From assembly GCA_038064015.1 (NCBI GenBank), contig JBBTUB010000015.1, positions 7,093 through 71,092 on the forward strand: a stretch of 64,000 nucleotides of DNA. The letters are read 5' to 3'. Position numbers and translations under genes: made by a program. Shown here piece by piece: positions 1-64,000 of the stretch; the first letter of the stretch is position 1, and every line of letters starts with the position of its first letter. The notes under the pieces are model-generated. The model was not told where the DNA came from, did no database searches, and was given only the letters and a program-made list of their open reading frames with translations. This DNA comes from Patescibacteria group bacterium. Its GTDB lineage: Bacteria; Patescibacteriota; Minisyncoccia; 2-02-FULL-40-12; IGHO2-01-FULL-4-A.

Positions 1-1
1 G

Positions 2-250
2 GCAAAGTACGAGGCGTTCAACTGGCACGTCATTGAGATCAACGCGCATAATTTTACTGATATCATTGACGCCATCGAAACCGCCAAAGAAATCACCGCA
101 AAGCCCACCTTGATCATCGCCAATACGATCCCCGGCAAGGGAATCAAGAGCATGGAAGGCGATTATCTGTGGCACGGCAAGCCGCCCACTAAAGATGAAG
201 CAAAAGTTTTTATTGAGGAACTGCGCTCGAAGGGAGGTGCGTATGAATAA
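2..250 (+). CDS. transketolase, N-terminal (TPP-binding) subunit, 3' end only (truncated by window start)
   Basis: In-frame translation AKYEAFNWHVIEINAHNFTDIIDAIE...WHGKPPTKDEA ends TAA at 248-250. Matches the C-terminal end of split transketolase N-section. Followed by the C-terminal subunit gene. Confidence 0.7.
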   Translation, partial: AKYEAFNWHVIEINAHNFTDIIDAIETAKEITAKPTLIIANTIPGKGIKSMEGDYLWHGKPPTKDEAKVFIEELRSKGGAYE

Positions 251-509
251 TTGTAAATGTTTTCACCATGGGTTTGCGAAAGTGATGTCGGTGCTGGCGG
301 GGCTGGCGGCGATCGCGTTTTTGTACACCGCATGGTCAGGGAATTTGTTGTTTGACATGCCCGGCGACGGGTATTTTGCCCACGTCGTGGTATTCTCATT
401 GGTAATGTTTGGCACCAAGATGTGCAAGTGCTGCTGTGACGCCGGTTGCGGCAAAGGCTGCGGCTCAGGAATCTGTATGCCAGGCAACAACGACCACAAG
501 ACGATGTAG
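243..509 (+). CDS. small hydrophobic protein with Cys-rich tail (MNNCKCF...KMCKCCCDAGCGKGCGSGICMPG)
   Basis: 88-aa ORF starting at ATG overlapping the tkt-N stop (gtATGAATAA). Two hydrophobic segments followed by a CxC/CCC/CGxGC cluster. Function unknown. Confidence 0.35.
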   Translation: MNNCKCFHHGFAKVMSVLAGLAAIAFLYTAWSGNLLFDMPGDGYFAHVVVFSLVMFGTKMCKCCCDAGCGKGCGSGICMPGNNDHKTM

Positions 510-552
510 TTTCTTCCTCTGGGCCTCTCTGGGCCTAGAGATAAGCAACCAT

Positions 553-1539
553 ATGATCAATCCCGAAGCAAAATTAATTCCGAATCTCTTCGATCCTAAG
601 ATCGAGATGGTCCCGACGCGCGACGGATATGGTCGTGGCGTAGTGGAAGCAGGAGAAAAAGATGAGCGAATCGTCGTGCTGTGCGCCGATCTTTTTGAGT
701 CTACGCGATCGCAGTGGTTTCAAGAAAAATTCCCCAAGCGCGCCATCGAGGTGGGCGTCGCGGAGCAAAACATGGTGACGCTTGCTTCCGGCATGGCGAG
801 CTACGGCAAGATTCCCTTCGCGGCATCGTACGCCGCATTCTCGCCGGGCAGGAACTGGGAACAAATCCGTACCACGATCTGCATCAACAATATGCCGGTC
901 AAAGTCGTCGGCGCGCACGCGGGCATCTCCGTGGGACCCGATGGCGCGACCCACCAAGCCCTTGAAGATATCGCCCTCATGCGGAGCCTGCCTCGCATGA
1001 CCGTCGTCGTGCCATGCGATGCGGTGGAGGCGAAAAAGGCGACCCTCGAGCTTGCCACTAGACCCGGCCCTGGCTATATCCGTATTGGCCGTGAAAAGTC
1101 GCCCGTATTCACGACTCCTGATTCACCGTTTAAAATCGGCCGCGCCGAGGTACTTCGAGAAGGCAAAGACGTGGCGATCATCGGGTGCGGCATATTGCTT
1201 CACAACTGTCTTCTCGCCGCGGAAGAATTGTCAAAAAGCGGCATCGAAGCGGCGGTGATCAACAATCACACGATCAAGCCGATGGACGAAGCCACGATTA
1301 TTGCGGCAGCAAAAAAATGCAAAGCCGTCGTCACCGTGGAAGAGCATCAGGTGATGGCCGGCATGGGATCAGCCGTGGCGGAAGTCCTGGCCCGCAATTG
1401 CCCGACCCCACAGGAATTTGTCGGCATCCATGATCGCTTCGGCGAATCCGGCAAAGCGAGCGAGCTCATCAAGCATTTCCAGCTCGATAGCCCCAGCATC
1501 ATCGCCGCTGTGCATAAGGTGATTAGCAGAAAAATGTAA
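553..1539 (+). CDS. transketolase, C-terminal (pyrimidine-binding + C-terminal domain) subunit
   Basis: MINPEAKLIP...RDGYGRGVVEAGEKDERIVVLCADL...HAGISVGPDGATHQALEDIALMRSLP. ATG at 553, in frame with the 409 ORF. Typical split-transketolase C-section. Confidence 0.85.
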   Translation: MINPEAKLIPNLFDPKIEMVPTRDGYGRGVVEAGEKDERIVVLCADLFESTRSQWFQEKFPKRAIEVGVAEQNMVTLASGMASYGKIPFAASYAAFSPGRNWEQIRTTICINNMPVKVVGAHAGISVGPDGATHQALEDIALMRSLPRMTVVVPCDAVEAKKATLELATRPGPGYIRIGREKSPVFTTPDSPFKIGRAEVLREGKDVAIIGCGILLHNCLLAAEELSKSGIEAAVINNHTIKPMDEATIIAAAKKCKAVVTVEEHQVMAGMGSAVAEVLARNCPTPQEFVGIHDRFGESGKASELIKHFQLDSPSIIAAVHKVISRKM

Positions 1540-1560
1540 CCGGCAGTATACTATCTGCAT

Positions 1561-3135
1561 ATGGAAAAAATACTCAAGACTCTTTTTGGCACAGCAGATC
1601 GAACGGTAGTGTCGGTAATCGTAGGCGTGGTGTTCGTTGGTATGACCGCGTCAGGCGCTATCAATAATCTAGGAGTGGCAATCAATGAGAACCAAGCGGC
1701 GACACCGGAAGCGGCGCTTGATCGCGCTACGATCAATGCCCAGCTGGCAGGAAAGTGCTTTGGCGACAAAACACCGAGGGTATTCTTAACGTGGCCCGCT
1801 ATTAACGGGACGATACAGAAACAAACTGACCGAGGAGCATGGGTCAGTCTTACCAACTCCAACCGCAAGACATTCTATGTTGATTGGGATGCTTCTCTCG
1901 GAACTCAATATGCGTATAGAATCAAGAAATCTCAAAAAACTGTTTCAAATATTCTCAGGCTCCGCGTCACCGCTGCAGGCTGTACCGTAACGCCCATTGC
2001 CGCAGCGGCGACCTCAACCGTTCCGGGACATATAGCGCCTTTCTATACCGATGAAACGATCCGCTTCTCAGTCATCGGCGAACCCAACCGCCCGGTTCAG
2101 TTGTGTTACAAATTTACTTCTAACACAACGCCTCCGAACGGAACTACCGTGTGTGAACCACAAGACGCATCGTTTAATCAAAAGACGACCGTTGATGGAA
2201 CGTGGTCAAAGGAGAAGTCGTTCGGGACGGGTTCAGTTACCGCATGGTTCCTTGTTCAAAACCAAAAAAGCAATGTGCTTCAATTTTCTGTAATCTCACC
2301 CCCAGCGATACCCACTGGACTCACCGCAACACCGGGTTCATTGGCGTGCGACGAAACTCTGACGCCAATCACGTTGACGTGGGATGTAGCTCCTGGCGCC
2401 GTGTCATACACGGTTGGAAAATCCACAGTCTCCGGTGGACCTTATATCACAGTCGCTACTAACCTGACTTCAACAACATATTCCGACCAAGAAAGCAGAT
2501 CGGGACAGTACTACGTCGTAAGCTCTACCGACCAATACGGAAGGGCGAGTCAGTTTTCAGTCGAAGTCTTGGCCGATTTCTTTCCCGGAACCTGCCCGAC
2601 TCCCACACAAAATGCTGATTTGAGTGTTGCTCGTGCTCCAGATTCTCCCGCTAGTACCAATGTATACTGGGGACAAATTGATGTTCCTTTCTCAAAATTA
2701 AGATTCTCGAGCACGCAGGAAGGTTTCTACCTCACGAAATTTACCCTTCGCGGAGGAGGAACGGGCACCCAGGTATCTGATTTCACCGATAACGTTTTAG
2801 AGGTAGGGATCCGCTACCGAAACAAAGCCGGGCAATTAGTAACCAAAAAACAGCTCTTTTCATCCCTCGGAATCGCTACCTTTACATGGCCGACAAGTGA
2901 CCAGGATGCTCCCTATGTGCCAAAGGATAGCGTGGCAGGCATATCCGTGGTTGGTAGTATTAAGTCCGCTGACCAGCAAGTCCGTCCTGAAGGAGCACAA
3001 ATATCAATCGATTTTTCCGGTGAAGCTGGTGACTTCCTTGCACATGGAGAAGACTCGGGAATCGTGCTTGATGGTACCTCACCCTTCATTATCGATATCG
3101 CCGGAAACTCAATGACGGTTTATCAGTCCTTCTAG
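1561..3135 (+). CDS. hypothetical membrane-anchored/secreted protein (N-terminal TM or signal anchor, beta-rich extracellular region)
   Basis: 524-aa ORF. N-terminal hydrophobic helix VVSVIVGVVFVGMTASGAI. Thr/Ser-rich, Ig/FN3-like repeats suggested by repeated T-P-x motifs. No recognisable catalytic motif. Confidence 0.5.
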   Translation: MEKILKTLFGTADRTVVSVIVGVVFVGMTASGAINNLGVAINENQAATPEAALDRATINAQLAGKCFGDKTPRVFLTWPAINGTIQKQTDRGAWVSLTNSNRKTFYVDWDASLGTQYAYRIKKSQKTVSNILRLRVTAAGCTVTPIAAAATSTVPGHIAPFYTDETIRFSVIGEPNRPVQLCYKFTSNTTPPNGTTVCEPQDASFNQKTTVDGTWSKEKSFGTGSVTAWFLVQNQKSNVLQFSVISPPAIPTGLTATPGSLACDETLTPITLTWDVAPGAVSYTVGKSTVSGGPYITVATNLTSTTYSDQESRSGQYYVVSSTDQYGRASQFSVEVLADFFPGTCPTPTQNADLSVARAPDSPASTNVYWGQIDVPFSKLRFSSTQEGFYLTKFTLRGGGTGTQVSDFTDNVLEVGIRYRNKAGQLVTKKQLFSSLGIATFTWPTSDQDAPYVPKDSVAGISVVGSIKSADQQVRPEGAQISIDFSGEAGDFLAHGEDSGIVLDGTSPFIIDIAGNSMTVYQSF

Positions 3136-3144
3136 TCTAGCTCG

Positions 3145-4767
3145 TTAGTACACTTGGTACGCCTCAAGGAGCGCGTCTTCGTAGACCAGCGGGAGTTTTA
3201 ATTTTGCCATATAGCGCTTTAAATCCTGTTCATCGCGGGGGATCAGGATGTAACGGACGTTGAGATTCATAAGGATTTTTTTGCCGTCTTGTGGTGGAGT
3301 TTTGTTGCGAAAGCGTTCGCCTTCAGCAACTAAATCATGGACTACTAGTGTTTTCTCAAGAAAAGTATTAGCACTAATCGTCGGTCGAGTTGTGTATCCA
3401 TCAATCAAAGGATGCCCGTGGATCGTTTGGTAGTAAAGCACCTTGGCAGGAGCATCGCTAATGTCGATGATTGCATACTGATCACGATCCTGGGCGAGTT
3501 GAGTATAAAAAGGCGAGTAGGTGGTCGCCGATACCTCAACCGGAGCAGGGAAGTACTCGATCATAAGCGCGATCAAAAATATGATAGCCATCGCAGTGCC
3601 GCGGCGATACTGGGTGAGTTTGGTAATAGTTTTACTGACTAAGATCCCTAGGCACAGGGAAGTAACAACAAAAAACCGTGCGGGAACACCGGCATACTGA
3701 AGCACCTCGATATGACGGACAAGCCAGTCATAGGGCAAGTGAAATGACGTCACGACGCGGCCCCCGATTTGGAGGTAGGGACCTAAAGAGAGTATGGCAA
3801 ATAGTAAACCGAGAATAGTCCATAACCAAAAGTGGTTTGTCCTGGCTTTCCCGAAGCCCCACAAGAGCAAAAAGATAACGCTAAGCCCGACATACGAACC
3901 GCTTTCACGCCATCCGGGCCAGTGATTCCAATACCATGAGGTAACTTCATGGTACGCGGATCGGCCACCGGGAATGAAAAAGCTTTTCAGATCATTGGAG
4001 TTTTTCAGGGGATCATGTCCAATAACGTCAAGATCTTGGCTTATGCCACGAGCAACCGTACCAAGATATGGCGAGGCAATGAGCGCAGTGAGCACGGCAA
4101 TAAGGACAAGCCGCAGGATGATGCTACGATTTCGCGAAGCTGCTTTGCATGCAAGCTGCCAGATCACCAAAAATCCAAGCATTAAAAACAAAAAGAAAAA
4201 GTAGTACCAATCAAGGTACGCGGTGAGCCCACAGACGATGCCGGCACCGATCCAATCCCAGCGTTTGCCCTCAAGGGTTCGCAAAACGAAAAGCACGGCA
4301 AGCGGGAACACCTCGATCGAAAGCAGGTGCAGATGCCCGTAGAAATGCACGAGGTGATAGGGCGAGAATGAAAATAAAAATCCTCCGATGAATGCCGCCA
4401 GATGATGCTTGGTGATATACCAACAGAGTGCGTACATTGCCAACGCGGCAAATATAAAATGCGCGATGACAAGAACATTGTAGGCTGCAACAAGCCCGAC
4501 GGCATACGAGAGCACGACGCCCACCATAGAATTGAGAAGCGTGAACGTCTGGAGAAGCAGTGAGATGCCATCGGGCCAATGAAGATAGTTCGTATAAAAA
4601 AGATGAGCTCCCGGCTCAGTGATAGCTTTTTTGATCCACCAAAAATTCCACACAAACTGCCACGCGTCGCCATGCCCCGCAAGGCTTCGAAAATTCAAAA
4701 CCAGCGGATAGAGATACGCCAGCGTGAGCGCGCTATACCAAAGTGCGAATTTTTGCCAGGTCTTCAC
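3145..4767 (-). CDS. polytopic membrane protein, putative GT-C-type glycosyltransferase (PMT/ArnT/YfhO-like)
   Basis: 540 aa with more than 10 predicted TM helices N-terminally and a ~150-aa soluble C-terminal domain. Architecture typical of GT-C membrane glycosyltransferases. No database search done. Confidence 0.4.
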   Translation of the reverse strand: MKTWQKFALWYSALTLAYLYPLVLNFRSLAGHGDAWQFVWNFWWIKKAITEPGAHLFYTNYLHWPDGISLLLQTFTLLNSMVGVVLSYAVGLVAAYNVLVIAHFIFAALAMYALCWYITKHHLAAFIGGFLFSFSPYHLVHFYGHLHLLSIEVFPLAVLFVLRTLEGKRWDWIGAGIVCGLTAYLDWYYFFFLFLMLGFLVIWQLACKAASRNRSIILRLVLIAVLTALIASPYLGTVARGISQDLDVIGHDPLKNSNDLKSFFIPGGRSAYHEVTSWYWNHWPGWRESGSYVGLSVIFLLLWGFGKARTNHFWLWTILGLLFAILSLGPYLQIGGRVVTSFHLPYDWLVRHIEVLQYAGVPARFFVVTSLCLGILVSKTITKLTQYRRGTAMAIIFLIALMIEYFPAPVEVSATTYSPFYTQLAQDRDQYAIIDISDAPAKVLYYQTIHGHPLIDGYTTRPTISANTFLEKTLVVHDLVAEGERFRNKTPPQDGKKILMNLNVRYILIPRDEQDLKRYMAKLKLPLVYEDALLEAYQVY

Positions 4768-5275
4768 GGAATAATGGTTCCCAGTTAATATTTCTCAAAA
4801 TTGCCGCGGGATGGTAGGTGATGAGGAATCGGTGGCCGCCTTGCTCCAAAACTCGACCACGATTTTCCGCCATAGTTCCCGTAAGTCCCATACCTGCCAT
4901 GGCGACGCGCCCAACAAGTACAATGAGCGTGGGCTCAACGACGGCAATTTCTTTTTCAATCGAAGGACGGAATTTCGCGATCTCTTCGTCAGTCGGCGTG
5001 CGATTCTTGCCGAGTTCATCTGCTGGCCGATATTTTACAATATTAGAAATATAAAAATCACTTCGCTTCCAGCCGAGCGCTTCAAGCGTCGCGATGAGGA
5101 GCTTTCCCGCGCGCCCGACAAACGGCTTGCCCCGCCGTTCTTCATCTTGCCCCGGAGCTTCTCCGATGATCATGATCTTCGCATCCGGATCACCATCGCT
5201 AAACACGAGCTTTCGACCCGGATAGGCCTTCCTGATGGCCGTCCAGAGATATTCAAGTTTTTGATTTTTCGTCAT
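4733..5275 (-). CDS. uracil-DNA glycosylase, family 4
   Basis: Motif A IMIIGEAPGQDEERRGKPFVGRAGKLL and C-terminal HPAAILR motif characteristic of family 4 UDG. Confidence 0.8.
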   Translation of the reverse strand: MTKNQKLEYLWTAIRKAYPGRKLVFSDGDPDAKIMIIGEAPGQDEERRGKPFVGRAGKLLIATLEALGWKRSDFYISNIVKYRPADELGKNRTPTDEEIAKFRPSIEKEIAVVEPTLIVLVGRVAMAGMGLTGTMAENRGRVLEQGGHRFLITYHPAAILRNINWEPLFREDLAKIRTLV

Positions 5276-5298
5276 TTGTGGTGTAGCCTGAAGATACT

Positions 5299-6888
5299 AT
5301 GAAAAAACTACTTTTAGCAAGCCTCGTCGCCATGGGGATGGTGCTTGGATTAAGTCAAGCGGCTCAAGCAATACCGGGAGCACTCCCCGGAACGTATAAT
5401 CTTCGAGAGGGGGACGTAGTAGGTGCATCTGCTTATGGTGATCCCGATCTTTTCATTATTAACAAAGATGGGTATAAGCGTCTCTTTTTAAATCCAATAA
5501 TTTTTAATTTTTATGGTCACTTGGGTGGGTACTCAAAGGTGAAGCCGATTAGCATTACCGCTCGCGATCAATTTGAAACATCGCTGTTATTCCGCAACTG
5601 CGAAACCAATGCGCAAGCTATATACGCGCTTGAAGTTACTGGGGAAGACACTGGAAAGCTCCATTGGCTGAATATGACCGGCGATGCTGCCGTAGCTCAA
5701 GATTCACAATTCTTTAGAAAAATCTTCTGCATCAACAACAACGAATACAGCTGGTACTCCATGGGTCCCGCTTATACGTCGTTGTCGCAAATTCCTGCAT
5801 ATAGCCGAACGAGTGGCGAACCCATCTCTTCAAACGCACCGTGCAAAGGATATGAAGTGCTTCGTCCGGTGACGACAACCAATAGCACCAAGGTTACATT
5901 TTCCTTCAACACCTCCAATTGCAGTAAAGGCGTAGCCGTTGAAGTGTCTTCGACGGCAAACTTTAGTAGTCGTACGGAAGTAGGAAGAGTATACGCCACG
6001 GGAGAATATACCTTTACTGCTCACGTGCCATCTCCCGCAGGTCAGCAGGTGTATTATCGCATCGTAGACCTTGCAACTATGAATGTGATTATTACAGGAC
6101 AACCATTTACACTTTCTTCGAGTGTCGTTCCAACTCCCACTCCAGGCACGATTGCTCCCGATGATGAACGCTTATACGAAGTCTCCTATATTGTTTTTGG
6201 CGTTGAAGAATACCATGCAGATTATGGGATGTATCCAACCGATATCACGTGGGCAACAATTGGCAAGTACATGAGTAACGACCTCGAGCTGGTCGATCCT
6301 GCCGGTGGCGCGTATGGATACGCCGTAAATGCCGATCGCACCAAATACCATGTATGGGCAAAGCTTAGCGCTTATTCGAATTGGCTCACGGAAGATTCAG
6401 ATTTTAATTCAGCAGCAGTAAATTGGGGGCCACGTCCCGTCGATGGAACCAAAGAAGTATGCAATTCCAGCTATAATTCTTGTATCTTTGACATCGATTC
6501 ATCTTTGCTTGAGTCAGCCAGAAGCAAGGCGCGCGACGCCAAGCGTATCAGTGATGTAAGTCAAATCCGCACGGCCATCGAACTCTATTACGACGACCAT
6601 GGACAATATCCTTCCGATATTACTGATTCGAAGGTGGTAATCTACTTTGCGAGCGGCACTACACCAAAAGACCCTACGACAAATGCAATATATGGCTATG
6701 CCCACAACTCCACGCTCACAAAGTACCAGGTCTGGACGACGCTAGAAGTTAATAACACCAGCGCATTATCATTCGATGCCGATGTCCCAGCCTACTCAAA
6801 CGGCTGGGGTCCTCGCGCTATCAATGGCGATGACTCAATGTGCAGTACCAACACCACGACCTGCATCTTTGACTTGGGTATTCTGTAA
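5299..6888 (+). CDS. secreted protein with Sec signal peptide and two C-terminal pilin-like (GspG/type IV pilin fold) repeats
   Basis: Signal peptide MKKLLLASLVAMGMVLGLSQAAQA. Two repeats of the pilin alpha1-C/loop consensus: ERLYEVSYIVFGVEEYHADYGMYPTDI and DAKRISDVSQIRTAIELYYDDHGQYPSDI. Each is followed by a ...C...C disulfide-pair region (CNSSYNSCIFD / CSTNTTTCIFD). Confidence 0.55.
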   Translation: MKKLLLASLVAMGMVLGLSQAAQAIPGALPGTYNLREGDVVGASAYGDPDLFIINKDGYKRLFLNPIIFNFYGHLGGYSKVKPISITARDQFETSLLFRNCETNAQAIYALEVTGEDTGKLHWLNMTGDAAVAQDSQFFRKIFCINNNEYSWYSMGPAYTSLSQIPAYSRTSGEPISSNAPCKGYEVLRPVTTTNSTKVTFSFNTSNCSKGVAVEVSSTANFSSRTEVGRVYATGEYTFTAHVPSPAGQQVYYRIVDLATMNVIITGQPFTLSSSVVPTPTPGTIAPDDERLYEVSYIVFGVEEYHADYGMYPTDITWATIGKYMSNDLELVDPAGGAYGYAVNADRTKYHVWAKLSAYSNWLTEDSDFNSAAVNWGPRPVDGTKEVCNSSYNSCIFDIDSSLLESARSKARDAKRISDVSQIRTAIELYYDDHGQYPSDITDSKVVIYFASGTTPKDPTTNAIYGYAHNSTLTKYQVWTTLEVNNTSALSFDADVPAYSNGWGPRAINGDDSMCSTNTTTCIFDLGIL

Positions 6889-6949
6889 GCTCTCCAATCT
6901 TTGATTTTTTGGCCAACTTCTGCTATCCTGCCATAGTATTTTTTAGTCT

Positions 6950-7021
6950 GGGCGACTAGTTCAGTGGTAGAACGCGTTCCTGATAAGAACGAGGTCGTAG
7001 GTTCGATTCCTACGTCGCCCA
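6950..7021 (+). tRNA. tRNA-Ile (anticodon GAU)
   Basis: Cloverleaf GGGCGAC/GUCGCCC acceptor, anticodon loop CUGAUAA, T-loop UUCGAUU. No encoded CCA. Confidence 0.85.
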
Positions 7022-7058
7022 CTTTCTTCTTTCTCTTCTTCTTTGGTATACTACATGT

Positions 7059-7886
7059 ATGCTACAAGAACCAACCGATCTTCCGACCGACAAACCTTAC
7101 ATGCCCGGCACGCCGGGGAAGGATTTTCGCTCGACGAAGCGAGAGGCGCTCAATGTCCCTGCCTCCAAACTTCCCCTCGTCGAGGAGCCGGCACATCCCA
7201 ATGATTTTCGACAGTCATTCCACTGGCGTGTATTTCGCATCATCGCGGAGTTCGTGGACGGATGGCAGTTTTTGGGAGATTACAAAAAGATGGTCACGTT
7301 CTTTGGCTCGGCCCGCTTCAAAGAAGATAGCCCATGGTATCAAGAGGCGCGCAAACTCGGCCATGGCCTCGCGGAACTGGGCTTTGATGTGGTGACGGGC
7401 GGGGGACCGGGCATCATGGAGGCCGCCAACCAGGGTGCGCACGAGGTCCATGAGCATTCCGGCGCCTCGATGGAAAACCATAACAAGAAAGTTGGAGACT
7501 CCATCGGCCTCAACATCAAGCTTCCGTTTGAGCAGCGCATCAATCCGTACGTAGACAAGGCGGTGGCATTTCACTATTTTTTCGTCCGGAAAGTCATGCT
7601 CTCGTATTACGCCCAAGCGTATATTTTCTTCCCGGGAGGATTTGGGACGCTCGATGAGGTCTTCGAAATCATCACGCTCATCCAAACCAAAAAGATCACC
7701 AGCCACAGCCCCGTGATCTTGGTGGGCAAAGCGTTCTGGGCACCCCTCTTGCAATGGATCGAGCAGGGGGTCTATGAGCAATTCAGTGCCATTGACCAAG
7801 GGGACATGAAGATTTACAATCTCGTGGATAGCGCTGAAGAAGCGCTTGAGATCATCAAAAAATCTCCTGAACGCACAGAGTTCTAA
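7059..7886 (+). CDS. LOG family protein (TIGR00730 Rossmann-fold nucleotide-binding / cytokinin riboside 5'-monophosphate phosphoribohydrolase-like)
   Basis: MVTFFGSARFKE...GFDVVTGGGPGIMEAANQGA...PGGFGTLDEVFEIITLIQTKK are LOG family signatures (PGGxGTxxE). Confidence 0.8.
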   Translation: MLQEPTDLPTDKPYMPGTPGKDFRSTKREALNVPASKLPLVEEPAHPNDFRQSFHWRVFRIIAEFVDGWQFLGDYKKMVTFFGSARFKEDSPWYQEARKLGHGLAELGFDVVTGGGPGIMEAANQGAHEVHEHSGASMENHNKKVGDSIGLNIKLPFEQRINPYVDKAVAFHYFFVRKVMLSYYAQAYIFFPGGFGTLDEVFEIITLIQTKKITSHSPVILVGKAFWAPLLQWIEQGVYEQFSAIDQGDMKIYNLVDSAEEALEIIKKSPERTEF

Positions 7887-7887
7887 T

Positions 7888-7959
7888 GGGCCGTTAGCTC
7901 AGCGGTAGAGCACCTCATTTGCAATGAGGGGGTCAGCGGTTCAAATCCGCTACGGTCCA
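7888..7959 (+). tRNA. tRNA-Ala (anticodon UGC)
   Basis: Acceptor GGGCCGU/ACGGUCC with G3:U70 identity pair. Anticodon loop UUUGCAA. T-loop UUCAAAU. Confidence 0.85.
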
Positions 7960-7980
7960 CTTCTTCGCTAAAGCTACGAA

Positions 7981-9807
7981 GTGCAAGCACAAGATATCTT
8001 ACAGGGCTTAAACCCCAAACAACAAGAAGCGGTAACGGCCATCGAGGGGCCGGTTTTAATCTTGGCTGGTGCGGGCTCGGGTAAAACGCGCGCGCTTACC
8101 CATCGCATGGCGTACTTGATCGCCTCCGGCGTCAGACCCGAAAATATCTTGGCAGTGACGTTTACCAATAAGGCCGCCGGGGAGATGAAAGAGCGCGTGG
8201 CAAAGCTCTGCGGCCACTCATCATTGCCGCTGGTCGGCACGTTTCATTCAGTTTGCTTGCGCATGCTCCGGCAAGATATCGAAAAACTTGGCTATAGCCG
8301 AAACTTTGTCATCTATGACAGTGACGATCAGCAATCGTTGATCAAAACCACGATGCTGGATGCGGGACTCGATATTAAGAAATGGAGCCCTAAAAGCATG
8401 CTGGGTGCCATCTCTGACCTCAAGAGCGAGCTCATCGGCCCTGAAGAATTCGAGCGCAAAGCCAACGGCTTTAAAGAAACTACGGTCGCCAGCGTCTATG
8501 GCGCGTACCAGGCCGCGCTCACCTATGCCAATGCGCTGGACTTTGATGATCTCATCATGACAACCGTCCGGCTTTTGCGAGAGCATCCCGACACGCTTGA
8601 TAAATACCAGGAACTTTTCAAATACCTCATGATCGATGAGTACCAGGACACCAATCACGCTCAGTATGCGTGGGCGAACTTGCTTGCCAAAAAATACCGC
8701 AACATCGCGGTCGTGGGGGATGATGCCCAGTCAATCTACGGGTGGCGCAAAGCCGATATCCGCAACATTCTTGATTTTGAAAAAGACTATCCTGACGCGA
8801 AGATCATCCTCCTTGAGCAAAACTACCGCTCCACGCAGACCATCCTGCACGCCGCCAATAGCATCATCGGCAACAACAAGAATCAGAAACAAAAAAACTT
8901 GTGGACCGAGAATCATGGCGGCAATCACATTACGATCAAAGAAGCTCATGATGTTGCTGAAGAGGGGGAATATGTCATCAGTAACCTCAAGCCCGGAGCC
9001 ACGATCTTGTATCGCACCCACGCACAATCCCGAGCCATTGAAGAGGCTCTGGTCCGCCACGGGATCGCGTACCACATTCTTGGCGGCACCAAATTCTACG
9101 AGCGACGCGAGATCAAAGACATCCTAGCATACCTGCGCCTCATGATAAACCCGGATGATACGGTAAGTTTTCGGCGTGTGTGTAATACACCGCCCCGTGG
9201 ATTGGGGCCGGTGGCAATCAAAAAGAAAACTGAGCCGTATCAAAAATTCGTCGCATTCTTGGAAGAACTGCGCGCAGAAATAAAAAAACCGCTCGCGGAA
9301 TTCGTCCGGCATGTCATTGCCAAAACAAAGTACGAAGCATATATCCGAGACCGCACCACCGAGGGTGAAGAGCGATGGGAAAATGTGAAAGAACTACTGA
9401 CCGCGGCCGCCGGAAAGGATCTCGAAGCATTCCTCGAAGAAGTCGCTTTGATTCAAGAAACCGACAAATTAAAGGGCGATCACGCCACGGTCAACCTCAT
9501 GACCCTGCATTCCGCCAAAGGCCTGGAGTTCCCGCTGGTTTTTATCATCGGTATGGAAGATGGGGTATTCCCGCACTCGCGAAGCCTTTTCGACCCTATC
9601 CAGCTCGAGGAAGAGCGGCGGCTGTGCTATGTCGGAGTTACCAGGGCACGGGAAGATCTCCATCTGATCTTTTGCCGCCAGCGGGCGCTGTATGGGAGCA
9701 CCCAGATCAACCCACCATCGCGATTTATCTTTGAAATCCCGGAAAGCCTCGTCAAATTCATTCCCGCCGAAGGAAGCGGAGGCCAAGACTATGTCATACG
9801 TTACTAA
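7981..9807 (+). CDS. ATP-dependent DNA helicase, UvrD/PcrA/Rep family (superfamily 1)
   Basis: GTG start. Walker A AGAGSGKTRALTHR. Motifs DEYQDTN, VVGDDAQSIYGWRKAD, LEQNYRST, TLHSAKGLEF, YVGVTRA. 608 aa is short for the family. Confidence 0.85.
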   Translation: MQAQDILQGLNPKQQEAVTAIEGPVLILAGAGSGKTRALTHRMAYLIASGVRPENILAVTFTNKAAGEMKERVAKLCGHSSLPLVGTFHSVCLRMLRQDIEKLGYSRNFVIYDSDDQQSLIKTTMLDAGLDIKKWSPKSMLGAISDLKSELIGPEEFERKANGFKETTVASVYGAYQAALTYANALDFDDLIMTTVRLLREHPDTLDKYQELFKYLMIDEYQDTNHAQYAWANLLAKKYRNIAVVGDDAQSIYGWRKADIRNILDFEKDYPDAKIILLEQNYRSTQTILHAANSIIGNNKNQKQKNLWTENHGGNHITIKEAHDVAEEGEYVISNLKPGATILYRTHAQSRAIEEALVRHGIAYHILGGTKFYERREIKDILAYLRLMINPDDTVSFRRVCNTPPRGLGPVAIKKKTEPYQKFVAFLEELRAEIKKPLAEFVRHVIAKTKYEAYIRDRTTEGEERWENVKELLTAAAGKDLEAFLEEVALIQETDKLKGDHATVNLMTLHSAKGLEFPLVFIIGMEDGVFPHSRSLFDPIQLEEERRLCYVGVTRAREDLHLIFCRQRALYGSTQINPPSRFIFEIPESLVKFIPAEGSGGQDYVIRY

Positions 9808-10546
9808 ACCTAAAAAATCTCTCGGCCAGCATTTTCTGGCCGACGCCAATATTCTAGAAAGCATCGCTCAAGCCGCAGAGATACAGCCCGGTGAGACCGT
9901 CATAGAAGTCGGGCCGGGAACGGGAACGCTTACCGATACGCTTCTGGCGGCGGGTGCGCATGTGATTGCCATTGAAAAAGACGCTGTATTAGCCGCTGAA
10001 CTCAAAGAAAAATATAAAAATAATAAAAACATAGAGATTATTCATGATGACATCTTGACTTGGAACATTGAAAATTCAATGAAAATTGAAAATTTAAAAT
10101 TTAAAATTGTCGGAAATATACCGTATTACTTAACAAGTCATTTAATCAGAACCGTCCTGCAAGAATGGCCACAACCAAAGCTCATCGTTTTCATGGTGCA
10201 AAAAGAAGTTGCGAAGCGCGCGACCGCAAAACCTCCCGAGATGAACATGCTTGCAGTTTTGATCCAATTTTATACTACTCCAACTATCATAAAGATTGTA
10301 AAAGCCGGCAGTTTTCATCCCAGGCCCAGGGTTGACTCGGCTATTATTCGGCTGGTGCCGAGGCATGAAGCGTGGAATAGGAAGCATGAAGCATTTTTCA
10401 AGATAGCCGGAGATGGTTTCAAACATCCCCGTAAAAAACTGTCCAGCAATCTCTCTCGCGAGCTTTTAGAAGCCGCGGGAATTGATCCAAATCGCCGCGC
10501 GGAAACACTCACCCTTGACGAGTGGAAAACTCTCGCAAAAATCTAG
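9791..10546 (+). CDS. rsmA: 16S rRNA (adenine1518/1519-N6)-dimethyltransferase RsmA/KsgA
   Basis: MSYVTKPKKSLGQHFL...VIEVGPGTGTLT...GNIPYYLTS. ATG at 9791 overlaps the helicase 3' end. Contains an AT-rich low-complexity insertion (NIENSMKIENLKFK). Confidence 0.85.
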   Translation: MSYVTKPKKSLGQHFLADANILESIAQAAEIQPGETVIEVGPGTGTLTDTLLAAGAHVIAIEKDAVLAAELKEKYKNNKNIEIIHDDILTWNIENSMKIENLKFKIVGNIPYYLTSHLIRTVLQEWPQPKLIVFMVQKEVAKRATAKPPEMNMLAVLIQFYTTPTIIKIVKAGSFHPRPRVDSAIIRLVPRHEAWNRKHEAFFKIAGDGFKHPRKKLSSNLSRELLEAAGIDPNRRAETLTLDEWKTLAKI

Positions 10547-10569
10547 CAATCATATGCTATACTTAGCGC

Positions 10570-11502
10570 ATGTCGCTGAAGCTTAAATTGCTGCTTTTTG
10601 CTGTAGTGCTTGGCGCACTCGGGCTTTCGTATCGTGCGATCTCCAAGGTCAGTCTTGGTCTTCCCGGAAGCCGTAATCTTGCCGCGAACGTCGTGCTCCC
10701 ACTGGATGCTCCTGATGCTGATCACGACGGCATCCCCGATGACGAGGAGGCACAGCATGACACCGATCCCTTCAAGGCCGATAGTGATGAGGATGGATAT
10801 CTTGACGGGGAAGAAGTGCTCTCCGGTTTTAGTCCGACGGAAAAAGACACGAAGAAAGAACAAGAAGAGAAGAAAAAAAAGGGGAACCTCACTCTGACCT
10901 ACCTCGAAAATATTATCGGCGGTGCGCTGGCAGGAGACTTGGATCCCAACAATCTCGAAACCTATACTGATAACTTGAATCTTACCGCGCTGGGGCTCCT
11001 TGATCGACTGCCTGATAAACTAACTCCTCCACCAACACGTCGCACGCTCACGGTCTTGGACAGCGATGATGCCGAAGAGCAAGAATACTTAGCGAACGCG
11101 GCTAAGTTTGTCAATTTTATTCCACCGCTCAATTTGTCATTTGAACGCATGGTCGCAAACACAAAGGACACTGGAGGATCGCAGGCGATCCAAATGTGGA
11201 AAATGCTGAGCACAATGTTTGACACGGCGGGAAGCAGGATTAATGCCCTGCCCGTCCCACAGGAATTCGTTGCTTGGCATGAAGAAGCGATAACGACGCT
11301 CGGGCGCGGCTCACGGCTCTACGATGCGCTTGGAAAGCTCAAAGAAGATCCACTCCTGGCCATGGCTTCACTTGATACGGTCCCGGATTTTATGGAACGC
11401 ATGATGAAGCTGTCCGATGACCTTAATGCCCTCATGATTGCCAAAAATCATTCTCTACGTGTCCACCCTCCAATAATTTTAAATGTCCCAAAGAAAAAAT
11501 AA
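10570..11502 (+). CDS. hypothetical secreted protein with acidic Ca-binding-like motifs (DADHDGIPDDEE / DSDEDGYLDGEE) and Lys/Glu-rich linker
   Basis: N-terminal signal/TM MSLKLKLLLFAVVLGALGLS. Thrombospondin-type-3-like DxDxDGxxDxxE motifs. First gene of the T4SS-like cluster. Confidence 0.45.
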   Translation: MSLKLKLLLFAVVLGALGLSYRAISKVSLGLPGSRNLAANVVLPLDAPDADHDGIPDDEEAQHDTDPFKADSDEDGYLDGEEVLSGFSPTEKDTKKEQEEKKKKGNLTLTYLENIIGGALAGDLDPNNLETYTDNLNLTALGLLDRLPDKLTPPPTRRTLTVLDSDDAEEQEYLANAAKFVNFIPPLNLSFERMVANTKDTGGSQAIQMWKMLSTMFDTAGSRINALPVPQEFVAWHEEAITTLGRGSRLYDALGKLKEDPLLAMASLDTVPDFMERMMKLSDDLNALMIAKNHSLRVHPPIILNVPKKK

Positions 11503-12604
11503 AATTATCATCCCTGCAATGATTGCCGCGATGCTCATCGGGCATGTAGCTGCAACCCATATCCCTACAGCAAAAGCAGTTTTTGGTATTGGGGATATCG
11601 TACTGGATACCAAGGCCTGGTTCGAAACCATCGATCAGAAGCTTGGGGCAAATGCCGCGAAGATTGCCTCGAAAGAAGTTGCCCGCATGCTCCGCACCCT
11701 CATCATCCACGCGATGGACGGCGGGCCGACATTTGTAACGAACTGGCGCAATCACTCGCGCAAGAGCCTGGATGGCGGAGGAACGATCGCTCGCAATCTG
11801 ATCGGAGAAGCGGCGTTTGGCGTCGATGGAGATCCGACGAGCGCCACCCTGTGCAATTTTTTCCGAGATTCAATCGGCAGTAAATTTAACGCGAAACCGG
11901 TTGATAAAGCTTTTGCGGATATCTCACGGGCATATCGCCTTGACGATGCGGGCACGTATAAACTTTTGACCAAGTGCACCTTGCCAACGACAATTTCAAT
12001 TGGCGGAGTACAGAAACCATTTGAGATTAAGAATTTTCAAGACTCTTTTGAGGGAGGATGGCCAGTCTTTGAAAAACTCCTTGAGCCCAACAATAACTAC
12101 TTTGGGGTATTGTCTATCACGGCCGCGGAGATCGGTAAGCAGCGCGAAGCACAAAAGCAATCGGCGCTCAATGAAGCCATTTCAGGTGGGGGATTTCTCT
12201 CGACCATTACCAAGAGTGGGCAAATCAAGAGTCCTGGAAAGCTCATTGGCGATACGGTAAGTAAACAGGTTGGGAGTATTTTCGATTGTCTCAATACCGT
12301 CATTTCATTTTCTTCCCTTGGGGTATGCATCACGGATTTCTCGATAATTGCCAACCAGGTGACTAATTTTCGCAACATCGCCGAATCCGCCGGGCTTCTG
12401 GATGATGAAAAAAGCGACGATGGAGACGCTGGCGATCCCGTGCCAACACCTGAAGTCGGGCCACCGGTCTGTGATAAAGCGTGTGGGGACGCTGCAGAAG
12501 CCACCTGCAACATGGATCCAAGCGTCAATAGCTCTATTCTCTACGAAGTATGCTTTAACCAAACATTTGATGAATGCAAGATAGAAATGTGCCAAGCGCA
12601 GTAA
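11483..12604 (+). CDS. hypothetical secreted protein, Cys-rich C-terminus
   Basis: 373 aa. N-terminal hydrophobic segment IIIPAMIAAMLIGHVAA. C-terminal CDKACGDAAEATCNMD...CFNQTFDECKIEMC. In T4SS-like cluster; may be a VirB5/VirB8-like accessory component, but there is no motif support. Confidence 0.4.
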   Translation: MSQRKNKIIIPAMIAAMLIGHVAATHIPTAKAVFGIGDIVLDTKAWFETIDQKLGANAAKIASKEVARMLRTLIIHAMDGGPTFVTNWRNHSRKSLDGGGTIARNLIGEAAFGVDGDPTSATLCNFFRDSIGSKFNAKPVDKAFADISRAYRLDDAGTYKLLTKCTLPTTISIGGVQKPFEIKNFQDSFEGGWPVFEKLLEPNNNYFGVLSITAAEIGKQREAQKQSALNEAISGGGFLSTITKSGQIKSPGKLIGDTVSKQVGSIFDCLNTVISFSSLGVCITDFSIIANQVTNFRNIAESAGLLDDEKSDDGDAGDPVPTPEVGPPVCDKACGDAAEATCNMDPSVNSSILYEVCFNQTFDECKIEMCQAQ

Positions 12605-12609
12605 TACTC

Positions 12610-15036
12610 ATGAGATCTAAGAGAATAAAAACAGCCATCGTTGCGCTACTCTTGCTCGCGATGCTCATCACACCGTTGGCGAGTGCGCAGGCGGGATCTT
12701 GGACTGATTATGTGACAGGAATATTAAAAGACGCTGCATGTGCAACGCCACTGGCAATTCTCAATCTAGAGGGGTGCGTTCTTCCGCCTCTTCTCAGCAT
12801 CGTAGGAACTATGGTTTCATGGTCAGCTGCTTTGCTGAATTGGCTTTTGGGGGCAAGCCAAGCTTTAGCGGCTCCCGATATCATCAGGTCATCGTGGGTA
12901 ATTTTTAGAGATTTCGTGAATATGTTTTTTATCCTCGCACTGATTATCATGGCATTTGGCACAATCTTCAATGTTAAAAACTATACGTTTAAAGAATTGT
13001 TTCCTCGATTTCTTTTCTCCGCACTGCTCATCAACTTTAGCTTAGAGATTGGCGTGTACGTACTGCGGGTTGCGAACGGTCTGGCTAGCGTATTTCTTGC
13101 CACCATCGGCGATGTCGGTGCCCGCCTTGCTGATGGACTCTTAATAACCAAAATAGCTTCACCGGAAGGCTTATCGGGAACTGCTGCGGCGGCACTAAAA
13201 GGAGTAGCTAGTGGGCCCGGGACTGCGATCACCATGCTTGCGTTCCTCGTATTCCTTATCATCATTTTGGGAACATTTTTGGCAGCGTCGATATTTATTC
13301 TTGCCCGCATTGTGGTCATTTGGTTTCTGCTTATCGTATCGCCGGTTGCGTGGTTTGGGTACACCTTACCGAGCCTACGGGCTGAGACGTGGAGTAAATG
13401 GTGGAAGGCATTTATCAGCTGGTCGTTTTTCCTCCCGACGTACTTATTTTTCATCATGTTCGCCTCTATTTTGTTGAGTGCGAAGAAGACTGTTGGCCTT
13501 ACCGTTGGAGGATATGATAATACTCTTGCAGCCGGGGACTATGCTAAGGCATTCTTCGAGGTTATCGGCCTCACCGATCTCCTCTTTTTTATTCTAGTCA
13601 TTATCGTACTCTTAGGAGGTATCGCAGCGTCTTTTAAAATCGGAGGGCTTGCCGCCAATGGCGCGGGGGCGGTCATGAGCTTTGCGCATGGGAGAGTGAA
13701 AGCGCTCCCAATTTTCCCCACAAAAGGAGCGGGTGGAAAGTGGGTAGGGAGAAGTATCGGCGATTGGGAGGGGGGCGCCAAGCAGCTTGGTTCTAGAATC
13801 CTGAAGTCCGGAATACCGCCAATCCTACCGGGAGTTGGAAAAATTCCCGGTATTCTTCGAGCGTTATGGACCGGGCAAGAGGGGCAAGAAGTGGCGGAGA
13901 AGGCAGTTGGCCAGAGCCTTCAGAGCACGCTTGGGTATGGCAACCTTGCTGAAGGAATGAAAGCTGAAAAAGCCGCGATTGATCATGCGCGTGAGATGCT
14001 TAAGCATGACCCGAAATTCACAGAAAAACTTCGGGACGCAAAATTAAAAGCAGACCTAGGAGAGGGAACTGATCTCATTGATGGGTTCAATAGAATGAAC
14101 TTTGAAACGATTGCCGAGTATCAGGAGCTTGCTGCAAAAGGCATGCTTTCTCCACAAGCATTGCGTGCCTTTGGCACAAAAATCGGTGATCGTAACTCAG
14201 ATGCCATGAAAGACGTGGGAGAGGCTCTTGCAAAATCAAGTTTCGGCGGATGGAAAGAAGAAGATATTTCTGAATTCTTAAAAGCGAAAGAAGATGGGCC
14301 TTACGACATCAAAGGCATGAAGGGCGCTAGAAAGAAAGGCCATGAATGGCTCATTTCTGACGATGGAAAACGAAGAATGCTTGGGCATGAATCTATAACC
14401 CTTGACGTGGTGAATCAAATGGCGAAGGATTATGGACCAGACTCAAACGAGATGCGTGGAGCTCTTCGCGAAATAGCCACAAAGCGAGCTGATCTTGCCG
14501 GAGAGTACAAAGCAATAGCGAAAGCAAAGGCCGAAGGAAGGGAATCCGCCACGGATGCTGAAGTCACAACTGCTACTCAGGAAGTTATTGAAGACAAAAC
14601 AGAACACGAATTAATGAGTATGAGTAAGATCGCTTTTGGGCAGGAGAGATTCATGCAAGCGGTATTAGGAAAACTTGAAAGCCTGCAATCAAAAGTCCCC
14701 ATGGGAGAATACGAAGATAAGTTCGATGCAGGTGCTATGGCAAAATACGTCCAAGGCATGCGGTCAGCGGGCGCGAGCGTCACAGATTTTCAAGAAAAAA
14801 TGCAGGATTTGACCAACGCACTCGGAAAAAATCGTGACGAACTTACGGTAAAAATACGTAACGCAGAAGGTAGAATTGAAGAAAGATCGATACATAACTA
14901 TAAGGAGGCCCTCGATATGGCCGCAAGCGAGAAGAAAGAGTGGGACATCAGGCGTCAAATTGCGGCTGATGAAAGACGTGATGATGCAAAGTTTGCCCGA
15001 GGGACTCGAGGACGCGGACCTAGAAGAACCACATGA
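12610..15036 (+). CDS. TrbL/VirB6-like polytopic inner-membrane protein with long hydrophilic coiled-coil C-terminal extension
   Basis: ATG at 12610, in frame with the 12574 ORF. Signal peptide, then at least 6 TM helices (aa ~60-360), then a ~440-aa Lys/Glu/Ala-rich tail. Architecture typical of TrbL/VirB6 family. Confidence 0.5.
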   Translation: MRSKRIKTAIVALLLLAMLITPLASAQAGSWTDYVTGILKDAACATPLAILNLEGCVLPPLLSIVGTMVSWSAALLNWLLGASQALAAPDIIRSSWVIFRDFVNMFFILALIIMAFGTIFNVKNYTFKELFPRFLFSALLINFSLEIGVYVLRVANGLASVFLATIGDVGARLADGLLITKIASPEGLSGTAAAALKGVASGPGTAITMLAFLVFLIIILGTFLAASIFILARIVVIWFLLIVSPVAWFGYTLPSLRAETWSKWWKAFISWSFFLPTYLFFIMFASILLSAKKTVGLTVGGYDNTLAAGDYAKAFFEVIGLTDLLFFILVIIVLLGGIAASFKIGGLAANGAGAVMSFAHGRVKALPIFPTKGAGGKWVGRSIGDWEGGAKQLGSRILKSGIPPILPGVGKIPGILRALWTGQEGQEVAEKAVGQSLQSTLGYGNLAEGMKAEKAAIDHAREMLKHDPKFTEKLRDAKLKADLGEGTDLIDGFNRMNFETIAEYQELAAKGMLSPQALRAFGTKIGDRNSDAMKDVGEALAKSSFGGWKEEDISEFLKAKEDGPYDIKGMKGARKKGHEWLISDDGKRRMLGHESITLDVVNQMAKDYGPDSNEMRGALREIATKRADLAGEYKAIAKAKAEGRESATDAEVTTATQEVIEDKTEHELMSMSKIAFGQERFMQAVLGKLESLQSKVPMGEYEDKFDAGAMAKYVQGMRSAGASVTDFQEKMQDLTNALGKNRDELTVKIRNAEGRIEERSIHNYKEALDMAASEKKEWDIRRQIAADERRDDAKFARGTRGRGPRRTT

Positions 15037-15500
15037 CATCCTACACCATCTACATCCCCGGAGAAGTTGATCTCCAAGAGATACTCCAAAGCCCATTGAT
15101 CTGGAAAGAATTTCAGCAACGCTGGGCGGTCGGCTCCCCGCGGCTCTCGGATTTGCTTTTCGGAGTCGACACAATGAACAAGATGATCGATATCAGCGTA
15201 GATTTCGAGCTGACCGATGAGCAGACCGCCAATGTATCTCGCGCGGTACGTGATATTGCGCTAGGCTATGTGTATATTGGCGATTTGGCCGCGGTGTTGC
15301 AAAAGCAACTTGGCATTGAGCAAAAGATTGCTTCGGAAATTGGTGGGAGCGCGTTGGAAATCCTCCGTCCCTGCATGGATGAAATCAAGAAAATCCAGCT
15401 CGCACGCTTTCGAAATCGTATCGAGCAAGCGGCGACAAAGCCGATAGATCAGCCGAAGCAGGAAAACACAAGCAATATTATTAACTTACGAAAACCATGA
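15033..15500 (+). CDS. hypothetical cytoplasmic protein (T4SS-like cluster)
   Basis: 155-aa ORF translationally coupled (ATGA overlap) to the VirB6-like gene. No recognisable motifs. Confidence 0.4.
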   Translation: MTSYTIYIPGEVDLQEILQSPLIWKEFQQRWAVGSPRLSDLLFGVDTMNKMIDISVDFELTDEQTANVSRAVRDIALGYVYIGDLAAVLQKQLGIEQKIASEIGGSALEILRPCMDEIKKIQLARFRNRIEQAATKPIDQPKQENTSNIINLRKP

Positions 15501-15805
15501 GATTCCACGTCCCACAATTCATCGAAAAAGAAAACAAAATCATCGGGCCGTTGACACTCCGGCAATTCCTTTGGCTATTGATTGGCGGAGGGCTGTTCTT
15601 GATCGTAAAGATTTTTCTTTCGGGAATGCCTTTGATAATAGCCCTGGTGGTGATCGCCGCACTTTCCCTGGCCATGGCATATGCTAGAATCAATGATGTA
15701 TCCCTGCCGCGCTACACGCTGATGGCATTTAACTTTCTGATCATGGGAAAGCGCTATACCTACACGAAAGAAGAAAACGAAAATATTACATGGCAAAAAA
15801 AATAG
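15497..15805 (+). CDS. VirB3/PrgI-like small two-TM membrane protein
   Basis: 102 aa with two hydrophobic helices (LWLLIGGGLFLIVKIFL / LIIALVVIAALSLAMAY). Lies immediately upstream of and overlapping the VirB4 gene, as in Gram-positive-type T4SS (PrgI/TcpE position). Confidence 0.4.
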   Translation: MRFHVPQFIEKENKIIGPLTLRQFLWLLIGGGLFLIVKIFLSGMPLIIALVVIAALSLAMAYARINDVSLPRYTLMAFNFLIMGKRYTYTKEENENITWQKK

Positions 15806-16425
15806 GCTCTAACACCAAGCAATTTGTAGACATCGCCGATGTGCGAGGCTCATTAGTCCTGCTCAAAGACGGCTCACTTCGCTCAATTATTTCCGTCGAG
15901 TCGGTGAACTTTGATCTCAAGTCTCCTGACGAGCAGACCGCGATCCTGCAGGGATTCCAGAGCTTGGTCAACGCGCTCGATTTCCCGCTCCAGATCGTGG
16001 TCACGTCACGCACGCTCGATCTCAGTAATTATTTAGAGCTCCTGGAAGTTACCCAAACAAAACTTACCAACGAGTTGCTCAAAACCCAACTCACCGAATA
16101 CGCAAAGTTCATCCAAGACCTCACGAAGCTTGCCAATGTCATGGAAAAGAAATTCTATGTCGTCGTACCATATCATGCCATCGAGGCGGTTAAGAATAAC
16201 ACCGGTTTTTTGGGAAAATTAAAAGACCTCTTCTCCGCCACTCGCCATGCTGCGGCGCTCACGGAAGAAAACGAGAAACAATATGGCAAGCAGGTTGAGC
16301 AGCGGGTTGCTGTCGTGTTGTCGGGGCTTTCGCCGCTTGGCGTGAAAACAAAGCTTCTCGAACACGACGAGCTCTTGCAAATCTTCCAGCGCCTCTATAA
16401 CCCGGGACAAGTTCTCCCCACATAA
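15790..16425 (+). CDS. VirB4-family T4SS ATPase, N-terminal domain fragment (split gene)
   Basis: IADVRGSLVLLKDGSLRSIISVESVNFDLKSPDEQTAILQGFQSLVNAL resembles the N-terminal region of Gram-positive VirB4/TcpF/PrgJ-like proteins. Ends TAA at 16423-16425, 5 nt before the ATPase ORF, which is in another frame. Confidence 0.55.
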   Translation: MAKKIGSNTKQFVDIADVRGSLVLLKDGSLRSIISVESVNFDLKSPDEQTAILQGFQSLVNALDFPLQIVVTSRTLDLSNYLELLEVTQTKLTNELLKTQLTEYAKFIQDLTKLANVMEKKFYVVVPYHAIEAVKNNTGFLGKLKDLFSATRHAAALTEENEKQYGKQVEQRVAVVLSGLSPLGVKTKLLEHDELLQIFQRLYNPGQVLPT

Positions 16426-16430
16426 ACCCA

Positions 16431-18179
16431 ATGGATACCACTCCCCAAGAAAAAACAGTTGATGAAATCCTTGCTCCCTCGGCGGTCTCGCTGGGAGCAA
16501 ACGACATGCAAATCGGCGAAAAGTACGTACGGACGATTTTTGTCGCCACCTATCCACGCTATCTCAATACCGGATGGTTTGCGCCCATTATCAACTTAGA
16601 CAAGGAATTTGACGTTGCTTTTTTCATCCACCCGGAAAATTCCGCCGAGGTACTTAAAAAACTTCGCGACCAGCTTGGCCGTCTTGAAGCGGAAGCTATG
16701 GAAGAACAAGCCGCGGGAAAAGTGCGCAACCCGGCACTCCAGACCGGGATTAACGACATTGAGGAACTGCGGGATGCGCTCCAGCAGGGAACGGAGAAAT
16801 TTTATCAGGTCGGCTTGTATATCACGCTGTACGGCAAGACGCAGCAAGACCTGAATGAGCTTGAAAGCTCAATCCGTGGGACCCTCGAAGCCCAGCTTAT
16901 TTACACGAAGCCGGCAACATTCCGCATGAAGGAAGGCTTTGTCTCAACCTTGCCGTTGGGATTGGACAAACTGAACATCCAAACGTCTCTTAATACCGAG
17001 CCGCTTTCTTCGATGTTTCCGTTTGTTTCGTATGATTTATCGCTGGATCGGGGCATTTTGTACGGGATCAACTTGCACAACAATTCTCTCGTGCTGTTTG
17101 ACCGCTTTTCGCTTGAGAATGCCAACACGATCATCCTCGGCAAATCAGGAGGAGGGAAAAGCTACACGATAAAACTTGAGATCCTACGAAGCCTGATGTT
17201 TGGCACCCAGGTGTTCGTGATCGACCCGGAGAACGAATACAAATACCTCTCGGACATGGTGGGGGGGACTTCCGTGCGCATCTCAATCTCCTCTGAAGAT
17301 CACCTCAACCCCTTTGATCTCCCCAAGCCTCGCGCCGATGAGACGCCGGCCGATGTGCTGCGCTCGCACATCGTTGACTTGGGAGGATTCTTTAAGCTTC
17401 TCATGGGAACTATCACTCCTCAAGAAGATGGGATTCTCGACGAGGCGATCCGGCAAACGTATGCTTCACGCGACATCACCGCTACTTCTGATTTCTCGAA
17501 AATCGAACCTCCGCTGATGTCGGATTTCCAAAGCGTCCTCTCCGGCATGGAGGGAACCGAGTCACTGTTGCTGCGAATCAAAAAATATACCGAGGGAAGT
17601 TTTTCGGGCTTTCTGAATAACCCCACCAATGTACGCCTCGATAACCAATTAATAGTCTTTTCCATCCGGGATATGGAAGATGAGCTGAAGCCGGTCGCCA
17701 TGTATCTGGTGCTGAATTTTATCTGGAGCCAGGTTCGCTCGGAAATACGCCAGCGGTTGCTGATCGTTGACGAAGCGTGGCTCATCATGCGCTACGAGGC
17801 GGGAGGACTTTTTCTTTTCAATATTGCCAAACGCGCGCGGAAATACTACCTTGGGCTTACGGCGGTCTCCCAGGACATCCCGGACTTTATGAGTTCGCAA
17901 TACGGCAAGCCGATTATTACCAACTCATCGCTCCAGATCCTCCTGAAACAGTCACCGACAACGATTGATCTGGTAAAAGACACGTTCCACCTCACGGATG
18001 CTGAGAAATTCTTCTTGCTGGAGGCGCAGGTGGGACATGGGCTTTTCTTCGCTGGAAACAGCCATGTGGCAATTCGGATCATTTCCTCCTATGCTGAAGA
18101 TCAGATCATTACGTCCGACCCGCGCCAAATCCTCGATATCGAGGCGGCAAAGCGCGAGCTGGCGGAACAAGCTTCATAA
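16431..18179 (+). CDS. VirB4-family T4SS ATPase, C-terminal ATPase domain (split gene)
   Basis: Walker A IILGKSGGGKS, Walker B LLIVDEAW, arginine finger region, VFVIDPENEY. YVRTIFVATYPRYLNTGWF motif typical of VirB4. Confidence 0.8.
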   Translation: MDTTPQEKTVDEILAPSAVSLGANDMQIGEKYVRTIFVATYPRYLNTGWFAPIINLDKEFDVAFFIHPENSAEVLKKLRDQLGRLEAEAMEEQAAGKVRNPALQTGINDIEELRDALQQGTEKFYQVGLYITLYGKTQQDLNELESSIRGTLEAQLIYTKPATFRMKEGFVSTLPLGLDKLNIQTSLNTEPLSSMFPFVSYDLSLDRGILYGINLHNNSLVLFDRFSLENANTIILGKSGGGKSYTIKLEILRSLMFGTQVFVIDPENEYKYLSDMVGGTSVRISISSEDHLNPFDLPKPRADETPADVLRSHIVDLGGFFKLLMGTITPQEDGILDEAIRQTYASRDITATSDFSKIEPPLMSDFQSVLSGMEGTESLLLRIKKYTEGSFSGFLNNPTNVRLDNQLIVFSIRDMEDELKPVAMYLVLNFIWSQVRSEIRQRLLIVDEAWLIMRYEAGGLFLFNIAKRARKYYLGLTAVSQDIPDFMSSQYGKPIITNSSLQILLKQSPTTIDLVKDTFHLTDAEKFFLLEAQVGHGLFFAGNSHVAIRIISSYAEDQIITSDPRQILDIEAAKRELAEQAS

Positions 18180-18182
18180 TCC

Positions 18183-18719
18183 ATGGATGCACAAGACAAC
18201 ATCTACTCATTCCAACTTGCGCAAGAGCGGCGGCGGGCGCAGCTTCAGGGCGCCGAAGACCAGGAACAAAAACGCCAAGAACAAGCTGATCAGAAGCTTT
18301 TTAGGAGCGTCTTGAAAATTTCGATTATTTTGGACGCGATTGATATCGTATCACTCGGCACGATCGGCTGGTTTATTGGATGTATTGGAGATCTTTACCT
18401 CTACAAAAAAACTGGCCAATCAAAAGCCGGGCGCGCGCAAAAGAAAAAAATCATCATCGCGATCGTGGGAGAGAAAATTCCGATCGTAAATATTTTGCCC
18501 TTGAGGACGATTATGGCAATATTCTCAAACCCCAAAATTATGGCAAAAATTGCTCAGCGACTGCAGACTGCCAGTAAAATTCTCAACGTCGCCGCTAAAA
18601 TCCCGACACCGATCGCCCCAGAGCTCAAAGCCGCATCAAAAGTCGTAAATCTAGCAAATAGGAGAACTCAGATGGGGGCTCGAATGCTTAATACAAATGT
18701 AACTAATAAAGCGGCATGA
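18183..18719 (+). CDS. hypothetical membrane protein (T4SS-like cluster)
   Basis: 178 aa. Gln/Glu-rich N-terminus, one or two TM helices (ISIILDAIDIVSLGTIGWFIGCIG). Lys-rich. Confidence 0.4.
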   Translation: MDAQDNIYSFQLAQERRRAQLQGAEDQEQKRQEQADQKLFRSVLKISIILDAIDIVSLGTIGWFIGCIGDLYLYKKTGQSKAGRAQKKKIIIAIVGEKIPIVNILPLRTIMAIFSNPKIMAKIAQRLQTASKILNVAAKIPTPIAPELKAASKVVNLANRRTQMGARMLNTNVTNKAA

Positions 18720-19783
18720 AAAACATCATGAAATTCATGCTCTTGCTCTTCGTGGTTGCCGGGGTTTCCTTTGGCGCTTCGCTTGGGTTCAGTCAATGGC
18801 GCGACGCGAGGGTCACTGACAACCTGGACGCCAATGTGCTGCGCAGATTCGAAGGCCGAGAACCTCAACCAACGGAAAAAGGCTCGATCAAGCTGACAAC
18901 CGAGGAGGCGAGTTTTTTCCACGTCATACCCAACAAACAAGAAATTCGCTACTATCATGCCCGGACGGGCCAGATCAAATCTCTATCGTCGGCCAGGACA
19001 GCAAAGCCCGCCCTACTCGCCACGATCAAGCCGCGCGCGAGCGATCTCACGTGGTCACCTGATGGCACGGAAATCATCGCATCGTATGGTACCGAGCGAA
19101 TCTATGTGAACGTGACGGCCAGCACGCAGACCAAGCTCGACGCAAATATCCTCAATCCAAAATTCGGACCGGTATCTGATTCGGTTGCCTATCTTTATTT
19201 CGATAAAAAAACAGAGGCCGGGGTGATCAGCATCGCGGACTCGCAGTTTAAGACCTTTAAGAATCTTCTCAAGACACGCCTGAGCACCTGGGAGATCCAG
19301 TGGGCCGATGAGCGCAAACTTTCACTTCTTGCCGCGCCGCCCTCCTCGCGCCTACAATCCCTCTACCTCCTCACCATCGATCAGGAAGGGCTGGATATAC
19401 TCATCGACTCAAAGACTGACATCGAAACGAATTGGTCGCCCGACGGGCAACACCTTCTGTACTCCCGGAAAACGCAAAACGGGATCGAGCTATTCTTACT
19501 TGATCTTGCCACGCGAGCCGAAAAGCCACTCGAAATATCAAGTATGGCATCGAAATGCGGATGGACCTCTGATAGTAGCACGCTGTATTGCGGAGTCCCG
19601 GAAAAAGACTCTGACGATGCTATACTGAAAATTTCGATGACGGGTACTCAAGAAAAAATCTTTGCCCCCGCCGATGCGGGATTTGTAGATGCACGAAATA
19701 TCGTATACATTCCGATCCAAAACGCATTGCTTTTCAAGAACTTCAAAGACGGGCGGCTCTATCTTTTATCGCTGGCCAAATAA
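18716..19783 (+). CDS. secreted TolB-like beta-propeller protein (PD40/WD40-like repeats)
   Basis: Signal peptide MKNIMKFMLLLFVVAGVSFGASLG. Repeated WSPDGTEII / WSPDGQHLLYS motifs typical of TolB/PD40 beta-propellers. Confidence 0.55.
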   Translation: MKNIMKFMLLLFVVAGVSFGASLGFSQWRDARVTDNLDANVLRRFEGREPQPTEKGSIKLTTEEASFFHVIPNKQEIRYYHARTGQIKSLSSARTAKPALLATIKPRASDLTWSPDGTEIIASYGTERIYVNVTASTQTKLDANILNPKFGPVSDSVAYLYFDKKTEAGVISIADSQFKTFKNLLKTRLSTWEIQWADERKLSLLAAPPSSRLQSLYLLTIDQEGLDILIDSKTDIETNWSPDGQHLLYSRKTQNGIELFLLDLATRAEKPLEISSMASKCGWTSDSSTLYCGVPEKDSDDAILKISMTGTQEKIFAPADAGFVDARNIVYIPIQNALLFKNFKDGRLYLLSLAK

Positions 19784-20978
19784 GGCGCGCCATCAAAAGC
19801 GTGACCAACAATTCGGTAGCGACCGTGTTCCAAGCGGCGGCAGTCGCGCCATATTGGGGGATGAATAGCAGATTTAAGAGGACGTTGATCGCGGCACCGC
19901 ACCCATAGATCCATATTCCTTTCCGTTGAAGATCAAGCGCGATGATCGCGCTCCCAAAAAGATTTCCAAAGAAAATAATACCGATCGAAATGCTTAAGAT
20001 TCGCAATAACGGCACCGCCGCGCTAAATGCCGCATCTCCGATCAGAGCAATGATGGGATTCGCAAAAACAACCAACGCAACCACGGTGAGGGTCGCACCC
20101 GCGCCAAGCCTTCGCGCAGCGCGAAAAAAAACCGGTCGGAATTCGCTTGAACGAAAAGCGAATTTTGATAAAAGCGGCATGATGAGTCCCACATACATCG
20201 CGGGGAAAAATATCACGACTTCCAGCACTTTATAGGCCACGGAGTACATCCCGACTTCAGCCTCACTGCTCATCACCGAGAGCATGACGGTATCGATTTT
20301 AAAATAGACCAGGGTAAACACTAACGATGCCGCGATAGGAAACGCCGAGCGCAACATGCCCTTCCAATACACGACATCGATCTTGAGATGAAATGGTATG
20401 ATGTGGCGCGCGGCGACCACCGTGATGACCATGTGAATTACTTCCGCCACCACGTTAATCCATAGGACGGGGATTAACGCCACCATACCGTACTTCAAGA
20501 GCACCAGGAGCCCCCCAAGCTGAATCCCGCGCGTTATAAAGTCTCCTACGGCTACCACGCCCAGACGCAAATGCTTTTGAAATACTCCCATGAGCACCTG
20601 CGTGATCGACTGCGCCGCGGTCGCCAGAATGACGATCAATATCCCCATCGTTACGACGCTTCCGTACCCAACCAATGGCAGGAGCGCCACGGCGACCGCA
20701 GTAGTTACTCCGATCAATACCAAGCGAAGCGTGACAAGCAGGCCCGTGATGCGCGCTTCATCGGCTCCTTCACGAGAAATTTCACGCGTCAACAGTGTGC
20801 CGATGCCCATATCAGCGGCGATAGAGACAAAAAAGAGATACGCGTAGATCGTACTGTATTGGCCAAACCCCTCCGGCCCCAGTTGCCTCGTTAGAATCGC
20901 GAGGATGATTAACCCGAGCGTGTTGACCGCCGCGCGCGAAAAAAAGGCAATGCCAAAATTGCGCGAGATACTGCTCAT
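19743..20978 (-). CDS. MOP-superfamily flippase (MurJ/Wzx-like polysaccharide or lipid II flippase)
   Basis: 411 aa, about 12 TM helices. N-terminal FFSRAAVNTLGLIILAILTRQLGPEGFGQYSTIYAYLFFV typical of polysaccharide biosynthesis/MurJ family. Confidence 0.65.
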   Translation of the reverse strand: MSSISRNFGIAFFSRAAVNTLGLIILAILTRQLGPEGFGQYSTIYAYLFFVSIAADMGIGTLLTREISREGADEARITGLLVTLRLVLIGVTTAVAVALLPLVGYGSVVTMGILIVILATAAQSITQVLMGVFQKHLRLGVVAVGDFITRGIQLGGLLVLLKYGMVALIPVLWINVVAEVIHMVITVVAARHIIPFHLKIDVVYWKGMLRSAFPIAASLVFTLVYFKIDTVMLSVMSSEAEVGMYSVAYKVLEVVIFFPAMYVGLIMPLLSKFAFRSSEFRPVFFRAARRLGAGATLTVVALVVFANPIIALIGDAAFSAAVPLLRILSISIGIIFFGNLFGSAIIALDLQRKGIWIYGCGAAINVLLNLLFIPQYGATAAAWNTVATELLVTLLMARLIWPAIKDRAARL

Positions 20979-21436
20979 CAGGAAGACGCCAGCTTGATGA
21001 TAATTCTCCGATTCGGTTCTACGCCGATACTTTCTGTCTGGAGCGAGGTATACGAAGCGAGCTTCGTATGAAGTAGCTTACGCTCGTGGGCGCTCATGGG
21101 AGCGAGCGCTTCAGATACCCCCTTGGCGAGCACTCGCTGTGCGGCTTCGTCGGCAAGCTCAAAAAGTTTGATAATATGAGATTTTCGATAATCATCGACA
21201 TCCAGAAAAAAATCCGGCATGGCATGCTCAGCCATCCGGCGCGCACTGAGAAGCCGCACGATATGCTCAAGCGCGTAGAGGTGTTCGCCGCGAGCTCCGA
21301 TCAATGAAGTGAGGGGCTGCGAGGAAGCGATGCGAATCATCGGGAATAGGTCTTCAGTCCACGAACAGCCCGCCTCAAAGCCCGCTCGGGCAAGGATTTC
21401 CTCGGTCGTGGAAAGGATGATTTGTCGCGGATCCAT
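20978..21436 (-). CDS. jag: Jag/KhpB-like R3H RNA-binding protein
   Basis: Located immediately downstream of yidC. KH/R3H-like region (RIIIKLASS, ...ERKLLHTKLASY). Confidence 0.65.
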   Translation of the reverse strand: MDPRQIILSTTEEILARAGFEAGCSWTEDLFPMIRIASSQPLTSLIGARGEHLYALEHIVRLLSARRMAEHAMPDFFLDVDDYRKSHIIKLFELADEAAQRVLAKGVSEALAPMSAHERKLLHTKLASYTSLQTESIGVEPNRRIIIKLASS

Positions 21437-21441
21437 GGGGA

Positions 21442-22143
21442 TTATTGATATCTGCGCCGGATATACACCAGCTCAAAGATAGCAAACGCCGTCGTGGTAA
21501 TCCAGTAGAGGACGAGTCCCGCCGGCAAGCTCCACGAGATGACGACAATCATCACCGGAAAGATATACATCATCTGTTTCGTCATCTTCGCCGCGGCATC
21601 GTTGACCCCCGCGACCGGAGTCTTCTGCAGGCGTGTCGTCAAATATGACTGCACCCCTTGAAGGACACCGGCAATGATCGCCATAACGGGATACTTCTGG
21701 GCGAGGTCGAGAAAACCCAATCCGATATTCCCCAAGCTCCCCGGGTTATGAACGAAGGAATAGAGGCCGGAAAGATTTTCCGGTTTAACGCCATTAATGA
21801 AAACTCTATATAATGCCCAGATCACGGGAAGCTGGATTAATATCGGAAGGCATCCACTGAGCGGGTTCACCTTGTGCTCCTTCCAGAGCGCCATTTGAGC
21901 CTGCGCCAGTCCCTGCTTATCGCCCTTGTGCTTTACTTGCAGTCCCTGAATCTTTGGCTGGATCTCCGCCATCGCTTTTTGAGATCGCAGCGCTTTGAGC
22001 GAGAGGGGAATAAACACGATCCTGATGAGAATCGTGAGGAGGATGATCGCAACTCCAAGGTCATGTCCGGGAATGGTATTATAAATCCCGACCAAAAGGT
22101 TAAACAGGGGGCGATAGAGGATTTCATTGAAAAGAAACATCAT
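21442..22143 (-). CDS. yidC: membrane protein insertase YidC (short Gram-positive/Oxa1 type)
   Basis: LYRPLFNLLVGIYNTIPGHDLGVAIILLTILIRIVFIPLS...MAEIQPKIQGLQ...NPLSGCLPILIQLPVIWALYRV. Confidence 0.85.
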   Translation of the reverse strand: MMFLFNEILYRPLFNLLVGIYNTIPGHDLGVAIILLTILIRIVFIPLSLKALRSQKAMAEIQPKIQGLQVKHKGDKQGLAQAQMALWKEHKVNPLSGCLPILIQLPVIWALYRVFINGVKPENLSGLYSFVHNPGSLGNIGLGFLDLAQKYPVMAIIAGVLQGVQSYLTTRLQKTPVAGVNDAAAKMTKQMMYIFPVMIVVISWSLPAGLVLYWITTTAFAIFELVYIRRRYQ

Positions 22144-22337
22144 GGGTGGCAGGTAAGTAATCGTCGGACACTCGCAACCCCTCCGTCAACCAGTCCAAGG
22201 CGCCGGAGTGAGCGGATCGAGTACTCAGAACACGAAAGTTCATAGCGACAACCGCCGGTTGGACCAAAGGCGGTATGGAGCAGCGGAGAAATCATAGCTT
22301 GATAGGCTCGGATGAGAAAAATAATAACTTGACTCAT
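22140..22337 (-). CDS. yidD: membrane protein insertion efficiency factor YidD
   Basis: [20 protein letters not shown]...GGCRYELSCSEYSIRSLRRLGLVDGGVASVRRLLTCHP is the YidD signature. Confidence 0.8.
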   Translation of the reverse strand: MSQVIIFLIRAYQAMISPLLHTAFGPTGGCRYELSCSEYSIRSLRRLGLVDGGVASVRRLLTCHP

Positions 22338-22567
22338 AAATTTTTTGATGTGTGCTGCAGATCCTCCTTGATTTCTTGAAACCTTTTACCTACGATAGAA
22401 GGCAGGGCGATGATCGCGATGCCGGGCCCTGTGGAGAATGTGTGGATCGTGCGAATTGCTTCTCGAAGTCGCCGCTTGATGAGATTTCGCTGGACCGCTT
22501 TGGCCGCCACTTTCTTGGAAACCACAACTCGAAAGCTCTTTGATGGCTTGATAACTACGTACTTCAC
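22334..22567 (-). CDS. rnpA: ribonuclease P protein component
   Basis: ...[20 protein letters not shown]... (RNR motif region). Position between rpmH and yidD. Start may be a non-ATG codon upstream. Confidence 0.7.
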
Positions 22568-22701
22568 GTAGACAAGCGCTTCCGCCCCTTGGCGCGTCTT
22601 CGCGAGAGAACTTTCTTCCCATTCTTCGTGAGCATGCGCTTTCGGAATCCGTGAGTAGCTTTACGCTTTTTCTTTTTGGGCCGATAGAGTGTTATTTTCA
22701 T
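22564..22701 (-). CDS. rpmH: 50S ribosomal protein L34
   Basis: Reverse-strand translation [48 protein letters not shown] at 22701..22699, TGA stop at 22566..22564. Confidence 0.85.
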
Positions 22702-22810
22702 ATATGTAGAGTATCACTTTTTTAAGTAATAGTCAAAAATAGCAGCCTATGAACATGTTATCAACTTCATCATCGTTCCCAGTCTTCCTCCCTTCACCTA
22801 TACTACCTTT

Positions 22811-24181
22811 ATGACGAACGAGGAGTTATGGAAAATCGTACTGACGGAAATGGAGCTCTCCTTATCGCGGGCAAACTTCACGACATGGTTCAAAGGAACG
22901 AATCTCCTGGCCAACGCGAACGGCTGCATGATGGTGAGCGTCCCCAATGGATTTATCAAGGAGTGGCTTGAGAACAAGTTCAATAAACAGATCTTTCACA
23001 TCATCAGGCAACATCATCCCGAAGTCCGGGAAATTAAGTACACCATTGGCATGTCGCGCCCCGAAGCGGTTTTGAGTAAGCGTGACTTCGTCCAGTTCAT
23101 CCCGGAACAACTCGTAAAAGAAGCCGCTCCGGAAGACGTTAACGCGGTGACGAACTTCAACAAACGCTATACATTTGATTCATTCGTCGTTGGGCCAAAC
23201 AACGAACTCGCCCATGCCGCAAGCCTCGCGGTCGCTAAAAAGCCGGGGCATCTCTATAATCCCTTGTTTTTGTATGGCGGCGTAGGGCTTGGCAAAACCC
23301 ACCTGCTCCAGGCAACCGGGAATTATATCGCGCACACGATGCCGGAGAAGAAAATGTGCTACATTTCCACCGAGCGGCTCGTAGCTCAAATCGTAGAGTC
23401 ATTTAAGAATAGGACTACTGAGCACTTGAAGCAGAAATTCCACGGACTTGATGTGTTGGTCGTGGATGATATCCAGTTTCTTTCGGGGAAAACCACGACC
23501 CAGGATATTTTCTTTTCGATATTCAATGAGCTTTACGCGAAAAATCGGCAGATTATTCTTTCTTCAGACCGGCCACCAAGCACGATTGCCGCACTCGAAG
23601 AGCGGCTCCGCTCGCGTTTTGAGGGCGGCATGATCGCCGATATCGGCATCCCGGAATATGAGACCCGTCTTGCGATTCTCGCCATGAAGGCAAAGGAAAA
23701 GAATTTTGAGATTGATGCTGAGTCACTTGACTATATTGCTTCAAATATCCAGAAAAATATCCGAGAACTCGAAGGCGCGCTCAACCGCATCATCGCATTT
23801 GGGCAGATTTACAACAAAACCCCAGCACTCAAAGAAATCAAGCAGCTCCTCGGCACCTACGTGAATGCCCCGTATCGAAAGCCCACCTCTCAATCAGTCA
23901 TCAAGTCCGTAGCGGACTTTTATCGCATCGCCCAAACCGACCTGGTAAAGCGCAGCCGCCGCAAGGAAGTGGTGCGTCCACGCCAAATCGCCATGTTTTT
24001 ACTCCGTGAAGAAGTGAAGTACTCATTCCCGGAAATCGGCGCAAGGCTGGGCGGGCGCGATCATTCAACGGTGATCCATGCATGCACTAAGATCAAAGAA
24101 GAAGAGCTTAATAATGACACTACCCGGCAAGAATTAAATCTGATCAAAGAGCGTATTTATCAAAATTTTGAAACTGCGTGA
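22811..24181 (+). CDS. dnaA: chromosomal replication initiator protein DnaA
   Basis: Walker A GGVGLGKTHLLQA, Walker B VLVVDDIQFL, sensor motifs, C-terminal DNA-binding helix (RKEVVRPRQIAMFLLREEVKYSFPEIG). TGA stop. Confidence 0.95.
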   Translation: MTNEELWKIVLTEMELSLSRANFTTWFKGTNLLANANGCMMVSVPNGFIKEWLENKFNKQIFHIIRQHHPEVREIKYTIGMSRPEAVLSKRDFVQFIPEQLVKEAAPEDVNAVTNFNKRYTFDSFVVGPNNELAHAASLAVAKKPGHLYNPLFLYGGVGLGKTHLLQATGNYIAHTMPEKKMCYISTERLVAQIVESFKNRTTEHLKQKFHGLDVLVVDDIQFLSGKTTTQDIFFSIFNELYAKNRQIILSSDRPPSTIAALEERLRSRFEGGMIADIGIPEYETRLAILAMKAKEKNFEIDAESLDYIASNIQKNIRELEGALNRIIAFGQIYNKTPALKEIKQLLGTYVNAPYRKPTSQSVIKSVADFYRIAQTDLVKRSRRKEVVRPRQIAMFLLREEVKYSFPEIGARLGGRDHSTVIHACTKIKEEELNNDTTRQELNLIKERIYQNFETA

Positions 24182-24318
24182 AATGTTAATAACTACTATC
24201 CACATCACTATCAACACGAGCACCCACAGTAATTTATGTTAATAATAACTAAGTAACTCTCACTAATTCATCCTTATCCACTATCTTATCCCTTCTTATA
24301 GTAGTATATAATATATCT
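24182..24318. promoter_or_regulatory. candidate oriC: AT-rich dnaA-dnaN spacer with DnaA boxes and putative DUE
   Basis: tATCCACA at 24197-24204, TTATCCACT at 24274-24282, and an AT-rich run tatagtagtatataatatatct at 24296-24318. Conserved rpmH-rnpA<->dnaA-dnaN arrangement. Confidence 0.6.
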
Positions 24319-25407
24319 ATGAAGATAATAATAAACCAAAATAAATTACAACTTGCTGTGCGTTCCGTGGAACGAGTGGTTTCGAAAAACGTTTCACTCC
24401 CGATTCTAAACACGATTCTTATTAAAACCGAAGGGGGACGCGTGAAGCTTACCACCACAAATTTAGAAGTCGGCATTCATTACTTTATCGGCGCTAAAAT
24501 CGAGGAAGAAGGGGTGATTGCGGTGCCGGCGCGCGTATTCTCTGAGTTTATCGGGAATATCCAAGATGAAAAAATAACTCTGAGCACCGAGCGGAATACC
24601 TTACTGGTAAATTCCGAACACTACCAGACGAAAATCCTCGGCATGGGGGCCGAAGAATTTCCAATTATTCCCACATTGCATAATGCGATAGAATTTAAAA
24701 TTCCAGTTACCGTTCTGAAGCAAGCACTCGGAAGTGTACTGGATTCCACCTCACTCTTGGAGACTCGACCGGAGCTTACGGGCGTATTCATCGCCGTGGA
24801 GCCTACGAGCCTGACGTGCGCCGCCACAGATAGCTTTCGCTTATCGGAGTATGTGGCCGCAGTAAAGACCGGCGCGAGTAAGTCTTTCATTCTTCCGCGC
24901 ACCACCGCGCTGGAAGTGATGCGGCTGGCGAGTGAGCATGAGGGAGGCGCAGAGATTGCCGTTTCAGAAAACCAAATTTCGGTACGGGGGGATGACTTTG
25001 AGCTCATCTCGCGGCTTATTGACGGGAGGTATCCTGAATACAAGAAAATAATTCCCGAAAAATACACCCAAGAAGTCACGGTGGGGAAACAGGAGCTCGA
25101 GCGCGCAGTCCGTATGGCGAGTATTTTTTCCTCAAGTATTTCCGATCTCCTCGTCAAAGTATCAAAAACTTCTATGGTATTAACAGCAAAAAACAGTGAC
25201 CGGGGAGAAATCGATGCCCAGCTTCCTTGTTCAGGAACGACCTCGCCGTTTGAAGTTTCAGTGAATTATCGGTATCTCTTGGATGGGCTCAAGGTGATCT
25301 CGGCCGGGGATGTGATACTCGGGTATACGGGCCCCGGGAGCCCCCTGGTAGTCAGAGGAGCCGGGCAGGACCACCAGCTCTACGTCATTATGCCCTTGCG
25401 GACATGA
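24319..25407 (+). CDS. dnaN: DNA polymerase III beta sliding clamp
   Basis: MKIIINQNKLQLAVRSVERVVSKNVSLPILNTILIKT... Three-domain beta-clamp length (362 aa). Immediately follows dnaA. Confidence 0.9.
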   Translation: MKIIINQNKLQLAVRSVERVVSKNVSLPILNTILIKTEGGRVKLTTTNLEVGIHYFIGAKIEEEGVIAVPARVFSEFIGNIQDEKITLSTERNTLLVNSEHYQTKILGMGAEEFPIIPTLHNAIEFKIPVTVLKQALGSVLDSTSLLETRPELTGVFIAVEPTSLTCAATDSFRLSEYVAAVKTGASKSFILPRTTALEVMRLASEHEGGAEIAVSENQISVRGDDFELISRLIDGRYPEYKKIIPEKYTQEVTVGKQELERAVRMASIFSSSISDLLVKVSKTSMVLTAKNSDRGEIDAQLPCSGTTSPFEVSVNYRYLLDGLKVISAGDVILGYTGPGSPLVVRGAGQDHQLYVIMPLRT

Positions 25408-25637
25408 AGGCCTTAGGATTTAGCAAGCTCAAAGCGAAGCTGGCAGCCCAAGCCCAAAGAGATAAAGAACTTCGAGAAATAATTGCCGGACTGGTGGATA
25501 TTTCGCAATTGAAGGAAATTTCCCGCTCACCACGTGCGATCGTGTTAGTCGCCGCGAATAAAGTATTCGCGCAAGAATTGTTTTTTAAAAAAGAAGCATT
25601 GCAACGCATGTTTTCCTGCGAAGTCGTTATAAAATAG
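25404..25637 (+). CDS. small protein, possible DUF721/DciA-like (helicase-loader family)
   Basis: 77 aa, overlapping the dnaN stop (ATGA). ...PRAIVLVAANKVFAQELFFKKEALQRMF resembles the DUF721 core (L-V-V-xx-ss-W-xx-EL-f-k). Position after dnaN is typical for DciA. Confidence 0.4.
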   Translation: MKALGFSKLKAKLAAQAQRDKELREIIAGLVDISQLKEISRSPRAIVLVAANKVFAQELFFKKEALQRMFSCEVVIK

Positions 25638-27825
25638 GGGGAGCCGTCACGAAGGGAACGGGAGTAGAGGATGCGCCCGGTTCCGAAGTTGGTTCGGCAG
25701 AAGGAGTAGGTTGCTGGCCTGTCTCCGTTACCCATTGCTGGACTGCGCTTTCCCAGTTGCGGAACATGCGGTCATTTTGGTTGATGTAGTAGAGGATCGA
25801 GTGAATCTCTCCATCGGGGCCATGATAGTCCCCGTTCATCATCGGGCGGTCATCAATGACCGGATTGGGCTTCCTGAAGTATTCTACGGGAGTTTTTTGC
25901 AGGGCGCGTCGCATGTACTCATTCCACACGGGGCCGGCAGCCGAAGCTCCGGCTCCGGCGGCGGTCATTGGGGAGTCGTCGTTGTTGCCGGTCCAGATAC
26001 CCGTCACCAGCGACGGCGTGTAGCCGATCAGCCACCCATCGCGGTTATTCTGTGTCGTCCCGGTTTTTGCGGCCGCGGGGCGTCCGGGGAGGACGAGTGA
26101 ATTATTAAATCCAAACGCCGGCGCACGCGCGTTGTTGTCGGAGAGAATGTCGGAAATCATCCGCGCGACCTGGGAAGGAAGTACCCGCTCGTCTTCGGGC
26201 TGGTACTCTTCCAGGATGGAGCCATCCGCAGTGGTGATTTTAAGAATGAATGTCGTGGGATTGCGAACGCCATCATTCGCGAAGACGCCGTAGCCTGAGA
26301 CCATGTCAATGAGACTCACTCCCGTGCCACCAAGGACCACGGAGAGCCCGTACGTCGTCTGTGGGTCCAGAGAGGCAAGTCCCATGCTGTGCGCGGTCTC
26401 GATGGTGTCCGTAATTCCCGCGAGATAGAATGCTTTGACGGCGGGGATATTGAGTGACCTTGCCAAGGCCTGCCGGATCGTGACCGGTCCCGAGAACGTT
26501 CCGCTGTAATTGCGGGGGTGATAACATGGCCCTGTGCCGTATGATTGGCCTCCTGATGGGTCGCAGGTAGGGTTAAACTCCGTCTTGAGGTCAAAGAGTA
26601 CCGTAGAGTCGCTATAGCCCTTGAGGAATGCTGTGGCGTACGCGAACGGCTTAAATGACGACCCCGGCTGTCGGATGTTGCTCAACGCGACATTGTAGTT
26701 GCCTTTTCTCTCGATCTTAAAATAATCCCGAGATCCGACGAGCGCGAGAAGCTGACCGGTCTTCGGGTCAATCGATACGAGCGACATATTGTCCGCTTTG
26801 TATTTCTTCTCGTTAATGTCGCCATACTTGGTGACAAGTTCCTGAGCGATATCTTGCTTCTCTTTGTCCAGGGTTGTGATTACTTTGAGCCCTCCATTTT
26901 CAACAAGCTCTTCGCCATACTTACTGATCAAGTATTCTTTTACCATGATCACAAAGTGCGCGGCGGGGAAGCGGTCTTCGGCTTCTTTGAATTTTGGAGC
27001 GTCTTGGATAGCGGTGTCATATTCCGCTTCCGTGATCATGCCGAGTTCCTTCATGCGCCGCAATACATACTGCTGTCGATTGGTAAGTTGGTCGACGTGA
27101 TTGCCATAGGGCGAATAATAGCTTGGTGCCTTGGGGAGTGCGGCGAGCGTCGCGGCCTCGGAGAGGGTCAACTCGATCGCGGGTTTGCCGAAAAAAGTCT
27201 GGCTGGCAGCTTCGATCCCGTATGCGTTGGATCCATAGGGGATTTGGTTGAGGTACATCCAGAAGATCTGGTCTTTTGAGTAGGCGCGCTCGATCTGGAT
27301 CGCGAGGATCATCTCTTTGATTTTACGGGTGATGGTCCGATCATCGCCAACGATCGCTTTTTTAACCAGCTGTTGTGTGATGGAAGATCCTCCCTGGGCG
27401 ACCTCAAAACTGCTGACGTCATGCCAGATCGCTCGGGCGATGCCGCGGAGGTTGATTCCCGAGTGGTCATAAAATCCCCAATCTTCCGTGGCGAGCGTCG
27501 CATTTTTTACGGAATCGGGGATTTGTTCCCACGACACGATCGTTCGCTTTTCTTCGCCGTGAACGTCGTAGAGGACCGTGACTCCGGTCCGGTCATAGAT
27601 CTTCGTGGATTCATTGATGTGGCGCACCGAAAGGATCGAAGGATCGGGAACCTGAAATATGAAATAGGTCACGACCACGACCGCAATGACCACGCAGCCC
27701 GCGGCAATTCCTCCGAGTGTCCAAAAAAACCGCTTCCAATTGCGCGGCTTGATGTATCTGACATAAAAAGACCGCGCGAGCCGGTAGAGCGAAGCAAGAA
27801 AATCTTGTACCTTTTTAAGTGTCAT
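25627..27825 (-). CDS. class A penicillin-binding protein (PBP1A; glycosyltransferase GT51 + transpeptidase)
   Basis: N-terminal TM. GT51 motifs EDWGFYDHSGINLRGIARA and QGGSSITQQL. Transpeptidase SxxK (PGSSFKP), SxN, KTGT(T) motifs. Confidence 0.9.
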   Translation of the reverse strand: MTLKKVQDFLASLYRLARSFYVRYIKPRNWKRFFWTLGGIAAGCVVIAVVVVTYFIFQVPDPSILSVRHINESTKIYDRTGVTVLYDVHGEEKRTIVSWEQIPDSVKNATLATEDWGFYDHSGINLRGIARAIWHDVSSFEVAQGGSSITQQLVKKAIVGDDRTITRKIKEMILAIQIERAYSKDQIFWMYLNQIPYGSNAYGIEAASQTFFGKPAIELTLSEAATLAALPKAPSYYSPYGNHVDQLTNRQQYVLRRMKELGMITEAEYDTAIQDAPKFKEAEDRFPAAHFVIMVKEYLISKYGEELVENGGLKVITTLDKEKQDIAQELVTKYGDINEKKYKADNMSLVSIDPKTGQLLALVGSRDYFKIERKGNYNVALSNIRQPGSSFKPFAYATAFLKGYSDSTVLFDLKTEFNPTCDPSGGQSYGTGPCYHPRNYSGTFSGPVTIRQALARSLNIPAVKAFYLAGITDTIETAHSMGLASLDPQTTYGLSVVLGGTGVSLIDMVSGYGVFANDGVRNPTTFILKITTADGSILEEYQPEDERVLPSQVARMISDILSDNNARAPAFGFNNSLVLPGRPAAAKTGTTQNNRDGWLIGYTPSLVTGIWTGNNDDSPMTAAGAGASAAGPVWNEYMRRALQKTPVEYFRKPNPVIDDRPMMNGDYHGPDGEIHSILYYINQNDRMFRNWESAVQQWVTETGQQPTPSAEPTSEPGASSTPVPFVTAPPIL

Positions 27826-27863
27826 GGTTGTAATTCTGCCACGAAATCGCTATAGTTACAAGC

Positions 27864-29021
27864 ATGGAAGACCGAGAAGATTTAATAAAAAGGATATTTC
27901 ATAAAGCCGTGATGGCCGAGGCGTATCCTGATAAAAAATCAGTCCAGGAGCGCTTGCTCAAAGAATCCGGTCTAGTATTTTATTATGGAATCGATCCGAC
28001 AGGTCCCGATGTCCACTTAGGACATGTTGTTCAGTTGCTTTTACTCAAGCGACTTATTAAGCTTGGGCACAAGGCAATTTTATTGTTCGGCGATTTTACT
28101 GCCCGCATAGGAGACCCTACCGGAAAAGACACGACTCGTCGCCCTCTTTCCGAAGAAGAAATCCAGAAGAATTTATCGACGTATCTGGTTCAAGTCGAAA
28201 AAATTCTCGAAAAAGGGTCCTTTGAAGTGCGACACAATCAAACGTGGCTTGCGCCAGTGACATTTACTGAAATATTAAAGTTGGCGGGACATTTCACGGT
28301 GCAGCAGATGATCGAGCGGGATATGTTTCAAAGAAGAATTTCTGAAGGCAAACCGATCGGACTTCATGAATTTTTATACCCGCTTATGCAAGGATATGAT
28401 TCTGTCGCTATGGATGTTGATGGAGAGATCGGGGGGAACGACCAGACATTCAACATGTTAGTAGGCAGAGACTTACTTAAAACTATTAAAAGAAAAGACA
28501 AGATTGTCATTACAACTCGGTTGCTTACTGACCGCACGGGCAAGAAAATGAGCAAGAGCGAGGGGAGTCTCATTGCGATAGCTGACCCTCCAGAGATTGT
28601 TTATGAAAAAGTCATGAATGCCATCCCCGATGACATGGTGCCTTCGATTTTTGAGATGTGTACGGAAGTTCCTCTTGAGGAAATCAATCCTGAAGAAAAT
28701 CGTGAGTCTCACGAGAAGCTAGCTTTTGAACTTACGCGCATGTTTCATTCACAAGAGGCTGCTGAAAAGGCGCGGGACGTATTCTTGCAGACCGCAAGCG
28801 GCGAATACGAGAGAGAAAGTATGCCAACTGGGCCAACACAAATCACCAAATTTTTAGTTGACAATGGTGTAGCAGGAACCAGCGGAGAAGCCCAGGGACT
28901 TATAAGACAGGGTGTGGTTTTTAAAAATGGCATACTACTCCAGAAAGTTGAAAAGGTAGGACCCGGTGATAAAATTTCTGTGGGGAAACGAATTAAGATC
29001 AAAATCCCCGAGAAAAAATAA
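27864..29021 (+). CDS. tyrS: tyrosyl-tRNA synthetase (short form with C-terminal S4-like domain)
   Basis: YYGIDPTGPDVHLGHVVQLL (HIGH-type), GDFTARIGDPTGKD, KMSKSEG. C-terminal S4-like ...VDNGVAGTSGEAQGLIRQGVVFKNG. Confidence 0.8.
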   Translation: MEDREDLIKRIFHKAVMAEAYPDKKSVQERLLKESGLVFYYGIDPTGPDVHLGHVVQLLLLKRLIKLGHKAILLFGDFTARIGDPTGKDTTRRPLSEEEIQKNLSTYLVQVEKILEKGSFEVRHNQTWLAPVTFTEILKLAGHFTVQQMIERDMFQRRISEGKPIGLHEFLYPLMQGYDSVAMDVDGEIGGNDQTFNMLVGRDLLKTIKRKDKIVITTRLLTDRTGKKMSKSEGSLIAIADPPEIVYEKVMNAIPDDMVPSIFEMCTEVPLEEINPEENRESHEKLAFELTRMFHSQEAAEKARDVFLQTASGEYERESMPTGPTQITKFLVDNGVAGTSGEAQGLIRQGVVFKNGILLQKVEKVGPGDKISVGKRIKIKIPEKK

Positions 29022-29024
29022 AAT

Positions 29025-29047
29025 CCCCCGCCAAGGCGGGGGGTTTT
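29025..29047 (+). terminator. rho-independent terminator after tyrS
   Basis: cccccgcc-aa-ggcgggggg hairpin followed by TTTT, directly after the tyrS stop. Confidence 0.6.
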
Positions 29048-29175
29048 GGGCTAGGCTTCTTCCTCTTCTTCTTTTTCTTCTTCAGTATCGTCATCATCTT
29101 CGTCTTCTTCTTCTTTTTCCCCCTCTTCCCCCCCTTCCCCTTCGTCTGCCATGAGCAGATAATTTAATAGGTTTT

Positions 29176-29664
29176 TCATGCCCCGTATCTTACCGTATTG
29201 GCACAGCAAATTGCAAGTGCCAGGGCATCGGCCACGTCGTCGGGCTTGGGAGGCGCCTTGAGCCCCAGGATCATCGTCACCATGCGTTCCACTTGCGCCT
29301 TATCCGCCCGGCCATAGCCCGAGATCGCTTGCTTGACCTGAAGCGGGGTGAACTCGCGTATCTCAACACCCGCTTGGGCCGCCGCCAAAAGCAGTACGCC
29401 GCGAATTTCGCTGACTTGCATGACGGTTTTTGCGTTTTTAAAAAAGAACAGCGTTTCCAGCGAGACGATGTCCGGCTTCTGTTTTTTTATCAGCTTTGAA
29501 AAAAAATCAAAAACATCGTTGACGCGATCACGATTGTGAATATTACTCTTTGTTCTGAACGCGCCAAAATCAATCGCCGACAAGCCGTCAATAATTCCCC
29601 AGCCGATCAGGCTCGTGCCGGGGTCAATTCCGAGAATTCGTAGGGACGCGGACTTCTTTGACAT
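29176..29664 (-). CDS. ruvC: Holliday junction resolvase RuvC
   Basis: MSKKSASLRILGIDPGTSLIGWGIIDG... with catalytic D8, E, D, D pattern. Start taken at MSKKS. Confidence 0.85.
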   Translation of the reverse strand: MSKKSASLRILGIDPGTSLIGWGIIDGLSAIDFGAFRTKSNIHNRDRVNDVFDFFSKLIKKQKPDIVSLETLFFFKNAKTVMQVSEIRGVLLLAAAQAGVEIREFTPLQVKQAISGYGRADKAQVERMVTMILGLKAPPKPDDVADALALAICCANTVRYGA

Positions 29665-30106
29665 CGTCGTTTTCTTCAAGTTTCTCAATTAAGATTTTAG
29701 TCTCCTCATCCATAGGCATCGGATAATCAGGGATCCATTCCACCATCTTTGCGTTATGCTCTCCGAGAATATTCTTGATTTCTCCGATCGCGCGGTTTTT
29801 GTTGTCGGTAATTCCTTCGATGGTCAGGCCGATACCGCTTTTTGTAAGCGCTTTCACGGTGATCTCAAAAAGCTCGCTTCCTTTTTCACTGGCGCGCTTG
29901 ATCGCCCGCTCGATATTTTCTTTGGGCATATTCGCCGCCCGCGCCCGCTCAATCATGCCCGCCAAGGCCGCATTAGCCGCCGGATCCGCTCCTTTTTTAG
30001 CCGCAATCGAAATCAGCTTCCCGAGCTTGCTAAACTCTTGACCACGTTTAACATCGGTTATCCCTTTTTGTCTTCGTATCTGACTCCATTTACTATGTCC
30101 TGACAT
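29624..30106 (-). CDS. yebC: YebC/PmpR-family transcriptional regulator (domain-reduced, 160 aa)
   Basis: MSGHSKWSQIRRQKGITDVKRGQEFSKLGKLISIAAKKGADPAANAALAGMIERARAANMPKENIERAIKRA. Lacks about 80 aa of the central domain relative to the E. coli homologue. Confidence 0.75.
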   Translation of the reverse strand: MSGHSKWSQIRRQKGITDVKRGQEFSKLGKLISIAAKKGADPAANAALAGMIERARAANMPKENIERAIKRASEKGSELFEITVKALTKSGIGLTIEGITDNKNRAIGEIKNILGEHNAKMVEWIPDYPMPMDEETKILIEKLEENDDVKEVRVPTNSRN

Positions 30107-30118
30107 GCTGAGATTCTA

Positions 30119-30826
30119 TCACTGGCTGGCAGTGATTTCCATGGTTGCTTGGCCGCTGGCAGTTTGGCCGTCCTTGGCGCACGAGAGCTTGATTGTCGCG
30201 GTTCCGGTCTTGGTGTTCCAGTTGATTCCCCAGGACCAGGTGACCGTGCCGTCATCAAGCGCGGTTTTGGGCCCGAGGTCTTTTGAAGTAGAAACTGATC
30301 CGCTGGGGAGCGTAACTTCGACCGTACACTCTGCGGCCGCGGCGGTCTGGATCTTGACCGTGGCGGTTTGTTTTTGAGCTACCGGCGACGAGAGCGCAAG
30401 AAGCGTGAGGCTGATGCCCGATGCCTCCGGCGTGGGCGTAACCGTAGGAGTCAGCGTCGGAGTGGGAGTTAGAGTAGGAGCCCCGACGTCCGACGGGGTC
30501 GGAGTCGGGGAGCCGACCGAAAGCGTCGGCTTCGGCGTCGGTGTACGAATAGCCGTAGGAGTTGCTGTAGGTGTCGCAGAAGGCAACGCCGATGGCGTCA
30601 GGAGCGTTTGGGGGACCAAGAGCGTTTCAGTCGGTGATGGGCTTGGCGTCGATGTTGGTGTCGGGCTGGTTTTCTTGAGCAATGCGCCACTGTGTACATA
30701 GATGTCAGCTTGTTGAGCTTGAGGCAGTGAGGAAGTCAGGGCTTCATTGCCTTGCGGAGAGCCAAGCATCCACACAATACTGATCGTTCCAATGAAGGCG
30801 CCGAGTGCGATGAGGGCTTTATTCAT
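30119..30826 (-). CDS. secreted protein with Pro/Thr-rich linker
   Basis: Signal peptide [34 protein letters not shown]...[14 protein letters not shown] low-complexity linker. C-terminal globular domain. Confidence 0.5.
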
Positions 30827-31385
30827 GGATTTCTACGTCGTTGGGATGAGCTTTTATAAACTGATTATGCGCTTCCATGATGATGTCTTTGACCTGGTTG
30901 GGATGAGGGATTTGCTTGAAGAAAAACTTTTCACTGGTCCCCGCCGTTTGTACCTCCAAATTCCCGTAATCCAGAAAGGTGGGGATGACTCCCGTGATAT
31001 CTACGGAGATGTCTTGGATTTTTGAGAGATGCAATTCGGCTACCGTGCGCCGGAAAAATCCATGCTGTTCGCTGTCGATAACTCGATGATCCGTCACGAT
31101 CCAGACATCAAGTAGGTACATGGTGATCGTATAAAAAAGCCCATACCACCAGAATAGGTAAAAAATCGCGGTAAGAAGTGAGTAGTACTCGGCAAAGGGT
31201 AGCGAAACCCGAACGTAGCCAATCAGAATTGAGAGAATCAAAGGAATCAAGGCCATGAGCGCAAAACCTACGATTTGTACGAATAGCACGAACCAGTGCC
31301 GATGCAAGAGTAAGAGCACACTCTCGTACGACTTCTTCCCTTCAAATGTGTATTCGGTCTGCGTGAGAAAAGAGAACATGCTCAT
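30819..31385 (-). CDS. membrane protein with bacterial PH domain (bPH_2/YdbS-YdbT-like, DUF304)
   Basis: Two TM helices followed by ...[43 protein letters not shown]... typical of bPH_2. Confidence 0.6.
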
Positions 31386-31562
31386 GTGGCGTTGAGGTAG
31401 GTTACGAAAAGATACAAGAACAAAACTACCGAGCCCGCAAAAAATACAAAGGCTACGGCCTTGGGGCGGTTGCCGACGCCAAATCTAATCAAGTGGTAGA
31501 GGATGATAAAAGCACCGATCCAGTATATCAGGAGTGCCGCGGCGAAAACGATGAGCGGCAGC

Positions 31563-32582
31563 CTAGAGGAGAGTTGGTCGAGAAATGGTGGCAAGGCCAA
31601 GATGTTTACGAGCTTCGTCAGTTATCATTCTACCACGAGCCGTCCGAGTCAAAAAGCCCAGGCGCATCAGGTAGGGTTCATAGACCTCCTCGATGGTATC
31701 GTCTTCTTCACCGATGGCGGCGGCGATTGACTTAAGGCCCGCGGGGCCGCCCTGAAAGTTCTCTGCGATGGTGCTCAGAATCTTCCGGTCGGTAATCTCA
31801 AGTCCCAGCTCATCGATGCCTAACAATGCAAGCGCTTCGCGAGCTACTGCGGCGCTGAGCATTGCGTGGTCTTTGACTTGGGCGAAATCCCGAAGGCGCT
31901 TGAGCAGCCGATTGGCGATGCGCGGGGTAAATCGTGAAGCCTGCGCGAGAATATCAAGTGCCGCCTCGTCGATCGGAACGTCAAGAAGCTTCGCGGAGCG
32001 CCGGATGATTTCTTTCATCTCACCGTGGGTATAAAACTCAAGCTTGTACTGGGCGCCGAAGCGTGAGCGAAAGGGATTGGCCAATAATGATATCCTGGTT
32101 GTCGCAGCAATTAACGTAAAACGTGGAAGTGCGACTTGAAGTGTTTTTGCGGAGGTGCCTTTCCCGATGATGATGTCGAGCTGGTAGTTTTCCATCGCCG
32201 GGTAGAGTGTTTCCTCGACGGCTTTGTTGAGCCGATGCACCTCGTCGATAAAGAGGAAGTCGCCATCGTTGAGGCCCGTCAAGATCGAGCCGATATCGCC
32301 TGCTTTTTCAAGCGCGGTGCCCGACGTAATACGAATCCCCGCGCCAAATTCCTTGGCGATAATGTAGGCGAGTGTGGTCTTGCCCAGGCCCGATGGCCCA
32401 TGGATCAGGATATGCTCCAGCGGATCCTTGCGCTTGCGGGCGGCGCCGACCAAAATGCTTAAGTTTTTCTTGGTTTGCTCTTGGCCGATGTACTCGTCAA
32501 AGCGGACCGGGCGAAGTGCCATATCCAGGGCCTTTTCGTCTTGGTCTTTTGGGAGATCCGGTTTGTGCGTAGGGCTTGACAT
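31563..32582 (-). CDS. ruvB: Holliday junction branch-migration helicase RuvB
   Basis: HILIHGPSGLGKTTLAYIIAKE, DEVHRL, sensor and arginine-finger motifs, C-terminal winged helix. Confidence 0.9.
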   Translation of the reverse strand: MSSPTHKPDLPKDQDEKALDMALRPVRFDEYIGQEQTKKNLSILVGAARKRKDPLEHILIHGPSGLGKTTLAYIIAKEFGAGIRITSGTALEKAGDIGSILTGLNDGDFLFIDEVHRLNKAVEETLYPAMENYQLDIIIGKGTSAKTLQVALPRFTLIAATTRISLLANPFRSRFGAQYKLEFYTHGEMKEIIRRSAKLLDVPIDEAALDILAQASRFTPRIANRLLKRLRDFAQVKDHAMLSAAVAREALALLGIDELGLEITDRKILSTIAENFQGGPAGLKSIAAAIGEEDDTIEEVYEPYLMRLGFLTRTARGRMITDEARKHLGLATISRPTLL

Positions 32583-32808
32583 TACCTGTTATTTTAGATA
32601 CAATACTGTTGTAGAATATTGAAAACCTCTGAAACCTGTAGGCAAATTGAGGCTTCTTAACACTTTGTCTCAATCGGAGTGCTTTCGCAGATGGGTGATT
32701 TGGCTCCGGCTGAATCATGCCTCGGTGGTACTCTCATCCGGGTCTCCCATTGATCCGGCCTTGCCTACGGGTTTTAGGGGTTTTTCTTGTCCTGAGCCCG
32801 TCGAAGGA

Positions 32809-34452
32809 TTACTCTCCTATGACCCGCATAACTTCATCGATTGACGTGATCCCATGGGCTGCCTTCATCAAAGCGTCTTGCAACATGGTTGTCAATCCTT
32901 TTTGAATCGCCATCTCCTGGACTTCGGCAAGTGCGGGGGATTTTAAGATTAATTTTTGCATATCGGCATCGATCTCAAATATTTCATAGGCTCCCACCCG
33001 TCCCTTATAGCCGCTGTTATTGCACGCTTGGCACCCTGCTGAGTAAAAAATCTCCATCTTCTCGTTGATTTCTGGAGCGGTTACGATCGAGGGCAGGCGC
33101 GCGAGATGTCGCTTGAGTAATTCATAGTCTTCGTGCTTGATCGGCGTCTTCTTTTTGCACGCCTCGCATAAGCGTCGCACGAGGCGCTGGGCCATGGCCG
33201 CATTGATCGCCGGAGCGATCGTAACCGGGCGCACGCCAAGGTCGATCAGGCGGGGGATGGTTCCCGCCGCGTTGTTGGTATGGATCGTCGAAAGCACCAG
33301 GTGACCGGTCAGTGCCGCTTGCATGGCGATCTCAGCAGTTTCTTGATCGCGGATTTCGCCGACAAGGATCGCGTCCGGGTCTTGGCGGACGATCGAGCGA
33401 AGTCCCGCCGCAAACGTGTAGCCCGCTTTCGTATTGACCTGGGTCTGACTAATTCCCTGGATATGGTACTCAATAGGATCCTCGATCGTGATGATTTTGA
33501 TGTCGGGAGTGTTGATGTGTTTTACAAAAGCATACAGGGTGGTTGTTTTTCCTGATCCGGTGGGACCGGTAGTAAGAATGGTGCCGGTATTTTTTTGTAA
33601 AAGTTTTTTGATAAGGGCCAGGGTATCTTCGCGCATGCCAAGGTCCTCCAATTTCTGGCGTATGGAAGATGGATCTAGGATACGCATGACGATGTTTTCA
33701 CCATAGGCGCCCGGCAAGATGGAAACGCGCACCTCAATATCTTTTTCTTTCAGGCGGATCGTAAATCTTCCATCCTGGGGAGTTTGGTGGACATTGATTT
33801 TGAGTCCGGAATCTAATTTGATTCTGGATAAAATGCTCGGGAATCCCGCAGGAGAAAAATTAACCACATCGGTGAGAACGCCGTCGAGACGATAGCGAAG
33901 ACGGATGGTATGCTCTTCAGGCTCGAAGTGGATATCAGAGGCTCCAATTTTGAGGGCCCCCGCAATGAGGGCGTTGATCACCTGTGTGATCGGGAGCACG
34001 GTGATGCGCTCCTGCAAATCCTTCATGCCTTGAATCTGATTCTGCAGATTCAAAATTTCTTCCTCGCTGATGCTCATCACTCCCCGAGCTTCTAGGGAGG
34101 TTTTTTTCTTGAGTTTGTATCGCTCCAATGCAAGGTTGAGGCTATGAAGCGATGTCACGACCATATTCGTACTCAGGCCCCTTTGGGTGAGGTTTTGCAG
34201 GATTGACTGAAGATGTGGGTTTGCCGGATCAAGAACGGCAATAGTGATCAAAGCTCCGTTTTTGGAAATTGCCGCAACATTAGCTTTTCGAGCATCCGCT
34301 TCGTCAATAAGAAAAAGGGCGCTGTTATCTATTGGGAATGCGCCAAGATTAATGTATTGCAAGCCTGCCTGTTGGGCGATTTGCTTGGAATTGGCCTCGA
34401 GGCGGCGATCCTCAATCTCCGTCATTTTTTTATCGATGTCGGTCTCTGACAT
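32809..34452 (-). CDS. GspE/PilB-family secretion ATPase (type IV pilus assembly / T2SS ATPase)
   Basis: Walker A GPTGSGKTTTLYA, Asp box, Walker B ILVGEIRD, His box, tetracysteine CEACK...CQAC zinc motif. N-terminal GSPII-like domain. Confidence 0.85.
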   Translation of the reverse strand: MSETDIDKKMTEIEDRRLEANSKQIAQQAGLQYINLGAFPIDNSALFLIDEADARKANVAAISKNGALITIAVLDPANPHLQSILQNLTQRGLSTNMVVTSLHSLNLALERYKLKKKTSLEARGVMSISEEEILNLQNQIQGMKDLQERITVLPITQVINALIAGALKIGASDIHFEPEEHTIRLRYRLDGVLTDVVNFSPAGFPSILSRIKLDSGLKINVHQTPQDGRFTIRLKEKDIEVRVSILPGAYGENIVMRILDPSSIRQKLEDLGMREDTLALIKKLLQKNTGTILTTGPTGSGKTTTLYAFVKHINTPDIKIITIEDPIEYHIQGISQTQVNTKAGYTFAAGLRSIVRQDPDAILVGEIRDQETAEIAMQAALTGHLVLSTIHTNNAAGTIPRLIDLGVRPVTIAPAINAAMAQRLVRRLCEACKKKTPIKHEDYELLKRHLARLPSIVTAPEINEKMEIFYSAGCQACNNSGYKGRVGAYEIFEIDADMQKLILKSPALAEVQEMAIQKGLTTMLQDALMKAAHGITSIDEVMRVIGE

Positions 34453-34547
34453 ACTCCAAGCCTATCATAGTTGACTCTCTTTTTGAATCTTGGTAGACTG
34501 AGCGTATCAAAGTTCTCCCGCCTTGGCGGGATTCATGTTGAAAAACC

Positions 34548-35711
34548 ATGCTTGATACCAAACAATTTATCTCGGCGATGAAGCAAATCGCCGAAGAAAA
34601 AGGCATCGCCGAAGAAAAGGTGCTGGACACGATCCAGCTTGCCATCGCTGCCGCGTACAAAAAGGACTTTGGCGAAAAGGGCCAAGATATTCGAGCAAAG
34701 CTTGATCCGGAAACCGGGAACGTTGGAATTACGCAAATCAAGACGGTGATTGAGGGTACCGACGAAGAGGGATACATTACCGGCCCGACGGATTTTTTAA
34801 AAACTCAAGAAGAAGGAGCGGGAGAAGAATCACGCCTCAAGTTCAATCCGGAAAAGCATATTACGCTTGAAGAGGTGAAGAAGTTAAAAAAGAAGCTGGC
34901 GCTCGGTGAGGAGCTGGTTATCGAGCTGGAGTCCAAAACAGAATTTGGTCGCATCGCGGCGCAGACTGCCAAGCAGGTTGTGATCCAGCGGTTGCGCGAG
35001 ATCGAGCGGGAGGCGATCATGGCGGAGTTCAAAGGCCGGGAAGGTGAAGTGATATCAGGCATCATCCAGCGCAACGAAGGCCGCATGATTTATGTGGATC
35101 TTGGGCGTACCAATGGCCTGCTTCCGCCTCCCGAGCAGGTAGAGCGGGAGAATTATCGCATCGGAGCTCGTATGCGCCTCTACATCGTGCGTGTGGAAGA
35201 AACCAATCGCGGTCCAGCCATCATCTTATCCCGTTCCCACCCAAAGTTTCTTATGCGCCTGTTCGCGTTTGAAGTTCCTGAAATAGAATCCGGCTCAGTA
35301 GAAATCAAGGCCATTGCCCGGGAAGCTGGCTCGCGATCCAAGATTGCCGTCGTATCGCATGAGGATGGTGTTGATCCCATCGGCTCACTCGTGGGACAAA
35401 AAGGGGTCCGTGTCCAGACCGTGATCAATGAGCTTGGCGGAGAGAAGATCGATATTATCGAATGGAATGATGATCCCCAGCGATTTATCGCGCATGCCCT
35501 CGCACCGGCAAAGATCCTCGCCGTAAAAGTCATCGATGAAGCCGCGAAGCACGCGGTCGTGGAAGTCGCCGAAGACCAATTCTCATTGGCGATCGGGAAG
35601 CGAGGCCAGAATGTCCGGCTTGCCGCGAAGCTGTCGGGCTGGAGGATCGATGTCCGCGGCCCGGAAGGGCAGATTACTGCCGAAGAAGCGCTTGCTGAGA
35701 AACCCGCATGA
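34548..35711 (+). CDS. nusA: transcription termination/antitermination factor NusA
   Basis: N-terminal RNAP-binding domain, S1 domain (GEVISGIIQRNEGRMIYVDLG), two KH domains (GSLVGQKGVRVQTVINEL, LAIGKRGQNVRLAAKLSG). Confidence 0.85.
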   Translation: MLDTKQFISAMKQIAEEKGIAEEKVLDTIQLAIAAAYKKDFGEKGQDIRAKLDPETGNVGITQIKTVIEGTDEEGYITGPTDFLKTQEEGAGEESRLKFNPEKHITLEEVKKLKKKLALGEELVIELESKTEFGRIAAQTAKQVVIQRLREIEREAIMAEFKGREGEVISGIIQRNEGRMIYVDLGRTNGLLPPPEQVERENYRIGARMRLYIVRVEETNRGPAIILSRSHPKFLMRLFAFEVPEIESGSVEIKAIAREAGSRSKIAVVSHEDGVDPIGSLVGQKGVRVQTVINELGGEKIDIIEWNDDPQRFIAHALAPAKILAVKVIDEAAKHAVVEVAEDQFSLAIGKRGQNVRLAAKLSGWRIDVRGPEGQITAEEALAEKPA

Positions 35712-36736
35712 CGTCAGCGATCCGAAAAATTGACGCTTCCAGCGTTGAGGTGACGATAGAACTGGGGTCAAACGACCTCAAGGGGTACGTGGGTAAAGCC
35801 GAGGAGCGCATCGCTCAATCACTTAATCTTGAAGGGTTTCGGAAAGGCAAAGTTCCTCCTGAAGCAATTCGCCAGCGCGTTGGTGAGGCCGAGTTGCGCG
35901 AGGAAGCGCTCCAGATTGCAGTCCAAGAAAGCCTGGAAGAAGCAATCCAAAAAGAGGGCCTTGATGTCCTCGATCAGAGTAATTTCAGTATTAAAGATAA
36001 TACCCCCGAAAAGCTTCGGTACGTGCTTACGCTGACGCTTTACCCCAAGGTTACTTTGGGAAACTACCGAGGCATCGAAATAATAAAGCAGTCGCACGAG
36101 GTGAGCGACGCGGAGCTCCAGAAGGTTCTTGACGATCTGGTGGCGTCTCGGCGTTCGGGTGATATAACTCCTGAGCTCAATGACGAATTCGCAAAAAGCC
36201 TCGGTCATTTCGCTTCGCTGGAAGATTTAAAGTCCGGTGTCAAAACGGGATTGCTGCAAGAAAAGCAACTGCGAGAGCGTGATCGTGTTCGAGGCGAGGT
36301 GCTCAAAGCGATCATCGCCACGTCAAAGCTCGATGTTCCTAAGCTCATGATTGAGCGCCAGCTTGACGGGATGATCGCGAACTTTGATGAAGAGCTTCAC
36401 GCGCAGGGCATGGAGCTTGGCCCCTACCTGGCGCGTATCAAGAAAACGCAGGATCAGCTTCGCGCCGAGTGGTATCCGAAAGCCGAAGACCAGGTCAAAA
36501 TGACGCTCGTGCTCCACGCCGTGGGAAAAGCGGAGAAGATCACGATCACCGCGGCGGAGCTCCAGGAGGCGCTTGAGCTTCGTCTCCAGCAGTATCTTGC
36601 GGGCCGAAAGGAAGCCGGGACCGCCGAGGCGCTCAAAGATCTTGATCTGGAGCGAATCAAGCGAGGGCTATTCGGTAGCCTCTTGAATGAAAAGATTTTT
36701 GTGTTTCTCGAATCGAGTGCTATACTGACTTCGTGA
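35708..36736 (+). CDS. tig: trigger factor (lacking PPIase domain)
   Basis: Signature LEGFRKGKVP in the N-terminal ribosome-binding domain. 342 aa, with no FKBP-type PPIase domain apparent. Gene order after nusA is unusual. Confidence 0.65.
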   Translation: MTSAIRKIDASSVEVTIELGSNDLKGYVGKAEERIAQSLNLEGFRKGKVPPEAIRQRVGEAELREEALQIAVQESLEEAIQKEGLDVLDQSNFSIKDNTPEKLRYVLTLTLYPKVTLGNYRGIEIIKQSHEVSDAELQKVLDDLVASRRSGDITPELNDEFAKSLGHFASLEDLKSGVKTGLLQEKQLRERDRVRGEVLKAIIATSKLDVPKLMIERQLDGMIANFDEELHAQGMELGPYLARIKKTQDQLRAEWYPKAEDQVKMTLVLHAVGKAEKITITAAELQEALELRLQQYLAGRKEAGTAEALKDLDLERIKRGLFGSLLNEKIFVFLESSAILTS

Positions 36737-37056
36737 TATTTTCCACGAGATATTCTTATATCGTTTTGTGTGTCGGCCTTGCAGCCGTATTTTTTTGGTT
36801 CGGTATTAATAAATTCATCCACCCTGGAACTCAGCTCATCTACATCGGAACTCAGTTTGGCTACATCCAGGGGATTTTTGAGGTCCTGATCGGGTTGAGC
36901 CTTGTAAGTGGGGTCTTTACGAGATTTTTCTCGCTCCTGGGCGTTGTACTGCTTGTCGCAATCATCGTGGTCGCGGGCTTCAATGAGATTGCGGTTCGTG
37001 ATCTGGGACTCATCGGCGGGCTCTTGGCCATCTTCTTGTGGCCCGAGCGCCGGTAA
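36733..37056 (+). CDS. small DoxX-like membrane protein
   Basis: 107 aa, 3-4 TM helices (VLCVGLAAVFFWFGINKF..., GLSLVSGVFTRFFSLLGVVLLV...). Translationally coupled to downstream DsbA-like gene. Confidence 0.4.
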   Translation: MIFSTRYSYIVLCVGLAAVFFWFGINKFIHPGTQLIYIGTQFGYIQGIFEVLIGLSLVSGVFTRFFSLLGVVLLVAIIVVAGFNEIAVRDLGLIGGLLAIFLWPERR

Positions 37057-37070
37057 GGTATACTTCGTTT

Positions 37071-37781
37071 ATGGAAATTCCCGAAACACCGCCCGCAATG
37101 TTTACTCCTCCGGTCCGTCCGCCGTGGACCTACGCCGCGCTTCCGGTAGCCTTGGTGATCGCGGCCGTACTCATCGCCGGAAGCCTCGTATACACCAAAG
37201 GAGGCCCTCAAAAAGCCAGCGGCGGCCCCAAGACAGGCACGATCAATTATACCGTCGACGATCTCAAGATCTGGGCAGGCAAAATAAAAGGCATTGATAA
37301 AAAAGCATTTGCGACATGCCTTGATTCCGATAAGTATGCGGCTCGAGTCAAGCAAGATATGGAAAGCGGCTCGGCGCTTGGTGTAGATGGCACACCGTCA
37401 TTCTTTATCAATGGCACCCCCCTGGTTGGCGCACAGCCTATTGACCAATTTCGAGCGGCGATTGAGCAAGCGAAGACAAATCCGGGAAAAAAAATCAGCC
37501 TTGGAGCAGAAGATCATATCCTCGGCATGGAGAGCGCGCCGGTGACGATTGTCGAATATAGCGATTTTCAGTGCCCGTTTTGCCGGACATTTTTTGATCA
37601 GACCTACGGCCAGCTTAAAAAAGAATACATCGACACCGGTGTCGTAAAGCTTGCCTATCGCCATTTCCCACTGGGCTTTCATGCAGCCGCTCAAAAATCA
37701 GCGGAGGCCACCGAGTGTGCCAATGATCAAGGCAAATTCTGGGAGATGCATGACGCGATATTCTCGTTGCAGGCAAAATGA
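37071..37781 (+). CDS. DsbA/BdbD-family thiol:disulfide oxidoreductase, membrane-anchored
   Basis: N-terminal TM. Thioredoxin-fold CxxC active site FQCPFCRTFF. ...GVDGTPSFFINGT... typical DsbA C-terminal motif. Confidence 0.7.
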   Translation: MEIPETPPAMFTPPVRPPWTYAALPVALVIAAVLIAGSLVYTKGGPQKASGGPKTGTINYTVDDLKIWAGKIKGIDKKAFATCLDSDKYAARVKQDMESGSALGVDGTPSFFINGTPLVGAQPIDQFRAAIEQAKTNPGKKISLGAEDHILGMESAPVTIVEYSDFQCPFCRTFFDQTYGQLKKEYIDTGVVKLAYRHFPLGFHAAAQKSAEATECANDQGKFWEMHDAIFSLQAK

Positions 37782-38824
37782 AGCGTGTGTATCTTGACCA
37801 CGCCGCAGGGATTGGAAATCCTTCTTCAGTACATCACGAAGGGCGCAAGGCAAAAAAAATACTCGACGACGCCCGCGCCAAGATTGGCGCAGTTTTAAAC
37901 TGCCGGGCCGAAGAAATTATTTTCACGGGGTCTGGAACTGAAGCCAATAATCTGGCAATTTTTGGTGTACCATCGGGGCATATCATCTCAACGAATATCG
38001 AGCATCACTCAGTGCTTCGGCCCTTGGAGAAACGCGGCAACGTTACGTTTGTGCCGGTGAAGCCAAATGGCATCATAAATCCTGACGATATTGCCAAGGC
38101 ACTTCGGCCCGATACGGTTTTAGTCTCAGTCATCTATGCCAACAATGAGATCGGCACGACCCAGCCGATTCGTGCCATTAAGAAAATCATCGGCAACGTG
38201 TTGTTACACACTGACGCGTGCCAGGCAGCCGGGTATCTGGATATTAATGTCCAAAATCTTGGCGTAGATCTCATGACGATCAATGGGGCCAAGATATATG
38301 GCCCCCAGGGCACGGGCGTGCTCTTCGTGCGCCGCGGTACTCGGCTCATGCCGATAATTCTTGGCGGCGATCAGGAGCGCGGACTGCGAGCAGGGACGCA
38401 GAATCCGGTTTTAATTGCCGACTTTGCCAAAGCGCTTAAGCTTGCCGAGAAAAAACGAGAAAAAGAATCAGCGCGCCTGATCAATCTCCGCGATTGGTTC
38501 ATTGCCCAGCTTCCCGACGCAAAGCTCAATGGCGATCCCGTCCAGCGCCTTCCCAACAATATTAATATTTCTTTTGATGATATCGATGGCGAGATGCTTA
38601 TGCTCGCGCTTGACCTCAAAGGCATTGCGGTCTCCACCGGCGCCGCCTGCACCGTGACAAGCACTGAGCCGTCCCACGTGTTGCAGGCGCTACACGCTAC
38701 ACGGGACACGTTACACGATCAGGGCAACATCCGCCTTACCCTCGGCCGCTCAACCACCAAAAAAGACCTGGAGTACACACTCCAAGTCCTCAAAAAAGAA
38801 GTCGCGCGATTGCGATCGCTTTAA
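37778..38824 (+). CDS. cysteine desulfurase (class V aminotransferase, IscS/NifS-like, short)
   Basis: MKRVYLDHAAG...SVHHEGRKA...IIFTGSGTEANN; 348 aa (short for the family). Confidence 0.75.
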   Translation: MKRVYLDHAAGIGNPSSVHHEGRKAKKILDDARAKIGAVLNCRAEEIIFTGSGTEANNLAIFGVPSGHIISTNIEHHSVLRPLEKRGNVTFVPVKPNGIINPDDIAKALRPDTVLVSVIYANNEIGTTQPIRAIKKIIGNVLLHTDACQAAGYLDINVQNLGVDLMTINGAKIYGPQGTGVLFVRRGTRLMPIILGGDQERGLRAGTQNPVLIADFAKALKLAEKKREKESARLINLRDWFIAQLPDAKLNGDPVQRLPNNINISFDDIDGEMLMLALDLKGIAVSTGAACTVTSTEPSHVLQALHATRDTLHDQGNIRLTLGRSTTKKDLEYTLQVLKKEVARLRSL

Positions 38825-39261
38825 TTTTTCCAGAAGCGGTTTTTCTCTCGAAGATACGTCTCAGCCCAAAGCGCGAGCGTAGCGTGATGGGGTTCGGGAA
38901 GCTTGGTGAGTGGAAACCATCCGATCTCATCTACCTTGTCAGGTTCCATATTTTTTGGATTCCCTTGAGTGATTCGGCAGACGTACTGGATCGATACCCA
39001 ATGCTGCTTTTCCTCCGTAAGGAAAGTCTCATCGGTGCCAAATGCTCCCAATATCTCCACCTCAACTCCAAACTCTTCGCGAATTTCTCGACAGATTGCA
39101 TTTCGTGAGTTTTCCCCAAATTCAATAATCCCGCCAGGACGATTCCAATACCCGATCAGATTACGGCTTTTCAGGCCGCGTTTCATTAAGAGCGTCTCAT
39201 CTTTTTCATTGACGATTAGCCCTCCGACTCCGACGCCGATATAATCTACGCCCGGTTGCAT
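38821..39261 (-). CDS. NUDIX hydrolase
   Basis: Nudix box GGIIEFGENSRNAICREIREEFGVEV (Gx5Ex7REUxEExGU). Confidence 0.75.
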   Translation of the reverse strand: MQPGVDYIGVGVGGLIVNEKDETLLMKRGLKSRNLIGYWNRPGGIIEFGENSRNAICREIREEFGVEVEILGAFGTDETFLTEEKQHWVSIQYVCRITQGNPKNMEPDKVDEIGWFPLTKLPEPHHATLALWAETYLREKNRFWKN

Positions 39262-39896
39262 TAGGAAGTTTTTTTATTAAAATGTATGGATATAAGTCCA
39301 TTAATGACAATCACGATCGTGTAAAAGAAGAGGCTCATTTGCATGATGGTCGTTATCCTTGCAAGAGAACTGACGGGATAAATATCGCCATATCCGACCG
39401 TAATGTAGGTGGCAAAACTAAAGTAAAGACTATCAAGGATATGCAAGGGATGAGAAAAAGACTCCGGATTGGCAATCGAAATCATTTGATACCAAAGAGC
39501 AAAAATAAGAACGAGTTGCATGACGTTAAGAGCGAACATGACGATGAGCCATTCACCGCGTTTTTGAGGATCATGAAAAAGAGAGAAGATTCTCCCGCGG
39601 TTGAAAATAAAATTGCGTGAATACACAATCATAAATTCAAGAACACGCTGTACGAGTAGTATGCAGATGATGACGCCTAACCAATAGGGGATGTATTGGA
39701 TCGTAAGAAGAAGACCAAAACACACGAACGTGATAACGATCATCATCACCTCCAACTTAATAAAAATCCGCTCGTCTGATTTCTTAAAAAACCATTGAGC
39801 GAATGTAAAGTTTCGATTTCCCCACTCGATACATCGGCTAAACCAAGAAATAATAAAGCTATGCTCCGAATGATGATGAAGTTCTTGTACAATGTG
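39261..39896 (-). CDS. potassium channel family protein (pore loop TVGYGD)
   Basis: Selectivity filter FSFATYITVGYGDIYPVS flanked by TM helices. The longest ORF (to 39920) would overlap tRNA-Lys, so the true start is probably internal. Confidence 0.6.
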   Translation of the reverse strand, partial: HIVQELHHHSEHSFIISWFSRCIEWGNRNFTFAQWFFKKSDERIFIKLEVMMIVITFVCFGLLLTIQYIPYWLGVIICILLVQRVLEFMIVYSRNFIFNRGRIFSLFHDPQKRGEWLIVMFALNVMQLVLIFALWYQMISIANPESFSHPLHILDSLYFSFATYITVGYGDIYPVSSLARITTIMQMSLFFYTIVIVINGLISIHFNKKTS

Positions 39897-39969
39897 TGCG
39901 CCCGGTTGGAGTCGAACCAACGACCTTCTCCTTAAGAGGGAGCAGCTCTACCAACTGAGCTACGGGCGC
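39897..39969 (-). tRNA. tRNA-Lys (anticodon CUU)
   Basis: Acceptor GCGCCCG/CGGGCGC. Anticodon loop CUCUUAA. T-loop UUCGACU. G27:A43 mismatch. Confidence 0.8.
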
Positions 39970-39999
39970 CGTGAAAAAATCCTAGCAGATTTTTTCACA

Positions 40000-40650
40000 C
40001 TATTCCAGTTCCGCTTCGATCGCGATGCGGTTTTTTGAGCTGCCGATGGGCCAGCAGGTGACGATGGCAAGAATAGGTTTCGCGTTGTTTTCTAATTCCG
40101 CAAGTCGCGCGTTACCGTCGGCTTCGAGCGGATTGAAGACGATGGACTGCTTCATACGATAGTTAAAAACTCTTCCGTCGCTGTACTTGACCGAGATGCG
40201 ATCTCCCGGCACGAGCTTGCCAATGAGCGCGCAGGGAGCGCCGTATTTGTTGTATTGCCACGGATAGAGCGAGCTGTGGCAGAGTACCGCCGAAAGACCG
40301 CCTTGGCCGGGTTTTGTGGTGGGAGAATAGTGTACCATGCCACCGGTGAGGTTTTTGTAGATGTCATCGGCATTAGCACCTACGCCAAATACGATCGGCA
40401 CCGAGACGTTTATTTTCTCGATCGTGATGGTTGCCTGATTCGGGAGTGGCTGTTGGTCAATCGTGGATACGGGCAGCAAGATGGGCTGGATCAGCGCGAG
40501 GCCGGATGCCGCAACCTTATGGTCATCCGGCTTCACGCGCTCAAACCAGTACTGCGCGTTGATATAGATCACCGGCCCGTTGACGAATACATATACCGCC
40601 ACCGCGGAGACGATGAATGCTTTGATAAAGCGAACGAGCATGGTGCTCAT
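40000..40650 (-). CDS. sortase-family transpeptidase
   Basis: N-terminal TM anchor. Catalytic His (AVLCHSS), TLxTC-like active site ILAIVTCWP, conserved Arg (KNRIAIEAEL). Confidence 0.7.
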   Translation of the reverse strand: MSTMLVRFIKAFIVSAVAVYVFVNGPVIYINAQYWFERVKPDDHKVAASGLALIQPILLPVSTIDQQPLPNQATITIEKINVSVPIVFGVGANADDIYKNLTGGMVHYSPTTKPGQGGLSAVLCHSSLYPWQYNKYGAPCALIGKLVPGDRISVKYSDGRVFNYRMKQSIVFNPLEADGNARLAELENNAKPILAIVTCWPIGSSKNRIAIEAELE

Positions 40651-40659
40651 ATACGGCTA

Positions 40660-43600
40660 TTATACCACGAAGTTAAACTTGTTCTTGTTCGCTTTTGCTT
40701 TTCCTACGATGCTCCACGCTTCATGCTTGCGGAAGAATCCGGTTTGCGTGTAGGCCATATAGCCAAGTGCGAGGGCGACGGTCAAGGCGAGTGAGAGTGC
40801 CACCGTACTGCCGGCACCGGTCTTGGGATCGGCGATGCCCACGAGCACGGAGCCATTATGGACTTTGATCGGAAGATCGTCGTGGATTTCGCCGATATTA
40901 TCTGCTCTTGTGTAGGCGACGTTGGTCATCGGGGTCACGCCTTTGGCAAAGTAGTCGGCATACTTGACGACTGCGTTGAATCGTACGATTGCTTCCTGAT
41001 TGGGCGCGAGTGAACCGATGTTAATGCCACCGCTGATGATGCCATCGGCGACCAAGTTGCCATTGAGGCTCGTGGTGTTATTGATGTACTGCAAGCCGTG
41101 TGGCAAGGTATCGCGTACGATCACGTTGTTCGCGGTGACCGAAGAGGTATTGCGAACGCGGATAAAGAAGTCTAGCGTATCACCGGGAGCGGCCTTCAGG
41201 GAGTTCTGCTCATTGATTTCTCCTTTGCTGACATTGCGACCCGTCTTGTGGATCGTGAGGCCGTAGCTCGGGGTGCTGTTGACGTAGACCGTGCAGGTCG
41301 CGTAGCCGTGCGCATTGTCAGATACGCTGATCGCGTAGGTGCCCGCTGCGTTGAAGCTCGTTGAGAATGAGCTTCCGGTGCCGCTGGTGCGCGTGCTATT
41401 GGCGGCATACCAGGAGTATGTTCCCGTGCCATTGTGGGCATTGAGGTACACAGTTTGGTACACGTTGGCGTACTGATAGGAAGGCGTGCAGTAAAGCTGC
41501 GACGTTTGCCGAGTGACATGGATCTGCGCGGTATCGTAGATTTGTGTGATGCCATCCGCGCGAGCGTAGCCATAGTTGGTAAGGGTGAGTGTGTTGTTGC
41601 TGAATTGGGCGCTATCGGAAACTTGCGCTCGGAAGATGATGGTTTTCGTCTGGCCGGGAGTCAGCGTGTTGATGTTGATCCCGCTGGTCGTAATCCCATC
41701 GCCGTAGTTGACGCCATCAACTTTAGTAGATCCACTCAGATACGTAACGTACGGAGGCAACGTGTCGGAGACGATCACGTTGTTGATGTTCGCACTGCCG
41801 GTATTGGTCACGCGAAGCATGAACTCTACCATATCCTGCGGCTGGGCATTGACTGACTCCGCTTCGCCATATCCGCGCGTGATGTTTGAAACACGCTTGC
41901 TGATTGAGAGCTGGCCCTGGTTGGGCTGGACATAGACTGAGCAGGTGTCGCTTTGATTGCCGCTGGTGACTGTAACGATCTTGGTGCCGGTGCTCCCGTA
42001 GGTCGTGCTAAAGCTTGAGCCGGTATTGCCGGAAGGATTGCCGGTGGGTGCTGACCAGCTGTAGGTGCCATTTCCGCCGGTTGCGGAGAAACTGACATAC
42101 TGATTCATGTTTATATTTTGGTTCGAGGGACTGCATACCACGACTGGAGTGTTTTTGGTTACTAAGACTGATGCCTGGGCACTCAAGGTCGAGGTGCCAT
42201 CTGCGCGCGCGTAGGCCGTATTAACGAGCGTCTCGGTACCAATACTGAATTGACTATCGCCAGCGACTTGAGCGCGGAAGCGAATTTCCCGAGTCTGGCC
42301 GGAAACCGTCGTATTGATGTTGATGCCGCCATTGACGAAGTTATCGCTGGCAGTCGAGCCATCAACCGTTACTGAGCCACTGATGAAGTTGAGGCGGCCG
42401 GGAAGCGTATCGCTCACAAAGGTATTGGTCGCGCTGCCGGTGCCGCTGTTGGTTACTCGGATGACAAACTCAACCGTATTGCCGGGAATAGCAGTAACCG
42501 ACGTCGCTTCTCCGGAGTTTTGGGTTACATTGAGAACACGCTTTGAGATGCTCAATGACGGAGTAAGGTCGGTGTGGCTTTGCACTTTGTCAAACGCGGC
42601 GCATACTGCGGTGAGACTATTGTGGCTTGAATTGTCAGGATGCGCGGCATGTGCCGGAATGATCGTCGAGACCGCTGAGCCGAGCACGAGGGCGGTGTTC
42701 ACGATATCATTGCGAACATAGCTCTGGTTTTGAGGAATGTCTCTGCTCGCATTGGTGCGGGCAACCATGTTGCCATTGCTGCCTTTCAGTTCAAGATAGT
42801 ACTGTTCACGCTGTTGGTTTTCCTGATTCGGGTGATCGTCAAAAGACTCCAGCGTTACCCGGTAGGTGCCGGCGGGAAGCGAGGCATGTGCGTTCTCTTG
42901 CGTGCGGCGTCCGGCGCCGGACTTTGAGCTCATCCAGACGTTGTTGGGATCGTTGATGCCGTTGTGAAACTTGACGAGCGTGCGGCTCTCGTAGCCCGCA
43001 GGTGTCGCTGGCCCAAGGTTGCAGTTCAATGAGGTGAGATCGGTATTTGGAGTAGGACGAGGGGTCGGAGTGGGAGTGGCGATTACTTCAGGGGCGACAA
43101 CACGAACCTTAAACGTAATGTAGCGGAGGTGTTCGTAACAGCCCTGTTGATTGCCTAAGTTGATGGTTTCGTGATTGCCGATGGAACGGGTTGTTCCCAC
43201 CTGGCTAAGATCATCCCGCAGGATTCGCAACGTGCCGGGAATGATTTCCAGGGTTTCATCTGCACTGGTTTTAAAAAGATATCCGCCGCTGATCTTGGAA
43301 GCGTTGTCAGCCTTCGCATCAACGTAGACGCCGTGGCTTGTGCCCGTGCCGGCATCCGTGCGAATTTCCACTCGGACATTTTTAGCGGTCGTGATGCCGT
43401 CGATTCCCGTATCGAGGGCGCCATTATGCACATAGATGCGTACGGTACCTTCTTGGCCGGCATGGAGTGTCGTGCCTTGCTCAAGCTGGGCATCGCTCAT
43501 GGGGTATGAGCCGCCATCAGCTTTTCCTGAAACCAGGGGATAGTCGCCACAAGCATCTGAACCCGTGTAGTCAACCGGGAAAGGATTTAAGCGTGCCCCA

Positions 43601-43770
43601 TTTTTATAGGTGGTGCAATCCGTCGCGGATACGTTGCTGGGCGTCGACAGCGCCAAGCCAAAAGCCACTCCTGCGAGAGCTACTGCTACGACTGCGAGAC
43701 TCACTTTCATATTGCGAATACTCATACTATTTTTTCGGTATTCCAGGCCCATTACCTCCGGAATACACAA
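40660..43770 (-). CDS. large cell-surface protein with three DUF11 (TIGR01451 conserved repeat) domains and C-terminal sorting-signal-like anchor
   Basis: 1036 aa. Signal peptide. Three repeats of ...V(T/R)N(S/T)GxxxxxNxxVxDTLPxxLxxxxGSxxVDG. PTPTP linker. C-terminal IADPKTGAGS + hydrophobic helix + basic tail (RKHEAW...KAKANKNK). Confidence 0.7.
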   Translation of the reverse strand: MCIPEVMGLEYRKNSMSIRNMKVSLAVVAVALAGVAFGLALSTPSNVSATDCTTYKNGARLNPFPVDYTGSDACGDYPLVSGKADGGSYPMSDAQLEQGTTLHAGQEGTVRIYVHNGALDTGIDGITTAKNVRVEIRTDAGTGTSHGVYVDAKADNASKISGGYLFKTSADETLEIIPGTLRILRDDLSQVGTTRSIGNHETINLGNQQGCYEHLRYITFKVRVVAPEVIATPTPTPRPTPNTDLTSLNCNLGPATPAGYESRTLVKFHNGINDPNNVWMSSKSGAGRRTQENAHASLPAGTYRVTLESFDDHPNQENQQREQYYLELKGSNGNMVARTNASRDIPQNQSYVRNDIVNTALVLGSAVSTIIPAHAAHPDNSSHNSLTAVCAAFDKVQSHTDLTPSLSISKRVLNVTQNSGEATSVTAIPGNTVEFVIRVTNSGTGSATNTFVSDTLPGRLNFISGSVTVDGSTASDNFVNGGININTTVSGQTREIRFRAQVAGDSQFSIGTETLVNTAYARADGTSTLSAQASVLVTKNTPVVVCSPSNQNINMNQYVSFSATGGNGTYSWSAPTGNPSGNTGSSFSTTYGSTGTKIVTVTSGNQSDTCSVYVQPNQGQLSISKRVSNITRGYGEAESVNAQPQDMVEFMLRVTNTGSANINNVIVSDTLPPYVTYLSGSTKVDGVNYGDGITTSGININTLTPGQTKTIIFRAQVSDSAQFSNNTLTLTNYGYARADGITQIYDTAQIHVTRQTSQLYCTPSYQYANVYQTVYLNAHNGTGTYSWYAANSTRTSGTGSSFSTSFNAAGTYAISVSDNAHGYATCTVYVNSTPSYGLTIHKTGRNVSKGEINEQNSLKAAPGDTLDFFIRVRNTSSVTANNVIVRDTLPHGLQYINNTTSLNGNLVADGIISGGINIGSLAPNQEAIVRFNAVVKYADYFAKGVTPMTNVAYTRADNIGEIHDDLPIKVHNGSVLVGIADPKTGAGSTVALSLALTVALALGYMAYTQTGFFRKHEAWSIVGKAKANKNKFNFVV

Positions 43771-43901
43771 TTAATTATTTTTTGTTCTCCGACGAACACG
43801 ACTGATGCTTTTCTTGAGAACCAATCGTGTTGGTCTGAAATTGTTGTTGGGGGCAGGTGGGAGGAGGACGCGGTGGTCGCTCCCACCTGCGCTCCCGAGG
43901 A

Positions 43902-44678
43902 CTAGATGTTGTTCCCTTGAACTCGGCTCTGATTCTGCTTGTGGGCCTGGCCGTTCAGGATGATGCCGAGCACGGTGCCGGCGCCCCCCACGATCGGGAT
44001 CCCGATGCAGACCTTCTTGTGGCGTCCGCACCAGGAGCGCTTCTTGACCACGACGGGTGGCGTCGCTGGACACGTCGGACAGGTGGGACAGTTCGGGCAG
44101 GACTCCTTCACGATCCGCTCCACCTCCTTCGTAACGATCCTTTCGACAGTTTGAGGTGGGGGAAGGTAGGCATCACCCGCTGTTACCTTGTTGCCGCACC
44201 GGTCGACCACGAGGATGTTGCAAAGTTTACCGCGGTCGGGGAGCTCTGAGCAGGACGACTCCTTGACGTGGACTGCTTCTCCTGGCTTCAAGGTCACAAC
44301 CGTAGAGTTGCAGTGGGCATCGAGGAACGAGACCACTGCAGGCTTCACGAGGTGGACGCCGAGTTGGCCGGGTTGTTGCCAGCTTGCGAGGAACCCTCGC
44401 TTGCTCTGGGGGTTGGATCGGATGATCTTGTCCGAGTCCTGATCCCGCATGTCTTTGCTGTTCTTGATGCACAGTGCCGGAATTTCCGTAGACCGATTGT
44501 AGTAGTCGGGCGTGGGTAAGTCGGTATTGAGCTCACAACGGCAGGGGCTTCCAGCACTCGTTGTCTCACTCGTGTCCTTTGGTGCTGCCGCCTTGGTGGG
44601 CGGGGCGACCACGACCACGAATAGGAGTTCGAGCAATGCCGCGAGAAGAAGACGACGCAAACGGAGACTGAGCATCAT
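43902..44678 (-). CDS. hypothetical secreted Cys-rich protein with C-terminal TM; GC-rich, probably horizontally acquired
   Basis: 258 aa. Signal peptide (LLLAALLELLFVVVVA), CPNCPTCPTCP motif, C-terminal helix VCIGIPIVGGAGTVLGIIL. Local GC and GC3 clearly higher than flanks. Confidence 0.5.
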   Translation of the reverse strand: MMLSLRLRRLLLAALLELLFVVVVAPPTKAAAPKDTSETTSAGSPCRCELNTDLPTPDYYNRSTEIPALCIKNSKDMRDQDSDKIIRSNPQSKRGFLASWQQPGQLGVHLVKPAVVSFLDAHCNSTVVTLKPGEAVHVKESSCSELPDRGKLCNILVVDRCGNKVTAGDAYLPPPQTVERIVTKEVERIVKESCPNCPTCPTCPATPPVVVKKRSWCGRHKKVCIGIPIVGGAGTVLGIILNGQAHKQNQSRVQGNNI

Positions 44679-44880
44679 GGCAACGGCCTTTTTTCCTGGT
44701 TCGGAGTTGACTGATCTGAGTTTTGAAGAACACTATTTTTGCCTGCACTTGCCGACAAATAGCTATAACCGATCCGGTTCCAGCTATCTGCGGGTAAATA
44801 AATAGCCTCTTTCAGGCTGAACGTACTATACACCACTGGAAAATTAAAGTCAAGTGTGGTAGGGTAAATGGTGAATCCAC

Positions 44881-44952
44881 GCGCCCGTGGTGAAATGGAT
44901 ATCACGACAGGCTTCGAACCTGTTGTTCCAAGTTCGAGTCTTGGCGGGCGCA
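44881..44952 (+). tRNA. tRNA-Arg (anticodon UCG)
   Basis: Acceptor GCGCCCG/CGGGCGC. Anticodon loop CUUCGAA. T-loop UUCGAGU. Confidence 0.8.
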
Positions 44953-45004
44953 CTTCGGTCTGGTGACCTCAGCACTTCCTCGCTCTCGCTCGGTCGCACC
45001 TAGC

Positions 45005-45035
45005 AAAAAACCTTCCCCAAGTGGGAAGGTTTTTT
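45005..45035. terminator. bidirectional rho-independent terminator
   Basis: aaaaaaccttcccc-aagt-gggaaggttttttgttttt: perfect hairpin flanked by A-run and T-run, between tRNA-Arg (+) and the 3D-domain gene (-). Confidence 0.65.
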
Positions 45036-45039
45036 GTTT

Positions 45040-45597
45040 TTAGGATCCGAGAACTTCGATACGTACCGTGCGGCGGCCCCAATTGATCGCGTCGGGCTTA
45101 TGCTCAAACCATACGTCAACGCGATCAGAGAAGCGTCTTGCCATGCGGTCATGGACGACGAAGACCTTGTCACCATAATAGTCGGGGATTCTAATTTCCG
45201 TACCAAAGGGTAAGAAGTTTGCAGCAACCATACCCCAATATACGCGTGAGCCGTCAGCGGCGATAAACGGCGTGCTGTCAGTTTGCGCCTCTTCGGAGTT
45301 GTATCCGGTAGAAGTTACAAACATTTCCCGGGCGACGGCGAGTGTCGCGCCGCGGACTGCCTGAATGGCGGGCGCCGCGGATTGTACCGGAGCGTAGTGC
45401 GCCACGAGGAAATTATCCTGGACGATCACCGCTTTGCCAGTCTCGGTGAACTCAATGACGCCTGATTGTGTAGCCGTGACATAGGGTTGCTGGCTCGCAG
45501 AAGCAATTGACTCATCTTCTTGGGCCGCGAGAACGATACCAGTAAACGTGAGAGAGATAATCTTCGCGGCGATAAAGGCTTTCTTAAACGTAGTCAT
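45040..45597 (-). CDS. secreted 3D-domain protein (MltA/YocH-like cell-wall-binding domain)
   Basis: Signal peptide. ...TSTGYNSEEAQTDSTPFIAADGSRV...VAANFLPFGTEIRIPDYYGDKVFVVHDRMARRFSDRVDVWF resembles the 3D domain with conserved Asp residues. Confidence 0.6.
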   Translation of the reverse strand: MTTFKKAFIAAKIISLTFTGIVLAAQEDESIASASQQPYVTATQSGVIEFTETGKAVIVQDNFLVAHYAPVQSAAPAIQAVRGATLAVAREMFVTSTGYNSEEAQTDSTPFIAADGSRVYWGMVAANFLPFGTEIRIPDYYGDKVFVVHDRMARRFSDRVDVWFEHKPDAINWGRRTVRIEVLGS

Positions 45598-45696
45598 AGG
45601 TTTATAAAAAGTGGCTTATTAGGCCACTTTCTTGCTAAAATCTACCCTACTTAATCGTATGGGTATATAATAGCATATCTAGACTATGAAGTCAAG

Positions 45697-46581
45697 TTAT
45701 CGAGCCACGACGGTGACTACTAAAATGAGGATGATCAGCGGCATGAGAAACCCTAGAACCGTCAGCCAGGTGATCAGTTTTTTGTCTTTTTGCGCTTCCG
45801 CACCTAATATCACCTGGCCTTTTATGGATTTGAGGTTCGTATAGATTCTTAGGCTGAATAACATAGCAAAGGGAGTGATCACGATCGAGAGAAGCTGCTG
45901 GAGGATTTGCAACACTGCTTCGACGCCGGTGCCTTCGAGCGCGAGAGCTGATCCGATGCTGGCAAAGATTATAAAAACAATATAGATACCGCCAACGATG
46001 AGTCCCATCAACAAAGTTCGTCCGAAAACCGGCCACCAATAGTTGCGGGCGTATTCGCGGCTTTTCAGGAGCGCCTGGAATCCCCGATCGCCTTCGCTCA
46101 AAAAGATATAGAGCGCAAACATAAACCAGACTGAAAAGATGATGCCGGGAATCACGCCGAGCAAAAACCCTCCAATGGCGATTACTCCCGAAATGAAAGA
46201 GATCCAAAAATATGAACCGATCTTTCTCCATGATTGGCGAAAAGACTCTTGAACCCCGACTCCTTCGCTTGCGTGAACCATGGCATAGAGCAATGCGACG
46301 GCACTCCAGAGGTAGATGATGATGGCCGCTATGATAGCGATGATGAGCACCATGATGCCTCCTCCGGCTACCAGATACGAAGAACGGAGCGTGTCTTGGC
46401 CGAGCAGGGCACCACCGACTCCGAAAGCAACCAGCAAGAGCGTGACGATCGTCGGGATCACCGAGATGCCGATATAGGTCCAAAACCGCTGGGTATAGTC
46501 ACCCCAGGTTTCCTTCAAAAGTTTTCCGGTGCCGGGTAGCATGGGTCGTAGCACGGGTGCAGACATAGTCGGTTCGTCCAT
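45697..46581 (-). CDS. hypothetical polytopic membrane protein
   Basis: 294 aa with about 6-7 TM helices. The 45692-46483 His/Arg-rich ORF is an alternative frame of the same strand and was rejected. Confidence 0.5.
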   Translation of the reverse strand: MDEPTMSAPVLRPMLPGTGKLLKETWGDYTQRFWTYIGISVIPTIVTLLLVAFGVGGALLGQDTLRSSYLVAGGGIMVLIIAIIAAIIIYLWSAVALLYAMVHASEGVGVQESFRQSWRKIGSYFWISFISGVIAIGGFLLGVIPGIIFSVWFMFALYIFLSEGDRGFQALLKSREYARNYWWPVFGRTLLMGLIVGGIYIVFIIFASIGSALALEGTGVEAVLQILQQLLSIVITPFAMLFSLRIYTNLKSIKGQVILGAEAQKDKKLITWLTVLGFLMPLIILILVVTVVAR

Positions 46582-46606
46582 AAAAAAGTTGGTTAATTGT
46601 ACTCAG

Positions 46607-46677
46607 AGCGGGTAAGGGGAGTCGAACCCCTGTTCACTGATTGGCAACCAGTCGTAATACCGTTATACGATACCCGC
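46607..46677 (-). tRNA. tRNA-Gly (anticodon GCC)
   Basis: Acceptor GCGGGUA/UACCCGC. Anticodon loop UUGCCAA. T-arm AGGGG-UUCGACU-CCCCU. Confidence 0.8.
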
Positions 46678-46678
46678 T

Positions 46679-47350
46679 TTACACTTTGGGATTATAGAGC
46701 ATCCCCTGGTAAATTTCAATCCATTTCAATAGTTTTTCTTTAAGTTTTCGGCTATGGATCAAAATCATACATGATCCTGAAGAGAATCGCTTCGTGGTCT
46801 TGGCACGCTTAATGATAATAGATTTCTGGAATAACGCAGCTGGAATTCCTAAAAGTTTCGCCCACGTGCTTTTTTGGACGGAATCAATCAAGTCAGGATA
46901 GAGAATGAGGCGCATCTTTATCTGTTCCTCGTTGGCAAGCTCATTGGTTAGCAGAAACGAGCGAAATGCCCGAATCATTTCATGATCGTTGCTCGTGAAG
47001 CGAACTTGGCTGTTTGCGGACGAAGTATCCCCTCGTGTCCAGTAGAGCACGATGCCCGCAAGAAAACGGGCTTGTTTGCTCAGTTCAAGAAAATCTTTTA
47101 TTGCCTCGGTGCGATATTGGTTATGCACACCCTGCCAGTATCGGCGTACAGCTTTAGGAAGTTGTCTGGCTCGGACTTTCGCTTCTTGCGCCGCTTGCGA
47201 AGTGCGCTGCGTACGGACTTTTTGAGACCACGTTTCTTGAGAAAACCAAGAACTGAGCGTACTTTTAGGAACTCCAAATTTCTTGCTAATTTCCGTATAG
47301 CTTTTTCCGGCCTCGCGCATTTCCTTGGCTTTTTGACGCTCTTTTCTCAT
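46679..47350 (-). CDS. HTH-domain protein, possibly mobile-element/homing-endonuclease related
   Basis: N-terminal HTH (GKSYTEISKKFGVPKSTLSSW). Downstream FLAGIVLYWTRGD is only weakly LAGLIDADG-like. Lies between tRNA-Gly and tRNA-Phe. Confidence 0.4.
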   Translation of the reverse strand: MRKERQKAKEMREAGKSYTEISKKFGVPKSTLSSWFSQETWSQKVRTQRTSQAAQEAKVRARQLPKAVRRYWQGVHNQYRTEAIKDFLELSKQARFLAGIVLYWTRGDTSSANSQVRFTSNDHEMIRAFRSFLLTNELANEEQIKMRLILYPDLIDSVQKSTWAKLLGIPAALFQKSIIIKRAKTTKRFSSGSCMILIHSRKLKEKLLKWIEIYQGMLYNPKV

Positions 47351-47454
47351 AATGTTGATAAGTATCGTATACCTACTTATTAGGTGTACATATAATTATA
47401 TACAGTAGTTCAGTTTTTACTATGCCTTTTTGTGGATAGTGGTTGATAACCAAA

Positions 47455-47486
47455 GAAAAAGACCCTTTTAGGGGGGGTCTTTTTTG
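47455..47486. terminator. rho-independent terminator downstream of tRNA-Phe
   Basis: aaaaagaccc-tttta-gggggggtctttttt hairpin with flanking A-run and T-run. Confidence 0.55.
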
Positions 47487-47491
47487 TTCTG

Positions 47492-47566
47492 TGGTGCCGC
47501 GGGTCGGAATTGAACCGACGACCACATCCTCTTCAGGGATATGCTCTACCACTGAGCTACCGCGGC
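47492..47566 (-). tRNA. tRNA-Phe (anticodon GAA), CCA encoded
   Basis: Acceptor GCCGCGG/CCGCGGC. Anticodon loop CUGAAGA. T-loop UUCAAUU. 3' ACCA encoded. Confidence 0.85.
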
Positions 47567-47593
47567 ATCTATAATTCGGTTCTTGAGAACCGG

Positions 47594-47665
47594 TGGGCGC
47601 GCCCAGACTCGAACTGGGAACCTTTTCTACGTCAAAGAAACGCTCTACCATTGAGCTACGCGCCC
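47594..47665 (-). tRNA. tRNA-Val (anticodon GAC)
   Basis: Acceptor GGGCGCG/CGCGCCC. Anticodon loop UUGACGU. T-loop UUCGAGU. Confidence 0.85.
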
Positions 47666-47765
47666 TACACCTACATCTCTACTGAGTCCCGACGCAGTAG
47701 GTCGGGACCCCGACTGAAACGTCGGGGCTAAGCGCGCGCAATCTGGCGAAGGTATTCTACCAGAG

Positions 47766-48212
47766 CTATTTTAGGAGGTCAAAGTATTCTTTGAGAGCTT
47801 GGAATGTGGCGCTGCCATCATCGAGTTTCGAGTAGTCATCTTTAGTCACCCATTCGTAGCCCGAGTGTTCGTAACTTAATCTCACTTCACCGGATTTGTA
47901 GGCACATTGAAATCCAACATTATACACGAGCATTCCCGGGGTTCTGGATCTGGCTCCCAGTTTTCGAAAGTAGATACAGAAAGGCTTGCCGATCTCAATC
48001 TCCAATCCGCATTCTTCTCGGACTTCTCGCCGAAGTGATTCAAAAAAATTAACTCCGTCATCTTCCTGAATTCTTCCTCCAGGCAAATCGATATAATTTG
48101 ACTCTCCAGCTTCGGAGTCAGAATCTTTGCCATGAAGCACTAATAACTTTCCAGCCTTATCAATAAACGCCTTCTGACCTACGAAGAAGAGTTGATTTTC
48201 AGTTTCGGCCAT
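47766..48212 (-). CDS. NUDIX hydrolase
   Basis: Nudix box GGRIQEDDGVNFFESLRREVREECGLEI. Followed on its strand by two tandem hairpins (cccgac..gtcggg) acting as a terminator. Confidence 0.75.
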   Translation of the reverse strand: MAETENQLFFVGQKAFIDKAGKLLVLHGKDSDSEAGESNYIDLPGGRIQEDDGVNFFESLRREVREECGLEIEIGKPFCIYFRKLGARSRTPGMLVYNVGFQCAYKSGEVRLSYEHSGYEWVTKDDYSKLDDGSATFQALKEYFDLLK

Positions 48213-48262
48213 ATATTAATAGGTTAGCATCTCAAGAGGGGCAAGATCGTAGGCTTTACTGA

Positions 48263-48802
48263 TTATGGTGATACCTCTTTTTTGGGATGTCTATATATTT
48301 TGTAGCCAATGAATAAAATTAATAGGACGATTATTAGAAAGGGCGTTACTGGTCCGAGAAAAAATAAGATATTGAAAAGAAGAATGTCTTTTTGACCTTC
48401 TGATAGCAAACTCGTGTTACTGCAGAGACTTACCGACAAATCACCATTATCTGTGTAGGCGTACACCATGTATTCTCCGCCCTTTTGAAACTCATAACCA
48501 CAACTGACCTCGCTTGAGGCGGTAGTAATGGTTATTTTTTTGTCATGAACGCCCTTGTATGATTTATAAACTTCAAAGCTTACCTTTACCGGATCCATGC
48601 TGCTGGTTATAGGTTTTGACCAGGTGACTTCAGTAACGCGGCCAGAAAAAATGTCATCATAGCCAAAATAAGAGAAAATTGCCGGTCGTGGTTGCATACA
48701 GGAGCATGCATACGCGGTAGGAATTTTGAAAGTAGCAAATAAAACAAAAGAACTTGCCAGAGTTACTAAGCCAAGTTTTGTAAGTTGTTTCAAGCGATTC
48801 AT
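48263..48802 (-). CDS. hypothetical membrane-anchored protein (N-terminal signal/lipobox-like, C-terminal TM)
   Basis: Start taken at MNRLKQ to avoid tRNA-Leu. LVTLASSFVLFATFKIPTAYAC signal. C-terminal helix ILLFNILFFLGPVTPFLIIVLLILFIGY. Confidence 0.4.
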   Translation of the reverse strand: MNRLKQLTKLGLVTLASSFVLFATFKIPTAYACSCMQPRPAIFSYFGYDDIFSGRVTEVTWSKPITSSMDPVKVSFEVYKSYKGVHDKKITITTASSEVSCGYEFQKGGEYMVYAYTDNGDLSVSLCSNTSLLSEGQKDILLFNILFFLGPVTPFLIIVLLILFIGYKIYRHPKKEVSP

Positions 48803-48805
48803 TTG

Positions 48806-48890
48806 TGCGGGCGAGAGGATTCGAACCTCCATAGGGTTGCCCCTGCTACCACCTCAAGGTAGTGCGTCTAGCCAATTTCGCCACGCCCGC
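48806..48890 (-). tRNA. tRNA-Leu (anticodon GAG), long variable arm
   Basis: Acceptor GCGGGCG/CGCCCGC. Anticodon loop UUGAGGU. 15-nt variable arm. T-loop UUCGAAU. Confidence 0.8.
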
Positions 48891-48897
48891 ATATTTC

Positions 48898-49548
48898 TCA
48901 AAAGAACTTCATTCCAATAGCTTTCTCGATTTTCAATCGTTTCCGTGATAGACAAACAACCCGCTTATCATAATACATTTTTGGCAGTAATTGCAATGAT
49001 TCACCCTTGGCGTACTTGAGCTGATAGGCAGTTCCTTTTCCGCCTTTGCCCGTAAGATGGCCAGAGACTCCAGTATGGAGCTTTATTGTTTCTCTAAGCC
49101 ATTGAATATGCTTGAGGCTGGCCGATACAAACACCGTGTAGAACATGAAGCTTGATCGCCATCGTGGATCCATGTATGAATAAAATGATCCATCTCCATC
49201 AAAGCAACCGCGCAAGAAATCAAAAAAGTATTCTTCGGGAATTTTAAGTGCTCCCATCGTTTTCGACTTTGCAGGCGTCAAACCAATCTCCATCAGATAA
49301 CGATAAAAGAGCACGTCTCCGAACTGAACATGAAAATATTTTTTCTCTTCGGAATATCCCCGAGATTTTTTGCCAATTTTCACCGTGAGTCCCAGACAAT
49401 CAACAAAGTTGTTGGCTTGCTCGATGTCTTTCGTAGTTAGACTCAAATGCCTCCCGTCATTGTAAAGACATCCATCAGTAGTTATGAGGCCTATCGCGTA
49501 GGCGAATTTAGGAGACCATTCTATTTTGATCGTACCTAACGGTCTCAT
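48898..49548 (-). CDS. double-motif LAGLIDADG homing endonuclease, free-standing
   Basis: Motif 1 YAIGLITTDGCL and motif 2 FLRGCFDGDGSF about 100 aa apart. 216 aa. Located between tRNA-Leu and rplS. Confidence 0.75.
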   Translation of the reverse strand: MRPLGTIKIEWSPKFAYAIGLITTDGCLYNDGRHLSLTTKDIEQANNFVDCLGLTVKIGKKSRGYSEEKKYFHVQFGDVLFYRYLMEIGLTPAKSKTMGALKIPEEYFFDFLRGCFDGDGSFYSYMDPRWRSSFMFYTVFVSASLKHIQWLRETIKLHTGVSGHLTGKGGKGTAYQLKYAKGESLQLLPKMYYDKRVVCLSRKRLKIEKAIGMKFF

Positions 49549-49624
49549 TCGTCTAATTATACCTCAAACCCTCCGTGGCTACCAGAAGAATTATGAACAA
49601 TATTTAATTGTCATCGAGAAAAGC

Positions 49625-49996
49625 CTACTGAGTTGCAACTTCGGCGGCAGGAGAGACCGCAACTTTTGCGATTTCGAGGATCTTGGTTTTCTTGCGGGTC
49701 TCGCGGGCGGTTTTGGTGCGGAGGTAGTAAAGCTTGGCGCGGCGGACTTTGGAGTTCTTGGTCACCTCAAACTGCGCGATGGTGGGCAGATGGAGCGGGA
49801 AAATACGCTCAACACCGATGCCGTTGGAAATCTTGCGGACGGTAATCGTCGCGTTGGCACCCGAGCCGTGTTTGCGCGCGATAATGATCCCCTCAAAAAT
49901 TTGAATGCGAGATTTCTCTCCTTCTTGGATTTTCTGGTGGACGCGCACCGTGGCGCCGGGGCGGAGCGTGCTGAAGTCTTTGGTGGTATTAGTCAT
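49625..49996 (-). CDS. rplS: 50S ribosomal protein L19
   Basis: ...[41 protein letters not shown]... is the L19 signature. Confidence 0.9.
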
Positions 49997-50712
49997 AGCT
50001 TTGCTATCGTATCTGATTTTAGGAAATTCGTCAATTCATCGGGCATGTCCGCCTCAAGCGTCATGGCTTGGCCCTGCTGGGTCGTAAATGAAAGTTGCTT
50101 GGCATGGAGAAACAGCCGGCCAAGCTCGGGAGGGCACGTGCGAGACTTCTCGGCATAGATCGGGTCGCAGACGATGGGGTGGCCGATGGAGCGCAGATGG
50201 ATGCGGATCTGATGAGTACGGCCGGTCTTTGGGGAGACCTCGAGGAGAGTATAGTTCTCGAAGCGCTCGAGCACTCGATACTCGGTCAGTGCTGCGCGCT
50301 CGTGCGTCTTGCCTTCGCGGGGAGGGCGCATGCTTTGGCGGGTGCCGAACTTGAAGAGTGGCGCGTCGATAATCCCCTGATCATTTTTTACCGATCCATA
50401 AACAAGAGCAGCATATTTTTTAGTAATCAGACGATCATGAAAGAGGTGCTTATAGTAGACAAACGCCTCTTGGTTTTTGACCAGCAAGAGCAAACCTGAG
50501 GTTTCTTTGTCGATGCGGTGGACGATGCCGGGGCGGGTTAAATCCTCTCCGACTTCTTTTGCCTCGGGGTATTTCTCTAAAAACCACGACAGCACGCTTG
50601 GCCGCTGATCATCTTTGTTGCGAGGATGCGTCAGAAGTCCGGAGGGCTTGTTGATGACGACAAAGTCAGGGGAGTCGTAGACGGTGGATGGGTTATTTAA
50701 TGAAGGATTCAA
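49993..50712 (-). CDS. RluA-family pseudouridine synthase
   Basis: Catalytic motif [19 protein letters not shown] (HRLDxxTSG). Confidence 0.85.
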
Positions 50713-51040
50713 TGGTTTTTCTCAACTCTCGATTCGCAATTTCAGTAATACTTCTTTGACCCGCGGCAATATCTTGAAGCCTAGTAATCGCATCCGTAAC
50801 ATCCTTGCGATCGTCAGGAGACATTACAGGATCAGAAACGACAGCCTCTCGTAACTTGAATGTTAGTTCGGCTAAATTTTCTATATTTAATAGCCATGTC
50901 AGGTTTTTCTCGATTATTTCATGAACCAAAAACTCTCCTCGCATGAGCGTTCTTTGCTCACCAGAAACTTTGGAGTCGGCGTTGTTGAGTATTCTTTTGC
51001 GGGCTTCATCACCGAAGGCTTCTCTACCAGTTGTCATAGT
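50693..51040 (-). CDS. hypothetical protein
   Basis: ORF start trimmed to MTTGREAF (ATG at 51040) because the longer N-terminus overlaps a tRNA remnant. No motifs recognised. Confidence 0.35.
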   Translation of the reverse strand, partial: TMTTGREAFGDEARKRILNNADSKVSGEQRTLMRGEFLVHEIIEKNLTWLLNIENLAELTFKLREAVVSDPVMSPDDRKDVTDAITRLQDIAAGQRSITEIANRELRKTIESFIK

Positions 51041-51060
51041 GCGCGCTGAGGGATTCGGCT
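51041..51060 (-). repeat. tRNA-Val 3'-end remnant (20-nt exact copy of the T-arm/acceptor 3' half of tRNA-Val(UAC))
   Basis: agtgcgcgctgagggattcg at 51041-51060 is identical to 51183-51202. The remnant does not fold into a full cloverleaf. Confidence 0.5.
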
Positions 51061-51185
51061 TCGACTCTCGGCTCGCCGTCGCTCGCCTCGGTCTAGCCAC
51101 CGCCTCGCGTTATGATGTACTCATCATAACATGCTCCGGCGTTCTCATCCCTCCGCACGTCACGCCGGTGACGTGCTCATCGCAG

Positions 51186-51258
51186 TGCGCGCTGAGGGAT
51201 TCGAACCCCCGACCCTCTCGGTGTAAACGAGATGCTCTAACCGCTGAGCTAAGCGCGC
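51186..51258 (-). tRNA. tRNA-Val (anticodon UAC)
   Basis: Acceptor GCGCGCU/AGCGCGC. Anticodon loop UUUACAC. T-arm GGGGG-UUCGAAU-CCCUC. Confidence 0.85.
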
Positions 51259-51264
51259 CGACAG

Positions 51265-51336
51265 TGGGCGTGCCAGGGATCGAACCTGGGACCCGCGACT
51301 TATAAGATCGCTGCTCTACCGCTGAGCTACACGCCC
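51265..51336 (-). tRNA. tRNA with anticodon UAU (tRNA-Ile2-like, reads AUA)
   Basis: Acceptor GGGCGUG/CACGCCC. Anticodon stem GCGAU/GUCGC (one G:U). Loop CUUAUAA. T-loop UUCGAUC. Confidence 0.6.
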
Positions 51337-51340
51337 ACAC

Positions 51341-53158
51341 CTACCCTATTAAAGCATAGAGCTCCTTTTGTTCCAATGTTTCTTTGGCGATCAACTCTTT
51401 GGCGATGCGATTGAGCACTTCGATTTTTTTCGTGATGACCTCTTTGGCTTTTTTGAGCGCTTTACTCAAAAGCGCCTTAACCTCTACGTCGATCTGGTAG
51501 GCAATTTCATTAGAATAATTTTTTTGATGCCCGAAGTCCCGTCCCATAAACACCATCTCGTCTTTTTCTCCGAATACCGATGGGCCGATTTTCGCCGACA
51601 TACCAAACTCTGTGACCATTCGGTGGGCGAGATCTGAGGCGACTTTCAGATCATTGGAAGCGCCGGTGGTGAGTTCTTTGAAAACAATCTGTTCAGCCAT
51701 GTAGCCGCCCATGAGCACGGCGAGTTCGGCTTCAAATTCCGACTTAGTTTTGAGCATACGGTCTTCAGAGGGAAGCTTCAGCGTATAGCCTCCCGCACGC
51801 CCGCGCGATACGATGGACACTTTGTGGACCGGATCGGCGTGAGGAACCGAGACGGCAACCAACGCGTGGCCCGCTTCATGATAGGCGGTAATTTCTTTTT
51901 CCTTGGGATTCATCACCTTTGATTTGCGCTCCGGCCCAAGCATGACTTTCTCGACCGCTTGAAGAATATCAATTTGCATGATTTGGGATTGATTTTTGCG
52001 AGCGGCAAGGATGGCGCCTTCGTTGATGAGGTTGGCGAGATCAGCGCCGGAAAATCCCGGCGTGCGCTCGGCGACGACGCGCAGATTCACGTCCCGCCCA
52101 AGCGGTTTTTCAGCGGCATGGATTTTGAGGATCGCTTCGCGGTCTTTGAGTGATGGCTCATCCAGGATAATCCGGCGATCAAAGCGTCCGGGGCGCAAGA
52201 GGGCGGGATCCAGAATATCAGGACGGTTCGTCGCGGCCATGACGATCACGGCTGTATCCGTATCGAAGCCATCCATCTCGACAAGAATTTGATTGAGGGT
52301 TTGCTCGCGCTCGTCATGGCCGCCGCCCATGCCCGCGCCGCGATGGCGTCCGACGGCGTCAATCTCGTCGACGAAGATGATTGCAGGCGAATTTTTCTTG
52401 GCAGCTTCAAAGGTATCGCGCACTCTGGTAGCACCAACGCCGACAAACATCTCCACAAATTCCGATCCGGATACGAAGTAAAAAGGGACGTTGGCTTCGT
52501 TGGCGACGGCTTTGGCCAAGAGGGTTTTGCCGGTTCCGGGCGTGCCGACCAGGAGGAAGCCGCGCGGCATCCGGGCACCGAGGCGCTTGAACTTGGTCGG
52601 GTCGCGCAAAAACTCCACGATTTCGACGACCTCTTCTTTCGCTTCAATTAAGCCGGCGACGTCTTTGAAGGTAACTTTCTTTTTGGTAATATCCGTGCCG
52701 GCAAGGCGAGCTTTTGATTTTCCAAAATTCATCGCTCCCATCGCGCCTTTTTGGGCTGAGCGGAACATGAACCAAAACAATAGCCCAATGAACAGAAACG
52801 GCAGGACGATTTGGACGATGGCCGGAAGATAGCCAAAGAAGCCTTCTTCCTTGATCGTGATCTCTATTTTTTTCAGCTGGGCTTCGTCAGCGCCGAGGTT
52901 TTTGAGTGTTTCGCTGGGCGCGGCATTGGGCTCGGCTTTGACGGTTTCCTTGCCCTTATCGTCTCGGAGCTCAACGGTAAAGGTGCCGCCCTGCACCGTG
53001 AGCGTCTTCACGGAACCTTCGTTGATTTGCGTGATGAGCTTGCTCAGCGAGATTTCTTCTTTTTTGCCGCCTCGATCCGGGCTGAATCCCGCGATCAGGC
53101 TGGAGATCACGAGGAGGACCACAAAAATGAGGAGGATGTACTTAAGAAGTGACTTCAT
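51341..53158 (-). CDS. ftsH: ATP-dependent zinc metalloprotease FtsH
   Basis: N-terminal TM pair. AAA+ Walker [17 protein letters not shown]. Zn motif HEAGHALVA. Confidence 0.9.
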
Positions 53159-54350
53159 CTAATTGCTTGGAGATGGTCAAAAGCATTTTATGATCTTTGG
53201 GATCAAGAGAAACGATGGCGACCGGAATCTGGGCGCCAACTTTGACGACTTCTGAAGGTTTTTTATTATCAAATTCCGCCAATGGCACAAGGCCGGTGAT
53301 TTCTTCGTCGAGGCTTACCAGGGCGCCATAGTTGGTCAGTTTCACCACTTTGCCCGTCAGATTCTGACCGACGCTGTATCGCTCGGGAGCCTTTTCCCAC
53401 GGGTCGGTTTTGAGCGCTTTGAGCGAAAGTGAAACCTTGCCACCTTCAATACTGATAATCTTCGCCGACACCGCTTGTCCGCTGGCCAAGAAATCACGAG
53501 GATTGTCGATGATTTTCCAGTCAATCTCCGAAATATGGATTAAGCCTTCAAGCTTGGTGGTCGAGGCCGCTTCTTTTGGCTTCAAAAGTACGAATGCTCC
53601 AAAGTCGGTGACGTCCGTGATCGTGCCTTCGACAATCTCGCCGAGCGTAAATTTCGCGAGTTCTTCTTGAATGTTTGCTTCCCCGATCGCTTTTTCTGAA
53701 ACGATCAATCGGTTTTCATCCTCGGAAAAATCAAGGATTTTGACTTGAAACTCAGCATTGCGGAATTTTTGGAGCGCCTGGACGATCTTGGTCGTATCAC
53801 CGCCTTCGACTTTCGGATAGTGGTCGGGAGACAGCTGTGAGAGTGGCAAGAAGCCCTGGACGCCGTTGAGCTCCACAATCAACCCACCCTTATTAATATT
53901 AACGATTTTCGTCGAAATTATTTCACCTTTGTCTTTCTTTTCCTTGATATCTTCCCAGGCGGTCGTGCGCTGGGCGCGCTTGAGGGAGAGATCGCGATAG
54001 CCAAGCCCGTCTTCATCCTCAATATCAAGAAATACCGCCGAGATTTGCTGGCCGGCCTGGAGTGCTTTTTGCAACGAGGTATTGTCGTAAAATTCTCCCG
54101 GGTAGACGATGCCGGTGCCCAAGGATCCGAGGTCGATCATGACCGCGTTCTTGCTAACGCTCAAAATTTCTCCCTGGACGACACTCCCCGGCTTGGGAAG
54201 GTCGATGTCAGTTTTCGCCAGTAGGTCTTTCATAGAAAGACCGGGCTCCGTAGGTAAAATTATAGGATCCATAAGTTTCAAGAGTCTATCATGTTTTTTT
54301 TGTGCTGGCAATCCTGGTATACTGGGATCATGAAATCGTGGCACGCGCAT
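53142..54350 (-). CDS. rpsA: 30S ribosomal protein S1-like (multiple S1 RNA-binding domains)
   Basis: At least four S1-fold repeats (e.g. GSVVQGEILSVSKNAVMIDLG, GEIISTKIVNINKGGLIVEL, GEIVEGTITDVTDFGAFVLL, GQNLTGKVVKLTNYGALVSL). Confidence 0.75.
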   Translation of the reverse strand: MRVPRFHDPSIPGLPAQKKHDRLLKLMDPIILPTEPGLSMKDLLAKTDIDLPKPGSVVQGEILSVSKNAVMIDLGSLGTGIVYPGEFYDNTSLQKALQAGQQISAVFLDIEDEDGLGYRDLSLKRAQRTTAWEDIKEKKDKGEIISTKIVNINKGGLIVELNGVQGFLPLSQLSPDHYPKVEGGDTTKIVQALQKFRNAEFQVKILDFSEDENRLIVSEKAIGEANIQEELAKFTLGEIVEGTITDVTDFGAFVLLKPKEAASTTKLEGLIHISEIDWKIIDNPRDFLASGQAVSAKIISIEGGKVSLSLKALKTDPWEKAPERYSVGQNLTGKVVKLTNYGALVSLDEEITGLVPLAEFDNKKPSEVVKVGAQIPVAIVSLDPKDHKMLLTISKQLDEVTS

Positions 54351-55181
54351 CTCTTGCGTACCGAGGTGATGGTTTTTTTGCTGGGGTTGGCGATTTTCGC
54401 CGAGATTGCCTTTCTCGCAGCTGTTTTTGTGGTGCTTCCGGAGTCAGGATTTCTCGCGCTGATCGCTCCCGATGCTTTGACCCGATCGGCAAACGCGGCA
54501 CGGCAAGACACTCAAAGCCCCGTACTGATTACCAATCCGCTCCTTACCAAAGCTGCCCAGCTCAAAGCCAATGACATGGCTACCAAAAGCTATTTCGCTC
54601 ATACGAGTCCGGCGGGTGTTACCCCCTGGTATTGGCTTGATCAGGTTGGGTATCGCTATAGCAGTGCGGGAGAGAATCTCGCGGTTGATTTTATCGACTC
54701 AAGCGACGTGCACCAGGCGTGGATGAATTCTCCCGGCCACCGCGCGAATATTCTCAATGCCGGATATACCGAAATCGGCATCGCGACGGCCACGGGGATT
54801 TATAAAGGCCACGAGACTGTTTTTGCGGTGCAGTTTTTTGGGAAACCCCGTAATACAACATCCGATAGCGGCTCTGCGAGCCGCATCGCGAAGCAGTCGG
54901 ATGTTGATATACGGGGAAACCCCGTGTTCTCGTTCTCGGTCGCTCAAGCGGAGGAATCCGGTGCTGCGGCAACGCTTGCCGCAAGCCCTCGAAAAGTCAC
55001 AAATTACGGCTTTGCCGTTGTCGGCATCTTGATCGTATTGGCGCTGGGGTTGACCATCCTCATCCGCATGGAACTTCCTCACCCTCAAAAAGCTATTTTG
55101 CCCATGGCAACGATTGCGATCATCATCTCGTTTATTCTGATCAATCACAAGATCGCTCTGGCAGGGCTGCAGATTCTTTGA
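54330..55181 (+). CDS. CAP/SCP/PR-1 domain protein (YkwD-like), membrane-anchored at both ends
   Basis: CAP motifs HTSPAGV...GENLA...WMNSPGHRANIL...YTEIGIA. N-terminal and C-terminal hydrophobic helices. Start taken at MKSWHAH (ATG 54330). Confidence 0.6.
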   Translation: MKSWHAHLLRTEVMVFLLGLAIFAEIAFLAAVFVVLPESGFLALIAPDALTRSANAARQDTQSPVLITNPLLTKAAQLKANDMATKSYFAHTSPAGVTPWYWLDQVGYRYSSAGENLAVDFIDSSDVHQAWMNSPGHRANILNAGYTEIGIATATGIYKGHETVFAVQFFGKPRNTTSDSGSASRIAKQSDVDIRGNPVFSFSVAQAEESGAAATLAASPRKVTNYGFAVVGILIVLALGLTILIRMELPHPQKAILPMATIAIIISFILINHKIALAGLQIL

Positions 55182-55191
55182 ATGTAAAAGG

Positions 55192-55821
55192 CTATTCTGG
55201 TTTTCCGAGATTCACCCACGTAGTATTCCAGATCCACGAATTGCCGTCCTTATCGAGCAATGCGGTGTGATGCCACTGGACAATATCATCAGCCGCAATC
55301 GGGGCATCAAAACTTTCCTCGCGAACCCATGTTTTTGAGTTGAAGTACCGGTACCAGGCGTCGCCCTTGTTGGTCAGGACATGGATCACATTCCAGTCGC
55401 CGTCAACGAAGGCGATATCCCCGCCGCCGGTAATGCCTTGCGGGCCCTGCGGTCCGGCATCGCCTTTTTCGCCACGTTCGCCCTGATCACCCGTAGCGCC
55501 CTTCTCGCCTTTAGTACCTTGGGTTCCGCTAGCCCCTTTTTCACCGGCAACACCCTTATCGCCCTTGAGACCCTGCGGTCCGGTAGCGCCTCGGTCTCCC
55601 TTAGGACCCTGCGCGCCTTGCGCATTCCAACTCAAAAGGGCATCGTTTTTTGTGCACTTTGCCGCCGTGAAGCCGTTCTTACCTACCACAACTGCCGTCC
55701 CATTTTTTCGGATGCACACACTGATCGTGCTATCCGCTGCGCGAGCGTGGTGAAAAGCCGCGATGCCTCCGACTGCCAATATACCACCACTTAACAGTCC
55801 AATAAGAAAATATTTTTTCAT
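55192..55821 (-). CDS. secreted collagen-like triple-helix repeat protein
   Basis: Signal peptide. About 23 uninterrupted G-X-Y triplets (GAQGPKGDRGATGPQGLKGDKG...GPQGPQGITGG). C-terminal globular domain. Confidence 0.7.
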   Translation of the reverse strand: MKKYFLIGLLSGGILAVGGIAAFHHARAADSTISVCIRKNGTAVVVGKNGFTAAKCTKNDALLSWNAQGAQGPKGDRGATGPQGLKGDKGVAGEKGASGTQGTKGEKGATGDQGERGEKGDAGPQGPQGITGGGDIAFVDGDWNVIHVLTNKGDAWYRYFNSKTWVREESFDAPIAADDIVQWHHTALLDKDGNSWIWNTTWVNLGKPE

Positions 55822-55893
55822 ATTTCGCTATTGTAACACAGGAATAGCCACGTCAAGTGTACAAGTTTATAAAAAAAGAGTATTGATAGAATT

Positions 55894-57873
55894 ATGAGAA
55901 AAATACTCGTGTTCGCGATTGCGCTATTGTTCGTGGTGATCTTGTCGACGCCTAAAGTTGCAGAAGCGGCCGATCTGTTTTCAGATGGATTTGAAAGTGA
56001 TGATTTTACAAATTGGACCAGTGCCGGATCAAAGTGGTCTGTCATCAACGGCGCCTCCGGAGCTCATAGTGGAACCAAACGTGCAGAAGTTAAGGGTGGC
56101 GGTGCTACCAACGACTCACTCCTTAAACAAATTTCGACGACGGGTAATCAAAATATCTCACTTTCTTATTGGTATAAGATTAACAGTGCACTCGAGAGCA
56201 GTGACCATGTAGTTGCAGAATGGAGTGTTGATGGTTCTTCTTGGACTACTTTGGCCGATTATGCTGGCCTTGCCGCAGGAGCATGGACTCAGGAAACTTT
56301 TAATTTGCCTTCGTCAGCAGATGATAGTACTAACTTTCAATTTAGATTTCGAGCAACTCTCAATGCTGGGAACGATGAATTTGAGCTCGATGACGTTGAG
56401 CTTATTGGAAGTTTCATTCCTACGCCAACACCCACCGCTACTCCCACCCCAACCCTGACACCTTCTGATACCCCAACTCCGACTCCTACGCCGACAGCAA
56501 CTCCTACTCCCAGTGCTACTCCTTCGGCTACCCCAACTCCCACGACAACTCCTACCCCCTATATCCAAATCGATACAATTAATGGCTCCTCTGGTCCTTT
56601 TACCTGCGAAGAAGGGAGTCCATTCCCTAACCTGGTTGAAATCACCGGATCAGGTTTGGGTAAGATCCCTCCCGGTCAAGTTGATCAATATTATATACAA
56701 ATAACTTGGGGAGATTCCACGATTGATGATGCTGTCTCCGCAAGTTTTTCCACGGCTGATAACGATGGATACTTTACCTTTAACTTTGAGGCATCGCATT
56801 CGTATACTACTGACGGTTCAGTAGCAATTTCGCCCCGTTTGTATCACAGCACTCCTCCTGGCAACGATGGAGCAGGTTCCACCGCTTCTTCGAGTTCAAC
56901 CGTGTGCGTTGAAGGCCAGCCATCGCCAAGTCCCACGCCAACCGCATCTCCGACTCCAGTACCTTCGACGGACGTTATCGTGACGAAAGCTACGGGCGGG
57001 GAAGCAATTCCTGATACGACCGTGGGGGGAGCATTCACCCAGCTAACCGGGCCGACAATAACCGAGCAGGATGCAGGGCAGATTGGTAGTGGAAGCTTCA
57101 TGCTGAATATTCCCAGCGGCTTTATCTTTGATGACAGTGCTATCGTCACCGCAAGCATCAGTAATTACGGAAATTGTAATGGAGAAGGCAATGCCATGCT
57201 TCAGGTTGGAAATCCAGCAGTGACGAGCACGACCATCACGATTGATGTCCAACAGTCTTCACGAAATAATTGCTATGGTGGCATAACCTTTGCGGGAATT
57301 GGGGTGCAGCCTACCGCAGTTGCGTCGGTGTCAGGAGATATCATGGCAAGCGGGACTTCAGTAATCTCTGGGGTTACTGCTTCCACGAGTTTCGGTACCT
57401 TAACTGAAACGCTCTCGGCGACTCCTACCCCAACCCCGACTCCCACGCCCGAAAGCGGAGGAGGTGGCGGAGGCGGGAGCTTCAATACTCCTACTCCGAC
57501 GCCGACTCCGTCAGCTTCACCCACGCCAACCGCTACGCCGACACCGAGCGGTGAAGTTCTGGGAGCGACTGCTACCCCAACCCCCAGACCGCAGGTAGTG
57601 ATCCCAGGCACACAAAGAATCCCAACTCCGACTCCTACGCCTACCCCAGCACCTTCGGTTACCCCGACCCCGCCAACCGGCGCGGTGCTTGGCGAGACAT
57701 TTCCCTCGGCTGGCTTTTGCTCGGCGACTCGAGACAAAGTCATGCTTGTTATAGCTCTTCTCTTGATCCCCCTCTCGATTATCGTTCGCCTTGGAATGAA
57801 CAATACGCAGTGGTTCGCTATCCTCCTGATTATTGGTCTGATCCTCCTTGGAATTACGCTTTTTGTGTGCTAA
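55894..57873 (+). CDS. surface protein: N-terminal jelly-roll (ConA/LamG-like) domain, PT-rich linkers, C-terminal TM anchor
   Basis: Signal peptide. [16 protein letters not shown]...[10 protein letters not shown] domain. (TPTP)n linkers at aa ~180-215 and ~520-580. C-terminal hydrophobic helices. Confidence 0.5.
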
Positions 57874-57882
57874 GCTAGGGGC

Positions 57883-58515
57883 ATGAACATTAGCTGGTAC
57901 GGACAAGCTTGTTTTCGGCTTGAGAGCAAAGATCTTCGCGTTCTCATTGACCCGTTTTCCAAAAAAATCGGCCTTCGGGAGCCTCGCATCAACGATACGA
58001 TCGTACTCGTGACGCATGAGCACGACGATCATAACAATACCGAGAACGCCGGAGAAGCGTTTGTCGTGCGCGGGCCGGGTGAGTATGAAAAATCAGGCGT
58101 CCAGATCGTCGGCATCTCTTCATTTCACGATGATACGCAAGGCAGTGAGCGCGGACTCAATACGATCTATGTGGTGAAATTTGAAGACATCACGCTGTGT
58201 CATCTTGGCGACCTCGGGCAGCGAGAGTTGACTGCCGAGCAAGTTGAAATGATCGGGAATGTCGATATTTTGTTGGTGCCCGTCGGTGGCGTCTATACGA
58301 TTGACGGCAAGCAAGCCGCAGGCATCATCAAGCAAATCGAGCCGAAGATTATTATTCCGATGCACTACAAAGTCTCAGGGCTTACGATTGACCTGGAGCC
58401 TGCGACGGCGTTTTTAAAAGAGATCGGCATCAAGCCTGAGGAAGTCGAGACCTACCGGATCAACGCCAAGTCGCTACCACAAGAAGAGATGAAGCTCGTG
58501 ATGTTTAAACTATGA
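57883..58515 (+). CDS. MBL-fold metallo-hydrolase
   Basis: MNISWYGQACFRLE... and metal-binding motif VTHEHDDH (HxHxDH). Confidence 0.75.
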   Translation: MNISWYGQACFRLESKDLRVLIDPFSKKIGLREPRINDTIVLVTHEHDDHNNTENAGEAFVVRGPGEYEKSGVQIVGISSFHDDTQGSERGLNTIYVVKFEDITLCHLGDLGQRELTAEQVEMIGNVDILLVPVGGVYTIDGKQAAGIIKQIEPKIIIPMHYKVSGLTIDLEPATAFLKEIGIKPEEVETYRINAKSLPQEEMKLVMFKL

Positions 58516-58832
58516 AACTTCTTGATGAAATTCGCCAGCAGCCGCACCACATCCGTAAGATTTTTATGTGGTCCATGGTCGCGATAAGTTTTTCGATCGT
58601 CGGGCTTACCTACGTCAATTCCACCAAGAAGCAAATCGTCGCCTTGATGAATCCTCAAGACGCTTCGACCACGGGGGAACCGGCAATTCCTGAGCGCTCT
58701 CCGTTCGCCCTGATCGGCGATGCATTCTCAAGCTTGCGGGCTAATATTTCAGAATTGATCGGTCGCAACACGCAAGAGCCTATCACTTCTCAAGCAACCC
58801 CGACTCCCGTACCGGCTCAAAAACTTCCCTAA
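58512..58832 (+). CDS. small hypothetical membrane protein
   Basis: 106 aa with one TM helix ([19 protein letters not shown]). Translationally coupled between MBL hydrolase and gyrA. Confidence 0.35.
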
Positions 58833-58834
58833 CC

Positions 58835-61261
58835 ATGGCAATTCTCAACGGCACCATCAAGCCTCGCGAAATCGTCACTGAAATGCAAGACTCGTATTTG
58901 GATTACGCGATGAGCGTGATCGTCGCGCGCGCCCTGCCGGATGTTCGCGATGGATTTAAGCCGGTGCATCGCCGGATTCTCTATGCCATGCACGAGATGG
59001 GCCTGCGGCCCGGCGCCAAGTATCAAAAATCCGCCAAGGTGGTCGGGTATGTGCTGGGACAATTTCATCCGCATGGCGACACCGCCGCCTATGACTCGAT
59101 GGTGCGCATGGCGCAGGAATTTTCGCTGCGCTATCCGCTCGTGGACGGGCAGGGGAACTTTGGCTCGATCGACGGAGACGGCGCTGCCGCGTACCGATAT
59201 ACCGAGGCGCGCCTGGCGCCGATCGCCGAGCTCATGCTTCAGGATATCGAGAAAGAAACGGTGGACTTCGTGGATAACTTTGACGGCAGTACTAAGGAAC
59301 CCACAGTGCTCCCCAGCCGCATTCCCAACTTACTACTCAATGGTTCCATGGGCATCGCGGTCGGCATGACGACCAATATCCCGCCGCACAACCTTACCGA
59401 AGTGCTCAACGCACTCATGCATTTGATCGAAAAACCAAGCGCTTCCGTAGAGGACATCATGCAATTTATCAAAGGCCCGGATTTTCCGACGGGAGGCTCT
59501 ATTTACAGTGAAAAAGATATCCTCACGGCCTACGCGACGGGCAAAGGCCCGATCGTGATGCGTGGCAAAGCCGATATCATTGAGTCCGAGAAGCGAGGCT
59601 TTCAGATCATCATTTCCGAGATTCCCTATCAGGTGAACAAGGCCGAGCTGATTATCCATATCGCCGAGCTGGTGCGGGATAAAAAGCTCCTCGGCATCAA
59701 AGATGTTCGCGATGAGTCGGACCGAGAAGGCCTTCGCGTCGCCATTGACCTGAAGCAAGATGCATTTCCGCGCAAGGTGCTCAACCAGCTCTACAAATAC
59801 ACCGAGCTCCAAAAGTCATTTCACGTCAACATGATCGGCCTGGTTGATGGGATCCAGCCGCAAATTTTGGGCCTCAAGACGATGCTCGAGCAGTTCATCG
59901 CGCACCGGCAAGTCGTGGTCACGCGGCGCTCGCAGTACGATTTGCGCAAAGCCAAAGAGCGCGCGCATATCCTGGAGGGACTTTCCAAAGCGCTCGACCA
60001 CATTGACGAGATTATCAAGATCATCAAGAAATCCGAGTCTCGCGAGGATGCGGCGGCAAACCTTATTAAGCGATTCAAGTTTTCCGATCGGCAAACCGTT
60101 GCGATCTTGGACATGCGGCTCCAGACGCTCGCGGGGCTGGAGCGCAAGAAGATCGAAGACGAGCTCAAAGAGAAAAAAGAACTGATCGCGTTTCTTGAAG
60201 ATCTCCTCGCTCATCCAAAGAAAATCCTTGCGGTTATCAAGAAAGAATTTGAGGAGGTCAGGGAAAAATACGGCGATGAGCGTCGCACGCAAGTAGTCAA
60301 AACGGCCGTCCGTGAGATCGGCGATGAAGAGCTGATCCCGGAAGAGGAGTCACTTTTCATGATCACCTATGGCGGCTACATCAAGCGCATGCCACCTGCC
60401 ACGCTCAAAGCCCAGAAGCGCGGCGGCAAGGGCCTCATCGGCATGGCGACCAAGGAAGAAGATGCCGTGCTGCATTTCTTTATCGCCAACACGCATGACG
60501 ACATCATGTTTTTCACCAACTCCGGCAAAGTATTTCAGACCAAGGGCTACGAAGTGCCTGAGTCCGCCCGACAAGCCAAGGGCAAGGCGCTCGTCAATTT
60601 TTTGCAAATCTCTCCGAGTGACCGTATTACGGGCATTATTCCGCTTTCCAAGGATAAAAAATCAGCGGCGAAATATCTTTTCATGACAACGGCCAACGGC
60701 GTTATCAAAAAAGTCGAGACGACCGAATTCACCCAGATCCGGCGCAATGGCATGGCGGCAATCAAGCTCCATGGCGATGATGAGCTCAAATGGGTGAAGT
60801 CCACATCCGGTTCCGATGAAATTATTTTGACGACCTCCGACGGCTCGGCGGTACGCTTCAAAGAAAAGGACGTCCGTCCCATGGGACGGGGCGCGGCCGG
60901 CGTGATCGGGATCCGCCTGGATAAGGGCGCCAAAGTCGTCGGCGCGGATGTTGTCACGGGGACGCACCTTCTCGCGGTCATGGCCAATGGCTACGGTAAA
61001 CGCACCAAGCTCACCGAATACAAAGTGCAGAAGCGCGGCGGAAAGGGAATTCTGACCGCCAAGATCACGAGCAAGACCGGCGAATTGGTTTCTGCCTATG
61101 TGGTCAATGAAGAGGACGAAGAAATTATCGCTGTGTCTCAAAAAGGCGTGGTCATCCGCACCGCGCTCAATACGATTTCAATCCTCGGCCGCGCCACGCA
61201 AGGCGTGCGCATCATGAAAATGGAAGCTGGGGATAAGGTTGCCTCGGTAGTAGTGGTATAA
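58835..61261 (+). CDS. gyrA: DNA gyrase subunit A
   Basis: ...[29 protein letters not shown]... Active-site Tyr region ([11 protein letters not shown]). GyrA-box-containing C-terminal beta-pinwheel. No gyrB adjacent in the window. Confidence 0.9.
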
Positions 61262-61268
61262 TACGATT

Positions 61269-61772
61269 GTGGCAGAAACTGGATTTTTTAATCCGCAGGA
61301 ACTCCAACAACTCATCGGTATCCAAGAAGGCATGAAGGTTGCCGATTTTGGCTCGGGCTCGGGAGAAGTCGCGGTGATGATCGCACGGATCGTCGGCGCC
61401 GATGGAGTGGTAACGGCGATCGATGTGCTTCCCAGCGCTTTGGAGTCGCTTGCCGCGCGAGCTGCGCACGAGAACTTGCAAAATATCCAAGCCGTGCGAG
61501 CTGATCTTGAAGTTCCAGGGAGCTCGCGGCTCCCCGATGCTTCGCAAGATGTCGTATACCTCGGCAATATTCTCTGGCAGTCGCCAAAAAAGTCAGAAAT
61601 TCTTGCGGAAGCCGTCCGCGTACTAAAATCCGGCGGCGTGCTTGCGGTCGTCGAGTGGCGTGATCGCATTCCCCAGCAAGAACTCAAAGAACTATTGGCT
61701 GCGACCGGATTGCAAGAAATCATCGACTTTCCGGCAGGGACATATCACTACGGCATGAAGGGGAAAAAATAA
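61269..61772 (+). CDS. class I SAM-dependent methyltransferase
   Basis: Motif I VADFGSGSGEVAVMIA. Post-I acidic residue (AIDV). Confidence 0.7.
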   Translation: MAETGFFNPQELQQLIGIQEGMKVADFGSGSGEVAVMIARIVGADGVVTAIDVLPSALESLAARAAHENLQNIQAVRADLEVPGSSRLPDASQDVVYLGNILWQSPKKSEILAEAVRVLKSGGVLAVVEWRDRIPQQELKELLAATGLQEIIDFPAGTYHYGMKGKK

Positions 61773-61773
61773 C

Positions 61774-63090
61774 ATGGATCGGCGCAAACTTATCTACATC
61801 ATCGGGGGAGTGCTCGGAGGAATCCTACTCCTCGTACTTTTTTTTGTGCTGGTGGGTGGTGATGCGCCGAAGGCTCAAAAAGCCAATCTTGCCATGTGGG
61901 GGCCGTTTGATGAGCCGAGCTACTACGCTCAGGTTATCCGCGACTACCGAAAAGTAAATCCCAATATAAGTGTCACCTACACTCAGATTCCCGCCCAGGA
62001 CTATGAACAGCGCCTTATTAGCGCGTTTGCTGCCGGCAACGGCCCTGACATCTGGTTGATGCACAATACTTGGCTGCCCAAGCATCAGGATAAGATCCAG
62101 CCGTTGCCTACCAAAATTAAGGGTGTGAAAGAGCCACTATTTACTTTCAAGAATTTTCAAGATCAATTTGTTGATGTTGCAGTGGCAGATCTCACGAGAG
62201 GGGAAACTATATACGCCCTGCCGCTCTATATTGATACCTTGGCCCTTTACTACAACAAAGATCTTTTTAATACCGCGGGAATTGCTACGCCACCTCGGAC
62301 GTGGGAAGACTTTGTTCGAAATGTTCCCCTCCTGACCTCACGTGATACTGCTGACAATATTGTCCGGTCCGCCGCGGCGATCGGGACCTCCAAAAACATC
62401 AATCGCTCTACCGATATACTCATGCTCCTCATGCTCCAAAGCGGAGTACGTATGACCGATAAAGATAATGCCGGAGCAACTTTTGCAAAACAGGTGGACG
62501 GGCTTAATGTAGGAGAGTTGGCAGTGCAATTTTATACTGACTTTGCCAATCTATCCAAGCCTGACCGCTACACCTGGAACGATCGGCAAAAGTACTCGAT
62601 CGATGCGTTTGCCGATGGGAATACCGCGATGATGCTCAACTACTCTCATCACATCCAAACGCTGCGAGCCAAAGCGCCCCGATTAAATTTTGGCATTGCC
62701 CCGGTCCCTCAGCCCGAGAAAGCGACTATTGGGGTTAATTTTGCCAATTACTGGGCGCCTACGGTAGCAAAGCAGTCAAATTATGGTCTCGAAGCGTGGC
62801 AGTTTCTTATCTATTTGTCGGGTACCGACGGAGCTATTTCCTATCTCGATGCTTCTCTTCGTCCCACGGCTCGGCGCGACTTGATCGAGCGACAAAAAAA
62901 TGACGCAGATCTTGGCACGTTTGCTCACCAAGCGCTCACGGCGCGATCGTGGTACCAAGTGGACAATGTCTCGATTGAGACGCTTTTTGCCAAGCTGATC
63001 GATGATGTGAATTTCAATCGGGCCACGATCCGAGACGCGCTCAAGGAAGCGGAGTCACAAGTGAGTGTCATCATGAGTAAATCGCCATGA
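61774..63090 (+). CDS. extracellular solute-binding protein (ABC transporter substrate-binding, family 1-like), TM-anchored
   Basis: N-terminal TM. ...LAMWGPFDEPSYYAQVIRDYRKVNPNISVTY... typical sugar-type SBP N-terminus. Confidence 0.65.
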   Translation: MDRRKLIYIIGGVLGGILLLVLFFVLVGGDAPKAQKANLAMWGPFDEPSYYAQVIRDYRKVNPNISVTYTQIPAQDYEQRLISAFAAGNGPDIWLMHNTWLPKHQDKIQPLPTKIKGVKEPLFTFKNFQDQFVDVAVADLTRGETIYALPLYIDTLALYYNKDLFNTAGIATPPRTWEDFVRNVPLLTSRDTADNIVRSAAAIGTSKNINRSTDILMLLMLQSGVRMTDKDNAGATFAKQVDGLNVGELAVQFYTDFANLSKPDRYTWNDRQKYSIDAFADGNTAMMLNYSHHIQTLRAKAPRLNFGIAPVPQPEKATIGVNFANYWAPTVAKQSNYGLEAWQFLIYLSGTDGAISYLDASLRPTARRDLIERQKNDADLGTFAHQALTARSWYQVDNVSIETLFAKLIDDVNFNRATIRDALKEAESQVSVIMSKSP

Positions 63091-63983
63091 AAAGCATAGG
63101 TACTAAAATTTTCCTTGTTTTTTTTCTCGGGCTTTTGTTTTTTAGCATGGCAGTGCCGGCACAAGCGGCACTGGTAACCTGCGGACTCAAGTCGCAGGAT
63201 GTCAAAGAAACATCCGAGATCGAAGGAGCCTGTACCATCTGCGACATACTGAAGCTTCTCAAAAACATCGTCGATTATATTTCATTTACGCTGGTACCGA
63301 TTTTTGCCGGAGTGATGATTCTCGTGTCTGGCTTGATCATAGTTCTTGGCGGTGCAAAGCCCGAGATGGTCACGCAAGGGAGATCCATGCTTACCAACAC
63401 GCTCATTGGTGTTGCGATTATTTATAGTTCGTATATGATCACGAACTTCATCATCAAATCCGTGGCCGGTGAGAGCGATGTGGCCACGAGTTGGTTTAAG
63501 CTTGATTGCCAAGTTCCTGTTCCTGCTCCTAGTTCGACGCCGTTGCCGGGCCTTGGCGAGCTTTGCAATGATTTACCCAAGCTTGCTCAAGCGAACCGCG
63601 CCCGGTATCCGAAGGGGAATGCTCCAGAGCTCAACACGCTGATCAGTTGTATAAAAGATAAGCTCCCAGGGAAAGATTTTGGAAGTCAGGCAACCTATGA
63701 CTCCAATGAGATATGCAATTACCTTCGCGGAGATGAGCGTTTTTGCGGGACAACCTGCAACCATCGACGAAGCTCATGCCATTATGGCGGGACGACGGGA
63801 AGAGATGGCGCACTTGCGGTGGATTTTGGGAACGAGAAAATTGGAGATGAGATTATCGCCGCGGCCAAAGCGTGTGGTGCGAAAAGCGCCCGGTGTGAAA
63901 CGCCAACCGGTGATTCTGCAGCATGCTCCGCAGTGGGTGTGAATCATATCCACATCAGTGCCGCGAGTTGCGACACGAATTAA
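63087..63983 (+). CDS. hypothetical secreted/membrane protein with signal peptide + two-helix hairpin (VirB2/TrbC-pilin-like topology) and Cys-rich C-terminal domain
   Basis: Signal peptide ...AVPAQA. CxxxC (CTICD). Two hydrophobic helices separated by a short loop. C-terminal domain with multiple Cys. Confidence 0.4.
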   Translation: MKSIGTKIFLVFFLGLLFFSMAVPAQAALVTCGLKSQDVKETSEIEGACTICDILKLLKNIVDYISFTLVPIFAGVMILVSGLIIVLGGAKPEMVTQGRSMLTNTLIGVAIIYSSYMITNFIIKSVAGESDVATSWFKLDCQVPVPAPSSTPLPGLGELCNDLPKLAQANRARYPKGNAPELNTLISCIKDKLPGKDFGSQATYDSNEICNYLRGDERFCGTTCNHRRSSCHYGGTTGRDGALAVDFGNEKIGDEIIAAAKACGAKSARCETPTGDSAACSAVGVNHIHISAASCDTN

Positions 63984-64000
63984 TAATTATTGTATACTTA

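Follow-up and report, generated by a model that had tools for sequence, protein, structure and literature searches.

We confirm that the block listed in Table 1 is a genuine nine-gene type IV secretion (T4SS) operon; it is a typical member of the chromosomal, non-conjugative T4SS already described in Patescibacteria (CPR) and does not represent a new machine. The best overall explanation, which we regard as very probable, is a non-conjugative T4SS repurposed from the monoderm MPF_FATA conjugation machinery and mediating exchange with a host. The contig belongs to a Patescibacteria MAG from Hainich groundwater (0.1 um samples), and the window, i.e., the whole 64,000-nucleotide stretch of DNA that was analysed, holds the block together with the first gene of a pilin array. 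As the initial annotation had described, the nine genes are co-directional and mostly coupled: all ORFs were found where it had placed them, and the junctions from O1 to O9 are mostly overlaps or gaps of a few nucleotides (-20, +5 [-31 if O3 starts at 12574], -4, -4, -16, +5, +3 and -4 nt). However, it gave only eight descriptions for these nine genes, omitting the ORF at 15790-16425, which is TrsD-like and matches the N-terminal part of VirB4 models. The conserved core runs in the order VirB6-like protein, small soluble protein, PrgI/VirB3-like protein, TrsD-like protein and VirB4. It is preceded by two exported proteins, one with Ca-binding TSP3 repeats and one containing Cys, and followed by the small membrane protein O8 and the TolB-like propeller O9.

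Table 1. Genes of the T4SS block and the first gene of the pilin array, in window coordinates.
Feature	Position	Strand	Length (aa)	Description	Basis or remark
T4SS block	10570-19783	+		nine ORFs	
O1	10570..11502	+	310	exported or membrane-anchored protein with TSP3-type Ca-binding acidic repeat	first gene of the block
O2	11483..12604	+	373	secreted protein with 10 Cys	hydrophobic, signal-like N-terminus
O3	12610..15036 (alternative start 12574)	+	808	extended VirB6-like polytopic membrane protein	
O4	15033..15500	+	155	soluble protein between the VirB6-like and VirB3-like genes	no hydrophobic segment
O5	15497..15805	+	102	PrgI/VirB3-like, hydrophobic hairpin of two segments	Pfam PrgI
O6	15790..16425	+	211	TrsD-like, stand-alone homologue of the VirB4 N-terminal region	NCBIfam, sub-cutoff
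O7	16431..18179	+	582	VirB4 ATPase without its own N-terminal ~220 residues	NCBIfam, Pfam
O8	18183..18719	+	178	small membrane protein with two hydrophobic segments and a conserved E..P..N..P motif	
O9	18716..19783	+	355	exported or anchored TolB-like beta-propeller	last gene of the block
VirB2-like pilin array, first gene	63087..63983	+	298	VirB2-like pilin	Pfam T4SS_pilin PF18895, E 5.8e-7

The ATPase anchors the assignment. The best curated model for O7 is NCBIfam NF045971 (conju_CD1110; E 3.4e-102, 343 bits against a cutoff of 325, model positions 183-733 of 752), the protein also matches Pfam P-loop_TraG and CagE_TrbE_VirB, and both the Walker A (GKSGGGKS) and Walker B (LLIVDE) motifs are intact. 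O7 aligns with residues 223-772 of pCF10 PrgJ at 25% identity (E 3e-40), and PrgJ carries the same PGAP family name (CD1110). Relatives at 55-83% identity gave at least 576 matched stretches, and almost all of the 80 loci kept are labelled as Patescibacteria lineages; these identities (55-83% to VirB4 of hundreds of CPR genomes, 25% to PrgJ) are consistent with membership in the monophyletic Patescibacteria VirB4 clade nested in MPF_FATA. To follow the other genes, occurrence was scored in 50 related loci with enough flank for those upstream of virB4 and in 62 for those downstream. O5 scores 35.5 bits against the Pfam PrgI model (cutoff 27; E 1.4e-8) and is found in 44 of the 50 loci. O6, directly upstream of virB4 and adjacent to it in 47 of 50, matches NCBIfam VirB4_plasma (positions 102-246 of 894, E 2.6e-11) and the TrsD/TraD family (E 8e-7), both under the curated cutoffs. 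Against the TrsD assignment stands its score, far under the NCBIfam cutoff (29 bits versus 200); a BLAST comparison with the PrgJ N-terminus and a search of PDB sequences with the O6 profile gave no match. All related loci that were inspected carry O6 as an ORF of its own, which excludes a frameshift. O5, O6 and O7 are colinear on the fused VirB3-VirB4 model NF045975, at positions 13-103, 102-246 and 291-892, respectively.

The VirB6-like protein is assigned by fold and position. O3 begins with a signal-like N-terminus, followed by a multi-helix membrane domain (residues ~50-350) and a hydrophilic, cytoplasmic C-terminal part of ~450 residues; its closest folds are DotA and TrwI/VirB6, and it combines at least five TM helices and a VirB6 fold with adjacency to the VirB3 and VirB4 genes. 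Counting against the assignment, the Foldseek E-values with TrwI are weak (0.2-0.7). O3 shares 11-12% sequence identity with TrwI of R388 (7o3v/8rtd) and DotA of Legionella Dot/Icm (9ngy). Pfam gave no TrbL match for O3, nor any other, four of its 57 homologues match PF04610, all sub-threshold (best 24.9 bits, cutoff 25.9), and hhalign with PrgH is weak (119 columns, E 0.018). The profile check proposed in the initial annotation placed the product of 16431-18179 in the VirB4 family but left that of 12610-15036 without a TrbL/VirB6 match. Its description of O3 as a polytopic VirB6-like protein with a long coiled-coil tail stands for the membrane part and the hydrophilic tail, whereas the tail itself is confidently modelled as a helical-repeat bundle and not as a simple coiled coil. 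Unlike TrwI and DotA, O3 carries this extra cytoplasmic helical-repeat domain of ~450 residues ("extended VirB6") in a monoderm envelope.

The families of VirB4, PrgI and TrsD originate in Gram-positive conjugative elements, as would be expected of an integrated conjugative element, whether intact or in decay, whose relaxase, T4CP and integrase lay just past the window. Our data largely refute this reading, which we consider very improbable. No relaxase, T4CP or integrase is present in any scanned window ORF or in the called genes ~10 kb past both window ends, which are housekeeping genes or pilins; T4SS-DNA_transf, TraG and FtsK-like domains are likewise missing from these ORFs and flanking genes. 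The reported lack of a relaxase and coupling protein in the window is therefore confirmed and extends beyond it, and the flanks suggested for inspection yielded no VirD4, integrase or direct repeats either. The GC content of the block (0.47-0.50) matches its surroundings; there are no att-like repeats flanking it, only two short chance repeats, and no tRNA at its borders, the nearest being 2.6 kb upstream, past uvrD-ksgA. All ORFs are intact and the ATPase motifs are kept. The block is framed by uvrD-ksgA on one side, with ksgA as its immediate upstream neighbour, and by jag-yidC-yidD-rnpA and dnaA-dnaN 0-5 kb downstream on the other. The order uvrD-ksgA-[block]-jag-yidC-...-dnaA-dnaN is kept in dozens of CPR species (VirB4 identity 55-83%), and the same housekeeping neighbours persist even where VirB4 is only 55-65% identical between species. 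This conserved synteny near dnaA across CPR and the lack of mobility genes support the earlier argument against a classic conjugative element and for a chromosomal host-interaction, uptake or effector machine. A T4CP could be encoded elsewhere in the genome: in Patescibacteria, a location away from virB4, usually a distant one, is the norm (PMC12102498), and its absence beside virB4, being typical of the phylum, is not proof that the genome is without one, a point that the initial annotation had overlooked.

Pilin genes lie at a distance. The gene at 63087 encodes an N-terminal T4SS_pilin domain and a Cys-rich C-terminal domain, and past the window end it is followed by TrbC/T4SS_pilin genes of 147, 91 and 147 aa, giving an array of four genes. 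These are probably the pilus subunits of the T4SS encoded by the block. The array is 43 kb from virB4 on the same contig and has no physical link to the O7 ATPase, which counts against this; in other Paceibacterota loci, a similar pilin-domain gene of ~300 aa lies within the cluster, with virB4 on one side and the propeller gene on the other.

The same combination is known from published work, and both that literature and the distant pilins had been missed by the initial annotation (PMC12102498, PMC10633639). Quinonero-Coronel et al. (2025, PMC12102498) described a T4SS in 2,417 of 3,035 Patescibacteria genomes, composed of VirB4, TrsD, PrgI/VirB3, VirB6 and VirB2-like pilins (PF18895/PF04956, often in arrays), without a relaxase and near dnaA/dnaN/ksgA/rnpA. 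In Southlakia epibionticum, SEML1_0006-0019 follow the order VirB6-like, two further genes, PrgI, SEML1_0009 (TrsD-like) and VirB4 (K12063) (Wang et al. 2023, PMC10633639); these genes are essential for epibiotic growth, as shown in this one Saccharimonadia species only, and its T4CP homologue is reported to be dispensable (PMC12102498). Our block agrees with these systems in its parts (VirB4, TrsD as a gene of its own, PrgI/VirB3, VirB2-like pilins in an array and a VirB6 extended by a helical-repeat tail), in the lack of a relaxase or adjacent T4CP, in its site by dnaA/dnaN/ksgA/rnpA and in the core gene order. However, its pilin array lies off virB4 and not within the cluster, no lysozyme/peptidase (VirB1-like) gene follows virB4 as it does in Southlakia, and O1 with its TSP3 repeat, the O2 family member, O4, O8 and the propeller protein O9 come in addition to the genes that the survey discusses.

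The MPF_FATA systems (pCF10 PrgH-PrgI-PrgJ-PrgK-PrgL with PcfC/PcfG; pGO1 Trs with TrsD) resemble the block in their CD1110-family VirB4 (FATA type), in a VirB3 from the PrgI family, in the gene order VirB6-VirB3-VirB4 and in a monoderm build that lacks VirB7/9/10. In contrast to them, the block is without T4CP, relaxase and LPXTG adhesins, no PrgK-like hydrolase or PrgL-like VirB8 was detected in it, its VirB4 lacks the N-terminal ~220 residues and is accompanied instead by a separate TrsD-like protein, and the system is chromosomal and vertically inherited and has VirB2-like pilins, which are missing from Gram-positive systems. For a VirB1-like hydrolase or a VirB8-like protein, no Pfam or NCBIfam match was obtained in the block, nor did hhalign comparison with pCF10 PrgK and PrgL give any; divergent analogues may nevertheless be present.

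From work on R388 and Agrobacterium, it is established that VirB4 powers the extraction of pilins, with VirB6 as the platform for pilus assembly. As a plausible mechanism for the block, a VirB3-anchored VirB4 hexamer, with its missing N-terminal domain supplied by TrsD, would power the pulling of VirB2-like pilins out of the membrane. VirB6 would be the platform on which these pilins assemble as a filament or conduit at the surface, and the exported accessory proteins may supply the portion that spans the wall or touches the host. Such a machine would handle contact-dependent exchange with the host cell on which reduced-genome epibionts depend, without mobilising DNA by conjugation.

H. pylori ComB, Bordetella Ptl, Brucella VirB and archaeal Ced are likewise VirB4-driven and non-conjugative and have no co-encoded dedicated coupling protein; ComB, Ptl and Brucella VirB are diderm systems with VirB7-10 outer-membrane cores, unlike the system of the block. 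T4SSs without a T4CP include the ComB uptake system, and the absence of a relaxase and coupling protein nearby would suit a machine that runs mainly in reverse, as ComB and Ced do, taking DNA, nucleotides or other macromolecules from the host for a bacterium unable to make them. Import is the hypothesis preferred in the survey and in a perspective, given that Southlakia can do without comEC but not without its T4SS (PMC12102498, PMC11665869). In the block, similarity of O7 to CedB points the same way but is weak and far under the cutoff (41.9 bits versus 700), as is the CedD score (14.2 versus 600), so that the specific Ced models are not matched. The profiles searched, the Ced models among them, picked out no ComB- or Ced-specific component, and none of the block's proteins showed a domain for DNA binding or a nuclease. 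We consider this import reading rather unlikely; it is a sub-hypothesis on cargo direction, compatible with the structural part of the preferred, host-exchange explanation. The opposite direction, in which the host cell is manipulated or lysed by proteins injected into it or released onto it, as with effector-translocating T4SSs, has been speculated for Saccharibacteria (PMC10633639, PMC11665869). It would accord with the Sec signals of several operon proteins and with the adhesin- or glycan-binding domains borne by long members of the O2 family. However, no coupling protein for recruiting cytoplasmic substrates is nearby, the exported operon proteins occupy fixed, conserved positions and resemble structural parts more than variable effectors, and no toxin or enzyme domains were found in them with Pfam and NCBIfam; effector export is thus doubtful.

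The modest new point concerns five unannotated accessory genes (O1, O2, O4, O8 and O9) conserved within this known T4SS block. Components of these types are not described in the published survey, and the corresponding terms are absent from it (PMC12102498). The accessory proteins are indeed lineage-specific, as the initial annotation had suggested they might be. Their first descriptions have also held up: O1 secreted with Ca-binding-like motifs, O2 secreted and Cys-rich, O4 small and cytoplasmic, O8 a small membrane protein and O9 a TolB-like propeller, and, in the core, O5 as PrgI/VirB3-like and O7 as the VirB4 ATPase. O1, upstream of virB4 in 33 of the 50 loci, has a hydrophobic segment at its N-terminus and matches Pfam TSP3_bac (PF18884, E 2.8e-6); in its family, D49, D51, D53, E60 and D79 are invariant, and the family profile matches a surface protein of biofilms at its Ca-binding repeat (7c7r, 1.9e-5). 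O4, detected in 20 of 50 loci following one profile iteration, has no match in Pfam and NCBIfam, and its family alignment reveals conservation in an N-terminal helical region containing LP and in a short motif at the C-terminus, with a linker of variable sequence in between. O8 lies downstream of virB4 in 17 of 62 loci; as a candidate VirB2 pilin or pCF10 Prg protein, it showed no likeness detectable by comparison. O9, present in 52 of 62, has a near-invariant C281/C292 pair, and its family profile matches PDB TolB propellers (2.7e-9), with the similarity restricted to the propeller blades. It is not a TolB orthologue (TIGR02800, 33.3 bits versus a cutoff of 343, 69 model positions covered) and belongs to the TolB propeller fold class without being TolB.

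O2, found in 39 of 50 loci, has no Pfam match, and its conserved core has none among PDB sequences; its AF2 model is too low in confidence for use (pLDDT 49.6). One NCBI record starts the protein at 11519 (361 aa). Its family shares the motifs WINxGFxGxPxF, GGW, PQNNxYG, GxGFLS and TPG, and comprises 5,883 cluster representatives (50% identity) at E<=1e-3 among 1.84 billion proteins. We tentatively propose, with somewhat less than even confidence, that the five proteins are true subunits forming a Patescibacteria-specific extracellular or wall-spanning module that makes host contact and substitutes for the missing VirB1, VirB8 and adhesin functions. If this is true, O2 would found a large family of structural proteins (~5,900 cluster representatives) with no relative in Pfam or PDB.

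The block comprises nine + strand ORFs, O1 to O9, exactly as placed by the initial annotation, with junctions that are either 4-20 nt overlaps or 3-5 nt gaps. At GC 0.47-0.50, its base composition is like that of the remaining window. Hydropathy and composition bear out the earlier protein descriptions, which had left one gene, O6, undescribed; we now assign it as probably TrsD-like.

The core of the apparatus includes O5, O6, and O7. O5 is PrgI/VirB3-like (Pfam, 35.5 bits against a cutoff of 27), and O7 is a CD1110-family VirB4 (NCBIfam, 343 bits against a cutoff of 325) that carries the Pfam P-loop_TraG and CagE_TrbE_VirB domains and has both Walker motifs intact (A, GKSGGGKS; B, LLIVDE). 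O7 covers positions 183-733 of the 752 in the CD1110 model and matches residues 223-772 of pCF10 PrgJ (25% identity, E 3e-40); as the alignments begin at model position 183 and PrgJ residue 223, O7 lacks the usual N-terminal ~220 residues. O6, just upstream, matches positions 102-246 of NF045975 (E 2.6e-11), the N-terminal part of this fused VirB3-VirB4 model, of which O5 matches positions 13-103 and O7 positions 291-892. The three genes match successive parts of NF045975 and are thus colinear with one VirB3-VirB4 polypeptide. A frameshifted VirB4 pseudogene is ruled out, since the TrsD-like and VirB4 genes are separate ORFs in all related loci inspected, with varying spacers or overlaps; the split is ancestral. 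O6 also matches the NCBIfam TrsD/TraD family (E 8e-7), its TrsD scores falling short of curated cutoffs. BLAST of O6 against PrgJ found no match, nor did the TrsD-family profile when run on PDB sequences, and hhalign placed O6 residues 19-66 on PrgJ 48-95, the expected region, but not significantly. O6 is probably TrsD-like, a designation that rests on the sub-threshold HMM matches, the conserved position, and the literature.

Features of the T4SS block and of the remaining window, in window coordinates
Feature	Position	Strand	Assignment	Hydropathy/composition
O1	10570-11502	+		N-terminal signal or anchor segment
O2	11483-12604	+		N-terminal signal or anchor segment
O3	12610-15036	+	VirB6-like	polytopic
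O4	15033-15500	+		soluble
O5	15497-15805	+	PrgI/VirB3-like	hydrophobic hairpin of two segments
O6	15790-16425	+	TrsD-like (putative)	
O7	16431-18179	+	VirB4	
O8	18183-18719	+		two hydrophobic segments
O9	18716-19783	+	TolB-like propeller	N-terminal signal or anchor segment
Operon and dnaA region	7981-24320		T4SS operon, uvrD, ksgA (+), left of rnpA-yidD-yidC-jag (-) and dnaA-dnaN (+)	
DnaA-box matches (8/9)	24196, 24274		dnaA-dnaN spacer	
Pilin-domain ORF	63087-63983		N-terminal T4SS_pilin domain	
Three ORFs of 524-540 aa	1561-6888		no match in the Pfam copy searched	
YebC/TACO1 ORF	29176-30106	-	160 aa	
PilB-type ATPase	32809-34452	-	T2SSE with MshEN domain	
Sortase and surface protein	40000-43770	-	1,036-aa surface protein (DUF11, PKD, bMG10)	
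Lower-GC patch	46600-49600	-	GC 0.44-0.48, tRNA-rich	
HTH/transposase-like ORF	46679-47350			
LAGLIDADG-domain ORF	48898-49548			
CAP and collagen-repeat proteins	54291-55821	+ / -	CAP/cysteine-rich secretory domain (+); collagen triple-helix repeat (-)	

O3 has a VirB6 fold, and about ten of its homologues carry PF19590 as a precomputed annotation. When family alignments of O1, O2, O3, O4, O8, and O9 were compared with 14 pCF10 Prg/Pcf proteins using hhalign, nothing significant was found, the best comparison being O3 with PrgH (119 columns, E 0.018). Among the accessory proteins, O1 contains a Ca-binding repeat of the TSP3 type that includes invariant acidic residues. Profile comparison identifies O9 as a TolB-like propeller (2.7e-9 against PDB TolB); it scores far under the TolB equivalog cutoff and has a near-invariant Cys pair. 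O2, O4, and O8 have no relatives in Pfam, NCBIfam, or PDB, and O4 and O8 were negative against a VirB2-pilin alignment.

Searched against 1.84 billion proteins, the O2-family profile retrieved 5,883 cluster representatives (50% identity), and for 2,613 the match reached E<=1e-30. The core motifs are conserved, with five invariant residues (P82, C124, C165, N204, P251); a hydrophobic N-terminus is present in 134 of the 144 Met-starting representatives among those listed, and a few long members have added Ig-like, fn3, or discoidin domains. These features fit an extracellular role, and O2 belongs to a large "dark" family of putatively secreted proteins (~5,900 representatives) with no Pfam or PDB relative. 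Profiles of the family (28 and 94 sequences) matched PDB sequences only as coiled-coil noise in the variable C-terminus, and an AlphaFold model of O2, based on an alignment of 18 sequences, had a mean pLDDT of 49.6 and could not be used.

Could the block be an integrative conjugative element (ICE)? No relaxase, coupling-protein, or integrase domain was found in any ORF scanned within the window, no att-like direct repeats surround the block, and no tRNA lies at its borders. The initial annotation had named the flanks beyond the window as the place to check for a relaxase, VirD4, and integrase; none of the three was found there, and these flanks hold three further pilin genes past the 3' end and, past the 5' end, LAGLIDADG ORFs, a SIMPL-domain gene, and genes for SpoU methylase, RNase HII, GAPDH, YafQ toxin, and transketolase. 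We therefore reject an ICE on the evidence of the window and these flanks. The context of the block is chromosomal and non-mobile, and the operon is conserved. Upstream lie tRNA-Ala, uvrD/pcrA, and ksgA; downstream, a convergent polysaccharide flippase gene is followed by jag, yidC, yidD, and rnpA (-) and then dnaA and dnaN.

When one genome of each GTDB species was scanned with VirB4, at least 576 relatives were found. The 80 loci kept (55-83% VirB4 identity) almost all bear Patescibacteria lineage labels, and most repeat the gene order uvrD-ksgA-[block]-jag-yidC-dnaA. After one profile iteration, and restricted to loci with enough flank, O1 was present upstream of virB4 in 33 of 50 loci, O2 and O3 each in 39/50, O4 in 20/50, PrgI in 44/50, TrsD in 47/50, O8 in 17/62, and O9 in 52/62. 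In a minority arrangement (Moranbacteria-like loci, e.g., stretches L017 and L018), a pilin gene and other ORFs precede PrgI-TrsD-VirB4, a ComM-like Mg-chelatase ATPase gene and ksgA/uvrD follow, and neither O1 nor O9 has a homologue there. The 90%-identity cluster containing the window VirB4 has one member named by NCBI as "MAG: ATP-binding protein [Patescibacteria group bacterium]", and the O2 cluster one named "hypothetical protein"; their contigs, 72.4 and 70.9 kb long, derive from 0.1 um samples of Hainich groundwater. The cumulative GC skew has its minimum at 22-24 kb of the window; if the replication origin lies there, the T4SS operon is transcribed head-on to replication. Its orientation relative to dnaA-dnaN is the same in most related loci.

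The pilin-domain ORF near the 3' end of the window encodes a 298-aa protein whose C-terminal domain is Cys-rich and is followed on the contig by TrbC/T4SS_pilin genes of 147, 91, and 147 aa. Together they form a four-gene VirB2-like pilin array 43 kb from virB4, of which just the first gene lies in the window, the array continuing past the 3' end (10001-12087 of stretch L082). Other Paceibacterota loci have a comparable pilin-domain gene of ~300 aa inside the cluster, between virB4 and the propeller gene, which ties the pilins to the T4SS.

A recent survey detected VirB4 in 2,417 of 3,035 Patescibacteria genomes, and these sequences grouped as one monophyletic clade inside MPF_FATA. Of the components detected, TrsD was the commonest; PrgI/VirB3, VirB6, and arrays of VirB2-like pilins occurred too, hardly any relaxases turned up, and T4CPs mostly lay at a distance from virB4 (Quinonero-Coronel et al. 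2025, PMC12102498). The T4SS of Paceibacteria and Microgenomatia lies near dnaA, dnaN, ksgA, rnpA, and rpmH (PMC12102498). The Southlakia locus SEML1_0006-0019, essential for epibiotic growth (Wang et al. 2023, PMC10633639), is ordered VirB6-like protein with ARM-repeat tail, SEML1_0012, SEML1_0011, PrgI, SEML1_0009, and VirB4 (K12063), followed by a large protein and a lysozyme, and includes a pilin array (PMC10633639); SEML1_0009 is a TrsD homologue (PMC12102498). Given this match in components and order, what the window holds is a typical member of a system already described; the T4SS is of a known kind, with nothing categorically new. Differences from the Patescibacteria-clade T4SS are minor: the window's pilins are distant from virB4, no VirB1-like hydrolase gene was detected after virB4, unlike in Southlakia, and the conserved accessory genes go unmentioned in the survey (PMC12102498). 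As an instance of the system the window is clean and complete; it represents a groundwater lineage that is Parcubacteria-like and offers, in practice, a fixed parts list for it, in which the five conserved accessory genes and the distant pilin array are candidates for structural modelling and later genetics in a tractable relative.

The sequence shows the identities of the components, the VirB6 fold, the splitting of VirB3, TrsD, and VirB4 into colinear genes, and the occurrence of pilin genes; on this basis a mechanism can be outlined by analogy to R388 and Agrobacterium. VirB3 would anchor the VirB4 hexamer, as in VirB systems, VirB4 would pull VirB2 pilins out of the membrane, and VirB6 would serve as assembly platform or channel; position and export signals suggest that O1, O2, O8, and O9 make up the extracytoplasmic part. 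We conclude that the block very probably encodes a contact-dependent machine for host interaction that builds a pilus or conduit and is not conjugative; the reading in the initial annotation, a chromosomal effector, DNA-uptake, or host-interaction machine in place of a classic conjugative element, is supported by the absence of ICE hallmarks and by the conserved chromosomal context. The function of these T4SSs is described as unknown, with import or effector delivery hypothesized (2025 T4SS review; 2024 perspective), and we found no later functional work on Patescibacteria T4SSs in the literature. Both an importer and an exporter are compatible with the structural model; we regard import of host material as a tentative, rather unlikely proposal, and hold export of effectors to be similarly doubtful. 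Few machines have been shown to be essential to the epibiotic life of these ultrasmall bacteria; the Patescibacteria T4SS is among them.

Elsewhere in the window, the PilB-type ATPase is a type IV pilus component and belongs to a separate surface machine, and the adjacent sortase and surface-protein genes likely form a sortase-anchored adhesin pair. The HTH/transposase-like and LAGLIDADG-domain ORFs both lie within the lower-GC patch, and further LAGLIDADG ORFs occur past the 5' end (stretch L085). The short YebC/TACO1 ORF, which overlaps the RuvC ORF and matches only the N-terminal domain and the beginning of the following one, may be truncated, frameshifted, or an artefact of start-codon choice. 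The three 524-540-aa ORFs flank a uracil-DNA glycosylase gene on both sides, one of them having a precomputed DUF6311 match, and the genes for the CAP and collagen-repeat proteins adjoin on opposite strands.

Follow-up and report, generated by a model that had tools for sequence, protein, structure and literature searches.

Organization of the locus

The 64,000 nt stretch of DNA from a Patescibacteria group bacterium that was analysed here (the window) carries a tight run of forward-strand genes, within which lie two consecutive open reading frames that we term ORF1 and ORF2 (Table 1). A sequence-only reading of this DNA had described the pair as a VirB4 ATPase encoded in two pieces, separated by a stop codon and a change of frame. 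The coordinates, the TAA and the ATG were all reproduced in our analysis, and the motifs quoted in that reading were recovered: ORF1 contains IADVRGSLVLLKDGSLRSIISVESVNFDLKSPDEQ, and ORF2 contains ATYPRYLNTGWF together with the Walker A and B motifs.

Table 1. Genes and features at the trsD-like/virB4 locus, with positions in the window.
Feature	Position	Strand	Description
820-aa protein	12574..15036	+	Hydrophobic N-terminal half, long hydrophilic C-terminal part; heads the tight run of + strand genes
155-aa protein	15033..15500	+	4-nt overlap with each neighbour; no Pfam or PHROG match
PrgI family (VirB3-like) small membrane protein	15497..15805	+	102 aa; Pfam PF12666
ORF1	15790..16425	+	211 aa, ATG start; TrsD-like separate gene (Pfam PF26593 'TraC-like')
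Junction	16423..16430	+	TAA of ORF1 (16423-16425), then 5-nt spacer ACCCA (16426-16430)
ORF2	16431..18179	+	582 aa, ATG start; VirB4-type T4SS ATPase
178-aa protein	18183..18719	+	3 nt 3' of ORF2; no Pfam or PHROG match
355-aa protein	18716..19783	+	Hydrophobic N-terminus; ends the + strand run
dnaA	22811..24181	+	Pfam Bac_DnaA (5e-64), Bac_DnaA_C, DnaA_N

The starts of ORF1 and ORF2 are offset by 641 nt, so the two genes are read in different frames, and the ORF2 frame is open already from position 16398. At its 5' end, ORF1 overlaps the 3' end of the PrgI gene by 16 nt. The spacer between ORF1 and ORF2 is too short to leave room for a promoter or a terminator, and no slippery heptamer was seen when the junction sequence was read. 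Translational coupling of the two ORFs would be consistent with this junction; we offer it as a guess, because no Shine-Dalgarno-like motif is evident before the ORF2 ATG.

The PrgI match of the VirB3-like gene is above its cut-off (E 1.4e-8; 35.5 bits, cut-off 27). The 820-aa protein had no match in Pfam or PHROG, and its operon position and the hydrophobic segments readable in its translation make it a candidate VirB6-like channel subunit. The 155-aa gene was also called in two independent contigs (L084 and L085), and the position of the 178-aa gene is conserved in L084. The 355-aa protein gave weak beta-propeller signals in Pfam (PD40 and Beta-prop_THOC3), both below cut-off. The secretion-system cluster lies approximately 4.6 kb from dnaA.

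ORF2 is a VirB4 ATPase that begins late

Against NF045971 ('VirB4-like conjugal transfer ATPase, CD1110 family'), a curated model whose cut-off is 325 bits, ORF2 scored 343 bits over profile positions 183-733 of 752. Since the match begins at position 183, approximately the first 180 positions of the profile are missing. Pfam matches exceeding their cut-offs were obtained for P-loop_TraG (3e-24), AAA_10, DUF87 and CagE_TrbE_VirB. The Walker A (GKSGGGKS) and Walker B (LLIVDEAW) motifs can be read in the translation and align with those of the pSK41 ATPase, and a search against PDB returned the C-terminal domain of VirB4 (4AG5) at E 1.9e-43.

The alignment with TrwK places residues 301-733 of that protein on ORF2 residues 105-527, and the start of ORF2 corresponds to approximately position 196 of TrwK. 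ORF2 is therefore not a full-length VirB4 on one chain; the ~180-200 N-terminal residues absent from it are supplied by ORF1. It nonetheless keeps ~225 residues before Walker A, with PF03135 (CagE_TrbE_VirB) at ORF2 residues 26-175, and so the split falls within the N-terminal half of VirB4, some 180-200 residues from its start. Labelling the two ORFs as 'N-terminal domain' and 'ATPase domain', as had been done from the sequence, is slightly off, since the break does not coincide with the boundary between those two domains. As in L084 and L085, the PrgI/VirB3-like membrane component is encoded two genes upstream of ORF2.

ORF1 resembles TrsD and the N-terminal end of VirB4

Among the homologues of ORF1, the best 120 of 262 are all stand-alone proteins (191-250 aa, 40-58% identity), and none of these 120 is fused to an ATPase. 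They share 11 invariant columns and end a few residues past a conserved Y-N-P motif. A precomputed annotation assigns PF26593 ('TraC-like') to an identical protein (P0001) and to all 120 of these homologues; our own Pfam profile search, using a collection that did not hold the PF26593 model, gave no match for ORF1.

ORF1 matches the NCBIfam model for TrsD/TraD (NF041427) over nearly its entire length (positions 27-200 of 201, E 8e-7), scoring 29 bits where the cut-off is 200. This difference indicates a distant relative of staphylococcal TrsD that lies outside the narrow subfamily. When the ORF1 profile was compared with TrsD of pSK41 using hhalign, the two aligned over 167 columns (probability 82.6%, E 9.6e-6). 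Judged by these profiles, ORF1 is a TrsD homologue and not a member of the narrow NF041427 subfamily. ORF1 also matches a model of fused VirB4 proteins (NF045975, VirB4_plasma) at positions 102-246 of 894, with an E value of 2.6e-11. A match to PHROGs family phrog_2666, named 'terminase large subunit' (positions 4-90 of 555, E 8e-9), was judged to carry an uninformative label.

Structure prediction points to the same family. The 14 best PDB matches returned by Foldseek for an AlphaFold model of ORF1 (pLDDT 82) are all TrwK/VirB4 chains of R388, 13 with a probability of at least 0.99 and one with 0.97. The Foldseek output does not give the TrwK residues that are aligned, and hence the assignment of ORF1 to the N-terminal end of VirB4 rests on the coordinates of the sequence profiles. 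When the ORF1 alignment was used for a profile search of PDB, the only match was at chance level (4KFR, E 0.25). It took the predicted model and Foldseek to establish the link to VirB4 structures. On this evidence, ORF1 is homologous to a stretch of fused VirB4 proteins that comprises approximately their N-terminal 180-200 residues.

The two ORFs together are colinear with full-length VirB4

ORF1 and ORF2 were joined in silico and compared with models of single-chain VirB4. Residues 21-741 of the fusion align with TIGR00929 as one colinear stretch (profile positions 21-725 of 792), and the score rises on fusion from 132 to 150.8 bits. Likewise, residues 159-758 align with positions 123-733 of NF045971, and the score increases from 343 to 369.8 bits. 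The sequence-only reading had asked whether coverage by VirB4 models would continue across the junction, and the fusion alignments show that it does.

The single-chain VirB4/TrwK/TraC/CagE ATPases (TIGR00929; R388 TrwK structures 7O41, 8RTB and 8RTD) are colinear with ORF1 plus ORF2. They differ from the present system in being one polypeptide instead of two, and the Gram-negative models are matched here at scores well below their cut-offs.

The split is conserved among Patescibacteria

At least 562 loci turned up when one genome per species was scanned, and 80 of them were kept for analysis. In all 80 of these related Patescibacteria loci the small gene stops at the same place and is directly followed by a VirB4 homologue, which answers in the affirmative the question, also raised from the sequence, of whether orthologous loci carry the same split. 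The small gene ends in TAA at 59 loci, TGA at 11 and TAG at 10, and the relative frames 0, 1 and 2 of the gene pair occur 22, 28 and 30 times. The gap between the two genes has a median of approximately 5 nt; the extremes are an 86 nt overlap, if the ATPase ORF is taken to begin at its first in-frame start codon, and a gap of 551 nt. The ORF2 homologues carry their own start codons at a conserved position. A stand-alone protein of ~200-230 aa encoded between VirB3-like and VirB4 genes is thus found in the window, at 80 of 80 loci and in pSK41.

At five related loci the ATPase ORF is longer (768-835 aa), with ~200 extra residues at the N-terminus. These extensions had no match in Pfam, and the idea that they are a second, fused TrsD-like domain was ruled out by hhalign (probability 0.3%). 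They may be specific to certain lineages, or the start codon may have been over-called.

Comparison with known systems

The two-gene arrangement of TrsD and ATPase is real, ordinary for this phylum of ultra-small bacteria and already published. In Patescibacteria, 2,272 TrsD homologues have been counted, of which 1,664 adjoin virB4 (Quinonero-Coronel et al. 2025, PMC12102498). According to these authors, TrsD is a remote homologue of the VirB4 N-terminus, and among the T4SS components that they found it was the most abundant; VirB4, TrsD, PrgI/VirB3, VirB6 and VirB2-like proteins are the widely distributed components (PMC12102498). They also report that the T4SS clusters of Patescibacteria lie near dnaA, and that most have no relaxase and are likely to have a different function (PMC12102498). 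The present locus comes from the same phylum, has the same gene pair on a chromosome with dnaA nearby and shows no material difference from those clusters; it represents a further instance of a T4SS cluster near that gene. What our analysis adds is the conservation of the break point and the fold match, neither of which appears in PMC12102498, nor does the wording 'split VirB4'. The name TrsD is absent from the main text of Guglielmini et al. 2014 (PMC4027160), which PMC12102498 cites for TrsD.

The same order is present in the staphylococcal plasmid pSK41, where a gene at the trsC position (annotated as hypothetical) is followed by trsD (227 aa) and a VirB4-type ATPase of 672 aa, and where the small upstream gene overlaps trsD as it does in the window. 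The break point is also the same: ORF2 aligns end to end with pSK41 TraE/TrsE (26% identity, E 2e-52), residue 9 of ORF2 falling on residue 34 of TraE. However, kinship with the pGO1/pSK41 (MPF-FATA) systems is very distant (22% identity). The pSK41 system also differs in residing on a plasmid and in being conjugative, equipped with both a relaxase and a coupling protein. Plasmids of Bacillus thuringiensis and Halobacterium have a similar order of PrgI, homologue and ATPase, but their middle gene is longer. Because pSK41 has the same break point and the Bacillus and haloarchaeal plasmids a similar gene order, the split is best regarded as old and inherited, and not a lesion of the present genome. 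Gene boundaries are likewise plastic in some conjugative systems that fuse VirB3 to VirB4 (PMC12102498). Those are fusions whereas the window holds a fission, and no such fusions were found in Patescibacteria (PMC12102498).

Two genes or one broken gene

From these observations we are confident that ORF1 and ORF2 are genuine genes, each translated separately, that belong to a chromosomal T4SS of the Gram-positive (MPF-FATA, pGO1/pSK41-like) type, ORF1 corresponding to the first ~180-200 residues of VirB4 and ORF2 to the rest. The sequence-only reading had listed an authentic split, a recent frameshift or pseudogene, and an assembly error as three unranked options. The first is borne out; the stand-alone homologues, the 80 of 80 loci and the identical contigs described below refute the other two. 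What had been regarded as a possible anomaly is instead the standard trsD plus virB4 pair of Patescibacteria and of pGO1/pSK41-type systems.

The alternative that survives best accepts ORF1 as a real, separate gene and supposes that its product is no longer a subdomain of VirB4, having taken on an independent role such as that of an assembly factor or a substrate adaptor. The match of TrsD-like sequences to VirB4 N-termini is indeed remote, and the TrsD homologues of Gracilibacteria are not adjacent to virB4 (PMC12102498), a fact compatible with a less strict functional tie. We nevertheless regard this alternative as unlikely: the strict adjacency and tight spacing of the pair at 80 of 80 loci, a break point shared with the pSK41-type system, the colinear homology and the fold match to VirB4 itself all argue against it, and ORF1 supplies exactly the piece that ORF2 lacks.

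Recent frameshifting or pseudogenisation of a virB4 gene that was once a single chain in this genome would account for the colinearity of the joined sequence with full-length models, and one indel within 16398-16425 could fuse the ORFs into a protein of the 793-aa class. Such an event would leave one damaged locus among intact relatives. What is seen is a break at the same point at every one of the 80 loci, among which each stop codon and each relative frame is represented, and again in pSK41; both halves are conserved across species at 40-58% identity, and fused homologues are missing from the 120 listed. A recent lesion is for these reasons very improbable.

We assign an equally low probability to programmed ribosomal frameshifting or bypass of the stop codon, by which cells would make full-length VirB4 from ORFs that are 5 nt apart in different frames and whose fused product has normal VirB4 length. 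Recoding of this kind is difficult to reconcile with a relative frame that varies among loci (22/28/30), with spacings of -86 to +551 nt and three different stop codons, with ORF2 homologues that start at their own conserved codons, and with a window junction in which no slippery heptamer is seen. Least credible of all is a spurious indel introduced by assembly or sequencing: the window does belong to a genome assembled from metagenomic data, a setting in which indel errors occur, and the low-coverage contig L085 (coverage 3.1) diverges from the window over its last ~170 bases, shortening the ATPase ORF to 257 aa, but a 101 nt stretch spanning the junction is identical in two contigs of separate assemblies from other samples (ERZ1292627 and ERZ1292643), one of which agrees with the window to 99.985% across 6.6 kb, and the split is phylum-wide.

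Consequences for annotation and function

The result bears chiefly on annotation: a trsD-virB4 pair in Patescibacteria or in Gram-positive elements of the pGO1/pSK41 type is not to be scored as a broken virB4 gene by genome scans or pseudogene callers. Its small gene, which annotations often leave as a 'hypothetical protein', can be given a name that identifies it as the N-terminal part of VirB4 in detached form.

The 16 nt overlap followed by the 5 nt gap makes it probable that prgI/virB3, the trsD-like gene and virB4 are co-transcribed and translationally coupled. In the mechanism that we consider most likely, the N-terminal subdomain of VirB4 would be detached and provided in trans by the TrsD-like protein; ORF2 holds the remaining half of the N-terminal region and the RecA-like ATPase domain. 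VirB3 is reported to interact with VirB4 and to anchor it at the membrane (PMC12102498). By associating with both the ATPase chain and the PrgI/VirB3 membrane protein, the TrsD-like protein would tether the ATPase to the membrane channel. This proposal draws on the reported VirB3-VirB4 interaction, on the colinear homology and on the match of the predicted fold to TrwK/VirB4 of R388.

More speculatively, detachment of the subdomain could itself serve a purpose in Patescibacteria, for example by setting the stoichiometry or timing of docking between VirB4 and PrgI/VirB3 in a T4SS repurposed for host-dependent growth. Detachment could also give TrsD a second role that does not depend on VirB4, as might be suggested by the unlinked Gracilibacteria copies. 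We consider a purpose of either kind unlikely. In Ca. Southlakia epibionticum ML1, whose TrsD homologue is listed as essential, a transposon-insertion screen found the T4SS cluster, that homologue included, to be essential for epibiotic growth (PMC12102498).

Two adjacent genes whose products correspond to VirB4

Re-reading of the two ORFs and their junction bore out the coordinates and motifs first quoted from the sequence. ORF1, the small TrsD-like gene, and ORF2, the ATPase gene directly downstream, occupy different frames (start-to-start offset of 641 nt) with a 5 nt gap, and ORF1 overlaps the upstream prgI gene by 16 nt. In ORF2, GKSGGGKS is the Walker A motif and LLIVDEAW the Walker B motif.

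Features of the window
Feature	Coordinates	Strand	Remarks
820-aa protein	12574-15036	+	First gene of the T4SS run; strongly hydrophobic N-terminal half, long charged C-terminal part
ORF1	15790..16425	+	ATG start; 211 aa; TAA at 16423-16425
Spacer ACCCA	16426-16430	+	5 nt, from ORF1 stop to ORF2 ATG
ORF2	16431..18179	+	ATG start; 582 aa
dnaA	22811..24181	+	Downstream of virB4
PilB-type T2SSE ATPase	32809-34452	-	Pfam T2SSE, 1.6e-125; MshEN domain
tRNA-Val(UAC)	51185-51258		Adjoins tRNA-Ile(UAU)
tRNA-Ile, anticodon UAU	51264-51336	-	ARAGORN

Profile matches identify the predicted ORF2 product as a VirB4-type ATPase. Pfam reports P-loop_TraG (3e-24), AAA_10, DUF87 and CagE_TrbE_VirB, and the NCBIfam model NF045971 (VirB4-like, CD1110 family) scores 343 bits against a cut-off of 325, the match covering only profile positions 183-733 of 752. 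In a PDB sequence search ORF2 matched the VirB4 C-terminal domain 4AG5 (1.9e-43), and residues 301-733 of R388 TrwK/VirB4 aligned with ORF2 residues 105-527, which places the start of ORF2 near residue 196 of a single-chain VirB4. The sequence-only reading had put the break between an N-terminal domain and the ATPase domain. That boundary is not upheld: ORF2 still has approximately 225 residues (the PF03135 region) before Walker A, so the break falls inside the N-terminal half of VirB4 rather than on the border of the ATPase domain.

A profile search of our local Pfam copy returned no match for ORF1. ORF1 matches N-terminal positions 102-246 of 894 in the fused VirB4 model NF045975 (E 2.6e-11), and nearly all of the TrsD/TraD model NF041427 (positions 27-200 of 201; E 8e-7, far below the cut-off). 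An AlphaFold model built with 117 homologues (mean pLDDT 82.3, pTM 0.71) shows a predicted VirB4 fold: its best 14 Foldseek matches in the PDB are all R388 TrwK/VirB4 chains (13 with probabilities of 0.99-1.00 and one of 0.97; query TM-scores of ~0.4-0.55), and the next match has a probability of only 0.18. Separately, ORF1 residues 26-126 match positions 4-90 of 555 in phrog_2666, annotated ‘terminase large subunit’ (E 8e-9); this phage family may contain a VirB4-N-terminal-like region or be mislabelled.

When ORF1 and ORF2 were joined in silico and aligned to full-length VirB4 models, the fusion gave a single aligned stretch spanning the junction; the contiguity check suggested with the initial observation thus came out positive. 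Specifically, TIGR00929 aligned residues 21-741 to profile positions 21-725 of 792 (score rising from 132 to 150.8 bits), and NF045971 aligned residues 159-758 to positions 123-733 (343 to 369.8 bits). By these alignments, the predicted products of the two adjacent genes jointly cover full VirB4.

Conservation and origin of the split

An assembly artefact could in principle have created the split. In separately assembled contigs from other samples (ERZ1292627 and ERZ1292643), the ORF1 protein and the 101-nt junction stretch are identical to those of the window, making this explanation very unlikely; across 6.6 kb, one such contig agrees with the window at 99.985%. In a low-coverage contig with the identical locus (L085, coverage 3.1) the final ~170 bases (2441-2608) differ from the window and shorten the VirB4 ORF to 257 aa, probably reflecting a chimeric contig end.

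Among 5.8 billion clustered proteins searched, 262 ORF1 homologues were recovered. The best 120 are all stand-alone proteins (191-250 aa, 40-58% identity), with a precomputed Pfam PF26593 (‘TraC-like’) assignment and a conserved Y-N-P motif shortly before the C-terminal end. Furthermore, scanning one genome per species turned up at least 562 loci that encode a relative, and 80 of them (L001-L080) were kept. The same split is present in all 80 related loci, with a VirB4 homologue directly after the ORF1 homologue. The latter ends in TAA (59 loci), TGA (11) or TAG (10); the distance from this stop to the first ATPase-frame start varies between an 86-nt overlap and a 551-nt gap (median ~5 nt), and 22 loci place the ATPase in relative frame 0, 28 in frame 1 and 30 in frame 2. 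A break point that is kept while frame, spacing and stop codon vary has the look of two ordinary adjacent genes, and this pattern rules out a recent frameshift as well as programmed recoding.

Three loci (L008, L059 and L070) have 379-551 nt between the TrsD-like and VirB4 genes, room for a small inserted gene. In five loci from Moranbacteria-type MAGs (L026, 5652-8027; L043, 5632-8139; L048; L051; L078) the VirB4 ORF reaches 768-835 aa through an extra N-terminal extension of ~200 residues. This extension has no Pfam match, and a TrsD-like domain within it was rejected (hhalign probability 0.3%); an over-called start codon or an addition specific to the lineage would explain it. Fourteen loci from ‘binchicken’ and other TPA MAGs (L030, L034, L039, L042, L044, L047, L049, L053, L057, L058, L068, L071, L078 and L080) carry a Patescibacteria-type trsD-virB4 pair (37-44% identity) under titles that read Bdellovibrionales, Pseudobdellovibrionaceae or Gammaproteobacteria. 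Mis-binned contigs or an erroneous taxonomy in the records may account for this.

The two-gene arrangement also exists outside Patescibacteria. In the Staphylococcus plasmid pSK41, the trsC position is occupied by a small gene, followed by trsD (227 aa, overlapping the small gene) and an ATPase gene (672 aa). The product of the last corresponds to TraE/TrsE and is annotated ‘DUF87 domain-containing protein’. The alignment of the ORF1 profile with pSK41 TrsD spans 167 columns (hhalign probability 82.6%, E 9.6e-6), and ORF2 aligns with the ATPase from its start (ORF2 residue 9 to ATPase residue 34; 26% identity, E 2e-52). Using tblastn, ORF1 relatives were found on 138 plasmids, mostly of Firmicutes and haloarchaea; the two inspected have the order PrgI-like gene, ORF1 homologue (328-367 aa), ATPase.

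Four independent lines (the homologues, the 80 loci, the separate assemblies and the occurrence outside the phylum, as in pSK41) thus favour an authentic, conserved two-gene VirB4, which we hold to be very probable. Among the three explanations initially offered, authentic split stands, whereas frameshift or pseudogene and assembly error fall.

Relation to published systems and possible function

The trsD-virB4 arrangement has already been described (Quinonero-Coronel et al., 2025; PMC12102498), with 2,272 TrsD homologues in 2,221 assemblies, 1,664 associated with virB4 and Gracilibacteria as the exception. In Ca. Southlakia epibionticum ML1 the virB4-adjacent homologue is listed as essential. 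For the remote homology of TrsD to the N-terminal part of VirB4, PMC12102498 cites a 2014 paper (Guglielmini et al.; PMC4027160) whose main text does not name TrsD. Patescibacteria T4SS clusters usually lack a relaxase and are often near dnaA (PMC12102498); the ~4.6 kb between virB4 and dnaA in the window agrees with this placement near the replication origin. A two-gene VirB4 is nothing unusual in Patescibacteria or in pGO1/pSK41-type systems; the practical value is in annotation, where the pair should not be labelled a pseudogene.

A VirB3-like gene lies immediately upstream of the conserved pair, and prgI, ORF1 and ORF2 may be co-transcribed and translationally coupled. The TrsD-like protein would act in trans as a detached VirB4 N-terminal subdomain; bound to the ATPase chain as well as to the membrane protein PrgI/VirB3, it would keep the ATPase anchored at the channel in the membrane. 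This proposal draws on the statement that VirB3 interacts with VirB4, which it tethers to the inner membrane (PMC12102498), and we lean modestly towards such a docking role for the predicted subdomain.

Other features of the window

The 820-aa protein has no Pfam or PHROG match and may be a candidate highly diverged ‘extended VirB6’. The T4SS shares the 64-kb window with a type IV pilus system, as the predicted T2SSE ATPase indicates. In most bacteria AUA is read by a lysidine-modified CAU tRNA (TilS), so a UAU tRNA-Ile is uncommon; this one may be informative on AUA decoding in the lineage.

Follow-up and report, generated by a model that had tools for sequence, protein, structure and literature searches.

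A sortase and a neighbouring CLIPPER/DUF11-stalk surface protein with a (V/I)-x-T-G-type sorting signal: a probable cognate module in Candidatus Saccharibacteria

We considered a window of 64 kb, which is the whole stretch of DNA that was analysed. On its minus strand lie a sortase gene (40000..40650, 216 aa; GenBank MEK7583146.1, 'MAG: sortase') and the gene of a large secreted protein with a CLIPPER/DUF11 stalk, its putative substrate (40660..43770; GenBank MEK7583147.1, 'hypothetical protein'). A check against the ORF list found both genes where an earlier note on this DNA had placed them, and the sortase gene is indeed directly 3′ of the gene for the giant protein, with a gap of 9 nt between substrate stop and sortase start. 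Between the sortase stop codon and a tRNA-Lys(CTT) gene (39896-39969) there is a 13-bp hairpin (39971..39998, minus strand; MFE -13.8 kcal/mol, z = -5.45), where the transcription unit likely ends or is processed.

The gene 5′ of the substrate gene (43902..44678, minus strand) encodes a 258-aa product with a signal peptide, a Cys-rich globular part, a Pro-rich stretch and then a C-terminal TM segment. The same type of architecture, barely conserved in sequence, occurs at the equivalent position in four of the loci used for comparison (L001, L002, L004, L007), and it is uncertain whether the gene belongs to the sortase system. Further 5′, the promoter-like site TTGACT-17-TATAGT (44825..44853, minus strand; 10/12 matches) is a weak candidate, because 4 such sites were observed against 2.8 expected; a three-gene transcript starting there is possible. 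On the plus strand, at 37038..37781, we found a DsbA-like thiol-disulfide oxidoreductase (CPFC; Pfam Thioredoxin_4 115.6 bits, DSBA 72 bits), whose gene is syntenic near the sortase-substrate pair in L002, L004, L007 and L009. Judged by this genome context, it might assist the folding of the sortase and of the Cys-containing adhesin. The pair is surrounded by core housekeeping genes (NusA, trigger factor, tRNAs) whose synteny is conserved, and does not lie in an island.

The 1036 aa given for the large protein in the earlier note correspond to its longest ORF, which opens with a TTG, and are an upper bound on its length. GenBank places the start at 43725 (1021 aa, from MSIRN), and the orthologues, which start at the equivalent Met-Lys and share the hydrophobic segment of the signal peptide, point to 43710 (MKVSL, 1016 aa) as the likely biological start. 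The first residues from there form a predicted Sec signal peptide, MKVSLAVVAVALAGVAFGLALSTPSNVSA (43624..43710, minus strand), read from the sequence. It is followed by an N-terminal 'head' (42577..43623, minus strand) made of two Cys-containing domains, aa 50-227 and aa 245-398, with a Pro/Thr linker. The head is conserved in five orthologues, with Cys52, 74, 211, 250 and 390 invariant; its domains had neither a Pfam match nor a PDB sequence match, and its single-sequence AF2 model had a pLDDT of 35.9. We presume it to be the ligand-binding part of the substrate.

The three DUF11/TIGR01451 repeats described previously were recovered by both models, in three stretches each (Pfam PF01345, 110 bits, cutoff 24.6; TIGR01451, 128 bits, cutoff 24), the best stretch of either model (aa 857-954) being in repeat 3. 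On the minus strand the repeats occupy 42157..42564, 41512..41919 and 40855..41265. Between them are two PKD-like domains, also on the minus strand: the first (41923..42144, Cys546...Cys610) was matched by Pfam PKD with 27.5 bits at aa 548-606, and the second (41275..41496, Cys761...Cys826) aligns to the first in an internal alignment. A Lys, an Asp and an Asn are in register across all three repeats (internal alignment), which gives the candidate isopeptide triads K410/D454/N517, K625/D669/N732 and K842/D887/N950. Crystallography has shown CLIPPER to be a stalk domain with isopeptide bonds in fibrillar adhesins (PMC12617251), and the K/D/N order in the window protein, taken from sequence positions alone, agrees with that reported for 9IFR in the same work and is compatible with a CnaA-type isopeptide. 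The CLIPPER domains of the stalk are CnaA-like and would probably be isopeptide-locked. Like the CLIPPER (DUF11)-stalk fibrillar adhesins, the window protein combines a signal peptide and a head with a stalk of tandem CLIPPER domains and a sorting domain at the C-terminus; it differs from them in that its sorting domain is uncatalogued and its head has no detectable Pfam or PDB relatives.

The C-terminus of the window protein reads IADPKTGAGS, followed by a 19-residue hydrophobic membrane-spanning segment that ends in a conserved YxxY (40750..40806, minus strand) and by a 29-residue basic, Lys/Arg-rich cytoplasmic tail, TxTxxF-RK-x-EA...KFNF (40663..40749, minus strand). The sorting motif, D981-P-K-T984-G985 (40816..40830, minus strand; predicted scissile bond T984|G985), sits 51 residues from the end. 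The LPXTG-like tripartite plan of motif, hydrophobic segment and positively charged extreme C-terminus, as proposed in the earlier note, is therefore present; the pentapeptide itself is D-P-K-T-G and not L-P-x-T-G, and the tail is longer than usual for a sorting signal, by a factor of about 3-5. In classical LPXTG signals the tail is short and unconserved. A highly conserved tail of about 29 residues is unlike them and suggests that it may have a further function or another one.

A tail profile of 71 positions matched 157 representative proteins among 1.84 billion (E<=1e-3), and nearly all the matches end at, or a few residues from, the protein C-terminus; its first ~16 positions correspond to the final strand of the last CLIPPER domain, so that the hit list may favour CLIPPER proteins. 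Among the 71 full-length tail carriers, 62 have CLIPPER domains, 16 PKD, 4 fn3 and 1 cohesin. In 151 homologous tails the motif core was (V/I)-x-T-G-(P/A/T), with V at 78%, I at 15%, T at 98% and G at 99%, and independent metagenome tails gave T in 63/66 and G in 66/66. P4 is variable, the Asp of the window is not conserved, and Pro at P3 is a 1% outlier where V/I account for 93% (151 tails). PKTG occurs once in 148 tails, in which QVPTG is the commonest pentapeptide (14/148; VPTG 34/148), and a relative at 79% identity carries DIKTG. The recognition motif xDPKTG, or [AD]PKTG, proposed from the window copy did not survive this comparison: as read from the aligned tails, the family-wide core is (V/I)-x-T-G.

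The distance from the Gly to the C-terminus had a median of 50 aa (IQR 49-51). Behind the motif, the two Tyr of YxxY reached 94% and 98% (profile positions 39 and 42), followed by T at 76-79%, F at 82%, RR at 66-70%, E at 56%, A at 64% and a terminal F/L-N-F, which gives the fixed-length consensus YxxYTxTxxF-RRREA...FNF for a TM segment plus tail of ~50 residues. This strongly conserved unit is the most distinctive feature of the family and had been missed before. When eight tails, four of them of the (V/I)PTG type, were scanned, none reached the cutoff of any NCBIfam sorting-signal model: the window tail scored 10.3 against TIGR01167 (LPXTG, cutoff 15.9) and 14.5 against Rumino_NPXTG (cutoff 23.5), and the seven others had no sorting-signal match at all. 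A tag with the (V/I)-x-T-G core is uncatalogued among these models. In two close orthologues the Thr at P1 is replaced (L002/L003, GQYGAN; L007/L008, IPKGGAN) while the sortase triads are intact, which would mean either loose specificity or a sortase-substrate link relaxed in some lineages.

The sortase matched Pfam Sortase PF04203 with 60 bits (cutoff 26.6, E 2.6e-16) and scored 24 bits, below the 39.35 cutoff, against TIGR01076 sortase_fam. It consists of an N-terminal membrane helix, a linker and a catalytic barrel at residues 72-215. The catalytic residues named in the earlier note hold: His125 (LCHSS, 40276..40278), Cys199 (IVTCWP, the TLxTC equivalent, 40054..40056) and Arg208 (KNRIAI, 40027..40029), all on the minus strand and with their codons checked, are invariant in an alignment of 21 homologues of 42-78% identity. 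The AF2 model (pLDDT 81.8) has a TM helix at 3-39 and the eight-stranded beta-barrel of the sortase fold; after its last barrel strand (E209-215 of 216) no C-terminal TM follows. Foldseek returned 118 PDB matches for the model at E<=1e-3; all 50 listed are sortases, and solved sortases of classes A, C, D, E and F, from which the model is equidistant, match at E ~1e-10. The protein is a predicted cysteine transpeptidase of sorting signals.

Against the NCBIfam class models the sortase reached 22-30 bits for cutoffs of 140-166 (SrtD 29.7/140, class E 28.6/160, class D 26.8/165, class C 22.4/160, class F 22.2/166), and it was not matched by the class A and class B models. The same pattern holds for all 21 family members (best E ~1e-12), and by these models the sortase cannot be assigned to any of classes A-F. 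Class E sortases (Actinobacteria, LAXTG) are among its best structural and HMM neighbours. They are also type-II membrane enzymes without a C-terminal TM, and they too accept a non-Pro residue at P3; however, the class E score stays far under its cutoff, identity to solved SrtE structures is 21-23%, and the family motif has no Leu at P4 and V/I rather than Ala at P3.

For the gene linkage we considered as evaluable those metagenome loci that extend 1.3 kb or more upstream of the sortase (n=43). In 41 of these 43 the sortase shares its strand with a tail-bearing ORF no more than 1.5 kb away; the tail-bearing gene is directly upstream, or one CAP-domain gene stands between. In all the loci fetched via sortase homologues (L001-L011) a tail-bearing gene adjoins the sortase, and in three of the four fetched via substrates (L013, L014, L015) the sortase is immediately downstream, the fourth (L012) ending before that position. 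Under the 1.5-kb same-strand rule, L001-L011 and L013-L016 were all positive. The linkage between sortase family and tail is near-obligate and not due to chance, which bears out the earlier proposal of a cognate pair with a non-LPXTG tripartite signal. Its description as 'dedicated' is plausible as judged within the window, where a single ORF has a sorting-type tail (regex and tail HMM). In relatives, a single sortase may be surrounded by 2-4 genes with the tail (L005, L015, L067, L070, L072).

The motif had also been called unusual, and it is so with respect to LPXTG, although there are precedents. C. difficile SrtB cleaves SPKTG and PPKTG between T and G (PMC4155245); its substrates have no Leu at P4, the window DPKTG fits xPKTG, and they are adhesin-like proteins with signal peptide, motif, TM and basic tail, as the window protein is. 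That enzyme, however, belongs to class B, for which the window sortase had no NCBIfam match; the family has V/I and not P at P3 and a long, conserved tail, and the window motif lies outside the range of 17-45 residues from the C-terminus searched in the C. difficile study (PMC4155245). In S. pyogenes, a protein with the signal QVPTGV is anchored by SrtC2, a specialised sortase encoded beside its own substrate, as in the window (PMC11231552, citing Barnett 2004). This signal shares V at P3 and P at P2 with QVPTG, the commonest pentapeptide of the family. Here, in contrast, the bacterium belongs to the CPR and not to the Firmicutes, the sequence of TM and tail is family-specific, and the window copy is PKTG.

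We consider it probable that the locus, from a tiny symbiotic bacterium, is a cognate sortase-substrate module of Candidatus Saccharibacteria (Patescibacteria/CPR), which anchors a stalk adhesin covalently to the cell wall. The large protein would be exported via Sec by its N-terminal signal peptide and fold outside, three CLIPPER and two PKD-like domains forming a stalk that carries the head, while the C-terminal sorting domain keeps it in the membrane. The adjacent type-II membrane sortase (His125/Cys199/Arg208) would recognise (V/I/P)-x-T-G, in the window PKTG, and cut between Thr984 and Gly985, by analogy with C. difficile SrtB, to give a thioacyl intermediate; the 51-residue TM and tail would be left in the membrane. 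The adhesin would then be transferred to an amine nucleophile, most probably a peptidoglycan precursor, the cell's own peptidoglycan being assumed from Gram-positive models. Covalently displayed on the cell wall and with isopeptide bonds formed in its stalk, it would plausibly have an adhesive role in attachment to a host bacterium.

It is rather unlikely that the enzyme is instead a housekeeping sortase, i.e. the only or main one, serving several scattered (V/I)xTG-tailed substrates, with adjacency to an adhesin as the commonest arrangement. The loci with several tail-bearing genes per sortase and the position among syntenic core genes would suit this, and so would the presence of the CPR sortase family fam000526 in over half of the CPR genomes (Meheust et al. 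2019, PMC6744442). That study discusses the family with DsbA/MdbA-like oxidoreductases, to which the sortase and syntenic DsbA-like gene of the window are alike by description only; it deals with presence and absence only and does not describe substrates, a sorting motif or a pairing of genes. Against a housekeeping role, the window has one tail-bearing ORF and one sortase, and L013 has two substrate-sortase pairs in tandem, one sortase per substrate, which speaks for enzyme and substrate being matched one to one in certain lineages at least. A substrate far from a sortase was never seen, in a sampling centred on sortases. Neither of the two outcomes that the earlier note named as refuting its pair, a housekeeping class with canonical LPXTG substrates or a mere TM helix with no motif shared by homologues, was borne out: the homologues share a motif, and 41 of the 43 evaluable loci keep the pairing.

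Class C sortases polymerise Gram-positive pilins. A pilus or fibre polymerase that joins CLIPPER proteins head-to-tail by Thr-Lys isopeptide bonds, with no anchoring of monomers, is very unlikely here: the sortase has no class C C-terminal TM, no DP(W/F/Y) lid-like motif was seen on inspection of its alignment, its class C score is far below the cutoff, none of 12 substrates has a YPK-type pilin motif (YPKN-like, nucleophilic Lys), and the window has a single substrate of ~1000 aa, which far exceeds typical pilins. These points outweigh the CnaA/CnaB-type isopeptide domains typical of sortase-assembled pilins (PMC12617251), the resemblance of tight sortase clusters with several substrates to pilus islands, and the likeness of QVPTG to the QVPTGV of the S. 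pyogenes FCT pilus region (PMC11231552). Least probable, and likewise very unlikely, is a permanent TM anchor with a cytoplasmic interaction tail, uncleaved, the sortase acting elsewhere or as a non-catalytic partner. In its favour, the tail is long and better conserved than that of discarded sorting signals, the Thr is replaced in L002 and L007, and the tag is below the NCBIfam LPXTG_anchor and NPXTG thresholds; yet a mere anchor is hard to reconcile with an invariant T-G (98-99%), preceded by V/I at -2 and placed with constant spacing immediately outside the TM. The motif is conserved among homologues, and gene linkage to a sortase with an invariant catalytic triad is 95%.

Returning to the cognate module, its tail YxxYTxTxxF-RRREA...F/L-N-F could be a second module, a docking or gating site or a signalling C-peptide, or the acceptor could be non-self, e.g. 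the host wall; we regard this extension as clearly unlikely. As a docking or gating site, the conserved tail would couple sorting to a cytoplasmic or membrane partner; as a C-peptide, it would after release signal the surface-protein load; with a non-self acceptor, the cell wall of an actinobacterial host would take the acyl intermediate. If true, the last would amount to covalent epibiont-host attachment, and, with the frequently intercalated CAP-domain membrane protein, sorting would be mechanistically distinct from classical Gram-positive sorting.

The sortase and its putative substrate were encoded by two co-directional ORFs on the reverse strand (window 40000-43770), with the substrate gene ending 9 nt before the sortase gene begins. 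The sortase (40000-40650, reverse strand) was 216 aa long and matched Pfam Sortase with 60 bits (E 2.6e-16). We aligned it with 20 homologues (42-78% identity), and in all of them His125 (LCHSS), Cys199 (IVTCWP) and Arg208 were invariant. In the AlphaFold2 model obtained from this 21-member alignment (pLDDT 81.8), a low-confidence linker joined the N-terminal membrane helix (residues 3-39) to the sortase barrel (72-215), and there was no TM segment at the C-terminus. The earlier note had described a membrane-anchored sortase next to a DUF11-repeat surface protein; the ORFs, the Pfam matches, the catalytic triad and the substrate's C-terminal TM segment and basic tail were all confirmed.

The sortase was classified by HMM, as had been proposed, and each NCBIfam class score was far under its cutoff (given in brackets): SrtD, 29.7 (140); class E, 28.6 (160); class D, 26.8 (165); class C, 22.4 (160); class F, 22.2 (166). 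The class A and B models gave no match, and all the 21 aligned family members were likewise below the class cutoffs. A PDB sequence search returned marginal matches only (a class C enzyme, E 0.003; SrtE1, E 0.02), among the matches listed by Foldseek, structures of classes A, C, D, E and F were all about equally distant from the model (E ~1e-10, 15-26% identity), and the PGAP label was 'sortase', with no class. The protein is a genuine sortase outside all of the curated classes A-F. As a separate observation, Cys124 and Cys140 (window 40276-40281 and 40231-40233) co-varied among the homologues, LCHSS occurring with GAPCAL and LGHSS with GAPFAL, a pattern which suggests a lineage-specific disulfide beside the catalytic His.

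The substrate (40660-43770, reverse strand) was 1036 aa long when counted from the first TTG and 1021 aa long in its GenBank version (MEK7583147.1, 'hypothetical protein'). Judging by the orthologues, translation probably starts at MKVSL, giving a typical predicted signal peptide ending VSA/T. The N-terminal head (aa 50-398) had five invariant Cys and no recognisable relatives in Pfam or in the PDB sequence search, and its single-sequence structure model (pLDDT 35.9) was unusable. We also found three repeats matching DUF11 and TIGR01451 (110 and 128 bits, respectively), one Pfam match to PKD and, by internal alignment, a second PKD-like copy; searching the PDB by sequence with the CLIPPER/PKD part or the head profile gave nothing significant and did not recover 9IFR. 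The CLIPPER (DUF11) domain is CnaA-like, with a Lys-Asn isopeptide seen crystallographically, and forms stalks in fibrillar adhesins (PMC12617251). Because of this precedent, and because Lys, Asp and Asn were in register across all three repeats, the substrate likely has an isopeptide-stabilised stalk. In another CPR bacterium, large DUF11-containing surface proteins are proposed to mediate attachment to the host (PMC8080830).

The substrate ended with the sequence DPKTG (aa 981-985), a 19-residue hydrophobic segment and a 29-residue basic tail. The proposal of xDPKTG as the recognition motif did not hold, since Asp and Pro were not conserved: orthologue tails in the fetched loci read NVPPTG, GIQTG, TVPTG, GVKTG, RIRTG and GVQTG, a 79%-identical fragment read DIKTG, and PKTG was found once, in the window. 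Word-indexed protein searches returned 3 matches with the C-terminal 199 aa and 1 match with an 11-sequence tail alignment; as these were too few, an exhaustive search was needed, and we searched 1.84 billion representative proteins with a tail profile of 71 positions. There were 157 matches at E<=1e-3, of which 34 reached E<=1e-10, and almost all ended at, or a few residues short of, the protein C-terminus.

Precisely, in 151 tails, numbered around the predicted scissile bond Thr984-Gly985, we found V (78%), I (15%) or P (1%) at P3, P (31%), K (23%) or Q (17%) at P2, T (98%) at P1, G (99%) at P1' and P (58%), A (21%) or T (15%) at P2', followed by G, D/E and S. Past the hydrophobic segment the tails read Y (94%) xx Y (98%) T x T xx F (82%) R/K-R-R-E-A, with F/L-N-F at the terminus, and a median of 50 residues (IQR 49-51) separated the invariant Gly from the C-terminus. 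The commonest pentapeptides were QVPTG, GVQTG, GVATG and GVKTG. Independent metagenome tails (67 non-redundant) had V in 54 and I in 6 of 63 aligned P3 positions, T in 63/66 and G in 66/66. CLIPPER/DUF11 domains were present in 62 of the 71 full-length tail carriers, and PKD, fn3, cohesin or N_BRCA1_IG-like domains in fewer.

Such a long conserved tail is atypical of a discarded sorting peptide. It escapes the usual LPXTG models and search windows because its scores are under the cutoffs (for the window tail, 10.3 against 15.9 with LPXTG_anchor and 14.5 against 23.5 with Rumino_NPXTG) and because the motif is 51 residues away from the C-terminus; seven other family tails had no NCBIfam sorting-signal match. 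In two groups of close orthologues the Thr at P1 was lost, giving GQYGAN (L002/L003) and IPKGGAN (L007/L008), seen in independent assemblies, and the sortases of these loci keep His, Cys and Arg.

In every locus fetched via sortase homologues (L001-L011), a tail-bearing gene adjoined the sortase. As for the loci fetched via tail-bearing proteins, the sortase gene was directly downstream in L013, L014 and L015/L016, and the L012 sequence stops short of the expected sortase position. L013 (6001-13588) carried a tandem duplicate of the module, in the order 1025-aa substrate, sortase, 1001-aa substrate and second sortase, with the substrate motifs NVPTG and NIPTG. Its two sortases shared 59% identity, and the tail of the second substrate is shortened (YRIFKKKGGSSKDKDKFNFAS). 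In L015 there were three substrates and one sortase. We also scanned metagenomes with the sortase alignment and obtained 80 loci, 43 of which had >=1.3 kb of upstream sequence and could be evaluated. A same-strand tail-bearing ORF was present <=1.5 kb from the sortase in 41 of these 43, and the two exceptions were the most divergent sortases. The gaps between sortase and substrate were bimodal, being either <=~60 nt, plus one of 202 nt, or 0.8-1.1 kb, and in the latter case the intervening gene encoded a CAP/SCP-domain membrane protein (24/24). The search for further proteins with motif, TM segment and basic tail, which the earlier note had called for, gave one tail-bearing ORF, together with one sortase, within the 64-kb window, which is part of the genome. 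The enzyme may be dedicated to this substrate or may also serve others that are unlinked.

Since the triad and the T-G pair are invariant, the geometry is fixed, the genes are linked and precedents exist, we infer that a classical sortase pathway acting on a lineage-specific signal is the best-supported reading. The CLIPPER-stalk protein would be exported by Sec and retained by the TM segment and tail, Cys199 would attack the Thr984-Gly985 bond, and the protein would then be transferred to a cell-wall amine. As precedents, C. difficile SrtB cuts the T-G bond of SPKTG and PPKTG (PMC4155245), and S. pyogenes SrtC2 anchors a protein with QVPTGV (PMC11231552).

The same enzyme could instead polymerise pili, a reading that we disfavour because the sortase lacks class C architecture, no YPK pilin motif was found in 12 substrates and the window holds a single substrate. 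If the C-terminus were a pure TM anchor, neither the T-G conservation nor the linkage of the two genes would be expected, and this reading is likewise disfavoured relative to sorting by the sortase. We also rejected the Saccharibacteria Pam pili as an explanation, given that their assembly uses donor-strand exchange and chaperones, not a sortase.

The nearest genome locus was L001 (Candidatus Saccharibacteria), with 67% sortase identity and identical gene order; a scan of genome contigs with the single sortase query gave one locus only. The neighbours in the window were core genes (PilB-type ATPase, NusA, trigger factor, DoxX, DsbA-like oxidoreductase, cysteine desulfurase, NUDIX, K+ channel and many tRNAs), and the window gene order was repeated in L002, L004, L007 and L009, so that the pair belongs to the conserved chromosome and not to an island. 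Between the sortase stop and tRNA-Lys there was a strong hairpin of -13.8 kcal/mol (z -5.45); promoter and terminator scans gave signal no higher than background.

Patescibacteria, Saccharibacteria included, live attached to host bacteria, and to our knowledge few attachment molecules have been described apart from type IV and Pam pili. A sortase-anchored CLIPPER adhesin conserved in the core genome is a concrete host-binding candidate, and the tail profile is a practical predictor of the covalently displayed surface proteome in uncultured Patescibacteria. The apparent (V/I)xTG specificity outside classes A-F could broaden sortase classification, and the family might yield an orthogonal sortagging enzyme. 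The pairing of a sortase with a tripartite signal is an established principle, so the finding is an extension, mechanistically expected and no surprise. Non-LPXTG motifs are already known, as are sortases in CPR, in whose genomes they are common (PMC6744442). Our literature searches found no description of CPR/Saccharibacteria sortase substrates or motifs, and the curated NCBIfam models cover neither the sortase subfamily nor the tail.

The CAP/SCP (PR-1-like) protein encoded between substrate and sortase in the 24 metagenome loci (e.g. L019, L024 and L029), and noted also in L005 (4951-5835) and L012 (5258-6145), has C-terminal membrane segments and may serve the sorting module as an accessory factor. 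Its window homologue (54291-55181, forward strand; 40% identity over 141 aa) lies ~11 kb from the pair, unlinked to it. The gene directly upstream of the adhesin (43902-44678, reverse strand) encodes a Cys-rich (CPNCPTCPTCP) protein of 258 aa, with a signal peptide, a globular part, a Pro/Thr-rich stretch and a C-terminal TM segment. It had counterparts in L001 (973-1755), L002 (2939-3784), L004 (2162-2896) and L007 (181-960), with similarity detectable only between L001 and L002 and between L004 and L007. We considered it as a conserved component of the system; its architecture and position are kept and its sequence almost not at all, so it is at most a possible one.

DoxX and a DsbA-like thioredoxin (CPFC; window 36733-37781, forward strand) were syntenic beside the sortase in most related loci, an arrangement reminiscent of the connection between MdbA and sortases that has been discussed for CPR and for Actinomyces (PMC6744442). 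Five large ORFs (524, 540, 529, 373 and 820 aa; window 1561-6888 and 11483-15036) had no Pfam match at E<=1e-4, as is typical of CPR 'dark matter', and the sorting tail was absent from all of them. At 6950-7960 (forward strand), tRNA-Ile(GAT) and tRNA-Ala(TGC), a pair usually located in rRNA operon spacers, flank a LOG/'lysine decarboxylase'-family gene (7059-7886); the 64-kb window showed no detectable rRNA, and a LOG-family gene was also near the sortase loci L005 and L015. Finally, an HTH_23 ORF and a LAGLIDADG_3-like ORF lie amid tRNA genes (46679-47350 and 48898-49548, reverse strand), and ORFs of both kinds (faint Pfam matches, 223 aa each) are near the sortase in L014 (890-2342); they may be homing-endonuclease-like or mobile remnants.
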